Shown: positions 1-64,000 of the stretch, one piece after another | Position numbering within the stretch: the stretch's first letter is position 1 | How the letters are laid out: every line of letters starts with the position of its first letter | Source: Planctomycetota bacterium | Lineage (GTDB): Bacteria; Planctomycetota; GCA-002687715; DRQF01 | Reading direction: 5' to 3' | Assembly (NCBI GenBank): GCA_027001995.1 | Contig: JALTLO010000022.1 | Location: forward strand, 816 to 64,815 | DNA: 64,000 nucleotides | Made by a program: the position numbers and the translations under genes | The notes under the pieces: model-generated | Seen by the model: only the letters and a program-made list of their open reading frames with translations | Database searches by the model: none | What the model was told of the DNA's origin: nothing

Positions 1-1
1 G

Positions 2-547
2 GTTTGGTCCTCTGGAGGCAAAACCATGGACCAAATTGGCGAAGAGATTGAAGAGTTCTTAGGCACATTGGGCACGACATCAGCAAACTGTGCTGAAATT
101 ATCATCTACGATCACCACATCCCCGAGGCCGATATGCCTCGCCTCTACGCTGGGGCTGATGCATTCGTATTGCCCACGCGAGGAGAAGGCTGGGGACGGC
201 CAATCATGGAGGCCATGGCCAGTGGCGTCTTAGCCATTGCAACCAACTGGAGTGGTTGCACAGAGTTCATGACCAAAGAGAACTCCCTCCCTATCGATTT
301 CGAATTGGCTCCTTGTTCTGCCAAAGCGGTGTCCCAAGCAGCTTGGTTTGCTGGACACAATTGGGCCGAGGTTCATATCCCTCATCTCCAGTTCTTGATG
401 CGGTGTGTCGCTCGCGAGGTCCCATTGCTCAAGAAATTCGCAGCACAAGGCCGCCAAGACATCCTCACTCGCTTTGACCGTAAGGCTATCGGCGCGCAAC
501 TACGCCATCTCTTACTTGAACTTGCCGAGCAAAGAACCAGCAAGTGA
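2..547 (+). CDS. Glycosyltransferase family 1 (GT4-like), C-terminal fragment; 5' end lies upstream of the window
   Basis: The reading frame is open from nt 2. It contains the GT-B C-terminal motif EGWGRPIMEAMASGVLAIATNWSGCTEFM, which matches the E-x7-E signature of retaining GT4 enzymes. Confidence 0.7.
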   Translation, partial: VWSSGGKTMDQIGEEIEEFLGTLGTTSANCAEIIIYDHHIPEADMPRLYAGADAFVLPTRGEGWGRPIMEAMASGVLAIATNWSGCTEFMTKENSLPIDFELAPCSAKAVSQAAWFAGHNWAEVHIPHLQFLMRCVAREVPLLKKFAAQGRQDILTRFDRKAIGAQLRHLLLELAEQRTSK

Positions 548-680
548 TTCACCGAGCTAGCCCAGAACACTCTGGCGCAGCGAGGTCAAAACTCACGAAT
601 AGAACACCATCGCTTACATGGATAAACGGAAAAGCCCCGGCGATTTCAGCCTAGGCATAGCGCCCAACACCGTTCAAACT

Positions 681-2639
681 TTATCGGCTGTGGGCGAGCT
701 TCAAGGAAGAATAGATGGTTTCAGTCAACTCTGCGGCCCGATCCCAGTCACAAATCGCTTCGACTCTTTGCGCCAAGATTGACCGAGCCCGTTCGCGCAC
801 GTCCTTTTCCTTGATCGCCTGCAAAATAGCTTCACGGATGGAAACCCGATCACTGGGATCACAGTAATAAGGCGCATCGGCGAAATACTCAAATTCCGAC
901 GAACGGTTACTGACCACCATGGGACAAGCAGCAACAGCAGCTTCAAGATTGGCCAAGGCCGCACCCTCAGAGAAACTGGCAAGGACATGAACCGCAGCAG
1001 CCTTCATGGCCGAAGCCACAATAGCCTGGGGTTGTTTGCCCAAGAAATGAACTCTTGTGCTTGCCGTTTTCTGCACTGCCTCAAGATAATCAACCTCAAA
1101 AGCTGGCCCAATGAAGACAATGTCGAGATCTTGCTCTCGCAACGCTTCCACGACCATAAGCTGGTTCTTGCGACGATCTAAGGCACCAACACAGAGAACG
1201 AAGTCGCGAAGACCAAAGACCTTAATGAAAAGATCTTTCGTTGCCTCTCGAAACGGTTGGGCTTGGACGCCATGAGGAACAACACTGAAGGGAAACGACA
1301 TGGTTTTTGTCTGGCGATAAATGGTCGCCACTTCGTGTTGGCTTGTGACGCAAACGTGATCCACTTTCTTGAGCGCATCTGCAACGCGATCGAAGTAACC
1401 TGGATGGACCTCATTTGCTGCAAAACGGCTGAAATCCCCCAACTGCCCAAATCCACTCTCGTATTTTTGCCACATATCTTGCCGTTGATCCAAGGGCAAG
1501 CGTTGAATAGACATCAAGAAAGGACCAGCCCACATCAATTCACAAAGATCGAGGTAGATTGGCGACCATACGATGGGTGTTCCGGCCTGGTGAATGTGGT
1601 CAATTTGTTTCAACGACGTTTCAGGATTCCAAAGATTGAAACAATGGACCAAGTCATAGGACGAAGTATCCGGCCTGATGTCGTAGGTGACATCTACCTG
1701 GCAACCACGACGCTGCAATGCCTTACGTGTTTCATTCATGACAACAGCTGCCCCACCGTCATTGTCCACATCTTCTCGATAGGCGAACAAGACACGAAGC
1801 ACATAGGGATCACGTTCAGAAATCACAACTTCAGGGGCCGCTGGCTCTTGAGGCCGCCCCTTTTGCCCTTCGACCCAGTGCATAACCGCATCGTCCAGTT
1901 GACTATCTCGCAGCAACAAAGCCCCGGCTGCAATTCTCTCTCCTTGAGACCCTGGAAGAAAGGGAAGTACCATCACTTCGATCCCGGCGCTCAATGCACT
2001 TTCGATCCAGGGAGCTCCAACGTGGGTAATGAGCAAATCCGTACTCGCTAGAACTTCCTCAATAGCGCCAGAGACGAAACGAGGCACTTTGACTCCCAAG
2101 TCAAGAGACCATTGACAAAATGACTCCCGCAACGCAGATTCATCGACTAAGCCAGTGCGGTTGACACGTTCTTCTGGGTCAGGCCGCAAGTGCATCTGAA
2201 CAGAATTACCGACTGCCTCAGCCATGACCATGAGTCGTCTTTGAAGCGCAATCGAGCGGCGGGCCAGATCTCCGTGCAACTCACCATGGGTTATGGGGTG
2301 CGCTGGAGCATATAGAATCGTCAAAGGCGAACAGGCATTCCGATCCTTGGGTAAGACCTCACGGGGTGCAGCCGCTGCAAAGCGTAGGTCTGGAAACCCC
2401 GTCGTCCCGGAGTTGTTGGGGGGGCAGAACTGGTGGAGAGCGGCCTCATAGAGCTCTGGCATGATATCCTGATCTTCCCCACAATGAGGGCAATGATGCT
2501 TTCCCATGGGAACACCACAGACCAGATACTGTTGGCTCGAAAACGTGCCATCACAACGGCCGCAGCGAATCTCCAAGTCGGCACCTGTGCCCCTTGGGCT
2601 AAGTCGGGTGATGCTTGGCCGGAATTTTGTACAAGGCAT
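681..2639 (-). CDS. Glycosyltransferase (GT4-like) with N-terminal zinc-ribbon segment
   Basis: The GT1 C-terminal motif FSEGAALANLEAAVAACPMVVSN is present. The N-terminus carries Cys pairs (CGRCDG ... CPHCGED) resembling a zinc ribbon. The listed ORF starts at a GTG at 2702. The ATG at 2639 is preceded by GGGAG at -8, so I use 2639 as the start. Confidence 0.65.
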   Translation of the reverse strand: MPCTKFRPSITRLSPRGTGADLEIRCGRCDGTFSSQQYLVCGVPMGKHHCPHCGEDQDIMPELYEAALHQFCPPNNSGTTGFPDLRFAAAAPREVLPKDRNACSPLTILYAPAHPITHGELHGDLARRSIALQRRLMVMAEAVGNSVQMHLRPDPEERVNRTGLVDESALRESFCQWSLDLGVKVPRFVSGAIEEVLASTDLLITHVGAPWIESALSAGIEVMVLPFLPGSQGERIAAGALLLRDSQLDDAVMHWVEGQKGRPQEPAAPEVVISERDPYVLRVLFAYREDVDNDGGAAVVMNETRKALQRRGCQVDVTYDIRPDTSSYDLVHCFNLWNPETSLKQIDHIHQAGTPIVWSPIYLDLCELMWAGPFLMSIQRLPLDQRQDMWQKYESGFGQLGDFSRFAANEVHPGYFDRVADALKKVDHVCVTSQHEVATIYRQTKTMSFPFSVVPHGVQAQPFREATKDLFIKVFGLRDFVLCVGALDRRKNQLMVVEALREQDLDIVFIGPAFEVDYLEAVQKTASTRVHFLGKQPQAIVASAMKAAAVHVLASFSEGAALANLEAAVAACPMVVSNRSSEFEYFADAPYYCDPSDRVSIREAILQAIKEKDVRERARSILAQRVEAICDWDRAAELTETIYSSLKLAHSR

Positions 2640-2814
2640 GTTGATCGCTCCCACGGTTCTTCTTGCATAATTATCGACCGCTGGGAGCCGAGACTTGAAC
2701 ACCCAAATGGGTATTCAAGAGTATTGAGTCTATTTGAAGCAGACCTTAGCCCAACTCATTCACAATCGCCTTGCTGGGACAGCGTGGGTGAACTGCTCGG
2801 CTTAAACCATCAAG

Positions 2815-3777
2815 TCAGGAGGCAAGCTCACGGGTCTTCGTGAGAGACGACATAACTTCTTGGATCCCTTGTGGGACCGTCCTGGTGATCTCAAAACCCA
2901 GTGTTTTTTTGATTCGGTCAAAACTGACACGATAGTCGCGAGGATCTTCGTCTTTCTTGACGCGCTCGATCTCAAGCTCGCCCCCGACAGCGTCGCAAAT
3001 CATTGAAACCAACTGCCCCTTCTTATAGTTCTCGGAAGTATCACCGACGTTGAATACCTCTCCGCCCACGTCTTCAGCAGGAGCTTCCAAAGCCAACAGA
3101 ATAGCCCGGGCCGCATCATGAACATGAACATAAGGACGCCAGAATTGCTCGCCATAAACCACAAGCTCTCGGTCTTGCAAGAGATCTCGGGTGAACTCAT
3201 TCACCGTGAGGTCAAAGCGCATCCGCGGCGATGTGCCAAATAAAGTGGCAAACCGCAGAAGGATAGGCATACCTGTTGGTGGCAGACCATGCTCACACTT
3301 GGCCAAAAGATACTGCTCAAACTCGACTTTCGACCGAGCGTACAAAGAGACTGGCCGAAGCTCAGATTTTTCGTTCACATACCCCGTAGCGTCAAGCATG
3401 CGGCCGTAATTGCTGCAAGTCGAAGCAAAGAGAAAACGCTTCACATCAGCAGACACGGCTAAACTATGGAGCTGGATTGAGGCATCAAAATTGACTTCCT
3501 GAGCCAATTCTGGCTCTTTCGCACAGGCGGGATCACCAACAATTCCAGCCAAATGAACCACAGCGTCGATGCCGCACAAGGCGGAACCAACCACATCCAC
3601 ATCGCGAATGTCGCCTTCGATGAATTCGAATTCTTTGACTGTTGCAAGATCACTCAGATGATCCTGCGGACCATGAAGCAAACTATCCAACACGCGAACT
3701 TCATGCTGCTCATTCAAGAGGTGACGCGTGAGGACACTGCCCAAGTAACCTGCGCCGCCGGTGATCAATACGTGCAC
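2815..3777 (-). CDS. NAD-dependent epimerase/dehydratase (extended SDR), candidate nucleotide-sugar 4,6-dehydratase or epimerase of the nonulosonate pathway
   Basis: It has the Rossmann motif ITGGAGYLGS and the catalytic YxxxK (YARSK). The likely GTG start at 3777 overlaps the stop of the upstream gene by 1 nt, with GGGGGAAAG just upstream. The tool's TTG start is at 3792. Confidence 0.8.
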   Translation of the reverse strand: MHVLITGGAGYLGSVLTRHLLNEQHEVRVLDSLLHGPQDHLSDLATVKEFEFIEGDIRDVDVVGSALCGIDAVVHLAGIVGDPACAKEPELAQEVNFDASIQLHSLAVSADVKRFLFASTCSNYGRMLDATGYVNEKSELRPVSLYARSKVEFEQYLLAKCEHGLPPTGMPILLRFATLFGTSPRMRFDLTVNEFTRDLLQDRELVVYGEQFWRPYVHVHDAARAILLALEAPAEDVGGEVFNVGDTSENYKKGQLVSMICDAVGGELEIERVKKDEDPRDYRVSFDRIKKTLGFEITRTVPQGIQEVMSSLTKTRELAS

Positions 3778-4823
3778 TAGTCTTTCCCCCAACCATTTCT
3801 CGCTCGGCTTCGACCAAGATCGTTGATGGCTTTAGCCACTCTCTGGCGGCCGCCTCCATCAATAAATCTCCTGCCGGCTTTCGCCATGCCAATCCTGATG
3901 TTCGGGTCGCATGCTGTTGCAACCAGTCCCACCAATTCCCGGCGAAGGCAATCCTCTTCGGCGGAGGATACAGCTTGCGCCGCTCCAACCGCCACCAACG
4001 CTTCCGCGACATCTACTTCATGAGCTGCGGTGGGCACCAAAACACAGGGTGTTCCAGTCACCGCAAGTTCGTAAGCCGTTCGGCCAGCAGCCGAAACGAC
4101 AAGGTCAGCCGCTACCATGAGTATCGACAAATCCGGTACATTTTCTTGCACCCGAACCTGGGTTTTCATCCGAAAATGTGCGTTTTCTACCACTGTGGCC
4201 TTGGCGAAAGCCGGCCCCTGCACCACAGTAATATGCTCTCCTATACCATTTTCTACCAAAGAGTTAGCGACTATGGGAGTAAAACCCCGGGGGTCTGCCC
4301 CCCCCATGGTCACCAAAATCTCTTTGACCGGCCCGGTCTTGGCACGGCTATTTCGTTTCTTGTCGAAGTCAGAACCCAGAATTGCGTATCGGGGCCCCAA
4401 CAATTGTCGACCAATTTCCCCAGCATAGACATGATTGCTCTGAATGAGGCTGCCGTTCACCAAGAGATCCGCCCTCAAGGTTTTCTGCCCCAGGTCATCG
4501 AGAATCACAACAATGACCCCCATTTGCTGAAGCTGCTGTGTTATCCCTTCCGGTGTTTGGAGCAAGTCGAAAACAACCACATCAGGCTTCAGTGCTTGCA
4601 TGGCTGCGAGTTCCTCATGGGCAGAGGCTGATTCGCTCAACACAGTGACTTGAAAGTCCCGCCTACGAATGAAGTCATTCCCCGCCTGCTCCTCCCGCAT
4701 AAGAAAAAGAGACTCAGCTCCGTAGAACTTCATCTCTTCTGCCAAAGCCAGGCATCGAAACGCATGGCCCATGGCGACATGGAGTATTTGACCAGCATCA
4801 ACACGAAAGAGAATTCGAGTCAT
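3777..4823 (-). CDS. pseG: UDP-2,4-diacetamido-2,4,6-trideoxy-hexose hydrolase, PseG-like (GT-B fold, MurG-related)
   Basis: The N-terminus MTRILFRVDAGQILHVAMGHAFRCLALAEE matches the PseG-family signature (LFR-D, GxGHxxRcLaLA). The C-terminal half resembles a GT-B fold. The start is an ATG. Confidence 0.7.
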   Translation of the reverse strand: MTRILFRVDAGQILHVAMGHAFRCLALAEEMKFYGAESLFLMREEQAGNDFIRRRDFQVTVLSESASAHEELAAMQALKPDVVVFDLLQTPEGITQQLQQMGVIVVILDDLGQKTLRADLLVNGSLIQSNHVYAGEIGRQLLGPRYAILGSDFDKKRNSRAKTGPVKEILVTMGGADPRGFTPIVANSLVENGIGEHITVVQGPAFAKATVVENAHFRMKTQVRVQENVPDLSILMVAADLVVSAAGRTAYELAVTGTPCVLVPTAAHEVDVAEALVAVGAAQAVSSAEEDCLRRELVGLVATACDPNIRIGMAKAGRRFIDGGGRQRVAKAINDLGRSRARNGWGKD

Positions 4824-4867
4824 CCTTCAAACGAACCTTGCGTCACAGTTATCATGAACAAAAACGG

Positions 4868-5635
4868 TTAGTTTCCAGAGCGCATTCTCTGCCAATCTTC
4901 AGTGGCGAAGTTTTGCTCAACGTCAGCATTGACCACGAACATTTCCGGCATTTCATGAGCCAAGGATAACACCTCGCCCAGGTTAAGAGGACTATTGCGC
5001 CGGCTCAATTCATCTTCAACTTCCCGGATCAACTCCAGGTCCACATCGGTGTCGATGGTCAGCCGCAAGTGATCTTGATGAAGATGATCGGGGGCTGCTA
5101 GACGTCCAAAGCAGAACTTCTCCGGATGTTTCGTGATATAGGCGTTGATGTGTTCACGTTCATTGGGACCCTTTGCCTCTTTTTCAGCACGGGCCAGAGC
5201 GGTTGCAGAAAATACTCCAACGTCAGCCCCTAGTGGCAAACCAGGCATCCAGGCGTAGTCCACGTTTTCCCGTTGTGCAAAAGACACAAGATATTCGATG
5301 ATCTTTGGATCAACCAAGGGATTGTCGCCGTATGCCACCACAACGGACTGGCAGCCAGAATTCTTCACCGCCTCTGATACGCGCCCCAAGACATCGTCGC
5401 ATGAGCCGCGAAAAACACGAATTCCCAAGCCTTTGGCAATCTCCACCAACTCGTCATCAGAAGACTTTGTTGTGGTGGCAAGAATCACCTCATCAAGGAA
5501 ACGGACCTGCTTCATCTGCCGAATAACACGCTCAATCAATGGTCGCCCGCCGATGTCGGCCAGAGCTTTTCCTGGCAGGCGAGTCGAGTCATAACGCGAG
5601 ACAATAACACCAGCGGTTGTTCCATTTTCAATCAT
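4868..5635 (-). CDS. CMP-nonulosonate cytidylyltransferase (CTP_transf_3 family, SpsF/PseF/NeuA-like)
   Basis: The N-terminus IVSRYDSTRLPGKALADIGGRPLIERVI resembles SpsF and acylneuraminate cytidylyltransferases. Its ATGA start overlaps the stop of the upstream synthase gene. Confidence 0.75.
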   Translation of the reverse strand: MIENGTTAGVIVSRYDSTRLPGKALADIGGRPLIERVIRQMKQVRFLDEVILATTTKSSDDELVEIAKGLGIRVFRGSCDDVLGRVSEAVKNSGCQSVVVAYGDNPLVDPKIIEYLVSFAQRENVDYAWMPGLPLGADVGVFSATALARAEKEAKGPNEREHINAYITKHPEKFCFGRLAAPDHLHQDHLRLTIDTDVDLELIREVEDELSRRNSPLNLGEVLSLAHEMPEMFVVNADVEQNFATEDWQRMRSGN

Positions 5636-6639
5636 GATGGGCTCCCTTGGCCAACGAGATCTAGGTTTAATTCTTGGTTCTTTTCAATGTCCACCTGAGC
5701 CACTTCCCCAACTACAAGAGCGCGCTGCCACGGTGCCAACTGAGCTTCTGGCCGAACACAAGACACCATGGCATCTGTGATCACTGTACCCTTGGCAATA
5801 GGACCGCTGGCGAAAAGCCCACGGCGATAAAGACGACTTTCCGCACGGTCCGGGCGGCTCTCGTCCACGCAAGCAGAACCCAAAGCGGCTTCAATCACAC
5901 GGATTCCTCGCACCATGCTGGCCAACTCTTCTGGGTCCTGGGACATAGCATGGTCCGGACCAGGCAGAGACTTGTCTGTAGTGAAATGTTTTTCAATGAC
6001 ACAAGCGCCCAAGGCAATGGCCCCGAGAACAACATCGTTGCCTAAGACATGATCACTCCAACCAACATGGGTCCCGAACTCTTCGGCCATCCACGTCATT
6101 GAGCGCAGATGAACATCTTTGGGGTCAGTGGGATACTTCGAAATACAATGCAGGAGAACAACATCATGACAGCCCCCTTCGGCCAGTGCTTCTAAAGCTT
6201 CATTGATCTCCCCATCAGTCGCCATGCCCGTAGACACAATGACTGGCTTACCCTTGGACGCCACATGACGCAAGAGAGGGAGATTCGTTAGGTCCATCGA
6301 AGCAATCTTGAAAGCCGGAGAGCCCAATTCGTCAAGCATGTCGACGCTCCCGGTGTCATAAGGCGTTGACAAGAAATGTACGCCCAACTCTCTGGCGCGA
6401 TTCGCCAGTGTCACATGGGCATCACGATCCAATTCACCATGGCGAATGACATCAAAATGGGCGACAGAGTCCAACACCAATTGATTGGCATGATAGGTCT
6501 GAAACTTAACAGCGTTTGCACCAGCGGCGGCTGCGGCCTCGATCATTTCAATGGCGAGATCCAACTTGCCTTCGTGGTTGAAGCCAATTTCTGCGATCAC
6601 GTAGGCTTGGCTGCCAATTTCAAATTCAGCAATATTCAT
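5632..6639 (-). CDS. N-acetylneuraminate/pseudaminate synthase family (NeuB/PseI-like) with C-terminal SAF domain
   Basis: The motif NIAEFEIGSQAYVIAEIGFNHEGKLDLAIEMIEAAAAAGANAVKFQTY is a NeuB signature, and the C-terminus has a SAF-like segment. The listed 432-aa ORF is over-extended. The in-frame ATG at 6639 (MNIAEFEIG) lies 20 nt downstream of the preceding gene's stop at 6659. Confidence 0.85.
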   Translation of the reverse strand: MNIAEFEIGSQAYVIAEIGFNHEGKLDLAIEMIEAAAAAGANAVKFQTYHANQLVLDSVAHFDVIRHGELDRDAHVTLANRARELGVHFLSTPYDTGSVDMLDELGSPAFKIASMDLTNLPLLRHVASKGKPVIVSTGMATDGEINEALEALAEGGCHDVVLLHCISKYPTDPKDVHLRSMTWMAEEFGTHVGWSDHVLGNDVVLGAIALGACVIEKHFTTDKSLPGPDHAMSQDPEELASMVRGIRVIEAALGSACVDESRPDRAESRLYRRGLFASGPIAKGTVITDAMVSCVRPEAQLAPWQRALVVGEVAQVDIEKNQELNLDLVGQGSPS

Positions 6640-6658
6640 AGTTATTTCTTTCGTGGGT

Positions 6659-7990
6659 TTATTCCCGCCACACGCCTCCTTGCCATTCCATGTTTTCCAT
6701 GTCCCAGTCGTCTGGAACCCATTCGGCGCCGTGCTTTTCAACGCCATGTCGGCAGTAGTCACATCCCCGCAATTGACAGCGACGATTGTCTTGATGAATC
6801 TTACGGATCTGATTGAGTTTCTTTGACTGCCAAGCGTCCGCGATTGTTGTCTCAGGGTTCTTGACAGTACGCCAGACACCGTCTTCCCCGCGCACCTTCT
6901 TTTCATTCGTACCAAGGTAGCGGCCGACAACTAAGTTCTGCTCTTCGTTGTGAGCGCCGGTGCAGGGCAAAAGAACACCGTTGGCTGAAAGAGTGAGTCT
7001 TTGGAAGGGATACTGGCAAGCCCAGTCGTCTAGAACCACATCATCCGGCAAGTCATCTTCGCGAAAATCCAAGAGTTCATTTACCGTAATCCAGCCCACA
7101 CCAGCTTTCTTCATGAAGTCATGATAGGCCTGGGGGTCTTTGGCGATAGCGGGATAAATCGTGTTTGTGCGGATCTGGGGCCGTGTCTTACCAGCGGCAT
7201 CTCGTGCGGCTACAAGTCGCTTGATGTTGCTGGCGACCACCTCGAAGGCATCATAGTCCGTGCCTTCTTTGTTCTTCGGCGTACGAATCTTGTTGTAGAC
7301 TGTGTTAAGACCATCAACAGAGAAGCTAATCCAGCTAGGCTCGGCTTCCACAAGAGCCCCTATCATCTCGTCGTCAAGAAGCTGGCCATGAGTGAGAGAG
7401 GTAATCTCCAAGATCCCCTTCTCCCGGGCATATTTCAAAACATCCGGAAAACGAACTTCTTTGCCATCTTCGTCCCGCCCGCGATACATGGATGATTCAC
7501 CACGCCAACTAAAGAGCATCGACGGAACATCCAAGCTGGCGCATTCATCGATGGCCGCCTTCACCACGGGCCAAGGCAACATCCTTTGGGCTCCAACGGC
7601 TGCATCCTGAAACTCCTCCGTCATGGTGTAGCACATGCTACAGCCCAAATTGCAAGTGCTCACAAGTTCAACAGTGACGGCCAGAGGCTGAGGACCGGGA
7701 TCAAACTCCTTGGCCCTACGATACCACTCAGACCGATAGTGATCGTAGCGCTGGCGTTCTTTGATTGTTGGAAATTGGGCGTGGAGGAAAGCCTCCTCGC
7801 GACTCATCGTATCGAAACTGAATTGAGAAGCATTCACTGGGACTTGGTCCTTGTGCCCCTGCCAGTCCTTCTTGAGCTGTTCTTCTCGCGGTCGAATCGA
7901 CGTTGTGCTGCGCGGCATTTCTTTCCCCAGTTGGCCCCAAGTAACCATGACCTCGATCTCATGAATGAGCCCCGAAAGGTGCATATTCAT
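6659..7990 (-). CDS. Radical SAM enzyme with C-terminal SPASM-like Cys cluster
   Basis: It has the CxxxCxxC motif (STCNLGCSMCYT) and a C-terminal Cys-rich tail (CQLRGCDYCRHG). Alternative starts lie at 7948 (MVTWGQ) and 7807. The first 14 codons of the listed ORF are made up of one copy of the CGATCTCATGAATGAG repeat. Confidence 0.75.
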   Translation of the reverse strand: MNMHLSGLIHEIEVMVTWGQLGKEMPRSTTSIRPREEQLKKDWQGHKDQVPVNASQFSFDTMSREEAFLHAQFPTIKERQRYDHYRSEWYRRAKEFDPGPQPLAVTVELVSTCNLGCSMCYTMTEEFQDAAVGAQRMLPWPVVKAAIDECASLDVPSMLFSWRGESSMYRGRDEDGKEVRFPDVLKYAREKGILEITSLTHGQLLDDEMIGALVEAEPSWISFSVDGLNTVYNKIRTPKNKEGTDYDAFEVVASNIKRLVAARDAAGKTRPQIRTNTIYPAIAKDPQAYHDFMKKAGVGWITVNELLDFREDDLPDDVVLDDWACQYPFQRLTLSANGVLLPCTGAHNEEQNLVVGRYLGTNEKKVRGEDGVWRTVKNPETTIADAWQSKKLNQIRKIHQDNRRCQLRGCDYCRHGVEKHGAEWVPDDWDMENMEWQGGVWRE

Positions 7991-8092
7991 GCGGTTCCAC
8001 GATTTGAGTTATCGGCGGCTTCAGCATGAATATTCAGTAGAATCGAGAAAGAAGATGAGGCGGCTGGAGAAAAGGCGTTTTGTGGTGCCAAA

Positions 8093-8721
8093 TTAGGCCA
8101 AATAGCGGATAACCTGAAAACACTCCACAGCCCTCAATCCGAAGGCGCGAGCATCCCTTTCATTCGCCAGGAGTATTTCTTCAACCAAAGCTGAAAGCCC
8201 TCTGCCGATCTCAGAATCATGGGCCAAGCAAGCTGCCTTTTTCTGCTCAAAGGACTCCGAAATATCTCGAATCAAGCGCCCGTCAAAAACCACAGATCCG
8301 GGATAGAGATTGCTACGATAGCAAAGAAACGTGGGTATATGCCGGCAAGCTGAAAGAGATGCACGGGCCAAGTTGTGATGATCAAGGTGAACATCCCCCA
8401 GCCAATGCCCATAGACAATATCCGGCTTCCATTGGTCGACTAAGCCCCGAATCGCCACAACCAAGGCCTCGTCACAAGCCAAATTGTTGGTTTCGAATTC
8501 TCCGCAGACAAGCTTCTCTACCCCCAGAATTTTGGCAGCAGCCTCTCCTTCGGCCCGGGCAACTCCCGCATCCCGAAGGGACTTCCCATTGAGACCGACG
8601 TAACCTGAATGGGTAGCCACAAACACGGCCACCTGGTCACCATCGGCTGTGTGTTTGGCCAAACTGCCACCGCAGCCAATCTCCACGTCGTCAAAATGTG
8701 CGCCAATGGCGAGTATTCTCA
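8093..8721 (-). CDS. PIG-L/LmbE family N-acetyl-sugar deacetylase
   Basis: MRILAIGAHFDDVEIGCGGSL matches the AHPDDE-type motif, and downstream His and Asp residues are present. The listed ORF carries a 22-aa N-terminal extension from a TTG start. The ATG (MRIL) is the likelier start. Confidence 0.8.
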
Positions 8722-8913
8722 TAGATTTCTCGTTGCTTTCCTCTTTGAGAATCGGGCTTTCAACCAAATAGCATGAATGAAAACCCAAGTTAGGAGCGAA
8801 TTTAGCCGACTAATTATGCATGGGGGCGACATGGAACACCCCGTTTGGGCTCATTCCTGGGCCACTGATATGTGCTATCCTACTGAGGATAAACAGCTTG
8901 TGAAGGAGCCCCT

Positions 8914-10062
8914 ATGTGGAAGGTACCCCTGTTTGACAGCAGCATCGGAGCTGAGGAGAAAGACGCCGTCTTGGCCGTTCTCGACTCTGGCTGGCTAACC
9001 ATGGGCCCCATTACCCAGGACTTTGAGCGGCGTTTCGCCGCTCACATCGGAGCCGAGCATGGCATCGCTGTCGCCAATGGCACCGCAGCTCTGCACATGA
9101 GTTTGGTGGCCTGTGACATCCAAGAAGGCGACGAAGTTATCTGTCCTTCCCTCACTTTCTCCGCCACGGCCAATGCAATTCTCCATGCGGGGGGTACGCC
9201 AATTTTTGCCGATGTCGCAAGCGAACTCAGCCTCAACATTTCTGCTGAGACGATCAAGCCCAAGATCTCGCCGATGACGAAAGCGATCTTAGTCGTCCAT
9301 TACGCTGGCTATCCATGCGACATGCCAGCCATCAATGCCCTGGCCGATGAGTATGGCCTCAAAGTTATCGAAGATGCAGCCCATGCCCCGGGTGCCCATT
9401 GGCAAGGCAAGTCTTGTGGAACTTTTGGTGCAACTGGCTGCTTTAGCTTCTACAGCAACAAGAACATGACCACCGGGGAAGGTGGCATGATTACTACCAA
9501 CGATGCTGAGCTGGCCGATCAATTGAGATTGCTACGCTCCCACGGCATGACGACGAGCACCAGCGATCGTCACAGCGGTAAGGCCCGTAGCTATGATGTA
9601 ACCACATTGGGATTCAACTACCGTATTGATGAGATTCGTAGTGCTATTGGTCGTTGCCAATTGGAGAAGCTCAAGGTGCGCAACCAAAAGCGAGCAACCC
9701 TCGACCAACTCTATCGCCAGCTTCTTACCGATGTAGAGGAAATCGTCGTCCCATTCGACTCAAATGTAGCATCAAATGGTTCCTCCTGCCACGTCATGTC
9801 AACAATTCTAAAAGCTGACTTAGGTGTTTCGGCTTTCCGTCAGTCGCTCAAGGAATCGGGTGTGCAAACAAGCCATCATTACCCGGCGATACACTTGCTT
9901 GCATGGTATCGCCAGACCTTCGGATACCAGGGTGGTCTATTGCCAATCACCGAGTCTGTATCGGAATCTCAGGTGACCCTTCCTCTCTATCCTCAGATGA
10001 CGGAAGAGATGGTAGAAATCGTTGTTGAGGCCATAAAATCTGCTTTGGTACGGAGTCATTAG
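8914..10062 (+). CDS. DegT/DnrJ/EryC1/StrS-family PLP-dependent sugar aminotransferase (PseC/LegC-like)
   Basis: The N-terminus (GPITQDFERRFA...AVANGTAALH) and the PLP-lysine region SFYSNKNMTTGEGG are present. An AAGGAG Shine-Dalgarno sits 6 nt upstream of the ATG. Confidence 0.85.
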   Translation: MWKVPLFDSSIGAEEKDAVLAVLDSGWLTMGPITQDFERRFAAHIGAEHGIAVANGTAALHMSLVACDIQEGDEVICPSLTFSATANAILHAGGTPIFADVASELSLNISAETIKPKISPMTKAILVVHYAGYPCDMPAINALADEYGLKVIEDAAHAPGAHWQGKSCGTFGATGCFSFYSNKNMTTGEGGMITTNDAELADQLRLLRSHGMTTSTSDRHSGKARSYDVTTLGFNYRIDEIRSAIGRCQLEKLKVRNQKRATLDQLYRQLLTDVEEIVVPFDSNVASNGSSCHVMSTILKADLGVSAFRQSLKESGVQTSHHYPAIHLLAWYRQTFGYQGGLLPITESVSESQVTLPLYPQMTEEMVEIVVEAIKSALVRSH

Positions 10063-11778
10063 ATGCGTATTTTAGGCCTCAATCACGACATGTTCATTTC
10101 GTCTGCCGCCTTGATAGAGGACGGAAACGTCATCGCCGCTGTGGCCGAAGAGAGACTCACGCGAGATAAGCGCACTCGGGCTTTTCCCCGCAAGTCTATC
10201 GCCTATTGCCTCGAAGAAGCAGGCATCAAGATCGAAGATGTGGACGCCATCGCAACGTCCTGGAACCCAGGCGCCTACTTTCGCAAATTCAATCCCCTGG
10301 TTTCAAACAAACGTCGACACATGGCTGAGCATCTCTTTGCGGTGCCTGACCATTTGATCGATATGTTCCCCCAAGGAGACCACACAGCTCCCTGGCTCGA
10401 ACTGCGTATCCCCATCATGGGCCACATGTGCCGCGTCTTCTATGTCACCCATCATAGTGCTCATGCAGCAAACGCCTATCATCTGTCGCCTTTCGAGGAT
10501 GCGGCCATCTTGACTGCTGATTCCCAAGGAGAATACGAATCCACAACATTCCAGCATGGGCAGGGCAGCACGATCAGTAAACTCCGTTCCATAGACTTCC
10601 CCCAATCTCTGGGAGCTTTCTACGCTACATTCACCGAATTTCTTGGCTTTCGACCCAACTCTGATGAGTGGAAAGTCATGGCCTTGGGTGCCTACGAAGA
10701 GGGCCACAACCCTTATGACGACATTCTAGAAGAGGTGGTATCCCTGGATCAAGACGGAGGGTACACCTTCGATTTATCCTTCTTCCAAGGATTCATGCCA
10801 GACAAACTTAATCTTTACACCCCTCACCTCATCGCGCGCTTTGGCGAGGCACGTCAAGCTGACGAAGAATTGTGCCAAAGGCATTTCCAGATCGCCGGCG
10901 CCGTCCAAAGACGAGCGGAAAATCTAGCATTTCACATGATGCGCCAACTCCAAAAGGAAACCGGCTCCAAGAATCTTTGCGTCGCCGGAGGGTTCTTCAT
11001 GAACAGTCTGCTCAACGGCAAGATTCGCGAAAACACGCCTTTCGAAAAGGTCTTCATCTCATCCTGCCCTGACGACTCTGGCAATGCCATTGGCGCTGCC
11101 CTTTATGCCATGAATGACATCTTGGGCAACGACACCCGGGTCCCACAGACTCACAACTATTTTGGACCAGCTTTTGGCAACACCGAGATCGCAGAAGCCA
11201 TTGAAAAGTATGGCCTGAAAGCTGAACCTTGCGAAAATATCGCTGAGTCATGCGCCCAACTCCTTGAGGAGGGAGCGCTGATTGGCTGGTTCCAAGGAAG
11301 AATGGAATTGGGCCAAAGAGCCCTTGGTTGCCGATCGATCTTGGCCGACCCCCGGCAAGCTTCCACCCGGGATCAAGTGAACTTGGCAGTAAAATACCGC
11401 GAGAAGTTTCGACCATTCGCACCTGCAATTCTAAAGGAAGAAGCAGCCAAGTGGTTCAACATCGATTCTGATGTGGAGGTCCCGTTCATGGAACAAGTCC
11501 ACATGGTGCGGCCAGAAAAACGAGATGCCATCCCTGCTTGTGTGCATGCTGATGGAACAGGACGGCTTCAAACCGTGGACGCCGAAACAAACCTCTTGTT
11601 TCATCAGCTGATTTCTGCATTTCGCAAGAGGACTGGGGTTCCGGTCTTGCTCAATACATCTTTTAACCTCAATGGCGAGCCTGTTGTTTCGAATCCCACT
11701 GACGCCATTCGGACGTTCTTCTCTTGTGGCTTAGACGTCTTGGCTATGGGTAACTATTTAATCAAGAAGAACGGATGA
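10063..11778 (+). CDS. NodU/CmcH-family carbamoyltransferase
   Basis: The N-terminus MRILGLNHDMFISSAALIEDGNVIAAVAEERLTRDKRTRAFP is typical of the family, and the protein is 571 aa. It is translationally coupled to the upstream gene (TAGATG). Confidence 0.85.
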   Translation: MRILGLNHDMFISSAALIEDGNVIAAVAEERLTRDKRTRAFPRKSIAYCLEEAGIKIEDVDAIATSWNPGAYFRKFNPLVSNKRRHMAEHLFAVPDHLIDMFPQGDHTAPWLELRIPIMGHMCRVFYVTHHSAHAANAYHLSPFEDAAILTADSQGEYESTTFQHGQGSTISKLRSIDFPQSLGAFYATFTEFLGFRPNSDEWKVMALGAYEEGHNPYDDILEEVVSLDQDGGYTFDLSFFQGFMPDKLNLYTPHLIARFGEARQADEELCQRHFQIAGAVQRRAENLAFHMMRQLQKETGSKNLCVAGGFFMNSLLNGKIRENTPFEKVFISSCPDDSGNAIGAALYAMNDILGNDTRVPQTHNYFGPAFGNTEIAEAIEKYGLKAEPCENIAESCAQLLEEGALIGWFQGRMELGQRALGCRSILADPRQASTRDQVNLAVKYREKFRPFAPAILKEEAAKWFNIDSDVEVPFMEQVHMVRPEKRDAIPACVHADGTGRLQTVDAETNLLFHQLISAFRKRTGVPVLLNTSFNLNGEPVVSNPTDAIRTFFSCGLDVLAMGNYLIKKNG

Positions 11779-12473
11779 AAACGGTCTGCATTCATCAACC
11801 CGATTTTGCTCCTTGGTTAGGATTCTTTGACCGGCTCATAGACGCCGATGTCTACGTTGTCTTCGACGATGCGCAATTTCTACGAAGAGGATGGCACCAC
11901 CGGGATAAGATTATAGGACCCCAAGGGACCCAGTGGCTTACGGTCCCCGTCCTCAAAAAAGGCCGCTACCACCAAGAGATACGAGACGTCAAAATCGACG
12001 AAAGCACGAACTGGCGGCGAAAACACTTGCAAACATTAACCAGTGTCTATGGTAGTCGCCCTGGCTTTGAATCGACTCACCATCAAATCACGGAGATATA
12101 CGATCGCCAGCATGAGCGCTTGATCGACCTCAACATGGATCTCATTTCTTGGCTCCTGAGAGTTCTTGACATCGAAGTTCAGATCTGCATGAGCTCTGAA
12201 TTCGGCCTCAAATCTAAGTCTACGGATCGTTTAGTCGAGTTAACACAAGCTTTGGGGGGCACGACGTACATTTCAGGTTTGGGTGCCAAGAACTACTTAG
12301 ACGAAGAGGCATTTCGCCAGCAAAACATCAAAGTACGCTGGCAAGAGTTCCTCCACCCCACTTGGGATCAAGGCCAAAGTACGTTTCTTTCTATGCTTTC
12401 CACACTAGACACCTTGTACCAAGGTGCAACTCAGACGAAGATGCTGTCCAGAGAGGGGCAGGACGAAAGTTGA
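11775..12473 (+). CDS. WbqC-like family protein (function unknown, found in O-antigen/nonulosonate clusters)
   Basis: The N-terminus MKTVCIHQPDFAPWLGFFDRL matches the WbqC-like signature (IHQPxxxPWLGxF). It overlaps the upstream gene's stop as ATGA. Confidence 0.6.
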   Translation: MKTVCIHQPDFAPWLGFFDRLIDADVYVVFDDAQFLRRGWHHRDKIIGPQGTQWLTVPVLKKGRYHQEIRDVKIDESTNWRRKHLQTLTSVYGSRPGFESTHHQITEIYDRQHERLIDLNMDLISWLLRVLDIEVQICMSSEFGLKSKSTDRLVELTQALGGTTYISGLGAKNYLDEEAFRQQNIKVRWQEFLHPTWDQGQSTFLSMLSTLDTLYQGATQTKMLSREGQDES

Positions 12474-12500
12474 ACAGCATCGTTAATCGGAGCCGAGCCC

Positions 12501-13469
12501 TTGACCATCGAAATCGTCAAACAAACGGACCACGACGGGACTAGTCTCGCCCGGGTCATAGCGCGACTTCGGCGCTTGCCCCATGATGAGATAGTAGGAT
12601 TAGATCAACATCTTCGCCGCCTTGCTCTGGAGCGGGATCTAAAGAAAAACTTGAACGACCCATCGGTCCACATATGGGTCGGCCGTGAAAAAGGCGAAGA
12701 CACGGGCATCGCAGTGCTCAAACATCTCACTTGGGATAGTGAGATCTTGGGGGTGAGCTGCGCTTCCATTGCAATTTATCTTACCGATTGCGATCAATCT
12801 TCCCGCCAAGCTACAGCCTCTCTCCTCATTCACCAGGCCCTACTCCGCTGTCGTACAGAGGACATTCACTTCGTTTCAACAAAAGTCTTCAGCGACCAAT
12901 TCGCTCAAATACACGCCCTTGAAGATCTCAATTTCCGTCTCATGGATGCAGAAATGATCTTGCGCTACCACGGCGAACGAGACGAGATTCAAGACGTCCC
13001 GGAAATCAACTTCGTCAAAAAACAGAAGGAAGAAGTCCCCGGGTTGTCCACCATGGGCAAGCTCTTTCACATGAGCCGCTTCTTCGCCGACCCTAAGTTA
13101 GGCCCCGAACGGGCAGACCGACTCTGGCAAGAAAGCGTTACTGATAGCTGTCGTGGCCATGCAGATAGTTTCCTCGTGGCTATGGAAGACAACAAGGCAC
13201 AAGGTTTCGTCACCTTCATGGACAACCCCGATTTCTTCGGTTTGGGGGGTCCATCCATACGCAACTTTTTCCATGTGGGTATCGCCCAAGAAGCCCAAGG
13301 CAAAGGCCTGGGCACTGCCCTCATTCATGCTGCCCTCCGTGACAGCAGCGCCTTTGACCACATCATGGTCGAAACCCAATCCCGTAACACAGGCGCCTTA
13401 GCTCTCTACCAAAAATGCGGTTTCCGCATCCTCGGCTCCCGCTTCGCCTTCCATTTGTGGATGGCTTAG
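12501..13469 (+). CDS. GNAT-family N-acetyltransferase (two GNAT-like halves; PseH-like candidate)
   Basis: The C-terminus HVGIAQEAQGKGLGTALIHAAL...ALYQKCGF is an acetyl-CoA-binding motif. The start is a TTG, and the exact start is uncertain. Confidence 0.7.
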   Translation: MTIEIVKQTDHDGTSLARVIARLRRLPHDEIVGLDQHLRRLALERDLKKNLNDPSVHIWVGREKGEDTGIAVLKHLTWDSEILGVSCASIAIYLTDCDQSSRQATASLLIHQALLRCRTEDIHFVSTKVFSDQFAQIHALEDLNFRLMDAEMILRYHGERDEIQDVPEINFVKKQKEEVPGLSTMGKLFHMSRFFADPKLGPERADRLWQESVTDSCRGHADSFLVAMEDNKAQGFVTFMDNPDFFGLGGPSIRNFFHVGIAQEAQGKGLGTALIHAALRDSSAFDHIMVETQSRNTGALALYQKCGFRILGSRFAFHLWMA

Positions 13470-13488
13470 CCCGCTTGCGACTGTCAAC

Positions 13489-13504
13489 GGCATGGATATT
13501 GCAT
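13489..13504 (+). promoter_or_regulatory. Candidate sigma-54 (-24/-12) promoter upstream of hpf
   Basis: CGGCAT-ggata-TTGCA, with correct GG-N10-GC spacing, lies 31 nt upstream of the hpf ATG. Confidence 0.4.
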
Positions 13505-13534
13505 GGTATTGGGTAGACAAACTGGAGATCAATC

Positions 13535-13870
13535 ATGACTTATCAACCGCAAGTAAGTTGGCGCAATTTGGCTCCCCACAAAGGTGTACTCCATGAAATC
13601 GACGACGCCATGGCAAAACTCGAAGAAAGATTCGGCCCACCTTCGAGTATGCGCATTGTCGCTTCCCCCGGTAAGACCGGTCACGGGGACCACTTGGCTA
13701 TGAACTTCAAGCTCGAAATGCACCTTCAAGGCCAGGATTTTATGGTTACACATGACCACAGGAGTAAAGATGACTCAGGATCACCGGTCTCTGGAATTCG
13801 ACACGCATTCGAAATCCTTAAGAACCAAGTGACCCACAACTTGGATCGAAGACGGGATATCTCCCGCTAA
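13535..13870 (+). CDS. hpf: Ribosome hibernation promoting factor / RaiA (S30AE, sigma-54 modulation protein family), short form
   Basis: The 111-aa product shows the alpha/beta pattern and the LAKLEERF and HAFEILKNQV segments typical of HPF/YfiA. Confidence 0.7.
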   Translation: MTYQPQVSWRNLAPHKGVLHEIDDAMAKLEERFGPPSSMRIVASPGKTGHGDHLAMNFKLEMHLQGQDFMVTHDHRSKDDSGSPVSGIRHAFEILKNQVTHNLDRRRDISR

Positions 13871-14136
13871 GAAGTCACAACCAGAGGATTCAATGAGCCC
13901 CGCCGCTGAGCTTTGTTCCGCTTAGCAACAACTTGATGGATCTTGGCTTTCTTCAGCCAGTTTCGTTGATGGCCAAAAGTCGGGGAATCTCACCCAGGGG
14001 GCCCATTCGAGAAAAGTTTATCCGACTTTTTTTGGTGCCAATGTGGATTCATGCCGAGTCCAGCAAGTCTCTGCCTCAAATGTTCATCTCGTCTGTCCCC
14101 AGCACGGGGACCCAAAGTAACAGCGCGGGCCCATGA

Positions 14137-14658
14137 ATGAGCCTGGCAAATAAAGGAAGAAAAATGACCGATTCAACAAAGGAAAACTCATGGGAGCGAC
14201 TCACAGCGAAGGACATGATGCAAAGCGGCATGGTCACTGTTTCTTTGGAAGCGACCGCCAGCGAAATCGAGTGTGTATTGGTAGAAAACAAGGTCTCTGG
14301 CGTACCGGTCCGGGACAGCGGCGACAAGATTGTCGGCCTTGTTTCCTGGCGCGACGTCATGGGATATTTCGCTGAGAACAGCCACAGCGATCCTCACAAT
14401 CCCCATGCATTCTATCGTTTCATCGATTCTGAGACTCTTGAACTCGGTAGCGAAATTGAGATCCCCGTTGATGAGACGGTGACAGCAAGGGATGTCATGA
14501 GCACAGAACTTCTCACAACCCCGGCCAATTCATCTCTCAAAGTCGTGGCCAAACTCATGACCGATCACGGTGTCCACCGTGTCCTCGTGACCAACCCATT
14601 TGGCGACATCATCGGTATTCTCAGCACACTTGATATCCTGCGTTCCTTGGCTAGCTAA
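14137..14658 (+). CDS. CBS-domain pair protein
   Basis: Two CBS motifs are present: one at DMMQSGMVTVS...VSGVPV (region 4-60) and one at DVMSTELLTTP...VHRVLV. Confidence 0.8.
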   Translation: MSLANKGRKMTDSTKENSWERLTAKDMMQSGMVTVSLEATASEIECVLVENKVSGVPVRDSGDKIVGLVSWRDVMGYFAENSHSDPHNPHAFYRFIDSETLELGSEIEIPVDETVTARDVMSTELLTTPANSSLKVVAKLMTDHGVHRVLVTNPFGDIIGILSTLDILRSLAS

Positions 14659-14760
14659 GCCACCTTTGGAGAGACGCCACCCAAGGCGATTTTGATAAGT
14701 CGCAACCCTGGATTCGAGTTTCTTGACCACGACATCGAAGGAGCAAGGGGCCAGGTATAG

Positions 14761-14796
14761 CGCAATAAGAAAAGAGGCGACTTTTCTTATTGCGCG
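14761..14796. repeat. Perfect 15-bp inverted repeat (GCGCAATAAGAAAAG-aggcga-CTTTTCTTATTGCGC)
   Basis: This is read directly from the sequence. No U-tract follows it on either strand. Confidence 0.6.
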
Positions 14797-14965
14797 GTGC
14801 GAAAAATGACTCACTCAATTCATCTTGATCCCCACCCAATCAGAGAGAAGGATCTACCTGTTGATGATGTCTCGCAATCTACGGAATTATCTTTAGCTTA
14901 AGATCCTTTCGTCGCGGGTTTCAGCACCTTCGCTGTTCAACGGAATTGGAAAACTTGGAGAATAC

Positions 14966-16571
14966 GATGATGATGAGCCGTACCTTCGCATGCTTCTTAG
15001 CACTTGCCTTGGTTCTCGGATTTTCAGGCTCTGCACTGAGCCAGGACAGAGATGACTTGGCGCGAGAAGTGCGCCGCCTCAACAAGAAACTCAATGCAAT
15101 CAGCACCGTTCAAGAACGGCTTGTTGGTGAGAACGAGCATTTACGCAAGGACAATGCTGAACTGCGTAGTTTGATCAACAACGAACGAGTTCCAGTGAGC
15201 GAACTGGAAACCTCGTTAAATGCTCTGGGCGACACAATCGAAAACGCTGGAACGGTAGTAGAATCAACTGCCAACCCCATCACCCTTTCTGGGCAATTCC
15301 GGTTTCGTGCCGGTTTCATTTCGAACCGTGATTTCGGCGCAAGCCCGAATTCGAATGGTGGCGACTTGGGAGATGACAGCGGTACTTTCGTTGATGCTCG
15401 GATCAACGTGGCCTTCGACTTCGCCCTGGCCCGCAATGTAACAACTCACTTCGAATTGATTTCCTCTGGACTTTTCGAGAACGGAAACACAAACCAAAAC
15501 ACGGGAACGTTGGCTGAAGTCGATCTTTATCAAGGTTACGTCCATTTCGACAAGCTTTTCGGAACCGACGAGATTGGACTCAGAGCAGGGCGACAAGAGA
15601 TTGCACTTGGCAACGAGTTGTTCTTTGGCAACAATAGTTTCTTCGGTGGTGAGACATTTGACGCAACCCTTGTCTGGTGGGCGCAGAAAGAATGGAGCCT
15701 CATTTTCGTATGGGCAAAATTCGACATCGCTCAAGCCAGCAATCCAAGTGGCCAACCTTACCCCACCTACTTAGCTGGCCATGGGTTCGATGACGACGAG
15801 GCTTACGCCCTCTACTTCACCCTCAACACCATCGAGAATCACGTTCTTGACCTCTACTACTTCTTCCTCAACATAAACAACGTTGCGGGAGCATCTACGG
15901 GAACTTTGGGCAACGGATTCCCACCAGACACATTTGCTCACGTCCTTGGCATTCGCTTGGCCGGAGACCACGCCAGCATCGCTGAAGGGTTGGACTACAA
16001 CATTGAATTCGCCTACGAGACTGGGGACATCAATAGTGCCGCCATTGACTTGGAAGGGTTTATCGTCGAAGCAGAGTTAGGCGTTACCTTCAACGCCGAC
16101 ACTAAATTCCGGGTGTTTGGACGCTTCGTTTATGCGAACGGCGCCAGCGGCAACAATTCTGGATTTGTTCCTTTGTTTCCTGATCGTCAGGAGCAAGTCA
16201 ATTGGGACGACCACACTGCCAGTCGGGCTCGTTGGGGTTTGATGAACATCATTCCTTTGACCAACGTAATCTCCGGACAAATCGGATTCACCTTCCGTCC
16301 CGCAGAGGATTGGATCTTCGGTATGACCGTTCTCGGAGCTTGGCGTGACGAAGATGTCATCACGACGGATGGTAATTCCAAAGGTGGTATTGGTTGGGAA
16401 ATCGATGCTTTCGCGGACTACCGTTATAGCACCGACACCACGATCAGCTTGGGTCTCGGGGTCTTCCTTCCTACAGAAGGCGCGCCGCTTGAGAATTCCC
16501 CCATTAGCGCTGGCAATAACGAAGACGAAGCCGCATTCCTCTTCTATCTCCAGTCACTGACAACCTTCTAG
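14966..16571 (+). CDS. Outer-membrane beta-barrel protein (porin-like) with N-terminal periplasmic coiled coil
   Basis: It has a signal peptide (MMMSRTFACFLALALVLGFSGSALSQ) and a heptad coiled coil (LNKKLNAIS...LRKDNAELRSL). The rest alternates hydrophobic, Gly/Asn/Asp-rich beta strands, and it ends in a terminal Phe (LQSLTTF). GGAG lies 8 nt upstream of the ATG. Confidence 0.6.
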
Positions 16572-16596
16572 CCTCAATCCATTTCGATCGACTGAA

Positions 16597-16628
16597 AGAG
16601 CACGGCGATAGCCGTGCTCTTTTTTTTG
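16597..16628 (+). terminator. Rho-independent terminator
   Basis: The hairpin AGAGCACGGC-gata-GCCGTGCTCT is followed by T8. Confidence 0.75.
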
Positions 16629-16966
16629 CTAGATGTCGCCCCACAACAAACGACACTCCTCGAATAAAAACCCACGACCACTGGGTATCCAAAAGATTAT
16701 TGGTGAGATTCCTCAATTCTCCTCAACAGCCATGCAAAGGGCTTCCGACAAGGGCTACAAGGAAAAAATGCCGTCAGGACAAATCGTTTCCTCGTGAAAC
16801 AGGACTTCCGGATAGGCACCAACGGGCCCAGATGCGATCGCGGCAGAACCGAACGCTGCGGAGAAATGGATAGAACCCAAGAAAAACTGCTTTAAGTGCA
16901 GGGGGCATCCTCCCGTGAGGATCAGTTCATAGGGCTCGATTTAATTGGAATAGTTTGGAGAGAAGG

Positions 16967-18562
16967 ATGCTTTATCGCACCGTAATTTGCACATTCACTT
17001 TGGCCCTCACTTTGGGCAGCGCGTGCTTGGGACAGACACAAGATCGAAATGACTTTGAAGCTAAGCTAAGACACTTAAACGCAAAGCTCGAGAACATTGG
17101 CGCCACCCAGGAGCGTCTGATCATCGAGAACGCAAAACTGCGCCGTGACAATGACGAACTCCGTGACCTTGTTGATAACCGACAAACGGCACACTCGGAG
17201 CTCGAGGTTTCCTTGAATGCATTGGCAGATGCAGCTCTCGATTCTGAAGGCGCAGCAGTGGTCTCCAATGCTAACCCCATTACCGTAAGTGGCGCTTTCC
17301 GATTCCGTCTTGGGTTCACAGCCAACCGTGATTTCGGAAGCAGCAATCAGGGCAACGACTCCAGCGACGACAACGGCACTTACATTGACGGACGCATCAA
17401 TGTTGCTTTCGACTTTGCTTTGGCGAGGAACGTCACCGGACGATTCGAGATGATTTCCGCTGGCCTATTCGAGAATAGTGCAGCCAATCACAACACTGGA
17501 ACGCTTGATGAAGTTGATCTCTACCAAGGCTACATTGCTATCGACGGGATCTTTGGACGCGATGAGTTAGGACTCAAAATCGGTCGACAGGAGATTGTCT
17601 TAGGCAGTGAACTGTGGTTTGGGAACAACAGTTTCTACGGCGGCGAAACATTCGATGCGGTTCTCGCATGGTGGAATCAAGACGAGTTCTTCCTCGGTTT
17701 GGTATGGGCCAAGATGGATATTCGAAGCACTTACAATGCGGCTGGACACCCCTACGTTCCTTTTCAAGTTGGCAATGGCTACGATGACAATGACGCCTTC
17801 GCCGCTTACTTCACCTTAAAGACAATCGAGAACCATGTTCTGGATCTCTACTATTTCTTCTGGAACGACAACGGTCCCGGAGGAACATTCGGAACCTTGG
17901 GCAATCTCTTCCCTGCTGACACATTCGCCCATGTTTTTGGCATTCGCTTAGCTGGTGACTTGCCAAACGTGGCGGCAGGTTTGGACTACAGCTTGGAATT
18001 CGCTTATGAAACCGGTGACATCGACAGCTTAGGCATCGACATGGAAGGTTTCATCTTTGAAGCCGGTGTTGGAATAACTTTCAACGCTAACAATCTCCTT
18101 CGTGTGGCAGCCGGTTTCATCTTTGCAGAAGGACCAGATTCTGGTGACTCTGGCTTCGTCCCTCTATTCGTCGACCGTCACGAGCAGGTCAACTGGGATG
18201 ACCACACAGCTAGGCGCGCTCGCTGGGGTTTGATGGACATCATTCCCCTCACCAACGTGATAGCTGGTCAAATCGGCCTGACATTCCGACCTGCTGAAGA
18301 TTGGATCTTCGGTGCCACCTTCTTGGGGGCTTGGCGGGATCAATCGGTCTTGACCACAGACGGCGATACCGAAGATGGTATTGGCTGGGAGATCGATGTA
18401 TTCGCCGACTATCGCTACAGCGCCGAAACAACAATCAGTGTTGGAGTTGGGGTTTTCATCCCGAATGAAGGGGCGCCGCTTCAAAACTCAGCTCTGAGTG
18501 CCGGTAACAATGAGGATGACGCAACCTTCCTGATGTACCTGCAAGCATTGACCACCTTCTGA
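16967..18562 (+). CDS. Outer-membrane beta-barrel protein, tandem paralog of 14966-16571
   Basis: It is about 60% identical to the upstream gene and has the same architecture: signal peptide, coiled coil, beta-barrel region and C-terminal LQALTTF. GGAGAGAAGG lies upstream of the ATG. Confidence 0.6.
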   Translation: MLYRTVICTFTLALTLGSACLGQTQDRNDFEAKLRHLNAKLENIGATQERLIIENAKLRRDNDELRDLVDNRQTAHSELEVSLNALADAALDSEGAAVVSNANPITVSGAFRFRLGFTANRDFGSSNQGNDSSDDNGTYIDGRINVAFDFALARNVTGRFEMISAGLFENSAANHNTGTLDEVDLYQGYIAIDGIFGRDELGLKIGRQEIVLGSELWFGNNSFYGGETFDAVLAWWNQDEFFLGLVWAKMDIRSTYNAAGHPYVPFQVGNGYDDNDAFAAYFTLKTIENHVLDLYYFFWNDNGPGGTFGTLGNLFPADTFAHVFGIRLAGDLPNVAAGLDYSLEFAYETGDIDSLGIDMEGFIFEAGVGITFNANNLLRVAAGFIFAEGPDSGDSGFVPLFVDRHEQVNWDDHTARRARWGLMDIIPLTNVIAGQIGLTFRPAEDWIFGATFLGAWRDQSVLTTDGDTEDGIGWEIDVFADYRYSAETTISVGVGVFIPNEGAPLQNSALSAGNNEDDATFLMYLQALTTF

Positions 18563-18596
18563 TCTCAAGTCCAACTTGAAGTCACCGACCCAAAAA

Positions 18597-18630
18597 GGGC
18601 CATCGCTTCGAAGCGATGGCCCTATTTTCG
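18597..18630. terminator. Hairpin terminator between convergent genes
   Basis: The stem GGGCCATCGCTTCGAAGCGATGGCCC (perfect 11-bp arms) is followed by TATTTTCG. It could serve both convergent genes. Confidence 0.6.
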
Positions 18631-18666
18631 TTGCCAAATGTCATGGCAATCTGTCGAGAACAAGAA

Positions 18667-20994
18667 TCAAGAAGCAGGAGAGACTTTAGGCGAGGAAGGA
18701 GCGACGGCCGAGCCCCCTTCTGTCTTCCCGGTGGTGACAAAGGACCTTCCTGTCTTCAGCCCAATAACGAACCAAGCAAAACCTGCCACCCCAGACATGA
18801 AGATCACATCACCAATGATGCGCAACCAACGCAGGGTCTCCATGAATGGTTGTTGCATGAATTCTGCTGACCTGGCGTACCACATACCCTGCTCAACGCT
18901 TGCCCAAGTTTGAAACAAGCCAATTGGCAGAAGACTAAGCAAAACCATAAGCCCCAAACCAATGTTCATGCTCCAGAATGCGTAGCGCAAAGTACCTTGA
19001 CGCCAAACATGCTGAATTGTCAGCCTGCGCAAAATGACCAGAATCAAGCCCAGTGACAGCAGGCCATAAACACCGAACAAGGCGGTGTGAGCATGGACGG
19101 GTGTCGTATTCAGGCCTTGCATGTAGTAGAGGGAGATAGGGGGATTGATCATGAAGCCGAAAATACCGGCTCCAACAAAGTTCCAGAATGCAACCCCAAC
19201 GAAGAAGGTGATAGGCCAACGATAGCGCGTGGCCCAGTTCGCCAACTTCTGACTGCGGAAAGTCTCCCATGCTTCGAAGCCAACCAAAACCAATGGCACG
19301 ACTTCCAGAGCAGAGAAGCTGGCCCCAATAGCCATGGCAGAGATAGGTGTGCCGCAGAAGTAGAGATGATGCGCCGTCCCCGGGATTCCACTGACAAGGA
19401 ATATAGAAGTCGAGAACAAAGACGCCCGCGTCGCGCTGGACATACGAATCAAGCCAAGCTTTGCAAAAATGAAGGCAATGGCGGCGGTGGCGAAGACTTC
19501 GAAGAATCCTTCAACCCAGAGATGAACCACCCACCAACGCCAGTACTCTGCGATAGTCAAATGGGTCCTCGCGCCGATGAGGAGTGCCGCCGTATAGAAT
19601 AGACCGATTGCAACTGTCGAACCGGTGAACAGCAAGACCAAAGACCTGGAACGATCCTTCTTCACCAAAGCAGGCCACATGCCACGCAGCATCAAGAAGA
19701 GCCAAAGAACAACGCCAATGACAAAGAGAATCTGCCAGAAACGGCCTAAGTCAAGATACTCATAACCTTGATGCCCGAACCAAAAGCTCGACTCCAAGGA
19801 GAGCTTTTGATGGATCGCCAAGTACTCACCGGTCAACGAACCAACAACGACAACGAGAAGAGCGCCAAAGAGGACATTGACCCCCAGCTTCTGATGCTTC
19901 GGCTCACGCCCACCAATGATAGGAACCAAGAATAGACCAGCCCCAAGGAAAGCAGTGGCGATCCAGAAGAGTGCTGTTTGAAGATGCCAGGTTCGTGTCA
20001 GGCTGTAGGGCAAGTAGTCGGCTAGAGGGAAACCAAAGAATGCCTTACCCTCAACGGTATAGTGAGCTGTGATTGCCCCCAAAATGACTTGGACACAGAA
20101 AAGGGCAACGACGATATAAGCGTACTTTGCTACTGCTTTCATCGAAGGTGTGACTTCAATTTTGTCCAGAGGATCACGGTCCGGAACAACAAGTTCACCC
20201 TCTTCCCGATCGGTGAAGGCTTTGTACCACACAAGAGCACCGATACCGGCAATAAGCAGAACGATACTGATGATGGACCATAGAATGTTGGCCGAACTTG
20301 GTTCATTGCCAACAAGGGGCTCGTTAGGCCAGTTATTCGTGTACGAAACAGACGAGCCATCCCGCTCTGTGCTAGCAGCCCAAGAGGTCCAGAAGAAGAA
20401 CTTAGTCATGGCCTGCCGCCGTTCCAAGTCCGGCAAGGTATTGTCATTGAGGGCGTAGTCATCCCTCAACTGAGTCAACTCAGACTTGTCACCAAACAAA
20501 CCGACGTAATGATCAGCAACCCGCTTCATCGCTTCAGCGCGATTCGAAGAAATGATCAGAACGTCTTTTGCCTTATCGTAGCGGTTAGTCCGCATTTCTT
20601 TCTTGAGAGCAGCAGAAACAAGAGTTTTGTCGTCTTCTCCCAAAGACTCAAAAGACAAAGCCCCTCGTTCTTGAGACAGGATTTCCCTCAACTCGATAGC
20701 TTCCCGGTGCAACCAATCCGCAGACCAGTCTGGTGCTTGATAGGCGCCATGCCCCCAGACAGAACCATTTTGTTGACCACCGATACTCTGCCAGACAACT
20801 TGCCCTTGCAAGATGTCATCCTTCGTCATGATAGCCTGACCATCTTCCGTTTGAATCGTCCCAGGAATCGGCGGTGCTTGTCGATAAATCTCCCGGCCCG
20901 TCCAACCTAAGATCGTAAATGTGATGACCAGGACGATCCCCAGTCCAATCCAAAGTTTGCGGTAGGAGATGACGCTACCCGTCGGGTTGCTCAT
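18667..20994 (-). CDS. norZ: Quinol-dependent nitric oxide reductase (qNOR, NorB/NorZ large subunit, heme-copper oxidase superfamily)
   Basis: The motif WWVVHLWVEGFFEVF contains HLWVEG, the NorB helix-VI His plus catalytic Glu. His-rich transmembrane helices are present (GTAHHLYF, HAHTALFGVYG). The protein is about 775 aa with an N-terminal extension, as in qNOR. The listed ATG at 21057 sits inside the sigma-54 promoter. The ATG at 20994 has AAGGAAG 5 nt upstream, so I use 20994. Confidence 0.85.
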   Translation of the reverse strand: MSNPTGSVISYRKLWIGLGIVLVITFTILGWTGREIYRQAPPIPGTIQTEDGQAIMTKDDILQGQVVWQSIGGQQNGSVWGHGAYQAPDWSADWLHREAIELREILSQERGALSFESLGEDDKTLVSAALKKEMRTNRYDKAKDVLIISSNRAEAMKRVADHYVGLFGDKSELTQLRDDYALNDNTLPDLERRQAMTKFFFWTSWAASTERDGSSVSYTNNWPNEPLVGNEPSSANILWSIISIVLLIAGIGALVWYKAFTDREEGELVVPDRDPLDKIEVTPSMKAVAKYAYIVVALFCVQVILGAITAHYTVEGKAFFGFPLADYLPYSLTRTWHLQTALFWIATAFLGAGLFLVPIIGGREPKHQKLGVNVLFGALLVVVVGSLTGEYLAIHQKLSLESSFWFGHQGYEYLDLGRFWQILFVIGVVLWLFLMLRGMWPALVKKDRSRSLVLLFTGSTVAIGLFYTAALLIGARTHLTIAEYWRWWVVHLWVEGFFEVFATAAIAFIFAKLGLIRMSSATRASLFSTSIFLVSGIPGTAHHLYFCGTPISAMAIGASFSALEVVPLVLVGFEAWETFRSQKLANWATRYRWPITFFVGVAFWNFVGAGIFGFMINPPISLYYMQGLNTTPVHAHTALFGVYGLLSLGLILVILRRLTIQHVWRQGTLRYAFWSMNIGLGLMVLLSLLPIGLFQTWASVEQGMWYARSAEFMQQPFMETLRWLRIIGDVIFMSGVAGFAWFVIGLKTGRSFVTTGKTEGGSAVAPSSPKVSPAS

Positions 20995-21045
20995 TATTGT
21001 CTTCCTTGTGTAGATGGACCCAAAAGCAGGTCGCACCTGCCACAA

Positions 21046-21061
21046 GGCAATTCCCATGCCA
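21046..21061 (-). promoter_or_regulatory. Sigma-54 -24/-12 promoter of the qNOR gene
   Basis: The minus strand reads TGGCAT-gggaa-TTGCC, a near-perfect TGGCAC-N5-TTGCA. It lies about 50 nt upstream of the ATG at 20994. Confidence 0.65.
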
Positions 21062-21098
21062 TCAAGGAACTGTTGTGAAATAAGGACTTATGCCTATT

Positions 21099-21161
21099 GT
21101 TGTTATTTTAACAACCAACTATTGGTTGTTCTTTTTACAACTTCGTTGTATAAACAACAAC
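21099..21161. promoter_or_regulatory. Three NorR-type enhancer boxes (GT-N7-AC family; here GTTGT-N7-ACAAC)
   Basis: Box 1 is GTTGTTATTTTAACAAC (21099-21115). Box 2 is GTTGTTCTTTTTACAAC (21125-21141). Box 3 is GTTGTATAAACAACAAC (21145-21161). A palindrome AACCAACTATTGGTT lies between boxes 1 and 2. The boxes sit 40-115 bp upstream of the sigma-54 promoter and abut the norR start. Confidence 0.6.
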
Positions 21162-21162
21162 C

Positions 21163-22701
21163 ATGGAACAACTCGACTCACTCCACGCCATCGCCGTCGA
21201 TCTCAATCAGTCCCTCTTGGCCAATGATCGCTATCAGAGATTGCTCACAGCAATCGATAAAGTGGCCCCCAGCGATGCCTCCTGCCTATTGCGCTTGGAA
21301 GGAGAAGAAATGGTCCCTCTTGCAGCCCGAGGTTTGGTTCCAGAGGCCTTGGGAATCCGCTATCGCCTGAGCGATCACCCCCGGTTGGCAATCATTGCTG
21401 CGGCGGAAAAGCCAGTGCGCTTTGCCAAAGACTCCTCCCTGTCTGATCCATTCGACGGTTTGGTGGAAGGCAATGCCCTTGAGGTCAATCACATCCACGC
21501 CTGCTTGGGGTGCCCTCTGCGGGTAGATGGCAAGCTCATCGGGATTCTCACCCTCGACGCTCTGAACCCAGAAGCCTTCCTCACCTTGGAAGACCTTTTT
21601 CTTCAAACGTTGGCAGCTCTTGCTGGGGCCGCTATGAGGACAGCAGCCCTCATCGACTCTCTATCTGAACAAGCCCGAAGAGAAGGGATGGTGGCAACAG
21701 AACTCATGAAGAGTTCTTTTCGAGGCGCCAATCAAGAAATGCTCGGAACATCTGCCGCGATGGAGAGATTGCGCTCGGAAATCAAATTGGTGGCGAGCAC
21801 CGACTATGCCGTTCTGATCACCGGAGAAACGGGTTCAGGGAAGGAATTGGTAGCCGCGGCGATTCACGAGTTCTCCCAAAGACCTCGGGCCCCTTTCATC
21901 CGGGTGAACTGCGCTGCCTTGCCAGAATCTCTGGCTGAGAGCGAGCTTTTCGGCCACAAACGGGGGGCGTTTTCCGGAGCCGATAACGACCGTGAAGGGA
22001 AATTCGTGGTCGCCGACGGGGGCACCCTCTTCCTCGACGAAATCGGCGAGTTGCCGTTGCCTCTCCAGGCAAAGCTACTTCGAGCCCTCCAAGATGGTGA
22101 GATTCAACGGGTGGGTGAAGACCGACAACGCAAAGTAGACGTGCGCCTGGTCACCGCCACCAACCGCAATCTAGAGTCTGAGGTGGCCGCTGGCCGCTTC
22201 CGGGAAGATCTCTATCACCGATTGGCGGTTTATCCCATTGTCGTCCCTGCACTTCGGGAACGGGCCTCTGACATCCCCCTCCTCATCGGCCATTTCTGCG
22301 AACGCATCCGCCGAAGGCACGGACTTCAAGAGGTCAGAATCGCCCCGGAGCTACGAGATCGACTCCAGCGAGCCAATTGGCCCGGCAACGTCCGCGAGTT
22401 GGAAAATACCATTGGTAGGCTCGTTCTACGGGCCTCGGGAACTTTGGCAGCCGGCACGAAGGTCTTTGTCCACGACTCCAGTACTTTGGCCTTAGAAAGC
22501 CAAATCCGACCTGGTTCACACCAGGATGCCAACCCGGAGGTGAGAACTGGCCTGAGGGAATCTGTTCGCGACTTCGAACGCCGTCTCATTATGAGAACGG
22601 TGGAGTCCAACGAAGGGAATTGGGCAGCCGCTGCCCGAAGTCTCAAGATCGACCGCAGCAATCTCTACAACTTGGCTAAGCGCTTAGGGTTGCGAGCATA
22701 G
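21163..22701 (+). CDS. norR: Sigma-54-dependent transcriptional activator NorR (GAF - AAA+ - HTH)
   Basis: It has an N-terminal GAF domain, the Walker A [15 protein letters not shown], the GAFTGA-type loop [16 protein letters not shown] and a C-terminal HTH. It is transcribed divergently from the qNOR gene. Confidence 0.85.
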   Translation: [512 protein letters not shown]

Positions 22702-22770
22702 CGAGGAAAGACGAAAACCCAGGGCAAAGAAGAAAAAACAATCGCCGAATAGGAACCAAAACCCTATCAT

Positions 22771-23376
22771 GTGCCCATGCCGACCGACCCCAACGCCGAA
22801 GATCTGTTTAACGCCCGCCGAGGTGACCGTGATGCCTTGGACCGACTCTTGGCGAAGTATCAAGATCAATTCCGCAATATGGCCCATTTTGAATTGGGAC
22901 CAGCTTTGCGAGCTCGTGTCCACACTTCTGACCTCCTTCAAAGTGCCTTCTTGGACGTCGTGAGGTCTATGGAGACATTTGAAGGTGAGACAGAGGAACA
23001 GTTTGTCCGTTGGTTCGGGCGCATCTTAGATCACAACATTCGTGACCGAGCTCGGTACTTTGATGCGCAGAAACGCAAGGGCGGCGACCCGGGAACAGTC
23101 TCAAGCATCCCAGACCAAGGCCCCACACCCAGTGCCGAAATCGGCTTACGTGAAGACCAAGCCCAAATCAGCAACGAAATCGAAGAGGCCCTCAAAGCTC
23201 TCAGCGAAGACCAAAGACGGGTGCTACAACTAAGGTTCAAAGACGGACTTACACACAAAGAAATCGCTGATGAGTTGGGGCGAACTCCAGAAGCCGTTCG
23301 TGTCCTTGTGTGGCGCGCTCGCAGCGCATTGGCATTGCAGCTACGCAAGAATTCATCGGAAAAATTAGAAAAGTAG
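22771..23376 (+). CDS. ECF-type RNA polymerase sigma factor (sigma-70 regions 2 and 4)
   Basis: Region 2 (LLQSAFLDVV...FVRWFGRIL) and region 4 (LSEDQRRVLQLRFKDGLTHKEIADELG) are both present. The start is GTG at 22771 or ATG at 22777. Confidence 0.85.
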   Translation: MPMPTDPNAEDLFNARRGDRDALDRLLAKYQDQFRNMAHFELGPALRARVHTSDLLQSAFLDVVRSMETFEGETEEQFVRWFGRILDHNIRDRARYFDAQKRKGGDPGTVSSIPDQGPTPSAEIGLREDQAQISNEIEEALKALSEDQRRVLQLRFKDGLTHKEIADELGRTPEAVRVLVWRARSALALQLRKNSSEKLEK

Positions 23377-23525
23377 CGAATTAGAGTAACGGGTGACCAG
23401 TTTCAGCGCCCAGAGAGTGTCCCGAGTCTTACCGAGGTGACGTCCTCTCCCCAACAAACACGTCACCGGAATTCGGGTCGAAACCGAATGCTGAGAGCGT
23501 ACCAATACCCAGGAGAAACACAGAA

Positions 23526-24665
23526 ATGAAATTCGCACAATTCACCCTTTTACTGGCAGCACTCCTGCTCATCGGCCAACCTTTGATGGCCCAAATTGGG
23601 ACGCCGGGTGCCCCAAATCAAAGCCTTGTCTTGCAGGTCGAGAACAACACTAACGACCCATTTGGCAGTAAGCTTTTCAAGATTGAGGGAGCCGCAGGTA
23701 CATGGACCCATGTACTCATGACCTGTTTCTTGCCTCGAGGAGACGAAGACTTACAACGTTTTCCTTGGATGGAGCTGATCGAAACAGACCTGAGCGGTGA
23801 TCCGAATCACTACTTGACAGACCAAGCGAAACTCATTGTCGACCAGACCTTCCTCTACGACCTCATCAACCGGGCCGGCAGCGTCGCCGGAGAGGAACAA
23901 CTTGTCGGCGACGTTTGGCAGAACTTGCCAGGCCCAAACGCCGGCCCGAGCTCCTTCTATTGGGAAGCGCGCCCATTGAATTGGCAAGGGAACAGTCAAT
24001 CCGATGACGTTCGGTCAAGCTGGTCCCAAAGACGCGAGTACGAAAACGTCGCCGGCTTGGCAGGCAACGCCTTCAGCATGAACAAATGTGCGATTTGGGC
24101 CATGAGAAAACAAGCTGGTAGTGAAGCTCTTGGGAACGCTGCTTGGGAGGATGAAGCAAAGAATTGGATCCTAGAGGGTCGCCTCCATATCGCTTTTCAA
24201 GCAGTCAGCTTAGTCGACCAAGAGTCCTTTCTTTCGCCAACAAATCCTGATGGAACAGTAGCCGGACTCGAAGACTTGCCAGAACCACCCAAAGTTCAAA
24301 TCAGTCCAAAGGTAGTCGTCCAACTGGTCAAAGGCGGCTTGGGGCTCACCTACGACCCCAACCTGCCAGCCTACGCCGGGCAAATCTTTGAAGCCCGACA
24401 AGACGACGTCTTGACTGTTCCTATGAAAGGCATTGTCCTACCCCTAAAAATGACCATCAAAGCCGGCAATCGTACGTTCGCACTGAACGGACGTCTGGCC
24501 TCTCGCCTCGGACATGCAACTTTTGACTTGCCCGCTATCATCACTGCTGGCCAGACGATCGAATGCCTCGACATTGCCAACGCCTTTTACGGACCGCTCC
24601 CCATTAGCAGCGCTCTTCCAGTCGTAACTGTGATGGCCCCAGTTGCTGTTGTAGCCGGGCCCTAA
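23526..24665 (+). CDS. Secreted protein of unknown function (signal peptide)
   Basis: It has the signal peptide MKFAQFTLLLAALLLIGQPLMAQ. I recognise no domain. It lies between the ECF sigma factor and the Ser/Thr kinase. Confidence 0.5.
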   Translation: MKFAQFTLLLAALLLIGQPLMAQIGTPGAPNQSLVLQVENNTNDPFGSKLFKIEGAAGTWTHVLMTCFLPRGDEDLQRFPWMELIETDLSGDPNHYLTDQAKLIVDQTFLYDLINRAGSVAGEEQLVGDVWQNLPGPNAGPSSFYWEARPLNWQGNSQSDDVRSSWSQRREYENVAGLAGNAFSMNKCAIWAMRKQAGSEALGNAAWEDEAKNWILEGRLHIAFQAVSLVDQESFLSPTNPDGTVAGLEDLPEPPKVQISPKVVVQLVKGGLGLTYDPNLPAYAGQIFEARQDDVLTVPMKGIVLPLKMTIKAGNRTFALNGRLASRLGHATFDLPAIITAGQTIECLDIANAFYGPLPISSALPVVTVMAPVAVVAGP

Positions 24666-24716
24666 CCCTCCGAAACAACCACCCCTACTGTTCAACGGCC
24701 CAAAAGCCGAACGAAA

Positions 24717-24751
24717 CCCCTTGCGCCCTCAGAGCGTAAGGGGCTTTTTTG
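24717..24751 (+). terminator. Rho-independent terminator
   Basis: CCCCTTGCGC-cctcaga-GCGTAAGGGG is followed by CTTTTTT. Confidence 0.75.
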
Positions 24752-25208
24752 ATAAGACAACGGAGATTCAGTTCCACAAGTGGCCTGGATTCACACCAAC
24801 CGGAAAAAAAGGTCTCTTCCACCAGAAAAGCAAACGCCCCAGGGCAGAACGCCCCAGACCCAAGCCAACCATCGTCGGGAGCAACTCCAAGGGTTTTCAA
24901 CAAACACAGTACTCGGGCCAAGGTCAAGGAAGAGGATATCAAGAATGGCGCCTCACATAGATAAACAGTGAGACATCCTCTTCGTTTTTCATTCACATGG
25001 TCCTGCGGAACGACAAACCCAGAGATCGAACGCCAGGCAAACTCTGGCTATAATGTGTCCCGAAGAGAAGTCTTAAGAGGTGCTGCCCCAAGCACTCAAT
25101 GAGGAGGGCATTTCCTCACGCGACGGCCGCGATCCCATAAATGAATCGGGATAGGAACAGGCAAGGTGGCACCGAAGCACACTCTTGGGCGACGACTTGT
25201 GGGAGAAC

Positions 25209-27908
25209 TTAACGTCCAGCAACTGTGCGAATCCAAGAACCACCTGGCATGTCGTCGGAATAGTAGGGCGCGGCTTTCTTGGCTGCGACAATGCAACCCT
25301 TCCCGTCACCCAAGCCATAGCAGATGTTCGCCAAAATGAAGTAGGCGGAAGCAACTTTCGCCTCAAAAGCCTTGACTGTCCCGATGCCGTCATACTTAAC
25401 ATGAATCGCGATAACGTCCTTTGTCTCCATCATGAGATCTTCGAAGTCCTTCGAGTCCATTTCGGCACGAGCTGGACCTTGCATGACTTGATTGAAGACA
25501 AGATTCATGAATATTCGACGGGCAAAAGGATCGTGGGGGGCATAAGTCATCGCCGATCGCGCATATCCCAATGCCGCTTCGACGCTTTCTAAGCGCAAGG
25601 AAGTCCAGGCTTTAACATTCATGAACTTGCCAAGGGCTAATTTGTATCTCGAGCCTGCAATCAATCTATCTGCATCCCTATCAATCTCTTTGAGCAATTC
25701 TAATTGCTCATGAGTCAAGGACAGAGAAGCTTCTGGCCCTTCGGGAATCACCTTAGCAAAACGAACTTGCAATTTGGCAACCTCAAGAAGCTCGTAGGTC
25801 CGGCCAATCCGGAATACAGGTGTTGCCGCTTGGAGAAGTTTCAAAGCTTCATCCTGCTGGCCCAGGGCAACAAGAACCGTCGCTTGATATCGACTCAAGG
25901 TGGGATGATGAGGCCATCGTTTGAGCCCAGCCTGAAGGAGATCCGCGAATTTCTTCTCGTCACCCATTCGTCGGAACATGGCCGCCTCAATGGCAAAAGA
26001 GAAGGGACCATGGGCGTCCTTTGGTATACGCTTAAGTGCTGCTCGGGCTTCCTTAAAATGCCCGAGAATGGCTGCGGTGTGGGCGCAAAACCGATCCACC
26101 AAGACCGACTCCTGCTCGTCATTGCTCAGAGCCATGAATAACTCTCTTGCCCGCTCGAATTCTCCACGCTCAAAAGCCAAAGAGCCTGACATTTGCAAGG
26201 GGCGACGACGGTCTTCACCAAAGGCCAAAGCTTGGTCGATTTCTTTCGTCACTTCAGCTTGAGGACGTCCCATGCTTTGAAGGATCGAGGCGCAAAGGGC
26301 CGATTCGTCGGAAGATTGAGAAGCTTGAAGTAAGGGGCCGGGCCACGGTTTTCCTTCGAGAAGGAGGGCCAAGAGGCAAGCTCCTCGAGACGCCGTCGGT
26401 GATTGGAGAGAGCCAAATCTCTCCAACGCGGCTTTGGCTTCCTCCTTGCGTCCACACAGAGTGTCCGCCAGGATCTTCGCCAAGTCAAAAGCCCGAGGGT
26501 TAATAGCTCTAGAATCATGTTTCTTGCAGTTGTTCAGAGCACGATCAAGCTGATTCACCAACACATCGGAAGATGGATCGATGGCCAAGTTCATGAAGCG
26601 CTCGTAAGCCGCTCTTGCATCCAGTCGCGCCAGCCAAGCTTGAGCCTCAGAATTGCCCGGATCTCGCTTCAAAAGGTCGAGGGCAAAAAGGCGAGCCGTT
26701 TTTCTTTGGCCCCCTTCAAAGGCAACCGCCACTTGTTCAAGGCCAGCGTCAAGTTGGAGCTTCTTCTCTCGCTTCCCTACACCCCACAAACCGAAGAAGA
26801 TGAGGGCAATGGCGACTAAAGACGCCAGACTGAAGGACAAGGCTTTTCGCCTGCGGACAGTGCGAATAAGTTTCCGCACGGGACCCACCGAGCGCGTTGA
26901 AATGGCCCTGCCAGTGGCAAATCTCTCCAGTTCTTCGGCGAACTTACCCGCTGATTGAAATCGTGCGCCTGGATCCTTTTCCAGGGCTTTTTGAATGAGG
27001 ATCTCTAAGTCACGATCGGCTGCGGGTAAGGACAGAGATGGTGGATCATTGAGGACGATCCGCCGTGCCAAACGCACTTGATCTTGATCTTCGAAGGGAG
27101 GACCACCGGCGCAAAGGCTATAAAGAGTGGCTCCCAAGGCGTAAAGATCTGTACGGGGATCATGCCCGGCTGTTTTCGATTCGATTTGTTCTGGGGCCAA
27201 ATAGGGCAGCGTTCCTGCCACGACTCCTTCTTGGGTCAGATTGGGGTCACTTCGCCCCCGTGCTAAGCCGAAATCAACAACAAAGACTTTGTCCGAATCT
27301 AAAACGATATTGGCTGGTTTGATATCCCGATGAACCACACCGCAAGCATGAGTCTGCTCCAAACACCGGGCAACACAGGCACCAATTTCTGCCACCCGCT
27401 GAGGACTGAAATCGAGATCCCCTTCGTCTAACCCTGGGCCAGTCAGCCATTTCATGGCGATGTAGAAGAACCCCTTGTCCTCTCCAACACCATAAATGGG
27501 GACGATATTAGGGTGATCGAGGGCTGCAGTGATTTCCGCTTCACGCTTAAAGCGAAGCTTGGCACGGGGATCCCCCATGGCCTTCTCGTCCAAGACTTTG
27601 AGAGCCACCATACGTCCCAAACCGACTTGCTCTGCTAAATAGACCCGCCCCATGCCACCTTTGCCGATGCCATGGCGAAGCCGAAATTCCCCCAGGACCT
27701 CCGCTGGAAGTCCCTTTTCTCCAGGCCCACAGCTTCCCTGCATACTGTCAATAAACAGCTGCTCTGAGTCCGTTGCTTGTCGAAGCTCTTCCATCAGTGC
27801 GATGTCGCCGCGACAAATCGTCTTTATGTCGGGAATCTCCCCAGATTCCAAAGCCTTAAACCACGATTCTAAGGCTCCTTCGAGGGGATCTATCATGCCA
27901 TGGGCCAT
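25209..27908 (-). CDS. Ser/Thr protein kinase with C-terminal TPR-repeat domain
   Basis: It has the motifs GKGGMGRVYLA, VALKVL, HRDIKPANIVL, DFGLA and APE. One transmembrane segment follows the kinase domain, then about 550 aa of TPR-like helical repeats. The start is ATG at 27908 or GTG at 27920. Confidence 0.85.
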   Translation of the reverse strand: MAHGMIDPLEGALESWFKALESGEIPDIKTICRGDIALMEELRQATDSEQLFIDSMQGSCGPGEKGLPAEVLGEFRLRHGIGKGGMGRVYLAEQVGLGRMVALKVLDEKAMGDPRAKLRFKREAEITAALDHPNIVPIYGVGEDKGFFYIAMKWLTGPGLDEGDLDFSPQRVAEIGACVARCLEQTHACGVVHRDIKPANIVLDSDKVFVVDFGLARGRSDPNLTQEGVVAGTLPYLAPEQIESKTAGHDPRTDLYALGATLYSLCAGGPPFEDQDQVRLARRIVLNDPPSLSLPAADRDLEILIQKALEKDPGARFQSAGKFAEELERFATGRAISTRSVGPVRKLIRTVRRRKALSFSLASLVAIALIFFGLWGVGKREKKLQLDAGLEQVAVAFEGGQRKTARLFALDLLKRDPGNSEAQAWLARLDARAAYERFMNLAIDPSSDVLVNQLDRALNNCKKHDSRAINPRAFDLAKILADTLCGRKEEAKAALERFGSLQSPTASRGACLLALLLEGKPWPGPLLQASQSSDESALCASILQSMGRPQAEVTKEIDQALAFGEDRRRPLQMSGSLAFERGEFERARELFMALSNDEQESVLVDRFCAHTAAILGHFKEARAALKRIPKDAHGPFSFAIEAAMFRRMGDEKKFADLLQAGLKRWPHHPTLSRYQATVLVALGQQDEALKLLQAATPVFRIGRTYELLEVAKLQVRFAKVIPEGPEASLSLTHEQLELLKEIDRDADRLIAGSRYKLALGKFMNVKAWTSLRLESVEAALGYARSAMTYAPHDPFARRIFMNLVFNQVMQGPARAEMDSKDFEDLMMETKDVIAIHVKYDGIGTVKAFEAKVASAYFILANICYGLGDGKGCIVAAKKAAPYYSDDMPGGSWIRTVAGR

Positions 27909-28454
27909 GGGTTTCTCCACTGGTAAGGCCGTATTCTATCCGAAAACGGTCCCAAGGTCTTCACCGCTGAGTACTTACAATCGTTCTTGGATCTTTCGAG
28001 CTAAAAGGCTTCTCGAGAACACATAAAGGTGCGGGGATTTCCAAGCTGGAAACCCCCGCTGAAAAATCCCTCAAAAACACGCCTGTGTCGTTGACTGAAT
28101 GTGGGCGTCTTGCCGCCACTCTCTAAGGCGCATTCATTAGGGAAGCGTTACGAGAAAACTTAACTTTTATTATCCGCCCTATTCGTCAACCCTCTTCTCC
28201 TTGCCTCGAGGCGCGGCGGGCGCTGCGAACAGAAAGACTTGCTTTACAATGAGGTTCCTGAAGATTAGGATTTCGTCTGTTGATCACCGGGTTCTTTCTG
28301 TGGTGGTAAGGACCTGCGACCGTGATGCCCAACGTCACCCTCGCCTTCGTACGTGATCGATCCAACTACAATTTGCCCTTGAGAATCGCGCCGATAGTCC
28401 GGATGTGTCGCGTCCCTGTCGCTCTATCGGTGTGTGGAAAGTGAGAGATCATTC

Positions 28455-29168
28455 ATGCAGACGTCCATCAATCCAATTGAAGTAAATAGCCGTGTATCGC
28501 AACTTCGGGTCGATCTGACCCAAATACGTCCTGGTATGCCCAACCAATCCGAACCTGAAAACGAGCTTTCGACGGCGGAATCTACCCTCTTGAGACTCTT
28601 CGTCCGCGTTGAGGAGATGCGCTCGCGAATCGACGTATTAGAAGAGGAAGTCCGGAGTCTGAAGGAAGACCGTGACCACTTCGCCTACCCTCGAGATGGC
28701 CATGGGGCGAACCATGCATCTTTTCGTTCCTTGCCGGAAGGGCGGGAAGTGGAGCTGGATGGCGAAAGTTATCGGGCTCATGTCTTGACCAGAATCGGCG
28801 AAAGCGTCCTCACTTTGGCCCGAACCAAGCGTGCCGGGCGGACAGGTCAATTGCTTTTCGTGATGCGGAATCGCCTCTTGCGAAGCGAGAGCCTGGGTCC
28901 TTTGGAAGAGCGGATTCTTGCCCTTTTGGTAACCCGCAGAGATGCGGGAAACCCCACGGGGCTCAACGCCCGGGAAATTGAAAGCCTACTGGAAAAGGAA
29001 AGCAATGTCCTGCCACTCTTGGTGAATGCACCAGTTGATAGCTCCATCCGGTCTTCTGTTTGTCGGCTGCGGAGCAAATTAGCCCGTTTGGCAGGGCCAA
29101 AAGGTCAAATCCTCACGAGCGAATGTGGCTACCGCCTGCTGGGACGACCAGAGATTGCTGTCAGTTAA
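28455..29168 (+). CDS. Putative DNA-binding protein with C-terminal OmpR/PhoB-type winged helix (trans_reg_C-like) and N-terminal coiled coil; no receiver domain
   Basis: The C-terminus VDSSIRSSVCRLRSKLARLAGPKGQILTSECGYRLL matches the wing/recognition helix pattern (hisrLRkKL...I.TvrGvGYrl). The start is an ATG (MQTSINP). Confidence 0.5.
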   Translation: MQTSINPIEVNSRVSQLRVDLTQIRPGMPNQSEPENELSTAESTLLRLFVRVEEMRSRIDVLEEEVRSLKEDRDHFAYPRDGHGANHASFRSLPEGREVELDGESYRAHVLTRIGESVLTLARTKRAGRTGQLLFVMRNRLLRSESLGPLEERILALLVTRRDAGNPTGLNAREIESLLEKESNVLPLLVNAPVDSSIRSSVCRLRSKLARLAGPKGQILTSECGYRLLGRPEIAVS

Positions 29169-29189
29169 CCTGACTCCTTCATGAGATCG
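29169..29189 (-). repeat. Copy of the CGATCTCATGAAkGAGTCrGG repeat (reverse orientation)
   Basis: The minus strand reads GGGGCCGATCTCATGAAGGAGTCAGG. It sits immediately 3' of the 29168 stop. Confidence 0.55.
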
Positions 29190-29347
29190 GCCCCGAGATT
29201 GTGAAGATTGGCTGTCCACAGAACCACAACGAATACCCGGCGCAACTCCCTTCTGCGCCACTTGCCTTGTTTTCCTCGAAGCGAAGAGGCCCCCACCGTT
29301 AACGATGGGGGCCTCATTTTTTCGGACGATCACCGAGGTCGCTGAGC

Positions 29348-29693
29348 TTAGAAACCGCTCTTCACCTTGGCGGACACTTTATCGTTCTTGAAAGTAATCG
29401 TGATGAGCTTGGAGCCATCTTCCCATTTGTAGGCGACGCAGCCCACCTTCACGAAGGGGGCGGCGCTGCCGCCGGAGTTGACGTGCACCGCCCGGGCGAT
29501 GACCTCCTCCCCCGTGCCGCTCTCCCCCCGCACCACCACCGCCGGTGTGCTTACCAAGAATGGCTTCAACTTCTTCCAAAGTCATGCCATCTTTGATTTT
29601 ATCATAGCTGTCTTGGGAAATACCGCCCCCACAGGCCACAACGAGGAGCAGGGCCAACATGGCGAGAGACCGCAGGATTCGAGTCTTCATCAA
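29348..29693 (-). pseudogene. Small BLIP-like lipoprotein gene disrupted and frame-shifted by a GC-rich insert encoding a sigma-54-activator Walker-A segment
   Basis: Frame A gives a lipobox signal (LLLVVAC) plus DSYDKIKDGMTLEEVEAILGK. Frame B gives ...YKWEDGSKLITITFKNDKVSAKVKSGF. The 29456-29552 stretch between them is about 73% GC. It reads GESGTGEEVIARAVHVNSGGSAAPFVKV, which matches the GESGTGKE..ARAIH.......PFV.VNC signature. Confidence 0.55.
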
Positions 29694-29883
29694 TCATCTC
29701 CAGGAAAACTTGTTCTGTTTTGAGCCACGGAGGAAGTCCGAGAAGCTCATGCTCCCAAGCATATCCTATTCCTGGCGATGTTTCACGATAGAGAAGAGTG
29801 GAGTTTAGAGCCGATTTTCGAGGGCAGCGGCTAGCTCGAATGTTTCTCAACCTCGCCGTCGTTCTCATCGGAAATGAGTCGAG

Positions 29884-30600
29884 CTAACGGACATCAGCCA
29901 AGACGGAGCAAATTTCACGGGGCCCAAATGGAGTGGAGAGAACCCCAGAAAGGGGCCAAGCATCCCAATCTTCCAGGAGCCCTCGTTCCTCGTCAATCAG
30001 AAATATGGCACAGTCATGGTCTTTCCCCAGAGAAAGAAGCTCAGCGCAATACTTGTCGCCCTTGTCACCCCCGAAACTCTCGGCGATGAAAACGAAATCA
30101 ACGGGCTCGCTGAGGTCCAAGAGTTGACGCAAGGGGCGAACCAGGTCTTTGGGGTCGTCTACCCCATGAACATGGAGACCTAAGGCTGACAGCTCATTTT
30201 CGAGGAATGCCAGATTCCCCTGCCCGCCAGCAATGACCACCGCATGGCCCTCCAAGGTCAGAGACGGGAGGTCCCCACTTTTGATCCCATCATCGACAGC
30301 TTGAGAAATGGCCTCACTGCTCAGGGAGCTACAATCGAGAAGTTCCTCTGGGGCGGTCTTAGCACAGAAGGCCATCATCTCTTTGACCGCCTGCTGCTCG
30401 GAACACCCTCCCTCCACGAGGTCGTCGAGCTTTTGCCATTCACTTAAGACAAGTTCCCGTTCGATCATCTCTTCGATGACGTTCGCAGCCACCGTAAGCT
30501 CACCCATATTGTCCGCAGCAGCGCGGGGAGAATTTGCCGAATTCAATTCATCGTTGGACACGGGGATGGGCCTCACAAGAAAAATGTCGTTACCGAGCAT
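29884..30600 (-). CDS. Hypothetical protein with degenerate receiver (CheY)-like C-terminal half
   Basis: The C-terminus HAVVIAGGQGN...VDFVFIAESFGGDKG...AIFLIDEE has weak receiver-like topology. No confident domain call can be made. Confidence 0.35.
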   Translation of the reverse strand: MLGNDIFLVRPIPVSNDELNSANSPRAAADNMGELTVAANVIEEMIERELVLSEWQKLDDLVEGGCSEQQAVKEMMAFCAKTAPEELLDCSSLSSEAISQAVDDGIKSGDLPSLTLEGHAVVIAGGQGNLAFLENELSALGLHVHGVDDPKDLVRPLRQLLDLSEPVDFVFIAESFGGDKGDKYCAELLSLGKDHDCAIFLIDEERGLLEDWDAWPLSGVLSTPFGPREICSVLADVR

Positions 30601-30689
30601 CTATCGGCCAACATCGGCGCTCTTTTGACTTAATTTGCTCTGGACCCAACCCAAGAGCTGCTCTACCCTCTGGCCACTGGAGGTCATAA

Positions 30690-32012
30690 ATGCGACATAT
30701 TCTCATTCTGATAGTGCTCTCTTGCTTGCCCTTAAGCGGTCAATCCCAAGAAATTAGAGCTTTTCATGCGGATCGAATCATTCCGATCAGTGGTGCCGAA
30801 ATCCCCGATGGTGTTTTGGTGATTCGTGGCAAGAAGATCGAAGCCATTGGGTCATTAAGCACAGTTCAGCTTCCCCAAGGAGTCAAACTCGAGAGAGTTC
30901 GAGGCATGATCATGCCGGGTTTAGTGGACACACACAGCCACATCGGTGGGGGCTCTGGGGGCGACGGTTCAAACCCCATTCAACCAGACTGCAAAATCTG
31001 GGAGACGCTCAACGCAAAAGACGCAGGCCTGCGCAAAGCGCTAGCTGGAGGTCTCACCACAGTCAACGTCATGCCTGGATCAGGGCATCTCATGAGCGGC
31101 CAAACGGTCTACATTAAATTACGAAGAGCCAAGACTGTGGAAGGCTTAGTGATTAAGGACAAGACCGGTTGGGTCATGGGCGGCATGAAAATGGCCAACG
31201 GCACCAACTCCATACGCAGCGCTCCTTTTCCCGGTACCAGAGCCAAATCAGCGGCCTTGGTGCGGGCAAAGTACATTCAAGCCCAAGAATACGTCGCCAA
31301 GATTCAAGCTGCGGGAAATGACAAAAGTAAACTTCCACCACGCGACTTGGGATTGGAAGGGTTGGCGGAAGTACTCAGCGGCAAACGTATCGTCCACCAC
31401 CACACCCATCGAGCTGACGACATTCTGACAGTATTGCGATTGGCGAAGGAATTCAGATTCCGTGTCGTCCTCCATCATGTCAGCGAAGGATGGAAAGTGG
31501 CTGAGGAAATCGCCGCAGCAAAAGTTCCCTGCTCCATCATTGTCCTCGACTCACCAGGAGGCAAATTAGAAGCTGTCGACCTACGCTCGGAAACAGGCGG
31601 CATCTTGGAGAAGGCTGGAGTTCCCACCGCCTTCCACACCGATGATGGCATCACGGATTCACGCCTATTTCTCCGATCTGCAGCCTTTGCCGTTCGATCT
31701 GGCATGTCCCGCAAAGCAGCCTTGGAAGGTCTCACACTCACGGCAGCAAAAATGATCGACTTAGACCATCGTTTAGGAAGCTTGGAGCCCGGGAAAGACG
31801 CTGACTTCATCATCTTGAGCGGCGAGCCTTTGAGCGTCTACACCAAGGTGAAACAAACCTGGGTCGAAGGAAAACTGGTTTTCGATTTGGCCAACCCGAA
31901 AGACCATCTCTTCGCTGTAGGGGGCTACGGCGCCAGTGAAGATCAAAAAATGCACACCCACTGCGGTTGGGCTGGCTCCCCCGATCACGCAAAAGACGGA
32001 GGTCAAAAATGA
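30690..32012 (+). CDS. Metal-dependent amidohydrolase (secreted), paralog 1
   Basis: It has a signal peptide and the HxH metal motif (GLVDTHSHIGGG). GGAGG lies 7 nt upstream of the ATG. Confidence 0.8.
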   Translation: MRHILILIVLSCLPLSGQSQEIRAFHADRIIPISGAEIPDGVLVIRGKKIEAIGSLSTVQLPQGVKLERVRGMIMPGLVDTHSHIGGGSGGDGSNPIQPDCKIWETLNAKDAGLRKALAGGLTTVNVMPGSGHLMSGQTVYIKLRRAKTVEGLVIKDKTGWVMGGMKMANGTNSIRSAPFPGTRAKSAALVRAKYIQAQEYVAKIQAAGNDKSKLPPRDLGLEGLAEVLSGKRIVHHHTHRADDILTVLRLAKEFRFRVVLHHVSEGWKVAEEIAAAKVPCSIIVLDSPGGKLEAVDLRSETGGILEKAGVPTAFHTDDGITDSRLFLRSAAFAVRSGMSRKAALEGLTLTAAKMIDLDHRLGSLEPGKDADFIILSGEPLSVYTKVKQTWVEGKLVFDLANPKDHLFAVGGYGASEDQKMHTHCGWAGSPDHAKDGGQK

Positions 32013-33223
32013 AACATCACACTGTACTCATCGGGCTTCTGCTTGCTGCACTCCTACCCTCCTTAGAGGCCCAAGTTGCGGTGAAAGCCGACTTCATTCA
32101 TGTGGTGTCTGGCCCCCCCATCAAAAACGGTTTGATCCTCATGGACAAAGGCAAAATCAGGGCTATTGGCAGACAAGATCAGATCAAAATCCCAAAAGGC
32201 TACCGGGTCCTGACCGCTAAGATCGTGACTCCAGGGCTCATTGACGCCCATAGCACCGTGGGGCTCGCTGGGATTTACAATCGCAATCAAGACCAGGAGC
32301 AGCACGAGAAATCTGCGCCCATTCAACCTGAGCTGCGAGCCCTCGACGCCTATAACCCCCGAGAAGCTTTAGTGACCTGGCTACGAGAGCACGGAGTCAC
32401 CACGATCAACACAGGGCACGCTCCTAAAGCCGTTGTTCCGGGTCAAACGATGCTCATCAAGACTCTGTCGATCCCAACAGAACAAGCCATGATCCGCAAA
32501 ACAGGGACGATTCTGGCGACTTTGGGAAACAGCGCCAAAGGAAGCGGGGGAAAGTCACCGGGAACTGTTGCCAAACAGGCAGCCATTCTCCGCGCCGAAT
32601 TGATCAAAGCGAGGGAATACCTGAGGAAGCAAAGAACTGCCACGTTGGAGAAACCAATCGCAAGAGACCTCCGCCTGGAAGCCCTGGGCGGAGTGTTAGA
32701 AAGAAAAGTGCCACTCTTGATAACAGCTCAGCGAGATCGTGAAATCCTCACAGCCCTGCGTATTGCCAAGGAGTTCGACCTCAAGATCATTCTAGATGGC
32801 GCCGCCGAGATTCATTTGGTGCTACCACAAGTGATCAAAGCCGGTATTCCTGTGGTCCTTCATCCCCCCATGGTTCGCGCCAATGGCGATCTCAAGAACG
32901 TCAGCTTTGAAACCGCTGCGAAACTTGAAAAAGCCGGTGTCCCATTCTGTTTCCAAAGTGGCTACGAAGGGTATGTGCCCAAGACACGGGTTGTCCTCTT
33001 TGAGGCTGCGATCGCCGCAGCCCATGGTCTCAACCCAACTGATGCCCTTAAGGCTCTCACTTTAGATGCCGCCAAAATTTTGGGCATTGAGGGACGAGTG
33101 GGCTCCATTGCCGTGGGTAAGGACGCTGACTTAGCCCTCTTTGACGGCGACCCCTTCGAGTACACATCTCATGTCATGGCTGTCATCATCAACGGAAAGA
33201 TCGTGAGCACTCAGGTTCGATAA
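32009..33223 (+). CDS. Metal-dependent amidohydrolase (secreted), paralog 2
   Basis: It has the signal peptide MKHHTVLIGLLLAALLPSLEAQ and the motif GLIDAHSTVG. The start is an ATGA overlap with GGAGG upstream. The listed ORF start at 31967 is over-extended. Confidence 0.8.
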   Translation: MKHHTVLIGLLLAALLPSLEAQVAVKADFIHVVSGPPIKNGLILMDKGKIRAIGRQDQIKIPKGYRVLTAKIVTPGLIDAHSTVGLAGIYNRNQDQEQHEKSAPIQPELRALDAYNPREALVTWLREHGVTTINTGHAPKAVVPGQTMLIKTLSIPTEQAMIRKTGTILATLGNSAKGSGGKSPGTVAKQAAILRAELIKAREYLRKQRTATLEKPIARDLRLEALGGVLERKVPLLITAQRDREILTALRIAKEFDLKIILDGAAEIHLVLPQVIKAGIPVVLHPPMVRANGDLKNVSFETAAKLEKAGVPFCFQSGYEGYVPKTRVVLFEAAIAAAHGLNPTDALKALTLDAAKILGIEGRVGSIAVGKDADLALFDGDPFEYTSHVMAVIINGKIVSTQVR

Positions 33224-33260
33224 TTGGCCTCTTTCCTGAGCCCATTTCCATGCCAAGGGC

Positions 33261-34022
33261 TTAAAAGCCCTTGGCATTTTCTTTGAGCCAAGAAACGATG
33301 ACACGATAGCCAGCGAGGTTCGGATGCCAATCGTCCACGCTCATAGCCTGGCTCAAACATCCCTCGCCATCAACCAACGGCTTGCGATCCAAAGGCAGGA
33401 AACCCACACTCATGGCTTCCGCCAACACCCGTAATCCCTCATTTAAGGAGTCCAGCTCAGTGCCATTCGATCTGGGGGTATTCAGCCGTCCAGGTATGAT
33501 TCCCAGCAGGAGAATGGCCGAGGATGGGGCCAGTGTCTGAATGCGAGAAATAAGAAGGCGCACCCGATTGGCGATGGCTGCGACCGAGTCTCCTCGCCTC
33601 AGATCAATGGAACCCGCGTAGAGGACCACCCCTTTAACTTTGGGCCACGCCTCCAGTGGGAGGCTCTTGTCAACTCGCCCCAAGAGCTCCTCTGCCGACT
33701 CGCCTCCGATTCCCCGATTGAGGAATTCGCTCTGAGGAAAAATCTCCCCAAGGGGGAATCTCTCGATAATGGACGAGCCCAAAAAAACCACAGGGTTGGC
33801 GAAACCAAGCACCCGAGACTCTTCCCTGCGGAAACCCTCCAGCCTTTCTTCACGATGTTCCTGCTGCAGGGCATGCTCTCGCACTTGCGGGTCTTCTAAG
33901 AGATCACGTAGAAACCAGCCACCTGGGAGAATATGCGCCCAACTGAGACCCAGAATAACCAAAATCACAATCAAAAGTATTAGCGCAAGTCGTATCATAG
34001 CGTGAGGTTGCATAAGCTCCAT
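33261..34022 (-). CDS. SGNH/GDSL-family hydrolase
   Basis: Block I is VVFLGSSIIERF, and a C-terminal DDWHPN provides the DxxH catalytic pair. A single transmembrane or signal segment sits at the N-terminus. Confidence 0.7.
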   Translation of the reverse strand: MELMQPHAMIRLALILLIVILVILGLSWAHILPGGWFLRDLLEDPQVREHALQQEHREERLEGFRREESRVLGFANPVVFLGSSIIERFPLGEIFPQSEFLNRGIGGESAEELLGRVDKSLPLEAWPKVKGVVLYAGSIDLRRGDSVAAIANRVRLLISRIQTLAPSSAILLLGIIPGRLNTPRSNGTELDSLNEGLRVLAEAMSVGFLPLDRKPLVDGEGCLSQAMSVDDWHPNLAGYRVIVSWLKENAKGF

Positions 34023-34042
34023 GGACGTGCCAGTATCCTTGC

Positions 34043-35662
34043 GTGGTTGGCCTCAAATGGCAAGCCTCGTTTAGCCGAAATAATGGGGACAAAGTCTCTG
34101 GCTTAGGTAAGAGGACGAAATCGTTGTTCAAGAACATTGGCGCCCAGTGGATTCGCACACTGATTTTCATTGCTGTGGGCCTCTTCGTGCCGCCACTGAT
34201 GAATCATTTCCTAGGCAAAGGCACTTATGGTGCCTGGAGCTTGATCATGTCCACAACCGGATTCATCAAGCTCTTGGCCTTAGGGGTGCCAATCGCCACC
34301 GTCCGCGCCATTGCTGCGGCCAAAGATGAGGAAGAAGTCAATCAGGTTGTCGGCACCAGCAAGAAAATCTTCATGCTTATCGGCGTCATAGCCCTCTTCG
34401 TCGGTACTGCCCTCTACTTCTTCTTTGAACAAGCCTACTTAACTCCCCACATAGTAGATGGTGTGTTGGAGAGCAAGATTGCTGCTAAAGACGCCTGGGC
34501 TGCGCGTTTGGCATTCGGGCTCGTTGTTGGGCATGTAGCTCTGACATTCGTCATGCAACTGCCCTACACGATTTTGGCGGGTAAACAGCAATTCGTAGCG
34601 CAAAACAAGATCATGATCTTTGTCTTGTTGATCCGAGTATCGATGATCGTCAGCGTTTTGGCCATAAATGCTTCCATCATTCTTCTGGCGATCGTCGAAA
34701 TCATCACCCTCGTTTTTGAGTTCATACTACCTTGGCGCTCCGTCAAGAAGCGATACCCAGAGCTACGATTCCAGATCCGGGACTACAACAAGTCATCCAT
34801 GAAGACGATTTTCAACTTCGGTGGCTACATCGTCCTCTTGCACATCGGCATGCGTTTATGTTTTGAAACTGATGCCTTGGTCATCGGCTGGGGCATGAAT
34901 TCCCAATCCGTTACCGATTACAACCAGTCCAACGCTTTCATCATCCACTTGATTCAACTGATGATGGGCGTTGGCGGGGTCATGATGCCCATGGCCACCA
35001 AATTGCAAAAGGAAGAGAAGTTCCAGGAGTTGGAGCAGATCTTCTACAAGTGGTCGAAAATCACCTTTTCCTTAGCACTCCTGGTGGGCATTTATCTATT
35101 GGTTTTGGGCCCTGAATTTGTCGCCTGGTGGATGCATGACGTCAGCTACTTTGAACCAGCAAAACAAGTGGTTCCGGCTCTTATGCTGTCCTGTTTTGTC
35201 TTCCTGCCAATCCGCGCTGTCACTTTGCCCATGCTTTTGGGTCTAGGAAAAGTCAAGTTCCCCGCATGGCTCTTCTTGGGGATTGGCATCTTGAATATCG
35301 GAATCAGCTTGGCCCTTGTACGCCCCCTTGGCCTATTCGGTGTGGCCTTGGGCACCGCTATTCCCAACGTCATCTATGCCGTCATAGTTCTGGTATATGC
35401 TTGCCATCAAATAGACTGTCGGCTGATAGACTATGTACGCTATGTCGTTCCAAAGTGTTTCCTCGGTTCCATCCCCATTGTCGCCGGGTTATTCTGGATT
35501 CGCGCTACCTATGCCCCTCGAAGCCTGGCCGAACTCATGATCTCGGGCATCGGTATGGTTGTGATTTTCGTCATCATGTGGATCGGATTCGTCTATCGCA
35601 AAGACCCCCTTGTGGACATCAACGGGCCGCTTAAGTCATTGCTCAAGAAGGTCAGCAGATGA
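34043..35662 (+). CDS. Polysaccharide (Wzx-type, MOP superfamily) flippase
   Basis: It is a 12-14 TM protein with a typical Wzx N-terminus (GKGTYGAWSLIMSTTGFIKLL). The start is a GTG. Confidence 0.7.
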   Translation: MVGLKWQASFSRNNGDKVSGLGKRTKSLFKNIGAQWIRTLIFIAVGLFVPPLMNHFLGKGTYGAWSLIMSTTGFIKLLALGVPIATVRAIAAAKDEEEVNQVVGTSKKIFMLIGVIALFVGTALYFFFEQAYLTPHIVDGVLESKIAAKDAWAARLAFGLVVGHVALTFVMQLPYTILAGKQQFVAQNKIMIFVLLIRVSMIVSVLAINASIILLAIVEIITLVFEFILPWRSVKKRYPELRFQIRDYNKSSMKTIFNFGGYIVLLHIGMRLCFETDALVIGWGMNSQSVTDYNQSNAFIIHLIQLMMGVGGVMMPMATKLQKEEKFQELEQIFYKWSKITFSLALLVGIYLLVLGPEFVAWWMHDVSYFEPAKQVVPALMLSCFVFLPIRAVTLPMLLGLGKVKFPAWLFLGIGILNIGISLALVRPLGLFGVALGTAIPNVIYAVIVLVYACHQIDCRLIDYVRYVVPKCFLGSIPIVAGLFWIRATYAPRSLAELMISGIGMVVIFVIMWIGFVYRKDPLVDINGPLKSLLKKVSR

Positions 35663-36801
35663 TCCCGACTCTTATTTTCATCACCGCCGGGATAGCCCTT
35701 TTTATCGCCGCCGAGCTGAGCACTCGGTTTTGCTTGGCCCGTTGGGGAAAAGCCAAAGTTTGGCAACCCAATAGTAGACTGCACATGCACATGGACCAGG
35801 AGGTCCTGCCTGAACTGGAAGAGGTGGTCCGCAGTGAGGTCAACTCTCTGGGTGAACGTGGGGATGAACCAAAAGATATGGACCGAGCCTATCGCGTCTT
35901 GGTCATTGGCGGAAGCGCCGCAGAGTGCTTCTACTTAGACAAGGATTCCGGTTGGCCCGGGGTCGCCAAATCCATCTTGAGTACCCCCGAGAACCTAAGC
36001 ATTCTTGGCAAAGAACACATCCACCTGGGCAACATTGCGCGAGCTGGTGTTGGTTCAGTGGCTCTGGAGCAAATGCTCAATGCCGTGCTGCCTCAATATG
36101 AACGAGTAGACCTCATCCTGTGTATGGTAGGTGCCAGTGATGTTCTTCGCTGGTTCTCCCGAGGCGCGAAAAGCGATGACGAAGAAAGTAAGATCCGTTT
36201 AAGGGACTACATTTTCTTCCTTCCTAAGGACAACTTTTCCTGGCACCCGAAGAGAACAGCGATGGCTGCTGTGGCCCGTCTTTGGTTGAAATCGCGACAA
36301 AGAGCCCCGGAAGTAAGGGAGCACACAGGGCAACGGGTTGGATCACTTCGAACAATGCGCCAGAATGCCTCCACCAAGCGCAAAGAAACCGGTGATCCCA
36401 CCAAAATGCTCGACCGCTTTGCGAATTCTTTCCGGCACATCTTGGCCATGTGCCAAGAAAAGGCCGATCGCGTCCTTGTGGTCCGTCAACCTTGGTTTGA
36501 AAAAGAGCACAGCGCCGAAGAAGAGTCCTTCTTTTGGAACGCAGCCCAAGGGGATCCATTCAAAGAAACTTGTGACACTTACTTTGACACATCCATGATC
36601 AAAGAACGCATGCGTGACATGGATGAGCGTGCCATCGAGGTTTGCGAATCAATGGAGATCGAACACATCGACGTGAAACCCGTACTTCCTATGAGTCGGG
36701 CCACCTTCTATGATTTCTACCACTACACCCCAGAAGGGGCCCGCATATTAGGCGAAGCCGTGGCGGAACGCATTCTTCGAAAGAAACGGACGAAAGTCTG
36801 A
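35659..36801 (+). CDS. Membrane-anchored SGNH-hydrolase-like protein (candidate polysaccharide O-acyl esterase or transferase)
   Basis: It has an N-terminal TM helix, the segment YRVLVIGGSAAECF, and a C-terminal DFYHYTPEGA (DxxH). It overlaps the flippase gene as ATGA. Confidence 0.6.
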   Translation: MIPTLIFITAGIALFIAAELSTRFCLARWGKAKVWQPNSRLHMHMDQEVLPELEEVVRSEVNSLGERGDEPKDMDRAYRVLVIGGSAAECFYLDKDSGWPGVAKSILSTPENLSILGKEHIHLGNIARAGVGSVALEQMLNAVLPQYERVDLILCMVGASDVLRWFSRGAKSDDEESKIRLRDYIFFLPKDNFSWHPKRTAMAAVARLWLKSRQRAPEVREHTGQRVGSLRTMRQNASTKRKETGDPTKMLDRFANSFRHILAMCQEKADRVLVVRQPWFEKEHSAEEESFFWNAAQGDPFKETCDTYFDTSMIKERMRDMDERAIEVCESMEIEHIDVKPVLPMSRATFYDFYHYTPEGARILGEAVAERILRKKRTKV

Positions 36802-36810
36802 CCGAACCAA

Positions 36811-36833
36811 GACAAGGTCAAACCCGCCTTGTC
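36811..36833. terminator. Hairpin between convergent genes (GACAAGG-tcaaacccg-CCTTGTC); no U-tract
   Basis: The stem-loop is read from the sequence. The terminator function is inferred. Confidence 0.3.
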
Positions 36834-36867
36834 CATGAGGTCGAGGCTCCTATACAAACCTCGCCCC

Positions 36868-37224
36868 TCAATCGCCCAAATAGATACACCCGCTGGTGCA
36901 GGTTTCGCGAACGACGATCTTAGTGAGCTGCCCCAAACTTGGCTTCAATTCCTGCCAAATCCATTTGGCCAAGTTCTCACTGGTGGGATTCTCCAACCCT
37001 GGGATCTCATTGAGGTAGTGGTGATCAAGACGCTCATAAGTGGGGCGAAAGGCAGCCTTCAGGTCTGAAAAGTCCATCACCCAACCAGTCTTGGCATCGA
37101 CGTCCCCGGAGACATGGATCTCAATCTCAAAAGAATGCCCATGGAGACGGCCACACTTATGTCCCTCTGGTACGTTGGGCAAGAGATGCGCGGCCTCAAA
37201 CCGAATAGCTTTGAATATGTCCAT
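36868..37224 (-). CDS. queD: 6-carboxy-5,6,7,8-tetrahydropterin synthase
   Basis: It has the zinc-ligand motif [15 protein letters not shown] (CxxxHGH). The protein is 118 aa with PTPS family topology. Confidence 0.85.
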
Positions 37225-37317
37225 GTCGCAATCTCGCTGTGATTCTTATCTCTATCCACAATTTCAATGGGATGGCCAGCAATCAAGGGGCAAAGCGATT
37301 TATCGCGGGATGTTCCT

Positions 37318-37791
37318 TCAGTCCCTTGCTTCCGCAAGAGCTTCGATCTGCTGCCGGAAAGCAGCAATTTCTTGGGTAGAATACCGGGACTCTGGCAAAT
37401 CGCTGCCCCAAACGACCCCAGGCCAACAGAAATCCTCAGCAGACCGCCCAATGATGTGAACATGAAGCTGAGGAACCATGTTGCCAATGGCCGCGACGTT
37501 TACTTTCATGACTCCAGGTTGACTACAGACGAATTTGCTGACCGTGTCCATGGTCGCCCTCAGTTCGCCTCTTGAAGTTAGAGGCAATTCAAAGATGTCC
37601 CTTTCCTCGACCTCCGGCACCAAGATGAACCAGGGAATGGCGGCGCAACGATGGAGGAGAACGTGGCTGAACCCTATGTGTCCCAAGTTAATGGTATCTG
37701 CCTCTAACTGTCGGTGAATTTGAAACACGTCTTCGCCCTCCCCGCAAAAAAACTCCGAGCTTGACGCTCGGAGTTTACTTTCCTCATTCAT
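37318..37791 (-). CDS. HIT-family (histidine triad) protein
   Basis: The motif LHVHIIGR is a HxHxHxx histidine triad. Confidence 0.8.
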   Translation of the reverse strand: MNEESKLRASSSEFFCGEGEDVFQIHRQLEADTINLGHIGFSHVLLHRCAAIPWFILVPEVEERDIFELPLTSRGELRATMDTVSKFVCSQPGVMKVNVAAIGNMVPQLHVHIIGRSAEDFCWPGVVWGSDLPESRYSTQEIAAFRQQIEALAEARD

Positions 37792-37822
37792 GAATTGATG
37801 GCCAAGTCATGAAGTCATAGTT

Positions 37823-38339
37823 CTACGGCAGCAATGGAAAGATCAAACCATTGGAAGATCTTGCACCTGGTGCGTATTCATATCCTTGAATGTAGGTATC
37901 GATACCGGCCAGGTTCGGATAGCTTTGGCTCACATTGGGGACGATCAAGCTTCCTGTAGCGTCATAGCCAAAGTAGAAGTAGTTAGCCATATTGACCGCG
38001 TCAGGAGCAACCAAGAAAGAGATGCCGAAGGCACTGACATCAACTTGGGCAAAGCTCACAATCAAAAGCCCAGATCCTCCCGGTGTGCCACCGGTCAAAG
38101 TCAAAGTGCCGGTGTTTTGCGGCAAAATTGCTCCATCGGTTCCAACAGAGGCGACACCAATCGTGTTGGGCAAAAAGTTGAGTGCTAAATCTTCGGCACC
38201 ACCATTTGTCCCCGTGTATGTTGTTGGGTGTGAAGTCAACGCCATTGGCCCGTTAGCCTGAACGTCGGCAAATGAATCGGTGAAAGCAACGGTCAAGAGC
38301 AATGCTGCAACTATGACAACGAATGATTTCAAGCGCATA
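37823..38339 (-). CDS. Secreted protein of unknown function
   Basis: It has the signal peptide MRLKSFVVIVAALLLTVAFTDSFA and a Gly/Thr/Asn-rich mature part. The listed ORF start at 38416 is probably over-extended. Confidence 0.45.
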
Positions 38340-38912
38340 ATGGTCTCTCCAAGAGGTGTTCTTGTTTGAAATGCGGGGAACAACCCGCAACAGGTTTCGG
38401 TTTGGAAGGAAACCATAGACTGTGCAACCCATCCTTGCTCAGAAGCCAGCTTCCTATTGGCATATTATCAATACCCATAGGCATTTCCACAGAACGCTGG
38501 AGGAAACCGTGGCAAATCGGCATCACGATGTATATCACTCGCCTTAAGTGTATAAATTTCAAGGGTTTGCTATCGCACCTCCGACTTCGTCGGCCGCGTT
38601 AATTTAGTTCACTCAATGATCTGGGTGGAGAAAATTGCCAGAGGAATTGGACCCAAGTCGGGAGGTTTCTTTCCATGAGGCCAATCGCTCTTGTGGGCAC
38701 TTCATGAATCCGAAGCCTAACCCAAATAATAATTCACGACCACGAGGTCGCATGAACGAGGAGAAGATCTCACAGATTACCCAGGCGAGGTCGCAATCCT
38801 GGTTATGATTAGGAACACTCTGCCACTCCTGGCCGTGTTGTGTTTTGAAAAGAAGCCTTAAGAATCGTTGTTCTGAGCTTTCTTTGCCGGGTATTTTCTC
38901 ACACAACGACCA

Positions 38913-38933
38913 CGATCTCATGAATGAGCCGGG
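38913..38933 (+). repeat. Copy of the CGATCTCATGAATGAGCCGGG repeat
   Basis: It is read from the sequence and lies about 210 nt upstream of the GT2 gene. Confidence 0.55.
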
Positions 38934-39143
38934 CTAAGGATCATGAAAGCTTAGGCCTCGTCGGCATCCCCAAGCGAAGCTGGTGTCTTAAGGATGATTA
39001 CCCAATCAAATCCCATGACGACAAACATGGACAACCATTCCACTTTCACTTTCAAATCGGTAGCCTCTTGCCGTTACATCCCTGGCCCTTCGAGCGTAAA
39101 ATGACCTCTCGAAGATCGAACTCAAGGAACACATCAAAAATCC

Positions 39144-40793
39144 ATGTCTGACCACATGCCCGCGAAGAAGCGCCCCACATTGCGACAACGACTTGGCCGC
39201 CTGTGGCGAATTCTAAGAGGGCAGCAAGTCCACCGAGACTACAGCGCTTTTCTCGGAAACTACGATGCATGGCGTCAGCTCTTCGTTCTCCCTGAACCAG
39301 AGAACCACAACCAGGCTCCGAGGCAACTGAAGAAGAGCTTGAGTTTTCATTTGCTGATCTCTTGCCAAGAGGAGGTCGTTGGCCAAAATGTCGAACCGAA
39401 CGATTGTTCTGTACTTTCTCTTCCTTGGAGTCAAACAGAAGTTTCTTGGGGAAGCCAAATACCAAAGAGCGATTCTTGGGACGCCCCATGGACCATCATT
39501 GTTGACAAGTCTGACATTCTTCTCCCACTTGCCTGTCAACAAATCAGCGCAGCTATTGAGAAGAATCCAAAGGCCCATGTTTTTTATGGCGATGAAGAGT
39601 TCACCAACCAAGACGGCCATCTTGAACCTTTTATGAAACCCCAATGGTCTCCTGAATTGTGGGAGTCCACCGACTATCTGGGAATCCTGGTGGTCCGCAG
39701 CTCTCTCATCAAAACAAAGATCACCATCCCTGATCTCGTAGCAGAGATCTTGGGGTGTCAAGAAGATGGCCACATCATTCGAATTCCCCATGTTCTCTGT
39801 CAAAAGAAAAATCGATCCGGGGCCACCGGATCAGGATCACGGCTGGCTCAAGTCAGCCGATTCCATCAGCGACGAGGCTGCCAAGGAGGAAACACACAGG
39901 TCATTTCAAACTCAACTCTCCACGTCCAGCATGCTTTACCTGAGAATCTGCCAAGAGTGAGCATCGTGATTCCATCCCGAGATCGCAAGAAGCTCTTAGC
40001 GGCATGCGTTGAGTCTCTTCTTCGACTGACGGCCTACGAAAACTTCGAAATCGTCCTCATCGACAACGATTCTCAACTGAAGGAAACGAAAGAGTGGTTT
40101 CAGTCAATCCAGACTCAAGAAAAAGTTCGCGTTCTCTCCTACCCATATCCATTCAATTTCGCAGCCATCAATAACTTTGGCGCCGCAAAGTCTGAGGGGG
40201 AGATTCTCGTTTTCCTCAATGATGACACCACGGTCATTGGCCCTCACTGGTTAACAGAGATGGTCCGTTTAGCCCATAGACCAGACATCGGAGCGGTTGG
40301 CGCCCTTCTCTACTACCCCAATGACACGATCCAACATGCCGGTGTGGTTTGCGGCATCTCCAAGGCTCATATTGCTGGGCATATCGACCGTGGTTTGCCC
40401 AAAAGCGCACCTCCAGGTCCTGCCGGAGTCGATTGTGTCCATAATTATTCCGTTGTCACCGGAGCCTGTACCGCCCTGCGAAGAAAAGTTTTTGAGAAAG
40501 TTGACGGTTTCGATGAACAGTTCTCAATCTGCTACAACGATGTTGATCTCTGCCTCAGAATCCAGGACGCAGGCTTTAGAAATGCGTGGACACCTCACGC
40601 CCTACTCTATCATCATGAGAACATCAGCGTGGCAGAACGCAATGAAACACAAGCTCGTGTCTATGATTTTGAAGCTCAACTCATGCGCAAGCGCTACGGG
40701 AAAAGGCTGCTCAACGATCCAGCATACAACCCGAACTTTGCCCTCGATGGTGAGAGACGCGTCTTGGCAGCCCAACCCCGGATCAACAGCTAA
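39144..40793 (+). CDS. Family 2 glycosyltransferase with about 250-aa N-terminal extension
   Basis: VSIVIPSRDRKKLLAACVESLLRLTAYENFEIVLIDNDS is the GT2 N-terminal signature. A DxD-containing segment follows (LNDDT). Confidence 0.8.
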   Translation: MSDHMPAKKRPTLRQRLGRLWRILRGQQVHRDYSAFLGNYDAWRQLFVLPEPENHNQAPRQLKKSLSFHLLISCQEEVVGQNVEPNDCSVLSLPWSQTEVSWGSQIPKSDSWDAPWTIIVDKSDILLPLACQQISAAIEKNPKAHVFYGDEEFTNQDGHLEPFMKPQWSPELWESTDYLGILVVRSSLIKTKITIPDLVAEILGCQEDGHIIRIPHVLCQKKNRSGATGSGSRLAQVSRFHQRRGCQGGNTQVISNSTLHVQHALPENLPRVSIVIPSRDRKKLLAACVESLLRLTAYENFEIVLIDNDSQLKETKEWFQSIQTQEKVRVLSYPYPFNFAAINNFGAAKSEGEILVFLNDDTTVIGPHWLTEMVRLAHRPDIGAVGALLYYPNDTIQHAGVVCGISKAHIAGHIDRGLPKSAPPGPAGVDCVHNYSVVTGACTALRRKVFEKVDGFDEQFSICYNDVDLCLRIQDAGFRNAWTPHALLYHHENISVAERNETQARVYDFEAQLMRKRYGKRLLNDPAYNPNFALDGERRVLAAQPRINS

Positions 40794-40811
40794 GAGAAAC
40801 AGAAACGGACG

Positions 40812-42410
40812 ATGGCCAACAAGGAAAACGATCCCAACTTCATGAATAGCTCAAAGAACCAAGTCACTACGAGCCGCAAACTTGCGGTGATCAACTCAGT
40901 GAGCGGGATTGCCACCCACATCATAAGCCTCACCGTCTTGGTTTGGTTGCAAAAGTACCTTCTCGATCACGTCTCGATTGAAGAGTACTCCCTCTTTCCC
41001 GTTGTCGCTGCTCCCATGGTTTTTGTCCCTCTTATCACCACAATCTTGACCGCTGGCTTGGGCCGCTACTCTGTAGATGCTTACGCCAAAGGCAACGAGA
41101 AACGCGTCACAGAAATCGTCTCAACCATGACACCACTGTTGATGATTGCCGGCTTGGTGGTGGCAGCCTTTGGCGCTCTTGGCATCTGGCAGATAGACAG
41201 CATCCTCAAAATCGAAGAACAATTCGTAGATGATGCTCGTTGGATGATGACCATCTTGGTGAGCGCTGCTGTCTTGCGAGTATCGTTCGCCGCCTTTGGT
41301 GTTGGCCTTTTCATCAAACAAAAATTCGTCTTCGTCAACATGATTGACTTAGGGTGCCAAGTGCTGAGAATCTCCCTTCTCGCTCTGCTCCTGATCGCCA
41401 TAGACACGAGGGTCGTCTGGGTTGTCCTCGCTACGACCCTGGCAAACACAACCGGCTTCTTTATCAAACTGTTTATGTCTCGCCGCTTGGTTCCCGCTAT
41501 TCGCTTCAAGCGCAGCCACATAAGAAAAGAGATCGCCCCGGAAATCGTGTCATTCGGTTCATGGACATTCTTGCAGCAGGCGTCCACAGCGAGCCGGCTT
41601 TTCCTGTCAATCTTCTTGCTCAACCGATTTGCCGGCAGCATCCATGTCACGGCCTTTCACTTAGGAACATTGGTTCTCAAGCAAGTTCAGACTCTTACCT
41701 TAGCTGCCCTCAAACCCTTGGCGCCACCGTTGGTCGCCATGTGGGCCCATGGAGAACGAGACCGAATCCGTGCGGTCTATCTCAATGGTGGACGATACGC
41801 TCTGTGGCTCGCCACTTTCGCCACTTGCCCTGCGATTATTTTCGGTCCAAAAGCAGTGGCGCTCTATTTGGGAAAAACAGAAGCAGACATCGAACTCACC
41901 ACCCGCGTCATGGTCATCGCGATGCTCATTCTTCCTATTCGATTCGGCAACATCATGATGGGAAGAATCGCTAATACTGCTGGCATGGCCAAACAAACCT
42001 GTGGTGTTGTCATGACCATTCACCTCGGCGTCATTGCCATCATGAGCGTCCTTGTCATTGGCTACGACATGGGGGCTTTGGGCGCTGCTATTTCGATCTT
42101 GGCAGCCAACGTGCTTGTAATTCCTACCATCGCCTTGCCTTTCGCCTTTCGTATTACCGGCCTCACCGCAAGACGCTGGTTGAGAGAAACCGTTCTACCG
42201 GGGGTCTTACCCGGACTCATCGCGTCGTTCTTTTGGCTAGCACTCTCGATCTACTTTGCGCCCACCACATGGGCTGGGCTCATGTCTTGCGGAATCCCTG
42301 GCAGCCTTATTTTTGTTGTTATTGTCTTTCGTTTCTCACTCAAAAGGAGGGAACGCGAAGATCTCCTGAAAGCAGCAGGCAAGATAAAGTCTAAGCTACT
42401 GCCAACTTAA
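40812..42410 (+). CDS. Polysaccharide flippase/transporter (MOP superfamily, Wzx-like)
   Basis: It is a polytopic membrane protein of about 14 TM segments. The N-terminus is Wzx-like. Confidence 0.7.
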   Translation: MANKENDPNFMNSSKNQVTTSRKLAVINSVSGIATHIISLTVLVWLQKYLLDHVSIEEYSLFPVVAAPMVFVPLITTILTAGLGRYSVDAYAKGNEKRVTEIVSTMTPLLMIAGLVVAAFGALGIWQIDSILKIEEQFVDDARWMMTILVSAAVLRVSFAAFGVGLFIKQKFVFVNMIDLGCQVLRISLLALLLIAIDTRVVWVVLATTLANTTGFFIKLFMSRRLVPAIRFKRSHIRKEIAPEIVSFGSWTFLQQASTASRLFLSIFLLNRFAGSIHVTAFHLGTLVLKQVQTLTLAALKPLAPPLVAMWAHGERDRIRAVYLNGGRYALWLATFATCPAIIFGPKAVALYLGKTEADIELTTRVMVIAMLILPIRFGNIMMGRIANTAGMAKQTCGVVMTIHLGVIAIMSVLVIGYDMGALGAAISILAANVLVIPTIALPFAFRITGLTARRWLRETVLPGVLPGLIASFFWLALSIYFAPTTWAGLMSCGIPGSLIFVVIVFRFSLKRREREDLLKAAGKIKSKLLPT

Positions 42411-42436
42411 CCCGCCCAATTCACAACCTCGGGGCG

Positions 42437-42457
42437 ACGATCTCATGAATGAGTCGG
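42437..42457 (+). repeat. Copy of the CGATCTCATGAATGAGTCGGG repeat
   Basis: The extended form CTCGGGGCGACGATCTCATGAATGAGTCGGGTT is shared with the 29169 copy. Confidence 0.55.
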
Positions 42458-42676
42458 GTTGGCGCGAATCTTCAACTGACAGCTAAGAACGCAAGTGTAT
42501 GAAACTCCCCTCCAAACTCTATTCCCTGGTTTTCTAAGGTTCGAGCTTTCGAAACGCCCGGGGCAAGATTCCCAGTTTCAACGATTGAATCCTTGAAACA
42601 TGGGTGAAGCACCATAATTTAGGGGTGGGCTCGAGTCCCGCAACACCAGAATCAAGTCTTTCAGAAAGGGTAACCG

Positions 42677-43621
42677 ATGACAGATAGTGCAGACCCAAAA
42701 CCATGTGTCTTCATTCAAACCAATGCCAAACAAATGGTTGGCGCTATCGTTGCCGAACATTCATTCCGCAGATTCTCTGACCATGCTGATGAATTTGACA
42801 TCAAGATCATGGACAACCGCAACTATCCGTTCTTCGCCGCCAAAGAAGGCAAGAAGTTCTTGCGCAACGGTGTCTGGCGCAACTGGGTCATGTCCGATCT
42901 CCAGTCTTTCACCCCAACAAGATTCATGCCCCCTGAACTCATGGGATATCGAGGCAAATCCGTCGTTGTTGACCCTGATGTTTTTGCCTTGGATGATGTC
43001 TGGAAGTTGTTCACCATGGACATGCAAGGCAAAGCCATTTGGTGCCGACCACGAAAAACAGGGAGTACCGACATCAATGGCAACATGGCATCAAGTGTCA
43101 TGCTATTAGACAATCAAAAGCTCAAACACTGGCGCGTCGAAGAACAATTCAACTCCATGTTTGAAGGGAAGCTCGACTACAAAGACTGGGTCCCTCTGCG
43201 TAATGAACCAAGGGAAAGCATAGGGCTTCTCGATGATGCCTGGAATCATCTCGATGTTCTAACCAAACGAACCCATTTCTTGCATACCACCAAGCGAATC
43301 ACTCAGCCGTGGAAGACAGGACTGCGTGTCGACTTCCGACCTTCGGACAAGTTCAGCAAGATCCCCGTCGTCGGCTGGGCCATGACTTTGCGCCGCAAAA
43401 TGTTCGGGGAGTATGCCCTCATGGGGCGCTATCGCCAGAATCCAGATCAAAACCAAGAGAACTTCTTCTTCGGTTTAGTGAAGGAGTGCCTGGACAACGG
43501 CATGCTCACCATGGAGCAACTTGAATTCGAGATGAAGAACAATCATGTTCGCCACGACGCTGCGACTGTCGTCTCAAACTGTCCACCATTGGAAGAAACA
43601 TTGAGCGCCCTCCCCGCATAA
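42677..43621 (+). CDS. Hypothetical cytoplasmic protein (possible nucleotide-sugar transferase-like fold; unassigned)
   Basis: I recognise no family. It contains the segment VVVDPDVFALDD and lies downstream of the flippase gene. Confidence 0.35.
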   Translation: MTDSADPKPCVFIQTNAKQMVGAIVAEHSFRRFSDHADEFDIKIMDNRNYPFFAAKEGKKFLRNGVWRNWVMSDLQSFTPTRFMPPELMGYRGKSVVVDPDVFALDDVWKLFTMDMQGKAIWCRPRKTGSTDINGNMASSVMLLDNQKLKHWRVEEQFNSMFEGKLDYKDWVPLRNEPRESIGLLDDAWNHLDVLTKRTHFLHTTKRITQPWKTGLRVDFRPSDKFSKIPVVGWAMTLRRKMFGEYALMGRYRQNPDQNQENFFFGLVKECLDNGMLTMEQLEFEMKNNHVRHDAATVVSNCPPLEETLSALPA

Positions 43622-43657
43622 GACACGCTATTCACAGGATGGGGGTTGGCACCCTCC

Positions 43658-45547
43658 TTAACCCACAACGCCCCCATCCTTCCTTTGAATCACAAGAGTC
43701 GCACAGCGGGGTCGTCCACATTGTGGACGACCCATGCGAGCCGATTCAGATTCCCCATCTGGCCAAGTAGAGTATTTGCCAACATCCTGCGGCTCTTTCG
43801 TCTGGCCGCCATTCGGCTGGCCAGGATGCTGAATATTGACAAACAAGGTCTTGCCATCAGGCGTGGTCGTGAGACCAGTAATTTCGCAACGAACTGGACC
43901 AGTCAAGAATCGTCGAACATCCCCGGACACCGGATCAACCGCCAAGACTTGGTTGTTACCGAATCGTTCATACTTTTTCGTATTCAACTTACTAGACGAG
44001 ACATCCGTCTGGACCCAGAGAATCCCCCTTTGATCAATATGCATCCCATCAGGAGAGCTGAAGTGGACATCAGCTTCTTCGTCAGGGCACAGTATAAGGG
44101 GACTCCAGGAAAAGGTTGTAGCTGCAGCGTCTGCCCCAGATTCTCGCCAACGAAGAATGTGGCCATGAATATTCTTCTTTCTGGAGTTGGCTTCGTTGGT
44201 GGCAGGATAGCCGCTCTTACCCCGTTTCGAATTGTTCGTGAGCGAAACAAACACTTCCCCAAGTTGCTCATGAACTGCCAACCATTCCGGTCGATCCATG
44301 GTCGTAGCCCCAACGTGATCAGCAGCCAAACGTGCGTGGATCAGCACTTCTCCTTGGTCCGCAAATCCGGAATCCTTGTTGAGGCCATTTTTGCCATGGG
44401 TCAACTCCACCCATTTGCCCTGACGAGAATCAAGAAACTGAGCGACGTAGAGTGTGCCGACATTGAGGAGATCATCTATGTTGCTGTGATCATCGGGGTC
44501 ATAAACACCCTTGGAAACAAACTTGTAAATGTACTCGAATTTCGAGTCATCCCCCATATAGACAACAACGTGGTTCTCCTTGGACAGAGTCAAAGCTGCA
44601 TTTTCATGGCGGAAACGCCCAAGGGCAGTTCGCTTCATGGGGGGTGCTTTCTGCCGTGGGTCAATTTCAACGACCCAACCAAAACGATTGTATTCATTGG
44701 GTTCTTTGGCGAAGTCGAAACGATCCTCGAATTCGTGCCAATGATTCATCAAGCCAGCATCAGCCATGTAACGTTTTTCAGCCTTTGTGACCCGTTCGCC
44801 TTCATCGGGAAGTTTGAAGAAATCCTGGAAGTTCTCCTCGCAAGTCAAATACGTCCCCCAAGGAGTTCTGCCCGCAGCGCAATTGCCAAGAGTTCCAAAG
44901 ACTGTCCGTCCTTGAGGGTCAACTCTCGTTTGCAAACGTGCGTGACCTGCCGCAGGGCCAGCCATGAGCATGGGAGACATTGCAGTGATCCTTCTGGCGA
45001 CGGGGGAGTCAAGACGTTGCCAAATGCCCCGATCATTCCGTTTCACTTCGATGACAGAGACACCACAACTCGCCATGCCCTTCTTGGCTTTCTCTTGAGA
45101 TGTTGGAAGAGAGCCCCCTGGATGAATCAAGCCGTCATCAAAAGACTCATGGTTGAGACAGAGATACCCATGAGTTGATGAACCACCAATAGGAAAAAAT
45201 TCCATGCCATCATGGTGACACCCCGCTTGTTGAAACTGGTCTTCTGCGGTATTCGAAGCATCACTCTTGAATTCAGGGCCACTGGACTGCACTGGGTCTC
45301 CCCAGGCATAGAGGATTCTCCAGTCGTAACCTGGAGCGACGTGAACGACATCTTCAGAAGAAATCGGGATCGAGCGAAAACCCAGCTTAGGCTGGGTCCC
45401 GCCCATCTCCGGCCCACTGATTGTTGAACAACCGGGGAGCAGCATACCTGCCAATCCACCGATCGCCAGCTTAAGGACATCCCGTCTTGTGGAGGGATTC
45501 GAGCATTCAGTCGGCTCGCTAAATTCATCCATCGGATTCGTCTTCAT
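43658..45547 (-). CDS. phoX: PhoX-family alkaline phosphatase (Tat-secreted)
   Basis: A twin-arginine signal (STRRDVLKLAIGGLAGM) is present. The family signature GNCAAGRTPWGTYLTCEENF is present. The protein is 629 aa. Confidence 0.8.
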   Translation of the reverse strand: MKTNPMDEFSEPTECSNPSTRRDVLKLAIGGLAGMLLPGCSTISGPEMGGTQPKLGFRSIPISSEDVVHVAPGYDWRILYAWGDPVQSSGPEFKSDASNTAEDQFQQAGCHHDGMEFFPIGGSSTHGYLCLNHESFDDGLIHPGGSLPTSQEKAKKGMASCGVSVIEVKRNDRGIWQRLDSPVARRITAMSPMLMAGPAAGHARLQTRVDPQGRTVFGTLGNCAAGRTPWGTYLTCEENFQDFFKLPDEGERVTKAEKRYMADAGLMNHWHEFEDRFDFAKEPNEYNRFGWVVEIDPRQKAPPMKRTALGRFRHENAALTLSKENHVVVYMGDDSKFEYIYKFVSKGVYDPDDHSNIDDLLNVGTLYVAQFLDSRQGKWVELTHGKNGLNKDSGFADQGEVLIHARLAADHVGATTMDRPEWLAVHEQLGEVFVSLTNNSKRGKSGYPATNEANSRKKNIHGHILRWRESGADAAATTFSWSPLILCPDEEADVHFSSPDGMHIDQRGILWVQTDVSSSKLNTKKYERFGNNQVLAVDPVSGDVRRFLTGPVRCEITGLTTTPDGKTLFVNIQHPGQPNGGQTKEPQDVGKYSTWPDGESESARMGRPQCGRPRCATLVIQRKDGGVVG

Positions 45548-45599
45548 TTCGTTTCCTTTGTCGCTTCGCTCATCTTAGCAGAGATCCCGCCGAAATGGT

Positions 45600-46436
45600 C
45601 TATTTGGAGTTGAGCGTTTGCCGTCGCAAGAATTGGCGAATCATTGCAACCGCTAGGTAACAGAATGGCGTATCTAGCAAGGCAATCATGACCTTGACGA
45701 GGTAAACTCCCACCATCACCTTGATCCCAAAAACGAAATCCCAACCGAAGGCACCGTAAAACAGAAAGGAATTGACGATCAAGGTATCCAACAATTGAGA
45801 CACGATAGTCGAACCATTGTTCCTTAGCCAAAGATGCTTGCCCTGGGTGAGCTCCCGCCAAAAATGAAACAAACGGTTATCACAGAGCTGAGCCACCAAA
45901 TAGGCACACATCGAACCACTCACAAGCCAGGGCCCCAAACCAAAAACCGCGCGCCAGCCATCTTGCATCCCTTGAGAATTCTCAAAGTAGGCCAGCTTGA
46001 GCCCCGACGCCGCAGCCCAATGACTCGCTGGATCAATGGCGATTGTGAGCTGCACGATCCCGAGCATCAAAAGGCTCATGGCAAAACCCAACCACACCAT
46101 CACATCGGCCCGCTTCCTTCCGTAAATCTCCGAGACAACATCAGTCACTAAGAAAGTGAGGGGATAAGTCAAAAGCCCAGTCGGTAAAGTTACCACGTCG
46201 TGCCCGAAGACTGCGAATGGCAGGGTCAACTCAAATAGCTTGACTCCCACAATGTTTGTAAGGACCAATAAAGTAGTGAACAAACACACAAGGACAACAT
46301 AGATACGATCTTCCCACGGCATCTTTTCGACAGTGACAACACTTCCCGGCCTGGTGGATTTCGCCGCAATTGGTTCTTCTTGATTCATGGCAAAAAGATA
46401 GCTGACAAGGCTGTCCACTGCAAAGTTCTTCTCCAT
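45600..46436 (-). CDS. YhhQ/DUF165-family queuosine-precursor transporter
   Basis: LTNIVGVKLFEL...TFLVTDVVSEIYGRK matches the YhhQ family signature. It has 6-7 TM helices. Confidence 0.65.
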   Translation of the reverse strand: MEKNFAVDSLVSYLFAMNQEEPIAAKSTRPGSVVTVEKMPWEDRIYVVLVCLFTTLLVLTNIVGVKLFELTLPFAVFGHDVVTLPTGLLTYPLTFLVTDVVSEIYGRKRADVMVWLGFAMSLLMLGIVQLTIAIDPASHWAAASGLKLAYFENSQGMQDGWRAVFGLGPWLVSGSMCAYLVAQLCDNRLFHFWRELTQGKHLWLRNNGSTIVSQLLDTLIVNSFLFYGAFGWDFVFGIKVMVGVYLVKVMIALLDTPFCYLAVAMIRQFLRRQTLNSK

Positions 46437-46644
46437 CCTGAGTTAGCGAATCCATGGGCTTTCAAGGCAACATGGGAGGATTCCCCTCAAACCAATATCC
46501 AGTCCTTTCAAAACTCGACTTCTCTGGTAGGATTCAAAGCACAGGTTGAGAGGCCGCGCCGCATCACATCTCACCCTATTTCTCAGTGGTCGACGTCTCA
46601 GAAGCAACGCTCCCAAAGACAAACGGCAAAATAACTGACTAGTG

Positions 46645-49600
46645 ATGTTGAAACAGAAAACGATCTATTGCTGTTTAGGAGTTCTCCTCCTTTGCTCAAG
46701 TGGCCTCAGTCAAAGGTTTCACACCAGGACATACGATCTTTCAGCCGGAATGCCCGCAGTCAATTGCCTCTCCACAACCCAGGATGGTGATGGACGCCTG
46801 TGGTTTGCATCCCGTTCAGGAATGATGAGCTATGACGGTGAACAGTGGAAAGTCTGCGAAGGATTCGGTGACCCGGAAAACTTGAAGCCACCTATTCACT
46901 GTAGCGCTGACTCCATGGGTCGTATTTGGGCCACGACAATTTTTGAAGTGAGCTACTTGAAAGATGGCAAGTGGCATGAATTCCCTGGGCCACCAGGCAG
47001 ACGCAAGATCAGAAACACTCAGATAGAGACGATTTGGCACAAGGGAAACCCCGTGGTCTTGATTCGCTACACCGATGGCAACTTCATGATTTATCGGGAA
47101 GGGAAATGGCAACGAGTTCATTGGACCTCTTTGGAGCACCCACCCACTGAGACGGGGCCCATCGTCAAATCGACCGATGCGTTTCTCCTAACAACCAAAG
47201 ATGGGATTTTTCGTGTCGATCCTGCTACTGGAGACGCATCCCCTTTTGATCTGCCAGATTCCACCAAGAACATTCGAGGCGCCACCTTCGATGAAATTCG
47301 TGGCGAGCTCTGGTTAGTCGGAGAGGATTGGATTGCGAAGCTCAAACGTATCGAAGGAAAGTTAGACCCATCGTCATTTTCCTTCGTCAAAAGTCAAATC
47401 CAATTGCGGCCATTCTTCAGCCGAAGTCCCGATTTGCAAGTCGTCGCAGATGGGCGAGGCGGTTTGTGGTTTGGCAACGTATTCTCCATTTTTCATTTAT
47501 CAATCGATGGAGATCTGAAGCGGGTGCGGCCGCAAAATGGGTTAGTAGCAGAAGGAGTCAATTCTTTCTTCCGAGACCGAGAGCAGAACATCTGGATCGC
47601 CTCTGGCCGAGGTCTCACCAAGATCATCAGCCAGCGGTTCACCAGCTATGACCATGACCACGGCCTCTTGGACGACGAAGTTTCGGCCATCTCTCAGTTG
47701 CCTGACGGCCGCATTGTCCTTGGACATCAGGGGGGCATCACCCTTCTTGGCCCTCAGGGAACGCAAACCATCCATTTCGATGGCAACGATTCTACCTCTC
47801 GCACAATGGATTTGAAGGTCGATCCCACTGGATCCGTTTGGGCCTGCTGCCATTTCGCTGGACTAGCCCGCATCTCTGAGCCCTCCCAATTGGACTTCAT
47901 TCATGCACTGCCAAACATCCGCATCAATTCTGTTGCCTTTGATCCCCAAGGAGAAATCTGGATTGGCGCTGATGATGGTCTCTACAAAGTTGTCGGCAAC
48001 AAACTGGAAGCCATCCAACTACCAGTTCCCTCCCATGCCTCGGCCGAGCGCTATGGTGTCAGGCGCTTAGTGACCGGCAAAAGCGGAACCATCTATGCGG
48101 CAGTACCCCGATCCGGGATTCTGGGAATCACCAAAGGGGAGTTTCGAACTTGGCAGACAGCACCGGAATTACTGGACGTCTACTCAGCAATCGAAACGGA
48201 AAAAGGTCAAGTCTGGTGCGGCTCGTCCTCAGGCCTTGGACACCTGATAAACAACCGCTTCGAATTATCTCACAATCCAAGAATCAAAGGCCCAGTCTAT
48301 GCTCTTCTTGAAGACAGGCAGGAGAATCTGTGGATTGGGACGGACCGGGGTGTCTACGTCTGGAATGGAAAACAACTCAGGCGATTTCACAGTGGTAATG
48401 GCTTGCTCGGCGCAGAAACGAATCGGGCCGCCCTTTTCGAATCCCGAGAGGGTGACATTTGGATCGGAACGGCCCGAGGGGTTTCTCGATACCGATCCGA
48501 GCTCGACACGCGCGTTCCCGTCAAACCACAGGTCCTGTTGGGAAATATTTCATCCACCGACAGTGAGTTTTCCTTTGCCAGCGCCCGATCTCTACCTCCG
48601 GAATCGAATGATGTCAGCTTCGCATTCTCAGCGAGCTCTTTCATTGACGAGTCCCAGGTCAAATTTAGAATCAAACTCGAGAACTACGATGACGCTTGGT
48701 CAACCCCAAAGGTCCTCCCATCGCGAAAAATTCGCTACACAAATTTACCTGCCGGAGAATACCGCATTCACGTCCAGGCGATTGACGCAGAAGGAAACGC
48801 CAGTGACATCGTCGTCTCTCCCACACTGACAATCGAAAGCCACTTCTATCAAGAAACCTGGTTTCTCCAGCTCTGTGTTTTGGCGGTCTTAGGCTTAGGG
48901 TGGGCAGGATTCGCCTTCTGGAACCAGAGGATCTATTCGAATGAGCTCGAGATCCAAGTCCAGAAACGAACAGAAGAACTGCGCAAAGCGGAGAAGACCC
49001 ACGCTCAGGTGGCGAGGTTAGAATCCTTAGGAGTCTTAGCCGGAGGGATTGCCCACGACTTTAATAACCTCCTAACCGCAGTGACTGGCTATACGTCTCT
49101 CATCAGTAAGGACAAATTCCTGAGTTCGAATTCAAAACAATTCGTGAAGGAAGTAGAAAACGCCTGTGGGCGAGCTCAAGGCCTGACGAAACAACTCCTC
49201 ACATTTTCTCGAGGTGGTGCCCCAGTCCGCAAGATGACATCGATCACCGACATCATAGAAGAGGCCGCCACTTTTTCACTTCGGGGTTCAAACGTCGAGT
49301 GTGAATTCGATTTTGAAGAAGGTATTCCAGAGGCCCATGTTGACGCCGACCAATTCCACCAGATAATCAACAACCTGACCATCAATGCTCGCCAGGCCAT
49401 GCCTCAAGGTGGGTCAATAAGGTTCCGTGTTCGATCAATCGTCGATGAGAACGACGAACGACATCTTGAAATCCTGGTTACCGACCAAGGCGTAGGAATC
49501 CCTGCGGATGTCGTACCACGGATCTTCGACCCCTACTTCTCCACCAAGTCCGAAGGCAGCGGTCTTGGACTGGCAATCGTACACTCCATTGTTCACAAGC

Positions 49601-50124
49601 ATGGAGGCAGAATCACAGTCGATTCCACATCGGAACAAGGAACAGTCTTCAAGATCACAATCCCAAGTTCAGCGAGCGAGCCCACTTTAGAACCAACTCA
49701 ACAGTCTCATGGGGTTCTCCGTCCCCAGAAAGTACTCGTTTTGGATGATGAAGAATCCATCTGCCGCTTTGTCCAGTATGCCTTGGAATCTCGGGGCTGC
49801 GAAGTCGTCACTGTGAGCGACGGGGAAGATGCCATTCGGGTCTACCGCAGCGCCCTGAACGCCAACAAACGGTTTCGCACGGTGATTGCTGACCTAACCA
49901 TTCCTGGGGGTATGGGCGGGGCGCAAGCTGGACGGGAGATCATGAAAATCGATCCCGCAGCCCAAATCATCGTCACAAGCGGGTACGCCAATGAACCCAC
50001 CCTTTCGAACTATGCAGTTCAAGGATTCGCCGGAAAGCTCCCCAAACCGTTTTCCTTGACCCAGCTCATTTCTACTTTGAGTTCCGTGCCGGCAAACTCC
50101 ACAGAATGCAACAATGAGGCTTGA
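46645..50124 (+). CDS. Hybrid sensor histidine kinase with periplasmic beta-propeller (two-component regulator propeller) and Y_Y_Y domain
   Basis: After a signal peptide come repeated WxG-type propeller blades, then Y_Y_Y (YRIHVQAIDAEGNAS) and a TM segment. The kinase core follows: HisKA (IAHDFNNLLTAV), the HATPase_c motifs (VTDQGVGIP and GSGLGLAIVHSIV), then a receiver domain (VLVLDDEES...DLTIPGGMGG). Confidence 0.85.
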   Translation: MLKQKTIYCCLGVLLLCSSGLSQRFHTRTYDLSAGMPAVNCLSTTQDGDGRLWFASRSGMMSYDGEQWKVCEGFGDPENLKPPIHCSADSMGRIWATTIFEVSYLKDGKWHEFPGPPGRRKIRNTQIETIWHKGNPVVLIRYTDGNFMIYREGKWQRVHWTSLEHPPTETGPIVKSTDAFLLTTKDGIFRVDPATGDASPFDLPDSTKNIRGATFDEIRGELWLVGEDWIAKLKRIEGKLDPSSFSFVKSQIQLRPFFSRSPDLQVVADGRGGLWFGNVFSIFHLSIDGDLKRVRPQNGLVAEGVNSFFRDREQNIWIASGRGLTKIISQRFTSYDHDHGLLDDEVSAISQLPDGRIVLGHQGGITLLGPQGTQTIHFDGNDSTSRTMDLKVDPTGSVWACCHFAGLARISEPSQLDFIHALPNIRINSVAFDPQGEIWIGADDGLYKVVGNKLEAIQLPVPSHASAERYGVRRLVTGKSGTIYAAVPRSGILGITKGEFRTWQTAPELLDVYSAIETEKGQVWCGSSSGLGHLINNRFELSHNPRIKGPVYALLEDRQENLWIGTDRGVYVWNGKQLRRFHSGNGLLGAETNRAALFESREGDIWIGTARGVSRYRSELDTRVPVKPQVLLGNISSTDSEFSFASARSLPPESNDVSFAFSASSFIDESQVKFRIKLENYDDAWSTPKVLPSRKIRYTNLPAGEYRIHVQAIDAEGNASDIVVSPTLTIESHFYQETWFLQLCVLAVLGLGWAGFAFWNQRIYSNELEIQVQKRTEELRKAEKTHAQVARLESLGVLAGGIAHDFNNLLTAVTGYTSLISKDKFLSSNSKQFVKEVENACGRAQGLTKQLLTFSRGGAPVRKMTSITDIIEEAATFSLRGSNVECEFDFEEGIPEAHVDADQFHQIINNLTINARQAMPQGGSIRFRVRSIVDENDERHLEILVTDQGVGIPADVVPRIFDPYFSTKSEGSGLGLAIVHSIVHKHGGRITVDSTSEQGTVFKITIPSSASEPTLEPTQQSHGVLRPQKVLVLDDEESICRFVQYALESRGCEVVTVSDGEDAIRVYRSALNANKRFRTVIADLTIPGGMGGAQAGREIMKIDPAAQIIVTSGYANEPTLSNYAVQGFAGKLPKPFSLTQLISTLSSVPANSTECNNEA

Positions 50125-50135
50125 GAAGGTCCGAT

Positions 50136-50699
50136 TCAGCGATCTTCCAAGATCACACCAAGTCCGTCAGCAATGCGATTGACGTAGGCGTAGTAGCCTA
50201 CGATCTCAGCGATATTCAAGATATCAAGATCAGAGAATCCCAGTTTGCGAAGGGGTTGAACGTCAGACTCTTTCATCTGGCCCGGAGACAAAGTGAGCTT
50301 TTCTGCATAAGCGAGCATGCCCTTTTGCTTGGCAGAGATCGCGGCGCTTTGCCAGTCACTTTCAATTGCAACGACCAGAGAGTCTTCTCTCAGAAACCGA
50401 CGCAGACCGCGCCGATGATGACTGACTCAGTAGTGACATTCATTGAGCTGACTCACGACCAAGGCAATCATTTCACGGTCACCTCCACGAAGGCTGGGGG
50501 TCCCTTTCATCACCGCTTGGTAAAGAGAGAAATGAGCTGAAAGACCAGCTGGATGGAGGGAGTGGACTTCCATGATGGCATCCAATTCACCCGTCTCTGG
50601 GTCTGCAACCGATTGGTAGAGATGGACCAACTCATCGTTTGCTTCAGAAACGTCAATCGTCTCGATCCAAGCTCTTTTCTTGTTTTCTTCCATGGACAA
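50136..50699 (-). CDS. AhpD-like / carboxymuconolactone-decarboxylase-family peroxidase-related protein with in-frame TGA (candidate selenocysteine) at the resolving-Cys position
   Basis: The two listed ORFs (50427-50699 and 50136-50318) are in the same frame and are separated by a single TGA at 50427-50429. The read-through is LNECHY-[TGA]-VSHHRRGL, which matches the NxCxYCxxHH motif of the family. A hairpin AUCGGCGC-GGUCU-GCGUCGGU begins 8 nt after the UGA. Confidence 0.55.
50396..50416 (-). ncRNA. SECIS-like mRNA hairpin downstream of the in-frame UGA
   Basis: It has an 8-bp stem with a GGUCU apical loop whose G and U fall about 20 nt from the UGA. The loop sequence resembles the apical loop of the E. 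coli fdhF SECIS. Confidence 0.4.
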
Positions 50700-50704
50700 G
50701 TCCG

Positions 50705-53551
50705 CTACTTTTTCCCCAGTTGCCGAAATACACGAATCGGACCAACAGGCTTTCCCGATTTGTCAAAAAGGCAAACATTCAAAGGGCGGCCCTTTTTCAA
50801 CTTGATGGAGCCACGCAACTCTTTTGACGCCTTGCTTGGAATTTTAGAGCCCGTCTCATAACGCATCTTGAGTCCTTGGACCGGGCAGTTCAAAGTGATC
50901 GCTGAACGATCCCGTTTACTGATGATCTGAGGCCAAAGGATATCCAATTCGCCGTAACGAATTTTCCCTGTTCTGGAGGCGATCACTTCAATTCTCAGAT
51001 AACGTCCCAATTGCGGAAGGTCGAAAATCGCTTTGCCTGCTTTCTTACCTTCAAGAACGTAAACTTTAGCCTTCTTGGCCAGGCCCGAGGCCTGATTGGA
51101 CACAGCAACCTTCACTTCTTTGGGCAAATAGCGTCCACTGAATCGAATGCCAGAAATCAATTCGCGAGAACCAAGGTCAATGGTCACAGTGAATGGAAAA
51201 CGATGAGCGCCTTCACCCATGTCTGGTTGCCATGGAGTTTCAGGATCACCGTCAATTAGAGCCCAAGCCCGACGTATGGCTTCATTCTTGTCCTTGGCTC
51301 CATTCGCTGACATGACTTTCCACCGGTGCTTGGAGAGGCCCAACTCGACACGGGTGATGGCAGCTATTTTCTTTTCTCCTCGATCAAAACCCGCAGAGAC
51401 CAGGCCCCCCAACGGCAAAGAAAAAGGACCTTGATAAATCTGCGACTTGACCGTGGGCCTTCTGCCATCTGTGGTGTAGCGTATTCGGTCGGCGAATGGC
51501 GAACCCTCTATGACCACCAAACCCTGAGCATTTCGCCTAATACGGATTTTCTTAGTGATCGAAGTTTTCTGCTTGAGTTTCAGCCAACCTTTATCTTGAT
51601 CTGGAGCACCGGTGATAAAGAGTCCTTTCTGCCGAACACTGAGCAACATCGCCATGGACGGGTTCACCAGTCCTTCCCCTCCCATGTAAGGAGATCCCAT
51701 ATGAGCCATCGTGTGCCGGAGACCAAATTTGGGTTCCCAAGCTCCACCAAATGACCAGCGCCACGCCTGCATGACTTTTCTAAATGCTTGGGGGTCCGTG
51801 GAGAATAATCCAACCAGCCCCCAAACATCTCCTGGATTGCCATAGGCATGGCTATTCCGCATGTAGGAATGACGCTCGAGCATGATCTTGGCCAATGCCT
51901 TGCGCATATATCGTTTTTCGCCACGCAACTTCGCCGCCAAGGCGAACAAACCACTGCGAGACCAGAATTCTCCCAAGTCACGGTAAGAAGCATTGTAGCC
52001 CATGGCCCCGTGCCCCTTGTCCTTGGGGTCAGACCAAGAGTGCATCATGTAAGGAAGAAGAGTTTCCCAAATGGTCGATTTGATCCCCGCTTTGCGGGCC
52101 AGGGCTTCGAAGACAATCACGTGAGAGGCGGGAGCCATGAGGGCCTTTTGACCGTAAGGCAGTCCACTGGGTCCGTGGCCAAGGGCAGGCATTCCCCATT
52201 TTGAAGTATGAAAGCCCTTCTCAATCCACTTGAGGGCAGACTCGATCCAGGGGCGAATGCGCTCATCGCCCGTAGCCAAAAGATACTCAGACATGAAAAT
52301 CCCAGCATAGGCCGCCGTCCAGAATCCCAGATTGCCGAATGACTCAGGGGTGGCGTATTTCTCCAAGTACCAGTCCGCCACTTGGCGAATCGCTTCATAG
52401 TCCTGTGGATCTCGGCGGCCTAAGAGAGCCAAGCCTGCGAAACAAGTTTGAATCCACTCATTTCCTCCATTGGCCCAATAGCCCTGCTTCTTTCTGGTGC
52501 GCCGCACAAAGTCCATAAGATCGGCATAAAGCTCGGGTGTCACTTGATCGTCGAAAGGGAAGTCCTCAGGCAAGGGCGAACGTTTCACCAATTTCAATGT
52601 CAGTTCTTTGGTTTGCAGTTTGCGTAGAACCGTCAACCTAACCCGAGGGCGTCCACTCTCTAAAGCTGCTTCCGACGCTCTCCCCAGTGCCTGCTCATGA
52701 CCATTCTCAAACCAGTCGAATCCTGGTTTGCAGGAATTGATTGGCAATGGAGCACCGTTGATTTCCAAGATGATATCCCCTGGCAAGAGCCCTGCGACGG
52801 CTGCGGGTGAACCCTTCCTCACAGAGACCACAGGTAAGGGAGCATGCTCGTGAGCTGTTTGAGAAACAAAACCTAAAGTTCCAGAATCAAGCCGATCTGG
52901 CCCATTCTTGCCATTAGGTTTAGCGAAATTCATAACGGCGGGATCTTGGGGCAAACGCAAGACAAGGACATCATCAACCAAAATTGGGATTTTGCCTTTC
53001 GATTGAATCGAAAGACGCCATTTGCTGTTGCTCAATTTAGCAACAGGTAGGGCAATAAGAGCTCGCTGCCGAAATCCTATTTGATTGACTTTGATTTTTT
53101 TCTCAAAAGCGCGACTGGTCCCGGGCACCTCCAAGCGCAGAACCAAGACGCCGTGGCTCTTTCCAGCCTTGCGAAGGGGACTGAGGGCTCCATCAACGCT
53201 GATAGAATAGACCCATTGCTCTGGATTAAAACCATCCTTGTCAGATTTCTTCGCCGGTGGAGTGGCAAAATGAACGTCGCGGCTTAGCTTCGCAGAAGGC
53301 CCCAACAAAATGGCGAAATCATTCTTCGTTTGCGTTCCGTCACGTTTGGCCCAGCGCGCATTCCCCTCGACCCGCCATTCTTTCGATTTGAAGGCCTTGC
53401 CATCTTGAGCACGTTTCTTGTTAAAACGAGAGCCTGACAGTTTGATCTGGTCAGCCCCCACGTCCTCCGGGCTTGGCGAAAGGCATAAGAAAGCCAAAAC
53501 AGACAAACACATGAACCAAAAAAGAACGCCTGAGAATACCGAACTCTTCAT
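50705..53551 (-). CDS. Large secreted multidomain protein (PDZ domain; alpha-helical glycosidase-like core; C-terminal F5/8 type C / discoidin domain)
   Basis: It has a signal peptide and a PDZ domain (AAVAGLLPGDIILEINGAPL). The discoidin-like segment is WALIDGDPETPWQPDMGEGAHRFPFTVTIDLG. It is 948 aa. Confidence 0.5.
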   Translation of the reverse strand: MKSSVFSGVLFWFMCLSVLAFLCLSPSPEDVGADQIKLSGSRFNKKRAQDGKAFKSKEWRVEGNARWAKRDGTQTKNDFAILLGPSAKLSRDVHFATPPAKKSDKDGFNPEQWVYSISVDGALSPLRKAGKSHGVLVLRLEVPGTSRAFEKKIKVNQIGFRQRALIALPVAKLSNSKWRLSIQSKGKIPILVDDVLVLRLPQDPAVMNFAKPNGKNGPDRLDSGTLGFVSQTAHEHAPLPVVSVRKGSPAAVAGLLPGDIILEINGAPLPINSCKPGFDWFENGHEQALGRASEAALESGRPRVRLTVLRKLQTKELTLKLVKRSPLPEDFPFDDQVTPELYADLMDFVRRTRKKQGYWANGGNEWIQTCFAGLALLGRRDPQDYEAIRQVADWYLEKYATPESFGNLGFWTAAYAGIFMSEYLLATGDERIRPWIESALKWIEKGFHTSKWGMPALGHGPSGLPYGQKALMAPASHVIVFEALARKAGIKSTIWETLLPYMMHSWSDPKDKGHGAMGYNASYRDLGEFWSRSGLFALAAKLRGEKRYMRKALAKIMLERHSYMRNSHAYGNPGDVWGLVGLFSTDPQAFRKVMQAWRWSFGGAWEPKFGLRHTMAHMGSPYMGGEGLVNPSMAMLLSVRQKGLFITGAPDQDKGWLKLKQKTSITKKIRIRRNAQGLVVIEGSPFADRIRYTTDGRRPTVKSQIYQGPFSLPLGGLVSAGFDRGEKKIAAITRVELGLSKHRWKVMSANGAKDKNEAIRRAWALIDGDPETPWQPDMGEGAHRFPFTVTIDLGSRELISGIRFSGRYLPKEVKVAVSNQASGLAKKAKVYVLEGKKAGKAIFDLPQLGRYLRIEVIASRTGKIRYGELDILWPQIISKRDRSAITLNCPVQGLKMRYETGSKIPSKASKELRGSIKLKKGRPLNVCLFDKSGKPVGPIRVFRQLGKK

Positions 53552-53554
53552 AAA

Positions 53555-54040
53555 TCAATCCTCCTGCGCCAGTCGTTCCAGATCAGCCCCTTCGAGCCGA
53601 AACACGGACCAACCGTCCATTTGCTTGGCTCCTAGTGACTGATAAAATTGAATCGAGGGTTCATTCCAATCAAGACAAGCCCATTCGAAACGGGCGCAGT
53701 TTCTTTCCTTGGCAACCCCAGCCAAGGCCCTCATCAAAGACAATCCCAGGCCCTGGCCTCGATACTCGAGCTTGACAAAGAGATCTTCCAAATAAAGACC
53801 AGGGCGGCCACGCCAAGTCGAATAGGTATGAAAAAAGAGTGCCATCCCCACCACAGCACCCTTGACCTCAACCAAAATGCACTCGATCTTCACCGCCGAA
53901 TTTCCTGCCAAATCACTGGCAACAGACTCAACCGTAGCCTCTACGGCATCCGGCTCTTTTTCGTAGTCCGCCAAATCTTGGATCAGTCCAAGTATGGCCT
54001 CAGCGTCATTCTCAGTTGCCATCCTCAAAGTATGAGTCAT
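53555..54040 (-). CDS. GNAT-family N-acetyltransferase (diamine/spermidine acetyltransferase-like)
   Basis: It has the acetyl-CoA motif YRGQGLGLSLMRAL, followed by NCARFEWACLDWNEPSIQFY. Confidence 0.85.
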   Translation of the reverse strand: MTHTLRMATENDAEAILGLIQDLADYEKEPDAVEATVESVASDLAGNSAVKIECILVEVKGAVVGMALFFHTYSTWRGRPGLYLEDLFVKLEYRGQGLGLSLMRALAGVAKERNCARFEWACLDWNEPSIQFYQSLGAKQMDGWSVFRLEGADLERLAQED

Positions 54041-54196
54041 CGTTGTCTCGGTTCCATTCTTACATTTCGCTTTGCGCTGTTTTCCAAGCCACCTTAATGG
54101 TCCCAGTAGGTGTCAAAAATGATACTCTTTTTCTGCTGCAAGAGGGTCCACTCTTGGCATTATTGAAGAGTGAAATCCCCAACCCTGAGGAACTCC

Positions 54197-56224
54197 ATGA
54201 AGTCCGCCCTTGTTTTCACCATCTTGGTCCTTTTGGCTGGCTGCCAGGCTCAAAAGGCCAAGGAAGGGAAAACCACCCCCCCTCAGAACATCGGATTGGC
54301 AAACTTAGACGATCTCAAGCTCTTACCTCTTCTCGATGGGGGCCCAATCGGAGCCCATGATCTTTGGTTCCAAGGTTTCTCAAGCGCCGACCTCAGCGGC
54401 ATTAACAATGATGGTTTCAAGCCAATCATAGATTTCCCTGCGCCCTACACCCGTTCTTTTGAATACTACGATAAGAAGAGAAAAGAAGCCGTGTTGGCAG
54501 AGGTCAAAGGTGCGGGCATTGTGGTGCGAATTCGTTTCGCCCAAGCCAAGAGCGAAGCAAGCACAGATCACACCTTAGGAAACGATGACTACGACGTCCG
54601 CATCTATATTGACGATCCCAAGGAGCCCTTCGTCAGTTGCTCTATGAGTGAACTTGTCAGTGGCCAAGTCCAAGGTTTCCCCTACCCCTTGGTAGCAGGA
54701 GAAAAGCAAGCAGCCGGAGGACTCTTCATCAACGTGCCTCTGCCGTTCAAAACATATTTTCGTTTGGCCACGACTGGCACACCTCATTTTCATTCCATTT
54801 CGATTCTGAGGACACACACGGCCAGCAACATCGAGAGCTTCTCCTCATCCATGCTGTTAGGGAAGGCCCTCCAGAATTTGGCAGCCGAAATACCCGCCAT
54901 GAAGAAAGCGAACTCGGAGTCCCTGATTTCTCTGGGTCCCAAAAAGTCAGTCACAGTGGCGTCCTTTGAGGGGCCAGGAGAAGTCACAAGCTGGAGTCTT
55001 CTCCCCAAGAACGGCGTGTGGAATGAAGATCTCCTGCAATCCACCTTCGTTGACATCACTTACGAAGATGAAGACCTTCCTCGGGTGTCCTGCCCCTTGG
55101 GGCTTTTCTTCGGCTCTGGACTTCATGGAGGTGTCATTGATTCTTTCGCCTTTGGGCGCGAGAAGAATGGCAGGGCCTACTGTCGCTATCCCATGCCCTT
55201 CGCGAGATCATTCTCTTTGTCTATTCGTAACAAGAGTTCGAAGGCCATTGCATTCGCCATCGAGCTGCTTCACCGAAAGAAGGAAGCAAAACAGCCCTTT
55301 GGTTACTTCTCTGCCAAATATCGTGTCACCCAAGACCCCGATATCGACCAAGATATTCAAGTACTTGATGTGGAAGGAGAAGGGCGCATCGTCGGCATGG
55401 CGGAAGACCTTCTGACCACAGACCTCATGGTTCTGGAAGGCGACACCCGCGTTTTTGTCGATGGATGCCGTTCAGTTGCATTGGAAAGTGATGGCCACGA
55501 AACCTGGTGGGGATGGGCATGGTATCGGGGCCCTCTTGACCAGCCATATCAGTTGCCAACCCAGGGATACACCCTCAAGACCAAGGTGGACGATCAGTTC
55601 CAATTGTCTTTCTACCGCAACATGATCACGGACTTCATCCCATTTCAAAATGGAATTAGGATAGGGTTTCAACATGGTCCAGTGAACTCCACCAAGGCTG
55701 AATACCGCACAGTTGTCTTTTTCTATCACCGCAAGCAAGCCCGTTTGGAGCTCACAGATTCGATCAACATTGGCCAAGAATCTGAGGAAAAAGCCCACAA
55801 CTACAAAGCCATTGCCAAGCAAGAAATGACAACCCGCCAGGGAGTTTTCGAGGGGCAAGAGAACCGTGTCCTTAAGAATCGCGGCTACTCATCTCTGGAG
55901 GAAAGCAGTTTCACAGTGAACATCTCACCAACAAACGCCGGTGTTCGACTCGTCAGGCTTTCTGATCCCACCCGTTTGGAACAACCCCAAGCGGCGAAGA
56001 TTTACGTAGACGACAAATGGGCCGGGACTTGGTTTCAACCGCACTACAACCCATCCAAGACCATTTTCTTCAACAACAAACTCCAGCCACAGAAAGAGCG
56101 TTGGTTAGAAGATCAGTTCAGCATCCCTCCAGCCCTGACTCAAGGGAAATCCAAGATAAGGATTCGCATGGTCTCCCAAGGTCATTGGAGTGAATACCTC
56201 TATCGAATCTACTCCCGCCAATGA
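54197..56224 (+). CDS. Lipoprotein of unknown function (possibly DUF2961-like beta-sandwich)
   Basis: It has a lipobox (ILVLLAGCQAQ). GAGG lies upstream of the ATG at 54197. The listed GTG start at 54170 is over-extended. I cannot assign a firm family. Confidence 0.45.
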   Translation: MKSALVFTILVLLAGCQAQKAKEGKTTPPQNIGLANLDDLKLLPLLDGGPIGAHDLWFQGFSSADLSGINNDGFKPIIDFPAPYTRSFEYYDKKRKEAVLAEVKGAGIVVRIRFAQAKSEASTDHTLGNDDYDVRIYIDDPKEPFVSCSMSELVSGQVQGFPYPLVAGEKQAAGGLFINVPLPFKTYFRLATTGTPHFHSISILRTHTASNIESFSSSMLLGKALQNLAAEIPAMKKANSESLISLGPKKSVTVASFEGPGEVTSWSLLPKNGVWNEDLLQSTFVDITYEDEDLPRVSCPLGLFFGSGLHGGVIDSFAFGREKNGRAYCRYPMPFARSFSLSIRNKSSKAIAFAIELLHRKKEAKQPFGYFSAKYRVTQDPDIDQDIQVLDVEGEGRIVGMAEDLLTTDLMVLEGDTRVFVDGCRSVALESDGHETWWGWAWYRGPLDQPYQLPTQGYTLKTKVDDQFQLSFYRNMITDFIPFQNGIRIGFQHGPVNSTKAEYRTVVFFYHRKQARLELTDSINIGQESEEKAHNYKAIAKQEMTTRQGVFEGQENRVLKNRGYSSLEESSFTVNISPTNAGVRLVRLSDPTRLEQPQAAKIYVDDKWAGTWFQPHYNPSKTIFFNNKLQPQKERWLEDQFSIPPALTQGKSKIRIRMVSQGHWSEYLYRIYSRQ

Positions 56225-56483
56225 GCCAACTGGGCAACAGTTCATACCTCAAGAAGAACTCATCAAAGCTCTTACAGTTGTGAGAGAAAAACCGGCAAAA
56301 TTCCGCTGTATGCGCCCTTGGGGGTTCGCCCCCCCTGATTTCAGTCTCGTCATTTGATATTCGGCTCTGACCCCGGTGCCCGGAAGATCCTATGGTCCTC
56401 TAACGCCACTGATATTTCACCAGGGGGTGCCCGACCTCTCTGTTTACTTCAAATCTTAATCAAGAGGAGCATCACAAGCATCA

Positions 56484-56936
56484 CTATGACTTACGTTTGA
56501 TCAGCTGGATGACACGGTCCAGTTCTTGCAAGAAGCGCGAGCGGTCCCGGGGCTGAAGAGGCTTGGGGCCCCTCGTGACCTCCCCGGCAGCCCGAAGCTC
56601 GGTCATCAGATCACGGGTCGCCAAGACATGGCCAATGTTATCTTCGGTGAAGATCTTCCCTTTGGGTCCGAGCACCATGGCTTCTTTCTTGACGCAACGG
56701 TCAGCCAGAGGCACATCTGCAGTGATAACAATGTCATTGGCCCCCACTTGCTCAACGATCCAATCATCAGCCTCGTCACTCTTGCTACCCACGACCTCCA
56801 AACGAATCCTCTTGGACTCCGGTACAGTCATCCAAGAATTTGCTACCAAGGTAACAGATAACTCATAGCGTCGAGCAACCTTGTAAACCTCATTCTTAAC
56901 CGAGCAAGCGTCCGCGTCGATATAGATGTGAAGCAA
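56484..56936 (-). CDS. yaiI: YaiI/DUF188 (UPF0178) family protein
   Basis: MLHIYIDADACSVKNEVYKVARR matches the YaiI N-terminal signature (IWVDADACP). Confidence 0.75.
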   Translation of the reverse strand: MLHIYIDADACSVKNEVYKVARRYELSVTLVANSWMTVPESKRIRLEVVGSKSDEADDWIVEQVGANDIVITADVPLADRCVKKEAMVLGPKGKIFTEDNIGHVLATRDLMTELRAAGEVTRGPKPLQPRDRSRFLQELDRVIQLIKRKS

Positions 56937-56966
56937 GAGAAGTATCCTTTGAATTCAGCAGCAGAT

Positions 56967-57215
56967 TCACGAAGAGGAGTTCAGGTGCGCTTTTCTTTTA
57001 CATTGAACCATCAAGAAAACGTAGAAAACGCCAAAGGCAGCATTCAGCACGGCCGCAACCCAAACGATCCAAGGAGCTAAGAAGAAATCTCCCGACGGTG
57101 GAATGACCCCAGCGATGGCAAGAACCAAGGGCGAGAACATCCCCACGATTGCAATCGATTGGACTGGCTTGAAGACCGAATCTGATTTCTGAGATTTTTC
57201 CACGTTTCTCTCCAC
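56967..57215 (-). CDS. Small membrane protein (2 TM), hypothetical
   Basis: It has two hydrophobic helices. I find no homology. Confidence 0.3.
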   Translation of the reverse strand: MERNVEKSQKSDSVFKPVQSIAIVGMFSPLVLAIAGVIPPSGDFFLAPWIVWVAAVLNAAFGVFYVFLMVQCKRKAHLNSSS

Positions 57216-57254
57216 TTTCAGTGATCACCACAGGACTATAGCCCGAATTATCCA

Positions 57255-57276
57255 CGATCTCATGAATAAGTCAGGG
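57255..57276 (+). repeat. Copy of the CGATCTCATGAATAAGTCAGGG repeat
   Basis: It lies about 135 nt upstream of the trmH-family gene. Confidence 0.5.
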
Positions 57277-57409
57277 TAGCCACAAAGAAAAGGGAACTGA
57301 GAGGCACAAATTTGGACCAAACGAACATTCCCTGACGAAAACGCGGTTTGGCTTTCCTTTCCCGAGTTTCCCTGCAATCATAGGTGGGCCAACCCAAGAG
57401 GAGCATGAA

Positions 57410-58207
57410 TTGATCATTGAGTCTATCGACGACCCCAGACTTTCCCCCTTTCGCAACGTTCGTGACAAGGATCTCAAACGGGAGGATGGTCTTTTCTTGG
57501 GAGAAGGCCCCCTCACAGTGGACAAGATGCTCTCCATGGAGGGTGTGACGAAATCCGTCTTGGTGGCGGAGCGGTGGGCTGAGCGTTACTTGCCGCAGGC
57601 CCATGATGATGTCGAAATCCTTGTCGCCAGTAAAGATGTCATGTCTGAAGTCTTGGGGTTTTCTTTTCATCGGGGCGTCATCGGGGCTGGCTATCGAGCT
57701 CCATTTGAAAACCGCCAACTTCAGGACATTCTCCCCCTGCAAGTGGATTCTGCAACAATCTTGCTGATCGAAGGTGTGGGCAACGTCGACAACATCGGAC
57801 TTCTATTCCGCAATGCTGCAGCGTTCGCTTGTGATGCCGTGATTATCAGTTCTGATTGTTGCGATCCTCTCTACCGCAAGTCTCTGCGCGTTTCCTTGGG
57901 CCATGTGCTCAGCACACCCTGGTGCGTTTCTGCCAACTTGGCCGATACCATCAAGAGTCTGAAGGAGCAAGACATTAGCACTGTGGCTGCGGCTCTGACC
58001 GAAAATGCCTTGAGCCTCAATGACTTCAGCTCCCCCAACCGCGTTGCTCTCTTAATGGGACAGGAGCGCAACGGAATTTCCGCTACCCTTCTCCAAGCCG
58101 TCGATGCAGCAGTCAAGATTCCGATGGCACCGGGAGTTGATTCCCTCAACGTTGCAGCAGCATCCGCCGTATGCCTGCACCAACTCTCTCAGGGCAAACG
58201 ACAGTAG
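57410..58207 (+). CDS. SpoU/TrmH-family RNA 2'-O-methyltransferase
   Basis: It has motif 1 (LLFRNAAAFACDAVII), motif 2 (VALLMGQERNGIS) and motif 3 (KIPMAPGVDSLNVAAASAVCLHQL). Confidence 0.85.
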   Translation: MIIESIDDPRLSPFRNVRDKDLKREDGLFLGEGPLTVDKMLSMEGVTKSVLVAERWAERYLPQAHDDVEILVASKDVMSEVLGFSFHRGVIGAGYRAPFENRQLQDILPLQVDSATILLIEGVGNVDNIGLLFRNAAAFACDAVIISSDCCDPLYRKSLRVSLGHVLSTPWCVSANLADTIKSLKEQDISTVAAALTENALSLNDFSSPNRVALLMGQERNGISATLLQAVDAAVKIPMAPGVDSLNVAAASAVCLHQLSQGKRQ

Positions 58208-58223
58208 TAGAAACAGCGACGCC

Positions 58224-59558
58224 TCACTCTCCCCACCGGGGAATTCGTAGCATGACGGCCAAGCGGTCTGATTCGCCGCAAATCCAGGTGTAGCCTAAGC
58301 CGTGATTCTTGAACGCCCCAATTGCAGCAAGAAGTTTCTTGTGTTGACCAACGGCATAGTGGTGAAATTCGTTGGCCGTAGGGATCAAGATTCCAGATCC
58401 AAGACTCACCATGAGTTCGACGATCGAGTCATCAAGGCCCTCGGGCATTTGCTCCGGGGAGAATTCAATCCCGTAGCACATAGCGTTCGATTGAGGATCT
58501 AAGGATGCTGCGTTGTGATTCGCATTCTGAGTCCACGCCGACTGAGGCAACTCAACATCGTCCAACTTCGCCCCAACGGCCACCAGGAACAGCTTGCGCT
58601 TGCCTTTCTTGGCATGCATTTTCTTCACTTCTATTTGCAAGACATCGCCCGCTAAGACCTGAAATTCAACTCCTTGCTTTTTGTCGCCGAAATAGCTGCG
58701 ACCTCCGGTGCTCAGAAAGCGCTTTCCGTAGCGGTACACATAAACCTTCCCGCCATTCTCCAGCCAGAGTTTCAACGTCTGCTTGGGCTCAACTCGATAT
58801 TCAATCTCCCCCACCGCCTGCCAAGCGCTCTTCCATTTCGGCGACAAGTTTTTCTCTCCTTGTGCCAAGATAAGAGCCCGGATGGCTCGAGCTCCAGGAG
58901 GGCAAGGGTAGGACCGATACTGCTGAATCATGCCGTCCAAGAGGTCATCGCGCGCTTTCACTAAAGAGGCTTCCAGCCTATTCCGACTCTTAACCAAGGC
59001 TGCTCCCATGGGGCGGGCAGTTTTCCAATTGACTTGCCCCAGACTTGCCTCGATCGTCTCCACCTTGGCCCTTAGCTTGTCGTCGGGATACAGATCCAAG
59101 CAGCGCTTGGCGAAGTGAACGGCACTGGGAATAGCCGAATAACACTTGAGGGACTGAATTTTCTTCAAGTGTTTCAGTGCTCGGGTGGGCAGGGCACGAA
59201 GCTGAGGTTCTACGGGCTTAAGGCTAGCTAATTTGCCAACGATGCGGAGAGACTTGGGCGTCTTTTTCGGCAACAATCCCTGCGCTGCCGCATCACAAGC
59301 ATGGGCTGTCCACCAACGAGCAGCATGACGGTTCCCTCCACTCACCAAACGACGAACCAACTGTTCAACACGGGGCAATTTCCAGCTGCCGCTTCGAATT
59401 TCGCCAATAATCTTGGCTTCTTTGCTCTGAACGATTTCTTCTTCGACCTGAGCAAAACACGACTGATAGCCAGATGCCAGAAGAAAGGCAAACACCAAGA
59501 AAACCTTGCCCAAACAAGGAAGTTTGCTTGGCAAAAACGAAAACGGAAGCAAAGTCAT
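58224..59558 (-). CDS. Secreted protein of unknown function
   Basis: It has an N-terminal signal or TM segment. No domain is recognised. Confidence 0.4.
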   Translation of the reverse strand: MTLLPFSFLPSKLPCLGKVFLVFAFLLASGYQSCFAQVEEEIVQSKEAKIIGEIRSGSWKLPRVEQLVRRLVSGGNRHAARWWTAHACDAAAQGLLPKKTPKSLRIVGKLASLKPVEPQLRALPTRALKHLKKIQSLKCYSAIPSAVHFAKRCLDLYPDDKLRAKVETIEASLGQVNWKTARPMGAALVKSRNRLEASLVKARDDLLDGMIQQYRSYPCPPGARAIRALILAQGEKNLSPKWKSAWQAVGEIEYRVEPKQTLKLWLENGGKVYVYRYGKRFLSTGGRSYFGDKKQGVEFQVLAGDVLQIEVKKMHAKKGKRKLFLVAVGAKLDDVELPQSAWTQNANHNAASLDPQSNAMCYGIEFSPEQMPEGLDDSIVELMVSLGSGILIPTANEFHHYAVGQHKKLLAAIGAFKNHGLGYTWICGESDRLAVMLRIPRWGE

Positions 59559-59728
59559 AGATCAGGTTCCCAACTCATGTTGACAAGAAAAGCATAGCCT
59601 ATTTCAAGAAAATGCCGAAGAATTCAACAAACAGCAGAGTCTCTATCTCTCTTATCTGTCGGCACCTATGGCAATTTGTTCGTTTTTTGGGCAAGATGTT
59701 CTCTGACAAGTCGAAGTGAGCACCGAAC

Positions 59729-61420
59729 ATGGACCACAATTCCAGCATACTTCTCGTTCTCGGCGTTGTCCTCGTCGCTGGAACTCTTGTGGGGATTCTC
59801 ACAAAGGCACTCAAGCTACCCTCGGTGACGGGGCAGATATTCGTTGGAATAGCCATAGGCCCCGCCGGATTTGCTTTGTTTTCCGGCAACGACGTTCACC
59901 GTCTGCAACCCCTCATCGATTTCGCTCTCGGGCTGATGGCCGTAGCTGTTGGTAGCCATCTTATTTTCCCCAAACTCAAAGTGGCCATGCGAAGGCTCAC
60001 CTTACTTCTGGTGTTCGAGAGCCTCTTCACCCCAGCTTTTGTATTCACCGGTGTCATGGCCCTGCCCCAGACCAATTGGCAGTTCAGCCTCTTGGTTGCG
60101 GCCATTGCAGTTTCGACTGCTCCAGCAACGATCCTGGCTCTGGTCAAAGAAACAAGGGCCAAGGGCGTCTTCGTCACAACACTCATCGTCGCTGTTGCTC
60201 TCAACAACTTGGCCTGCATTTGCCTTTTCGAAATCGCGCTGGCGAGTGCCCGCGCGAGTTTCGACCCGGAGCTGAGCCAAAGTAGCTGGCAATTGTTGTT
60301 CCAGCCCCTGAAAGAGATTATCGCCAGTGTCCTTTTAGGTGGAGGAATCGGCTACCTCTTGGTTTGGCTTACCAAGCGCGTCGTCAAGGCGGACAAAGTC
60401 ACTGCCCTTTCGATGATGGCCATCCTTCTCACCGTCGGCTTGGCTGATCATTTCGGCGTTTCCGTGATGCTCTCAAACCTCTGTTTGGGGATAGCCTTGG
60501 CAAACCTGACTCCTGACAAGGAGGAAATAGGACACAAGGTCTTCGAGGATTTCGAGTATGCGATTTACGCTATCTTCTTCACAGTCGCCGGGATGGAATT
60601 GGAGGTGGACTATATCCTTCCAGGAGGATTGTTGGCGGGAGTCGCCTTCTCGTGCCGATTCGCCGGAAAGTTCTGTGCCGCCAACTTGGGCATGCGCTTG
60701 GCGGGGGCAACAGATCGGGTTCGACGGTGGTTAGGGGTCGCTCTGATTCCCCAAGCCGGTCTAGCAATTGGTTTGGTGCTTCATGTGACAGAAGACCCGA
60801 ATTTCAGCAGCATCCGCGATCTATTTCTGGCGGTTGTTCTCACCATGGTCCTGTTGGCTGAAATCATCGGCCCCATTCTCTCGAGGATGGCTCTCCAAAA
60901 ATCCGGCGACGCTGGTCAAGATAGAGAGCGTATCATTGATTTTCTGCGAGAAGACAACATCACAACATCATTGGAAGGTCCCACTCCCGAAGATGCGATC
61001 CGCCAATTAGTTGACCTCACGGTCAAATCAAATCGTATCAAAGTCCACGCGGACGAGATATTCAGACGTGTCATGGAGCGAGAGAATGAGCAGTCAACCT
61101 GCATGGGCGATGGTTTGGCACTCCCTCACGCCCGCATCGATATAGAAGAAGAGATCATTGGGGCGATGGGAATCAATGCCCGTGGCCTTAAGTTTGATGC
61201 CATGGACGGCAAGCCGGTTCACTGCATGGTACTCATCTTGACTCCAACAAACATGCCAGAGCGACACTTGGAAGTCTTGGCTGCCCTTGCCAGTGCCATT
61301 GGGACCAACCCCATGATCCAGAACGAGCTCTATCATTGTGACACGCCCGCCCACGCCTATGAACTTCTTCACGTGAACGAAGGCACTGCCGACTTCAATG
61401 CCTTTTTAGACGACGACTGA
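59729..61420 (+). CDS. Cation:proton antiporter (CPA family) fused to C-terminal PTS EIIA-Ntr-like regulatory domain
   Basis: It has an 11-13 TM Na/H-exchanger core. The C-terminus DGLALPHARIDIEEEIIGAMGI...VHCMVLILTP has the conserved His of PTS_EIIA_2. Confidence 0.75.
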   Translation: MDHNSSILLVLGVVLVAGTLVGILTKALKLPSVTGQIFVGIAIGPAGFALFSGNDVHRLQPLIDFALGLMAVAVGSHLIFPKLKVAMRRLTLLLVFESLFTPAFVFTGVMALPQTNWQFSLLVAAIAVSTAPATILALVKETRAKGVFVTTLIVAVALNNLACICLFEIALASARASFDPELSQSSWQLLFQPLKEIIASVLLGGGIGYLLVWLTKRVVKADKVTALSMMAILLTVGLADHFGVSVMLSNLCLGIALANLTPDKEEIGHKVFEDFEYAIYAIFFTVAGMELEVDYILPGGLLAGVAFSCRFAGKFCAANLGMRLAGATDRVRRWLGVALIPQAGLAIGLVLHVTEDPNFSSIRDLFLAVVLTMVLLAEIIGPILSRMALQKSGDAGQDRERIIDFLREDNITTSLEGPTPEDAIRQLVDLTVKSNRIKVHADEIFRRVMERENEQSTCMGDGLALPHARIDIEEEIIGAMGINARGLKFDAMDGKPVHCMVLILTPTNMPERHLEVLAALASAIGTNPMIQNELYHCDTPAHAYELLHVNEGTADFNAFLDDD

Positions 61421-61467
61421 TCTCATAAATAGACAAATAGGAAGTTTTCTATTCCTGCGAGCACACC

Positions 61468-62112
61468 ATGACACAAACTCTCTACTATTTGGGTGATCCC
61501 ATGTGTTCATGGTGCTTTGCCTTTCGCAAAACGATCCTTCACATCGAAGAGGAATTTACCAAAGAAGTTAATTTGCACTACGTCATGGGAGGATTAGCGA
61601 AGGACTGTGAGTTACCCATGCCAAGAGAAACCCAACACTATGTCCAAGAAAACTGGCGACAAATTGAAGCCCAAACGGACACCCGCTTCAATTGGGACTT
61701 CTGGCGAAATTGCCAACCAAGACGTTCGACCTACTTGGCTTGCCGTGCAGTTCTTGCTGCAGGGATTCAGAACCTCAATCTCAAGTCGAAAGTCTTCGCT
61801 TCCATTCAGAGGGCTTACTATAAAGAAGCTTCAAATCCATCTAACCTCGACACTTTGATGGCAATCGCACACAAATTTGCAGCAGAATTGGACGTCCAAC
61901 GATTCGAGAAAGATCTTCTGTCTGGCCCGGCTGATCTCCTGTTACAAAATGACTTCAGCCTCCGAAGAAAGATAGGCGGCCACAGTTTCCCCAGCCTGAT
62001 TTTGAAGACCAAAAGGGAGTCTGTCATCGTCTATGAAGGTTGGGGCAAAACCAAAGAAGTCATCACCAAACTCAAGATAGCCTTGGCTCAGTCTGAATCC
62101 AAAAACTCATGA
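61468..62112 (+). CDS. DsbA-like thioredoxin-fold protein (FrnE/2-hydroxychromene-2-carboxylate isomerase-like)
   Basis: LYYLGDPMCSWCFAF contains the CxxC active site. Confidence 0.8.
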   Translation: MTQTLYYLGDPMCSWCFAFRKTILHIEEEFTKEVNLHYVMGGLAKDCELPMPRETQHYVQENWRQIEAQTDTRFNWDFWRNCQPRRSTYLACRAVLAAGIQNLNLKSKVFASIQRAYYKEASNPSNLDTLMAIAHKFAAELDVQRFEKDLLSGPADLLLQNDFSLRRKIGGHSFPSLILKTKRESVIVYEGWGKTKEVITKLKIALAQSESKNS

Positions 62113-62163
62113 CGAAACAAGAAGAGCACCATTCTTGGTGAATGTTGCTCCCTCGTCAGCTTC

Positions 62164-63846
62164 TCATGCGTCGTCAAGAGGACGATACGCTACGCCCAGT
62201 AGTTCCAATCGCTTCAAATGAACTTCCAGACGTTTGCGAAACTCATCCCAATCTCGACATTCCTTGGGTGACCACAGACGCTCAGCCAAGGCGGATGCTC
62301 TGGGGTAAACCATGTAGTCTGCTTGGTCTTGATTCGGAACATATTCAGTCCAAAGATTTCCTTGTGCGCCTAAAATATGCTCCGCTTCTTTGGCCGTGAG
62401 TTCATGTGGAATGGGTTCATAGAGATACACCTTCTTGCAGGGGAGGAATCCGCCGATGGCTGGGGGCTCCGCTTTTCTGTCTTTCCCTTGGTAGTAGTCG
62501 AAATAGCAGTGAGACGTAGGAGTCATCACCACATCGTGTCCCGACTTGGCTGCAGCAATACCACCTTTGATGCCTCGCCAACTCATGACTGTGGCATTCG
62601 CAGGCAATCCACCCTCTAAAATCTCATCCCACCCAACCAGACGTTTTCCATTGGCGTTCAGGAATTTTTCCATGCGAGAAATGAAGTAGCTTTGAAGCTC
62701 ATGTTCGTTCTTCAATCCTTCTTCTTTGATCCGCGCCTGACACTGAGGGCATTTCTTCCATCGGGTTTTCGGACATTCATCCCCGCCGATGTGGACGAAT
62801 TCACCGGGGAATAAAGTAAAGACGTGTTTAAGAACATCCTCCAAGAACTCAAAAGTCTTTTCATTCCCAGCGCAATAGACATCCCTGAAGACACCCCACT
62901 TGGTGCCGACCTCAAAAGGTCCTTCGGTGCATGCCAGCTCTGGATAGGCTGCCAGGGCAGCCAGGGAATGCCCGGGCATTTCGATCTCAGGAATCACTGT
63001 TACGAAACGCTCTGCGGCGTAGGCAACCACTTCTTTGATTTCAGTGCTGGTGAAAAGACCACCATGAGGGCGGCCATCCCCTTGTTTGCGATCGGCAGGG
63101 ATAGGGGTTTCTTTCCTCTTAGAAGACACCGTTGACAAAAGGGGATAGCCTGGCACCTCAATACGCCAGCCTTGATCCTCCGTTAAATGCCAATGGAATC
63201 GATTCATCTTGTGACGAGACAAGAGATCGATGTAACGTTTCACCGTCGCAGTCGAAGAAAAATGCCGGCAGGTGTCCAACATAAGACCCCGCCACTGAAA
63301 ACGGGGAACGTCAACAATCGACACCCTTGGCCCTGTCCATTTCGTATTGGGAACAAATTGAGGTGAGTCAATTGCTGGGGGCAATAGCTGACAATAAGTT
63401 TGGCAACCATAAAAAAGTCCCGCTGGCTTAGCGGCGGTGATCAAGACTTGGCCATTGCGGGCGACAACCAGTTCATAGCCTTCTGTTCCTAGGGAACTCT
63501 CCTTGCCTGGAATCACTTGCAGAAGAATGGCGTTGTCGTGGTTCTTCCCTTTCTCTTGGGTTTTGACCGCAAGCGAAAACCCCGTCGCTGGCCTGAGGCG
63601 TTCTTTCAAGTATGAAGCAATACCCTCGGCGCCACTTCCTTGCCACAATATCACCGTGGAAGGGACGAGAGAAAACTGCCCCGTGGCCCCAGTCATTTTC
63701 ATAGGTCGAGGGACTAAAGCACGCATCAAAGAAACTCGCGACGTAGCTTCTGCGGTCACGACTTTCTGCCCTGGCAATTGGCAAGGTGAAGTCAACAGGA
63801 ACGCTGCGACCATGAACTTCAGAAAAGAAAACTTTATCCGTTGCAT
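62164..63846 (-). CDS. Beta-N-acetylhexosaminidase, glycoside hydrolase family 20 (secreted)
   Basis: It has a signal peptide, the motif RFHWHLTEDQGWRIE, and the catalytic VHIGGDECP (H-x-G-G-D-E). Confidence 0.9.
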   Translation of the reverse strand: MQRIKFSFLKFMVAAFLLTSPCQLPGQKVVTAEATSRVSLMRALVPRPMKMTGATGQFSLVPSTVILWQGSGAEGIASYLKERLRPATGFSLAVKTQEKGKNHDNAILLQVIPGKESSLGTEGYELVVARNGQVLITAAKPAGLFYGCQTYCQLLPPAIDSPQFVPNTKWTGPRVSIVDVPRFQWRGLMLDTCRHFSSTATVKRYIDLLSRHKMNRFHWHLTEDQGWRIEVPGYPLLSTVSSKRKETPIPADRKQGDGRPHGGLFTSTEIKEVVAYAAERFVTVIPEIEMPGHSLAALAAYPELACTEGPFEVGTKWGVFRDVYCAGNEKTFEFLEDVLKHVFTLFPGEFVHIGGDECPKTRWKKCPQCQARIKEEGLKNEHELQSYFISRMEKFLNANGKRLVGWDEILEGGLPANATVMSWRGIKGGIAAAKSGHDVVMTPTSHCYFDYYQGKDRKAEPPAIGGFLPCKKVYLYEPIPHELTAKEAEHILGAQGNLWTEYVPNQDQADYMVYPRASALAERLWSPKECRDWDEFRKRLEVHLKRLELLGVAYRPLDDA

Positions 63847-63866
63847 CTTGTTCTCCTTGAATCAAA

Positions 63867-64000
63867 TTAGACCACGTCAACCCGCTGTTTCGTTTCAATG
63901 CTCTTGAGTTCGGCTTCGTAGATTTCGAGGGCTTCAGCGGCGCTCGACAAAGTCACCTGGATTGGCTCTTTCTTCTCTCGTATGCACTCCAAGAAGTAAG
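63867..64000 (-). CDS. 3' end of an unidentified gene (C-terminal 44 aa only)
   Basis: An open frame ends in ...ELKSIETKQRVDVV-stop at 63867-63869. The rest lies outside the window. Confidence 0.3.
   Translation of the reverse strand, partial: YFLECIREKKEPIQVTLSSAAEALEIYEAELKSIETKQRVDVV

Follow-up and report, generated by a model that had tools for sequence, protein, structure and literature searches.

The closest known counterparts of the carbamoyltransferase considered here are TobZ, NodU, NovN, GdmN, and CmcH, whose genes lie in antibiotic or Nod-factor clusters. The structurally characterized relatives found (TobZ, NovN, and GdmN) are all O-carbamoyltransferases acting on secondary metabolites, not on nonulosonates (NulOs). 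NodU-like StdF, from a RiPP pathway, carbamoylates a lysine amine in vitro (PMC13174530), so that N-transfer is also possible in the NodU/CmcH/TobZ family. The acetamidino synthases PseA and PtmG (Cj1324), which modify N-acyl groups on Pse and Leg at the CMP-sugar stage, belong to a different protein family; PtmG, the Campylobacter jejuni Leg acetamidino synthase, is a ~45 kDa amidotransferase homologous to PseA. No published link was found between carbamoyl groups and Pse, Leg, or nonulosonic acids generally, and no paper found describes a carbamoylated nonulosonate; the earlier note on this DNA had likewise not known the modification to be established for Pse or Leg sugars.

The window (the whole stretch of 64,000 nucleotides that was analysed, from a Planctomycetota bacterium) contains two divergent operons with genes for NulO synthesis (Table 1). 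The forward operon begins with the aminotransferase gene, followed by the carbamoyltransferase, WbqC, and GNAT genes. The reverse-strand operon (681-8788) begins with PIG-L and also holds the radical SAM/SPASM, NeuB, cytidylyltransferase, PseG, SDR, and GT4 genes. The coupling of the carbamoyltransferase gene between the sugar aminotransferase and WbqC, as first read from the letters, is confirmed: the TAG stop of the aminotransferase (10060-10062) abuts the carbamoyltransferase ATG at 10063, and ATGA at 11775-11778 overlaps the carbamoyltransferase stop with the WbqC start. Both of these ORFs have strong full-length domain matches and are not chance ORFs. A promoter and terminator scan gave background level only and was uninformative on operon boundaries. 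The start of the radical SAM enzyme is taken to be Met25 of ORF 6659-7990, the alignment of its homologues beginning at residue 20-26, and its cluster motif is CNLGCSMC; the likely start of NeuB is MNIAEF at 6639, in a listed ORF extending to 6930. The GT4 protein, which is syntenic in two other loci (L003 and L004), is a candidate transferase for the finished sugar.

Table 1. Genes of the two divergent operons, with strand and the domain match on which each name is based
Feature	Position	Strand	Match
673-aa protein, C-terminal GT4 domain	681..2702	-	Pfam Glycos_transf_1, residues 500-640
Extended SDR, probable nucleotide-sugar 4,6-dehydratase or epimerase	2815..3792	-	Pfam Epimerase, E 1.8e-43
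PseG-like nucleotide-sugar hydrolase	3777..4823	-	NCBIfam TIGR03590 PseG
CMP-sugar cytidylyltransferase	4868..5635	-	Pfam CTP_transf_3, E 2.6e-31
NeuB-family nonulosonate synthase	5632..6639	-	Pfam NeuB, E 1.2e-83, + SAF
Radical SAM/SPASM enzyme, ~419 aa	6659..7918	-	Pfam Radical_SAM + SPASM
PIG-L family de-N-acetylase	8093..8788	-	Pfam PIG-L, E 7.7e-20
PLP-dependent sugar 4-aminotransferase, DegT/PseC-like	8914..10062	+	Pfam DegT_DnrJ_EryC1, E 4.7e-121
Carbamoyltransferase, TobZ/NodU/CmcH-type, 571 aa	10063..11778	+	Pfam Carbam_trans_N + Carbam_trans_C
WbqC-family protein, 232 aa, Rossmann-like alpha/beta fold (AlphaFold2 model)	11775..12473	+	Pfam PF08889
WecD-like GNAT N-acetyltransferase, 322 aa	12501..13469	+	Pfam Acetyltransf_1, residues 208-308

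Compared with the canonical PseB-C-H-G-I-F pathway, the window has PseG-like and PseC-like enzymes, a GNAT, a NeuB-family synthase, and a cytidylyltransferase, but no PseB-type (Polysacc_synt_2) dehydratase, and it adds PIG-L, WbqC, the radical SAM/SPASM enzyme, and the carbamoyltransferase. PseG scores above its NCBIfam cut-off (159 bits against 153.55). The best NCBIfam model for the aminotransferase is PseC at 327 bits (cut-off 423.5), the synthase reaches 336 bits with the NeuB model and 296 bits with PseI (both below cut-off, 340 for PseI), the PseF model gives 27 bits against 206, and the SDR is not PseB-type, matching that model only at E 6e-10. Because the core enzymes other than PseG fall below equivalog cut-offs, the sugar is not necessarily pseudaminic acid; it would be Pse-like, though perhaps another stereoisomer or a derivative.

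Overall, the cluster is probably a non-canonical pseudaminic-acid-type NulO pathway with two separable tailoring modules. From the observed gene identities, motifs, and co-occurrence we infer its substrates, step order, and product. By family assignment, the SDR and aminotransferase would give a nucleotide-linked 4-amino-4,6-dideoxy-HexNAc, which the GNAT would acetylate; PseG would free the hexose, NeuB would condense it with PEP, and the cytidylyltransferase would activate the product. The first module would be the carbamoyltransferase, accompanied by one particular radical SAM/SPASM enzyme. As in TobZ, to which the carbamoyltransferase is homologous, the YrdC-like domain would convert carbamoyl phosphate and ATP to carbamoyl-AMP, and the Kae1-like domain would hand the carbamoyl group to the NulO or a NulO precursor. 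The second module, PIG-L with WbqC and an N-acyltransferase, would be an N-acyl editing unit in which PIG-L strips an N-acetyl group and WbqC and the acyltransferase build a new substituent onto the exposed amine.

The carbamoyltransferase is, as the earlier note had it, of the NodU/CmcH type, a bona fide two-domain enzyme with the same architecture as TobZ, NodU, NovN, GdmN, and CmcH over its full length. Carbam_trans_N (PF02543) covers residues 2-347 (E 1.5e-54) and Carbam_trans_C (PF16861) residues 398-569 (E 7.4e-68), both far above cut-offs, corresponding to an N-terminal Kae1/ASKHA-like transfer domain and a C-terminal YrdC-like carbamoyl-adenylate domain. The protein aligns end to end with the solved 7xb6, NovN, GdmN, and TobZ (E 1e-80 to 7e-95). 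Residues H130/H131/H134, D153, D337/D338, K444/R446, and S533/N535 do not vary among 37 homologues and match identical residues in the solved enzymes, namely the metal-site His/Asp set and the YrdC-type KxR and SxN; they would correspond to named residues of TobZ. Since the metal-site and YrdC-like motifs are conserved, the enzyme is expected to use carbamoyl phosphate and ATP, by way of carbamoyl-AMP, for transfer to an acceptor. Membership of the HypF clade, raised earlier as a way for the sugar prediction to fail, was not found: Pfam shows the TobZ domain order with nothing extra, and HypF-type acylphosphatase and zinc-finger domains are absent. The enzyme belongs to a clade of its own, distinct from the antibiotic and Nod-factor enzymes, whose members (42-97% identity) occur in nonulosonate clusters.

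The neighbours of this clade bear on its target. In a survey of 80 metagenome loci containing relatives at 42-56% identity, with a 10-kb neighbourhood, NeuB was within 10 kb of the carbamoyltransferase in 41 loci, and in 20 the two genes were immediate neighbours; of the 27 loci with 4 kb or more on each side, 19 had NeuB. This linkage makes a carbamoylated nonulosonate a reasonable prediction. The alternative is that the enzyme decorates something other than a NulO, either another sugar of the same glycan or an unrelated metabolite, and is merely co-located with NulO genes. Enzymes for several sugars are commonly found together in glycan clusters, and heptose carbamoylation is known in the Pseudomonas LPS core. 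In one locus (L009), the aminotransferase, carbamoyltransferase, WbqC, and GNAT genes occur together but NeuB is missing from the surrounding 10 kb, and about half of the carbamoyltransferase-centred loci show no NeuB, many of these being on short contigs. However, without a functional link the adjacent and well-flanked counts would be difficult to account for, and in the window the gene is translationally coupled to the aminotransferase and acetyltransferase genes of the NulO pathway, which lie on either side of it, leaving a non-NulO target unlikely. A carbamoyltransferase of normal appearance within a cluster for a sialic-acid-like nine-carbon sugar makes a carbamoylated, and so far undescribed, nine-carbon sugar the likely product as judged from sequence.

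A further locus, L138, has HisF- and HisH-like genes adjoining its carbamoyltransferase and NeuB.

The carbamoyltransferase has two further associations. It co-occurs with one radical SAM/SPASM subfamily in particular (7/3/1/69, Fisher p = 3e-7), and it fills the cluster slot held by an N-formyltransferase in sister clusters, a second formyltransferase or GNAT being present in 0/8 carbamoyltransferase-positive and 14/20 negative loci (p = 0.002); these counts, like the other co-occurrence counts given here, are not independent observations because the clusters are related and horizontally shared. Nothing relevant was found in the literature on radical SAM enzymes with NulOs. In both L010 and L084 the genes run SDR, NTP-transferase, aminotransferase, PIG-L, WbqC, acyltransferase ... 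NeuB, cytidylyltransferase, PseG, and the two loci differ only in the middle slot: L010 has rSAM-formyltransferase-rSAM-methyltransferase and L084 has carbamoyltransferase-rSAM-TIM-barrel.

The acceptor can be argued in two ways. Family precedent makes transfer to oxygen, at the C4 or C8 hydroxyl, the default and somewhat favoured outcome. The slot replacement of the N-formyltransferase favours N-carbamoylation of a sugar amine to a ureido-NulO, a less probable but serious alternative in which the acceptor, in contrast to those in the antibiotic and Nod-factor clusters, may be an amine. StdF is a precedent for such transfer, although it is a peptidase fusion acting on a peptide lysine. No PIG-L is seen in the available flanks of some carbamoyltransferase loci, such as L053 and most of the NeuB-adjacent loci, which weakens the case for a PIG-L-freed amine as the carbamoyl acceptor. 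Amidination, which the earlier note had offered beside carbamoylation, is unsupported because Pfam and NCBIfam found no PseA/PtmG/WbuX-type amidotransferase and no HisH/HisF module among the cluster ORFs. Enzymes of that kind are PP-loop amidotransferases of ~370-400 aa, often with HisH/HisF-like partners. The suggestion that PtmG is WbqC-like, which would have favoured amidination, was rejected, since PtmG is a ~45 kDa PseA homologue and WbqC has 232 aa.

Whether the carbamoyltransferase and WbqC form a functional pair, as had been proposed, was addressed by surveying co-occurrence from both sides. Among 80 WbqC-centred genome loci (10-kb neighbourhood), only 11 have a carbamoyltransferase within 10 kb and 69 do not; among the 80 carbamoyltransferase metagenome loci, only 10 have WbqC and 70 do not. 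The pair is therefore not a conserved unit, and WbqC is not a dedicated partner of the carbamoyltransferase. A dedicated unit in which the two enzymes together add or process a carbamoyl or amidino group on an amino sugar would fit the ATGA overlap and the repetition of the order aminotransferase-carbamoyltransferase-WbqC-GNAT in six other genomes from three phyla (L003-L006, L009, and L016; WbqC identity 48-68%), as well as the nearest clade of carbamoyltransferases (identity 50% or more), in which most contigs long enough to judge also have WbqC. Such a unit is nonetheless very doubtful given the loci that lack one partner, the five (L050, L053, L084, L085, and L087) in which the two genes are non-adjacent or split by an acyltransferase gene, the WbqC fusions found, which are to GNAT and never to a carbamoyltransferase, and the missing amidotransferase. 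Of the proposal that the 4-amino sugar or the nonulosonate is carbamoylated, the NulO setting and the NeuB-linked relatives thus stand, while the WbqC pairing and the amidination do not.

The genes that recur with WbqC are instead those for a PIG-L deacetylase and for an N-acyltransferase, either GNAT or formyltransferase-like. PIG-L is within 10 kb of WbqC in 63 of the 80 loci and directly adjacent in 27, GNAT is adjacent in 15 of 80, a GNAT or formyltransferase-like gene lies directly 3' of WbqC in 28 analysed loci, and GNAT-WbqC fusions form three 50%-identity clusters. The window protein is a clear member of the family, matching PF08889 (16,991 clusters at 50% identity) over residues 8-216 and profile positions 1-210 of 218 (E 1.4e-68, 231.5 bits against a cut-off of 21.3). 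A literature search on WbqC turned up incidental mentions only, and neither single-sequence nor profile searches found a solved relative in the PDB. Its AlphaFold2 model (pLDDT 92) has weak Foldseek matches, the best being TyrRS (E 0.07, probability 0.8, TM 0.38), with class I LysRS and cytidylyltransferases among the others (TM 0.38-0.49). BFVD gave the same weak classes of match, so that the predicted fold has a weak similarity to HUP or class I tRNA synthetases. No HIGH/KMSKS-type motif is present beyond a single invariant His7-Gln8-Pro9 after strand 1.

These features allow a tentative comparison with mycothiol synthesis, in which WbqC would be an ATP-dependent amino-acid or carboxylate ligase and PIG-L, WbqC, and GNAT would act like MshB, MshC, and MshD: the sugar amine would be deacetylated, an amino acid ligated, and its nitrogen capped, with the carbamoyltransferase capping the aminoacyl amine or a second sugar amine. 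As in the MshB-MshC-MshD/BshB system, and as a recurrent triad, PIG-L (directly 5') is followed by a Rossmann-like protein with weak class-I-synthetase resemblance and then by an N-acyltransferase (directly 3'), adjacent or fused, and, as judged from two independent libraries, WbqC resembles only class I aminoacyl-tRNA synthetases and cytidylyltransferases in fold; MshC also belongs to the HUP class. The nearest NCBIfam model for the window PIG-L is BshB1, while the window GNAT has weak matches to MshD and to dTDP-4-amino-4,6-dideoxygalactose acyltransferase models. In the namesake E. coli O121 O antigen a 4-amino sugar bears an N-acetylglycyl group, and there are known NulOs with N-acetyl-aminoacyl groups. 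However, no homology of WbqC to MshC or BshC is detected at the sequence level, the likeness being one of gene order and weak fold signal only, and the poor fold scores, the absent synthetase motifs, and a size far smaller than any aminoacyl-tRNA synthetase core make a ligase function doubtful.

Nonulosonic acids are found on flagella, S-layers, capsules, and LPS, where the groups attached to their nitrogen and oxygen atoms determine surface charge and recognition by the immune system and by phages. Carbamoyl is not among the NulO substituents given in the literature found, and the occurrence of this carbamoyltransferase clade in NulO clusters of many phyla and of marine metagenomes suggests a common sugar modification that has gone unseen. 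For WbqC, a very large family, attention shifts to PIG-L deacetylases and N-acyltransferases as partners. Desulfobacter latus AcRS2 (L053, with its carbamoyltransferase orthologue at 8437-10155) is a cultured carrier of a related cluster, so the prediction is testable. A more speculative possibility is that the clade makes ureido (N-carbamoyl) NulOs in place of the N-formyltransferase product and that PIG-L, WbqC, and GNAT are a mycothiol-like "deacetylate, ligate, cap" unit. If so, ureido-NulOs would be common among environmental bacteria such as Planctomycetota, Desulfobacterota, Chloroflexota, and marine taxa, and the unit, previously unrecognized, would give the WbqC family (~17,000 clusters) its first function.

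The carbamoyltransferase gene lies in a run of four genes on the plus strand of the ORF list (Table), where its ATG follows immediately on the TAG stop of the aminotransferase gene, with no gap, and an ATGA overlap joins it to the WbqC gene. Together with the Pfam matches, these junctions confirm that the earlier note had the coordinates, the identity of the genes and their tight coupling right. A divergent operon begins 125 bp upstream. Likely starts for its NeuB and radical SAM genes were set from the translations and from where homologue alignments begin: the mechanically called NeuB ORF has about 97 surplus codons and runs into the radical SAM gene, its likely start being the methionine of MNIAEF at 6639, 20 nt past the radical SAM stop, while the radical SAM protein probably starts at Met25 (7918). 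Among the core enzymes only the PseG-like hydrolase exceeds its NCBIfam equivalog cut-off, and the two operons together resemble a nonulosonate pathway of the pseudaminic acid type to which four further enzymes have been added. NCBI assembly GCA_015485455.1 has a contig that encodes an identical WbqC protein, and the nearest syntenic relatives, two Planctomycetota MAGs (loci L003 and L004), have at least 11 genes in common with the window in the same order. Downstream of the sugar operon are tandem paralogous porin genes, then a quinol-type NorB gene with a divergent regulator beside it; a second polysaccharide-related stretch spans 34043-42410 (+).

Table. Features of the two operons and of other parts of the window.
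Feature	Coordinates	Strand	Remarks
GT4 protein, 673 aa	681-2702	-	divergent operon
Extended SDR	2815-3792	-	divergent operon
PseG-like hydrolase	3777-4823	-	divergent operon
CTP_transf_3 cytidylyltransferase	4868-5635	-	divergent operon
NeuB-family synthase	5632-6930 (likely 5632-6639)	-	divergent operon
Radical SAM/SPASM	6659-7990 (likely 6659-7918)	-	divergent operon
PIG-L de-N-acetylase	8093-8788	-	divergent operon
Aminotransferase DegT/DnrJ/EryC1	8914-10062	+	Pfam E 4.7e-121
Carbamoyltransferase	10063-11778	+	Pfam Carbam_trans_N E 1.5e-54, Carbam_trans_C E 7.4e-68
WbqC	11775-12473	+	Pfam E 1.4e-68
GNAT	12501-13469	+	Pfam
Alginate_exp (AlgE-like) outer-membrane porin	14946-16571	+	tandem paralogue
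Alginate_exp (AlgE-like) outer-membrane porin	16955-18562	+	tandem paralogue
Quinol-type NorB	18667-21057	-	
NorR-like sigma-54 activator	21163-22701	+	
Polysacc_synt_3 flippase-like protein	34043-35662	+	second polysaccharide-related stretch
GT2 glycosyltransferase	39144-40793	+	second polysaccharide-related stretch
532-aa ORF	40812-42410	+	second polysaccharide-related stretch; no match in Pfam search

Over its whole length the carbamoyltransferase can be aligned with 7xb6, NovN, GdmN and TobZ, O-carbamoyltransferases of solved structure (E 7e-95 to 1e-80). Across 37 homologues, the His-His-x2-His segment, D153 and the DDSG segment are invariant in the transfer domain, as are K444-x-R446 and S533-x-N535 in the YrdC-like domain, and Pfam finds no HypF-type extra domains. 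With these features the enzyme should make carbamoyl-AMP and then pass the carbamoyl group on, the established mechanism of TobZ.

Gene neighbourhoods were surveyed in two sets of 80 loci, one drawn from genomes and centred on relatives of WbqC, the other from metagenomes and centred on relatives of the carbamoyltransferase; all the window's cluster proteins were placed on both sets by tblastn. Within 10 kb of WbqC, PIG-L occurs at 63 of the 80 loci (directly adjacent at 27), the aminotransferase at 58 (5), NeuB at 55 (10), GNAT at 19 (15) and the carbamoyltransferase at 11 (6). Around the carbamoyltransferase, NeuB occurs within 10 kb at 41/80 loci (adjacent at 20) and WbqC at 10/80 (adjacent at 3); of the 27 loci that extend 4 kb or more to each side of the carbamoyltransferase gene, 19 have NeuB. 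These counts show a genuine link between the carbamoyltransferase clade and nonulosonate synthesis; they also show that WbqC is not the specific partner of the carbamoyltransferase. The functional pair proposed in the earlier note is therefore an incidental pairing; the arrangement in the window is one recurring arrangement, found in six other genomes. A closer associate is a radical SAM/SPASM subfamily that shares 50% or more identity with the window enzyme: of the 80 genome loci, 7 have it together with the carbamoyltransferase and only one, L007, has it without (table 7/3/1/69, p = 3e-7). Members, 56-87% identical across phyla, are found almost exclusively with the carbamoyltransferase, usually immediately 3' of it (loci L050, L053, L084, L085, L087 and L088). 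In distant loci (L084:8695-9627, L101:11707-12564, L117:12785-13633) a xylose-isomerase-like TIM-barrel (AP_endonuc_2) gene recurs beside those for the carbamoyltransferase and NeuB; the window's cluster lacks it.

The WbqC family comprises 16,991 clusters at 50% identity, with members of about 230 aa that stand alone almost without exception. Two clusters (P0241, P0247) have two or three WbqC repeats per protein, and in three (P0251, P0275, P0376) a GNAT domain is fused to the WbqC N-terminus; the fusions point to GNAT as the functional partner of WbqC. Sequence search gave no solved relative, and the searchable literature holds only passing mentions. An AlphaFold2 model (pLDDT 92) is a Rossmann-like alpha/beta protein with only weak Foldseek matches in the PDB (best E 0.07, TM 0.38-0.49) to class I tyrosyl-, lysyl- and glutamyl-tRNA synthetases and cytidylyl- or adenylyltransferases. 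In BFVD, unnamed viral proteins that clearly have the WbqC fold (A0A6J4EHY4, A0A6B9SW24, A0A6B9STS8, A0A411BJX6) match it at TM 0.6-0.8, with good matches at 0.8, followed by the same weak classes. The weak fold signal, PIG-L upstream, an acyltransferase downstream and the GNAT fusions resemble MshB-MshC-MshD, and WbqC could, though rather doubtfully, be an ATP-dependent ligase.

The acceptor of the carbamoyl group may be an oxygen or a nitrogen. Loci L010 and L084 have a common frame (SDR, NTP-transferase, aminotransferase, PIG-L, WbqC, N-acyltransferase ... NeuB, cytidylyltransferase, PseG) and differ only in the middle, where L084 has the carbamoyltransferase, a radical SAM protein 61% identical to the window's and the TIM barrel, while L010 has radical SAM, formyltransferase, radical SAM and methyltransferase genes. 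In 28 loci examined, WbqC precedes an acyltransferase gene and the contig also has a radical SAM gene; none of the 8 that carry the carbamoyltransferase has a second formyltransferase or GNAT, against 14 of the 20 that lack it (p = 0.002, a value that overstates independence because the loci are related by descent). This suggests that the carbamoyltransferase takes the place of an N-formyltransferase, in which case it would acylate an amine, and N-carbamoylation is a strong alternative, if a less probable one. N-carbamoylation by the NodU-like StdF has been demonstrated in vitro (PMC13174530). O-carbamoylation is nonetheless considered somewhat likelier, because all solved-structure relatives found are O-carbamoyltransferases. 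Amidination, also raised in the earlier note, is unsupported, since the window's cluster has neither a PseA/PtmG/WbuX-type amidotransferase nor a HisH/HisF pair. PtmG, at about 45 kDa, was ruled out as a WbqC-like protein. A compact, distant marine locus (L138:252-7714) has the order radical SAM/SPASM, aminotransferase, carbamoyltransferase, NeuB, HisF-like, HisH-like and a 408-aa ORF with no match in Pfam; carbamoyl and acetamidino-type modules may coexist there as separate units.

What stands of the original proposal, on broad gene-neighbourhood evidence, is the prediction of a carbamoylated Pse-like nonulosonate. No paper was found tying carbamoyl groups or carbamoyltransferases to pseudaminic, legionaminic or nonulosonic acids, which is absence of evidence only, as most subscription journals lay outside the search; the modification is a reasonable prediction and apparently undescribed. 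In sister clusters without the carbamoyltransferase (L010:10555-14324 and 13 similar loci), a conserved radical SAM/SPASM, formyltransferase, radical SAM/SPASM and methyltransferase cassette between WbqC and NeuB implies another elaborate nonulosonate modification in Desulfobacterota, Omnitrophota and Syntrophales. The system in the window is a nonulosonate cluster whose tailoring enzymes form an unusual set.

Follow-up and report, generated by a model that had tools for sequence, protein, structure and literature searches.

A predicted AhpD-like selenoprotein gene with a conserved SECIS hairpin in a probable Planctomycetota genome

An AhpD-like gene interrupted by an in-frame UGA

The stretch of DNA analysed here (the window, 64 kb in length) comes from a probable Planctomycetota MAG and carries, on its minus strand, an AhpD-like gene downstream of two co-directional genes encoding a GNAT acetyltransferase and a 948-residue DUF6288/PDZ/discoidin protein (Table 1). 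The gaps are short, with 3 nt between the GNAT gene and the 948-aa gene and 11 nt between the end of the latter (50705) and the ATG of the AhpD-like gene, and on the other side 11 nt separate the AhpD-like stop from the end (50124) of a convergent hybrid kinase ORF. Translation of the minus strand from 50699 to 50133 yields a single frame with one internal stop, which reads ALVVSQLNECHY, the stop and then VSHHRRGLRRFL in its immediate surroundings and, over a longer stretch, REMIALVVSQLNECHY, the stop and then VSHHRRGLRRFLRED. The initial annotation had described this TGA as separating two open reading frames that share a frame, and the translation bears this out. The gene ends at a second TGA (50138..50136). 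Its start is most likely the ATG at 50693, because homologues begin with M-x-WI- and because the recorded gene calls of the source MAG (GCA_015485455.1) start an 88-residue fragment there; these calls divide the gene into an 88-aa and a 60-aa piece. Of the roughly 50 other genes in the window, about 20 also terminate at TGA, indicating that the genetic code is standard.

Table 1 Features of the AhpD-like locus, with coordinates in the window
Feature	Position	Strand	Details	Basis
Predicted AhpD-like (TIGR01926, peroxidase-related) selenoprotein CDS	50136..50693	minus	185 codons including Sec89	Translation and family match
In-frame UGA, predicted Sec codon (residue 89)	50427..50429	minus	Motif C86-H-Y-U89	Translation; TGA in relatives
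Predicted SECIS hairpin	50396..50416	minus	5' arm AUCGGCGC (50416..50409), apical loop GGUCU (50408..50404), 3' arm GCGUCGGU (50403..50396)	Centroid fold
Active-site segment	50415..50474	minus	Glu74 (50474..50472), Cys86 (50438..50436), Sec89, His93 (50417..50415)	Residues invariant in 81/81
GNAT acetyltransferase	53555..54040	minus	Co-directional, upstream	Pfam
948-aa DUF6288/PDZ/discoidin protein	50705..53551	minus	Co-directional, upstream	Pfam

Family and active site of the encoded protein

For profile searches, cysteine was put in place of the internal stop. The resulting protein matches the NCBIfam model TIGR01926, 'peroxidase-related enzyme', with 132.9 bits against a cutoff of 81.8, residues 9–181 covering profile positions 2–174 of 178, and it also matches the Pfam CMD domain (PF02627). 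A search of the PDB recovered 6k40, 2oyo, 3c1l and 2pfx with E values of 1e-24 to 1e-22. Together with 2prr, these proteins—6k40 from Deinococcus radiodurans and the others from structural genomics—are the closest solved structures (E values of 1e-24 to 1e-17 over about 155 residues). Their motif N-x-C-x-Y-C-x-x-x-H aligns with N-E-C-H-Y-U-V-S-H-H of the window protein, such that the internal stop falls on the second cysteine of N-x-C-x-Y-C (seen for 6k40, 2oyo and 3c1l). The solved homologues thus have cysteine in place of Sec, and they read HGAALREF where the Sec forms have HHRRGLRR, a segment that doubles as the SECIS. At the DNA level, the codon at this position is TGC in two Cys-type homologues (L084 and L085).

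The surroundings of the stop are those of an active site. Counted from U, every one of the 81 sequences has E at −15, C at −3, Y at −1 and H at both +3 and +4. In Mycobacterium tuberculosis AhpD, Glu118, Cys130, Cys133 and His137 form a proton relay (PMC3141380), and the window protein repeats this spacing (Glu, 12 residues, Cys-x-x-Cys/Sec, x-x-x, His), both proteins belonging to the CMD-fold superfamily. The proposal that the UGA aligns with the second cysteine of a CMD/AhpD active site is therefore upheld by the PDB alignments and by the matching Glu/Cys/Sec/His spacing. The proposal that this is the resolving cysteine has to be reversed: the second cysteine of M. tuberculosis AhpD, Cys133, is the one that attacks Cys61 of AhpC (PMC6626918, citing Bryk 2002 and Koshkin 2004), which places Sec89 at the attacking rather than the resolving position.

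The resemblance to M. tuberculosis AhpD has its limits. There is no significant direct sequence match between the two proteins, the window protein has Sec for its Cys133 homologue, and ahpC is not adjacent; indeed, no peroxiredoxin or ahpC gene was found in the neighbourhood. Membership of the canonical, M. tuberculosis type of AhpD was rejected, with no canonical ahpD model among the NCBIfam matches and no M. tuberculosis AhpD chain in the PDB search at E <= 0.01. We also rejected membership of NF041238 (AhpD_rel_CFYUT, the 'hypothetical protein 1' of the Sargasso Sea), for which the gene scores 41.5 bits against a cutoff of 175. That family has a related CMD-type domain and a similar C-x-Y-U-T motif, whereas its model describes a longer architecture of 357 positions.

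A known selenoprotein family

In 2005, a set of 27 Sargasso Sea sequences with a predicted SECIS led to the description of AhpD-like proteins of COG2128 with a CXXU motif as a new selenoprotein family (PMC1088965). The family has since been found in sequenced bacteria (PMC1794560), 'AhpD-like 1' (COG2128), represented by 299 sequences in the GOS ocean data, ranked fourth in abundance among the selenoprotein families there (PMC2398784), and a 2026 review of the prokaryotic selenoproteome has an entry 'AhpD-like protein, TIGR01926, CxxU' (PMC13188914); the family can also be browsed in BSepDB (PMC13326102). The initial annotation was thus right to call AhpD-like selenoproteins known (PMC1088965), and its description of them as rare does not fit 299 GOS sequences and fourth place in abundance (PMC2398784).

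Comparison of the window gene with this family revealed no difference in kind: the domain model is the same, the motif is CxxU with Sec second, and the SECIS follows immediately downstream. What sets the window copy apart is its origin in a probable Planctomycetota MAG, its split gene calls and its lineage-specific GNAT and DUF6288 neighbours. The gene is a typical, previously unannotated member of the AhpD-like (TIGR01926/COG2128, CxxU) selenoprotein family.

The same UGA in relatives

A protein search returned 109 relatives, and their lengths are themselves informative. Most of the close database proteins listed are about 101–110 aa long and cover the C-terminal half of the query alone, and most of the 24 relatives that were retrieved begin a few residues past U, with MTHHRRGLRRLL, indicating that gene callers have cut the gene in two at the TGA. 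Full-length proteins among these 24 are limited to three Cys forms and one JGI protein (P0001) that has W at the site; the DNA at this W reads TGA.

We extended the comparison to DNA with a scan of one genome per species (GTDB), which found 582 relatives, and examined the best 80. These 80 loci, which are 46–65% identical to the window protein, come from about five phyla (Planctomycetota, Acidimicrobiia/Actinomycetota, Chloroflexota, Acidobacteriota, Krumholzibacteriota, Calditrichaceae and Marinimicrobia). The codon at the Sec position is TGA in 80 of the 80, and it is also TGA in L083 and in L086, a syntenic Planctomycetota orthologue. Whether orthologues carry a sense codon at this position, one of the questions on which the initial annotation had made its claim depend, is thereby answered in favour of a shared TGA within an intact frame.

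Structure and position of the hairpin

Past the UGA, the mRNA reads GUCAGUCAUC-AUCGGCGC-GGUCU-GCGUCGGU, so that a spacer of 10 nt precedes a stem of 8 bp capped by a 5-nt loop. The stem is uninterrupted, with two G-U pairs among its eight. The hairpin is the centroid structure (−11 kcal/mol) and shares its bases with the codons of H92-H93-R-R-G-L-R-R-F. The hairpin that had been reported is accordingly real as a fold, although its stem starts 10 nt past the UGA rather than 8 nt. The apical loop begins 18 nt past the UGA, close to the approximately 20 nt originally given, and its sequence, GGUCU, is that of the Rfam SECIS_2 consensus, in line with the likeness to E. coli fdhF that had been noted. 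No terminator-like site overlaps the hairpin.

The window sequence alone gives a modest signal. Folding of the 63-nt segment is no stronger than that of shuffled versions (z = −0.14), and a comparable hairpin (at least 8 bp, a G in loop positions 1–2 and a loop start 14–22 nt past the triplet, a range that includes the hairpin's own position) follows 0.7–0.9% of all positions or TGA triplets in the window.

The E. coli fdhF SECIS (Rfam RF01988, SECIS_2) shares with the window hairpin the GGUCU loop and the 18 nt from UGA to loop. It differs in having a bulged U, whereas the window stem has no bulge and the lower stem is not conserved. Membership of SECIS_2 itself was rejected, as the window hairpin scores 15.1 bits against a gathering score of 70 (E = 1.8); the likeness is functional or convergent, not one of membership.

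Selection on the hairpin across relatives

The comparative evidence was drawn from an ungapped alignment of 81 sequences, in which columns 20–27 and 33–40 form the stem. RNAalifold on all 81 sequences predicted no consensus fold, apparently because the stem registers of subgroups differ by 1–2 nt or by about 10 nt, and a count of the named structure together with a test of wobble-position pairs was used in its place. Stem cells are paired in 69.9% of cases against 61.1% in shuffles, none of 500 of which reached the observed value, and pairing falls to 32–48% when the partner is slid by 1–3 columns. We rejected a longer lower stem that takes in the UGA in the manner of fdhF: it is 46% paired, no better than controls, and is not conserved.

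Three of the stem pairs join two codon third positions, where pairing can be followed through synonymous change. For the first and third Arg codons, in cases in which both are CGN, the third bases are paired in 39 of 43 sequences against 25.9 expected from shuffling (p ~1e-5, a value that ignores phylogenetic relatedness), by way of G-C (22), C-G (7), A-U (5) and G-U (5), with four mismatches. In the syntenic orthologue L086, a pair of synonymous substitutions (CGC to CGU and CUG to CUA) has turned the closing C-G into U-A.

The loop is constrained as well. Its Gly codon is GGT in 60 of 70 sequences and GGC in none of the 70, whereas elsewhere in the same genes GGT accounts for 155 of 993 Gly codons (16%) and GGC for 456 of 993; the binomial p for the GGT excess is 3e-38. 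Distant subgroups that encode other peptides (HHGAGLLRL, HHGEGLRRL and HHGRGLRRL) for the most part keep a hairpin with a GG(G/U)-containing loop in a similar place, and the HHARNLRQL subgroup has its hairpin about 10 nt further 3', with a GUUG loop. In the DNA of the two Cys-form homologues that were compared (L084 and L085), a hairpin is missing from one, while an unrelated one lies further 3' in the other.

Taken across relatives, these patterns show RNA-level selection on the putative SECIS hairpin, which by this comparative evidence is far more than a chance fold. To the initial annotation's question of whether a stable hairpin is kept in relatives, the alignment gives a positive answer, in pairing above both the shuffled and the slid controls and in compensatory synonymous changes.

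Decoding of the UGA

The machinery for selenocysteine was sought within the window. ARAGORN found no tRNA-Sec or any other tRNA, Rfam gave no matches at gathering thresholds, Pfam searches of all 49 plausible ORFs revealed no selA, selB or selD, and a scan for a second TGA-split selenoprotein gene found none, all within the 64 kb. A DsbA-like gene at 61468-62112 has a normal CSWC motif. Among relatives, the Actinomycetota locus L016 carries selA (TIGR00474, 496 bits) and selB (TIGR00475, 323 bits) directly upstream on the same strand, and the Acidobacteriota locus L059 has selB (396 bits) upstream of its AhpD-like gene, indicating that at least some carriers of the gene are Sec decoders.

Codon 89 of the AhpD-like gene is, on these comparisons, very probably a selenocysteine codon. 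The central proposal of the initial annotation, that the gene encodes an AhpD-like selenoprotein in which UGA takes the place of the second cysteine of CxxC and a bacterial SECIS comes next, thus finds support in the family assignment, in the conservation of the TGA, in the constraint on hairpin and loop codon, in conservation on both sides of the TGA and in the selA and selB genes of two relatives.

Three other readings of the UGA were weighed against Sec insertion. The first, which we consider improbable, is that the codon is read through without Sec, either by a near-cognate tRNA that inserts Trp or Cys or through reassignment of UGA (as in code 4 or 25, for example), with the hairpin merely slowing the ribosome. 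The W given at the homologous TGA in the JGI call for P0001 would fit this reading, but is a gene-calling artefact over a TGA, and the frequency of TGA as a terminal stop in the window argues against any global reassignment. A hairpin that acts as a simple roadblock would also leave the loop unexplained: GGUCU persists in spite of codon preference and is identical, in sequence and in distance, to the loop that SelB binds in fdhF, which points to a sequence-specific binder. The adjoining selA/selB genes of L016 and L059, and the fact that the site is a redox cysteine in Cys-type homologues, likewise favour Sec.

The second reading, that the TGA is a genuine stop in a pseudogene or truncated gene, with the 88-residue N-terminal fragment alone being made and the downstream frame decaying, is highly improbable. 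It draws on the two-fragment gene calls in GCA_015485455.1 and on the Sec machinery missing from the window; against it, the frame past the TGA is intact. None of 81 genes has another internal stop, there are no frameshifts, and the ORF runs 95–149 codons past the TGA in all of them. As synonymous sites are near saturation, pN and identity were compared in place of dN/dS: amino-acid identity to the window protein is 55–64% before the TGA and 56–67% after it, and pN is about 0.23–0.33 on both sides, so that the two halves are equally conserved. Past the TGA lie, moreover, both the catalytic His93 and the conserved YYAYVNRIADGLGV segment. The TGA shared across several phyla, the intact frame and the equal conservation together exclude truncation for practical purposes.

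The third reading, in which the N-terminal 88 aa and a separately started C-terminal piece assemble into an enzyme, is scarcely credible: it would suit those relatives in which ATG, GTG or some other potential start directly follows the TGA and the C-terminal proteins that gene callers begin at the codon past the TGA, but in the window that codon is GTC, the first start comes 37 codons on at M127, the 37 intervening codons, the invariant HH among them, show conservation at the protein level, a non-start codon (ATC, GTC, ACG, ATT, CTC, ATA, CTA and others) follows the TGA in most of the 81 genes, and no ribosome-binding spacer is present.

Gene neighbourhood

The layout initially described, with the GNAT gene and the 948-aa gene upstream and a converging kinase 11 nt away, is correct; as an operon link it recurs in one related Planctomycetota MAG and is not family-wide. 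The order GNAT, DUF6288, AhpD-like and convergent kinase is kept in L086, the MAG in question, and in none of the other 80 loci. Clustering of the flanking ORFs of 81 loci yielded no shared partner gene, the largest clusters being antisense ORFs or the two halves of the AhpD-like gene itself. The nearest homologues of the 948-aa protein come from Planctomycetota MAGs (50–61% identity), and it is on these alone that the probable assignment of the source to Planctomycetota is based. The GNAT and DUF6288 genes are possible operon partners of the AhpD-like gene.

Discussion

With Sec insertion as the preferred reading, the gene would encode a thiol/selenol oxidoreductase of 185 residues, an AhpD-like member of the TIGR01926/COG2128 'peroxidase-related' family. 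By analogy with known bacterial Sec decoding, we propose that the hairpin 10 nt past the UGA binds SelB-GTP-Sec-tRNA(Sec) while the UGA occupies the ribosomal A site, and that this complex would outcompete release factor 2, leading to insertion of Sec, after which translation would proceed through the 96 C-terminal residues. The chemistry of AhpD suggests how the enzyme may work: Sec89, kept deprotonated by a relay of the conserved Glu74 and His93, would attack either a peroxide or an oxidised partner, a peroxiredoxin for instance, and Cys86 would then resolve the adduct, forming an intramolecular selenenyl-sulfide. The assignment of the attacking role to Sec89 and the resolving role to Cys86 is the most likely one, given the behaviour of the corresponding cysteines in M. 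tuberculosis AhpD.

We also put forward, as an unlikely conjecture, that in the one Planctomycetota lineage represented by the window and L086 the AhpD-like Sec protein, whose gene is kept there as the last of a conserved cluster with the GNAT gene and the gene of the secreted DUF6288-PDZ-discoidin protein, serves as a dedicated selenium-dependent redox partner of that uncharacterised envelope protein, rather than as a free-standing antioxidant enzyme. Offered just as tentatively, and separate from it, is the idea that the SECIS palindrome imposes the RRGLRR peptide: this peptide after Sec appears to be so imposed because the Cys forms are without it.

General knowledge of selenoproteins is unchanged by this gene, and the significance of the finding lies mainly in annotation. 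Gene calls, those of the source MAG and the majority of public ones, either break the gene at the UGA into two meaningless fragments or render the UGA as W, so that dozens of the roughly 100-aa 'proteins' in databases are selenoprotein halves. Annotated correctly, the gene contributes a selenoprotein to what is probably a Planctomycetota genome and predicts a Sec-decoding trait in the organism. For the family, the alignment provides a compact and well-controlled example of dual coding, in which the RRGLRR peptide and the SECIS hairpin are written on the same bases; if the SECIS palindrome does impose RRGLRR, this would illustrate cleanly how RNA structure can dictate protein sequence across phyla.

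Selenocysteine machinery beside the gene in relatives

The selenocysteine (Sec) machinery is physically linked to the AhpD-like selenoprotein gene in two phyla, with selA and selB adjoining it at an Actinomycetota locus and selB at an Acidobacteriota locus (table). In a Planctomycetota metagenome-assembled genome (MAG), gene order around the gene is conserved at about 60% protein identity (L086:4649-12950 versus window 46642-54040). Common to both are a GNAT gene, a DUF6288 protein of 944-948 aa, the split AhpD-like gene and a convergent Y_Y_Y hybrid kinase, followed by Vut_1 and PhoX; an extra short-chain dehydrogenase is inserted in L086.

Placement of the SECIS hairpin

The hairpin is absent from its usual place in a Chloroflexota/Anaerolineae subgroup (L053, L055, L058, L061, L068, L077 and L080) with the peptide ...HHARNLRQL.... 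In these loci another hairpin, such as UUCGUCA-GUUG-ACGAAG, lies roughly 10 nt more to the 3' side, and the position of the SECIS element therefore varies inside one family. Separately, one homolog has TGC at the Sec site, and a strong but unrelated hairpin, GUUCGGCAAUUGUCGAAC, lies about 22-40 nt past this Cys codon; this single case (n = 1) could reflect chance or a relic SECIS.

Features of the window and of related loci
Feature	Location	Strand or position	Source or remark
selA and selB	L016:1508-4770	immediately 5' of the AhpD-like Sec gene, same strand	Actinomycetota MAG
selB	L059:2446-4362	immediately 5' of the AhpD-like Sec gene, same strand	Acidobacteriota MAG
Alternative hairpin region	about 25-45 nt after TGA		HHARNLRQL subgroup
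Cys-type homolog	L085:513-1079		TGC at Sec site
Long antisense ORF, 139 aa	window 50121-50540	+	overlaps AhpD-like gene
Large sugar-modification cluster	window 681-13469
Tandem pair of paralogous genes for outer-membrane porins of the 'alginate export' type	window 14946-18562		541 and 535 aa
NorB-type nitric-oxide reductase and divergent regulator	window 18667-22701

Other gene clusters in the window

The sugar-modification cluster, which apparently makes a nonulosonic (sialic-like) acid, encodes NeuB, a CMP-type cytidylyltransferase, an epimerase, a DegT aminotransferase and a carbamoyltransferase, together with WbqC, PIG-L, a radical SAM enzyme, GNAT and glycosyltransferases. As the listed NeuB ORF (5632-6930) shares about 270 nt with the radical-SAM ORF (6659-7990), the true NeuB start probably lies further downstream. 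The 796-aa NorB is a quinol-type nitric-oxide reductase with a fused cytochrome c-like domain and, with its divergent GAF/sigma-54-activator/HTH_8 regulator, forms a classic NorR-norB arrangement.

Gene calling at the Sec codon

In most pipelines the gene ends up as a C-terminal fragment of roughly 100 aa whose start lies just past the TGA. An exception is the JGI protein P0001 (L083:445-993, JGI 3300057042), apparently called with a TGA=Trp code, which is full length yet wrong, carrying W at the Sec TGA. Of the 81 loci (the window and its 80 best relatives), 41 have a long antisense ORF at the corresponding position on the opposite strand, overlapping the AhpD-like gene. This ORF groups as a 'family' solely through its mirroring of the conserved sense gene, which makes it a trap for ORF-based annotation.
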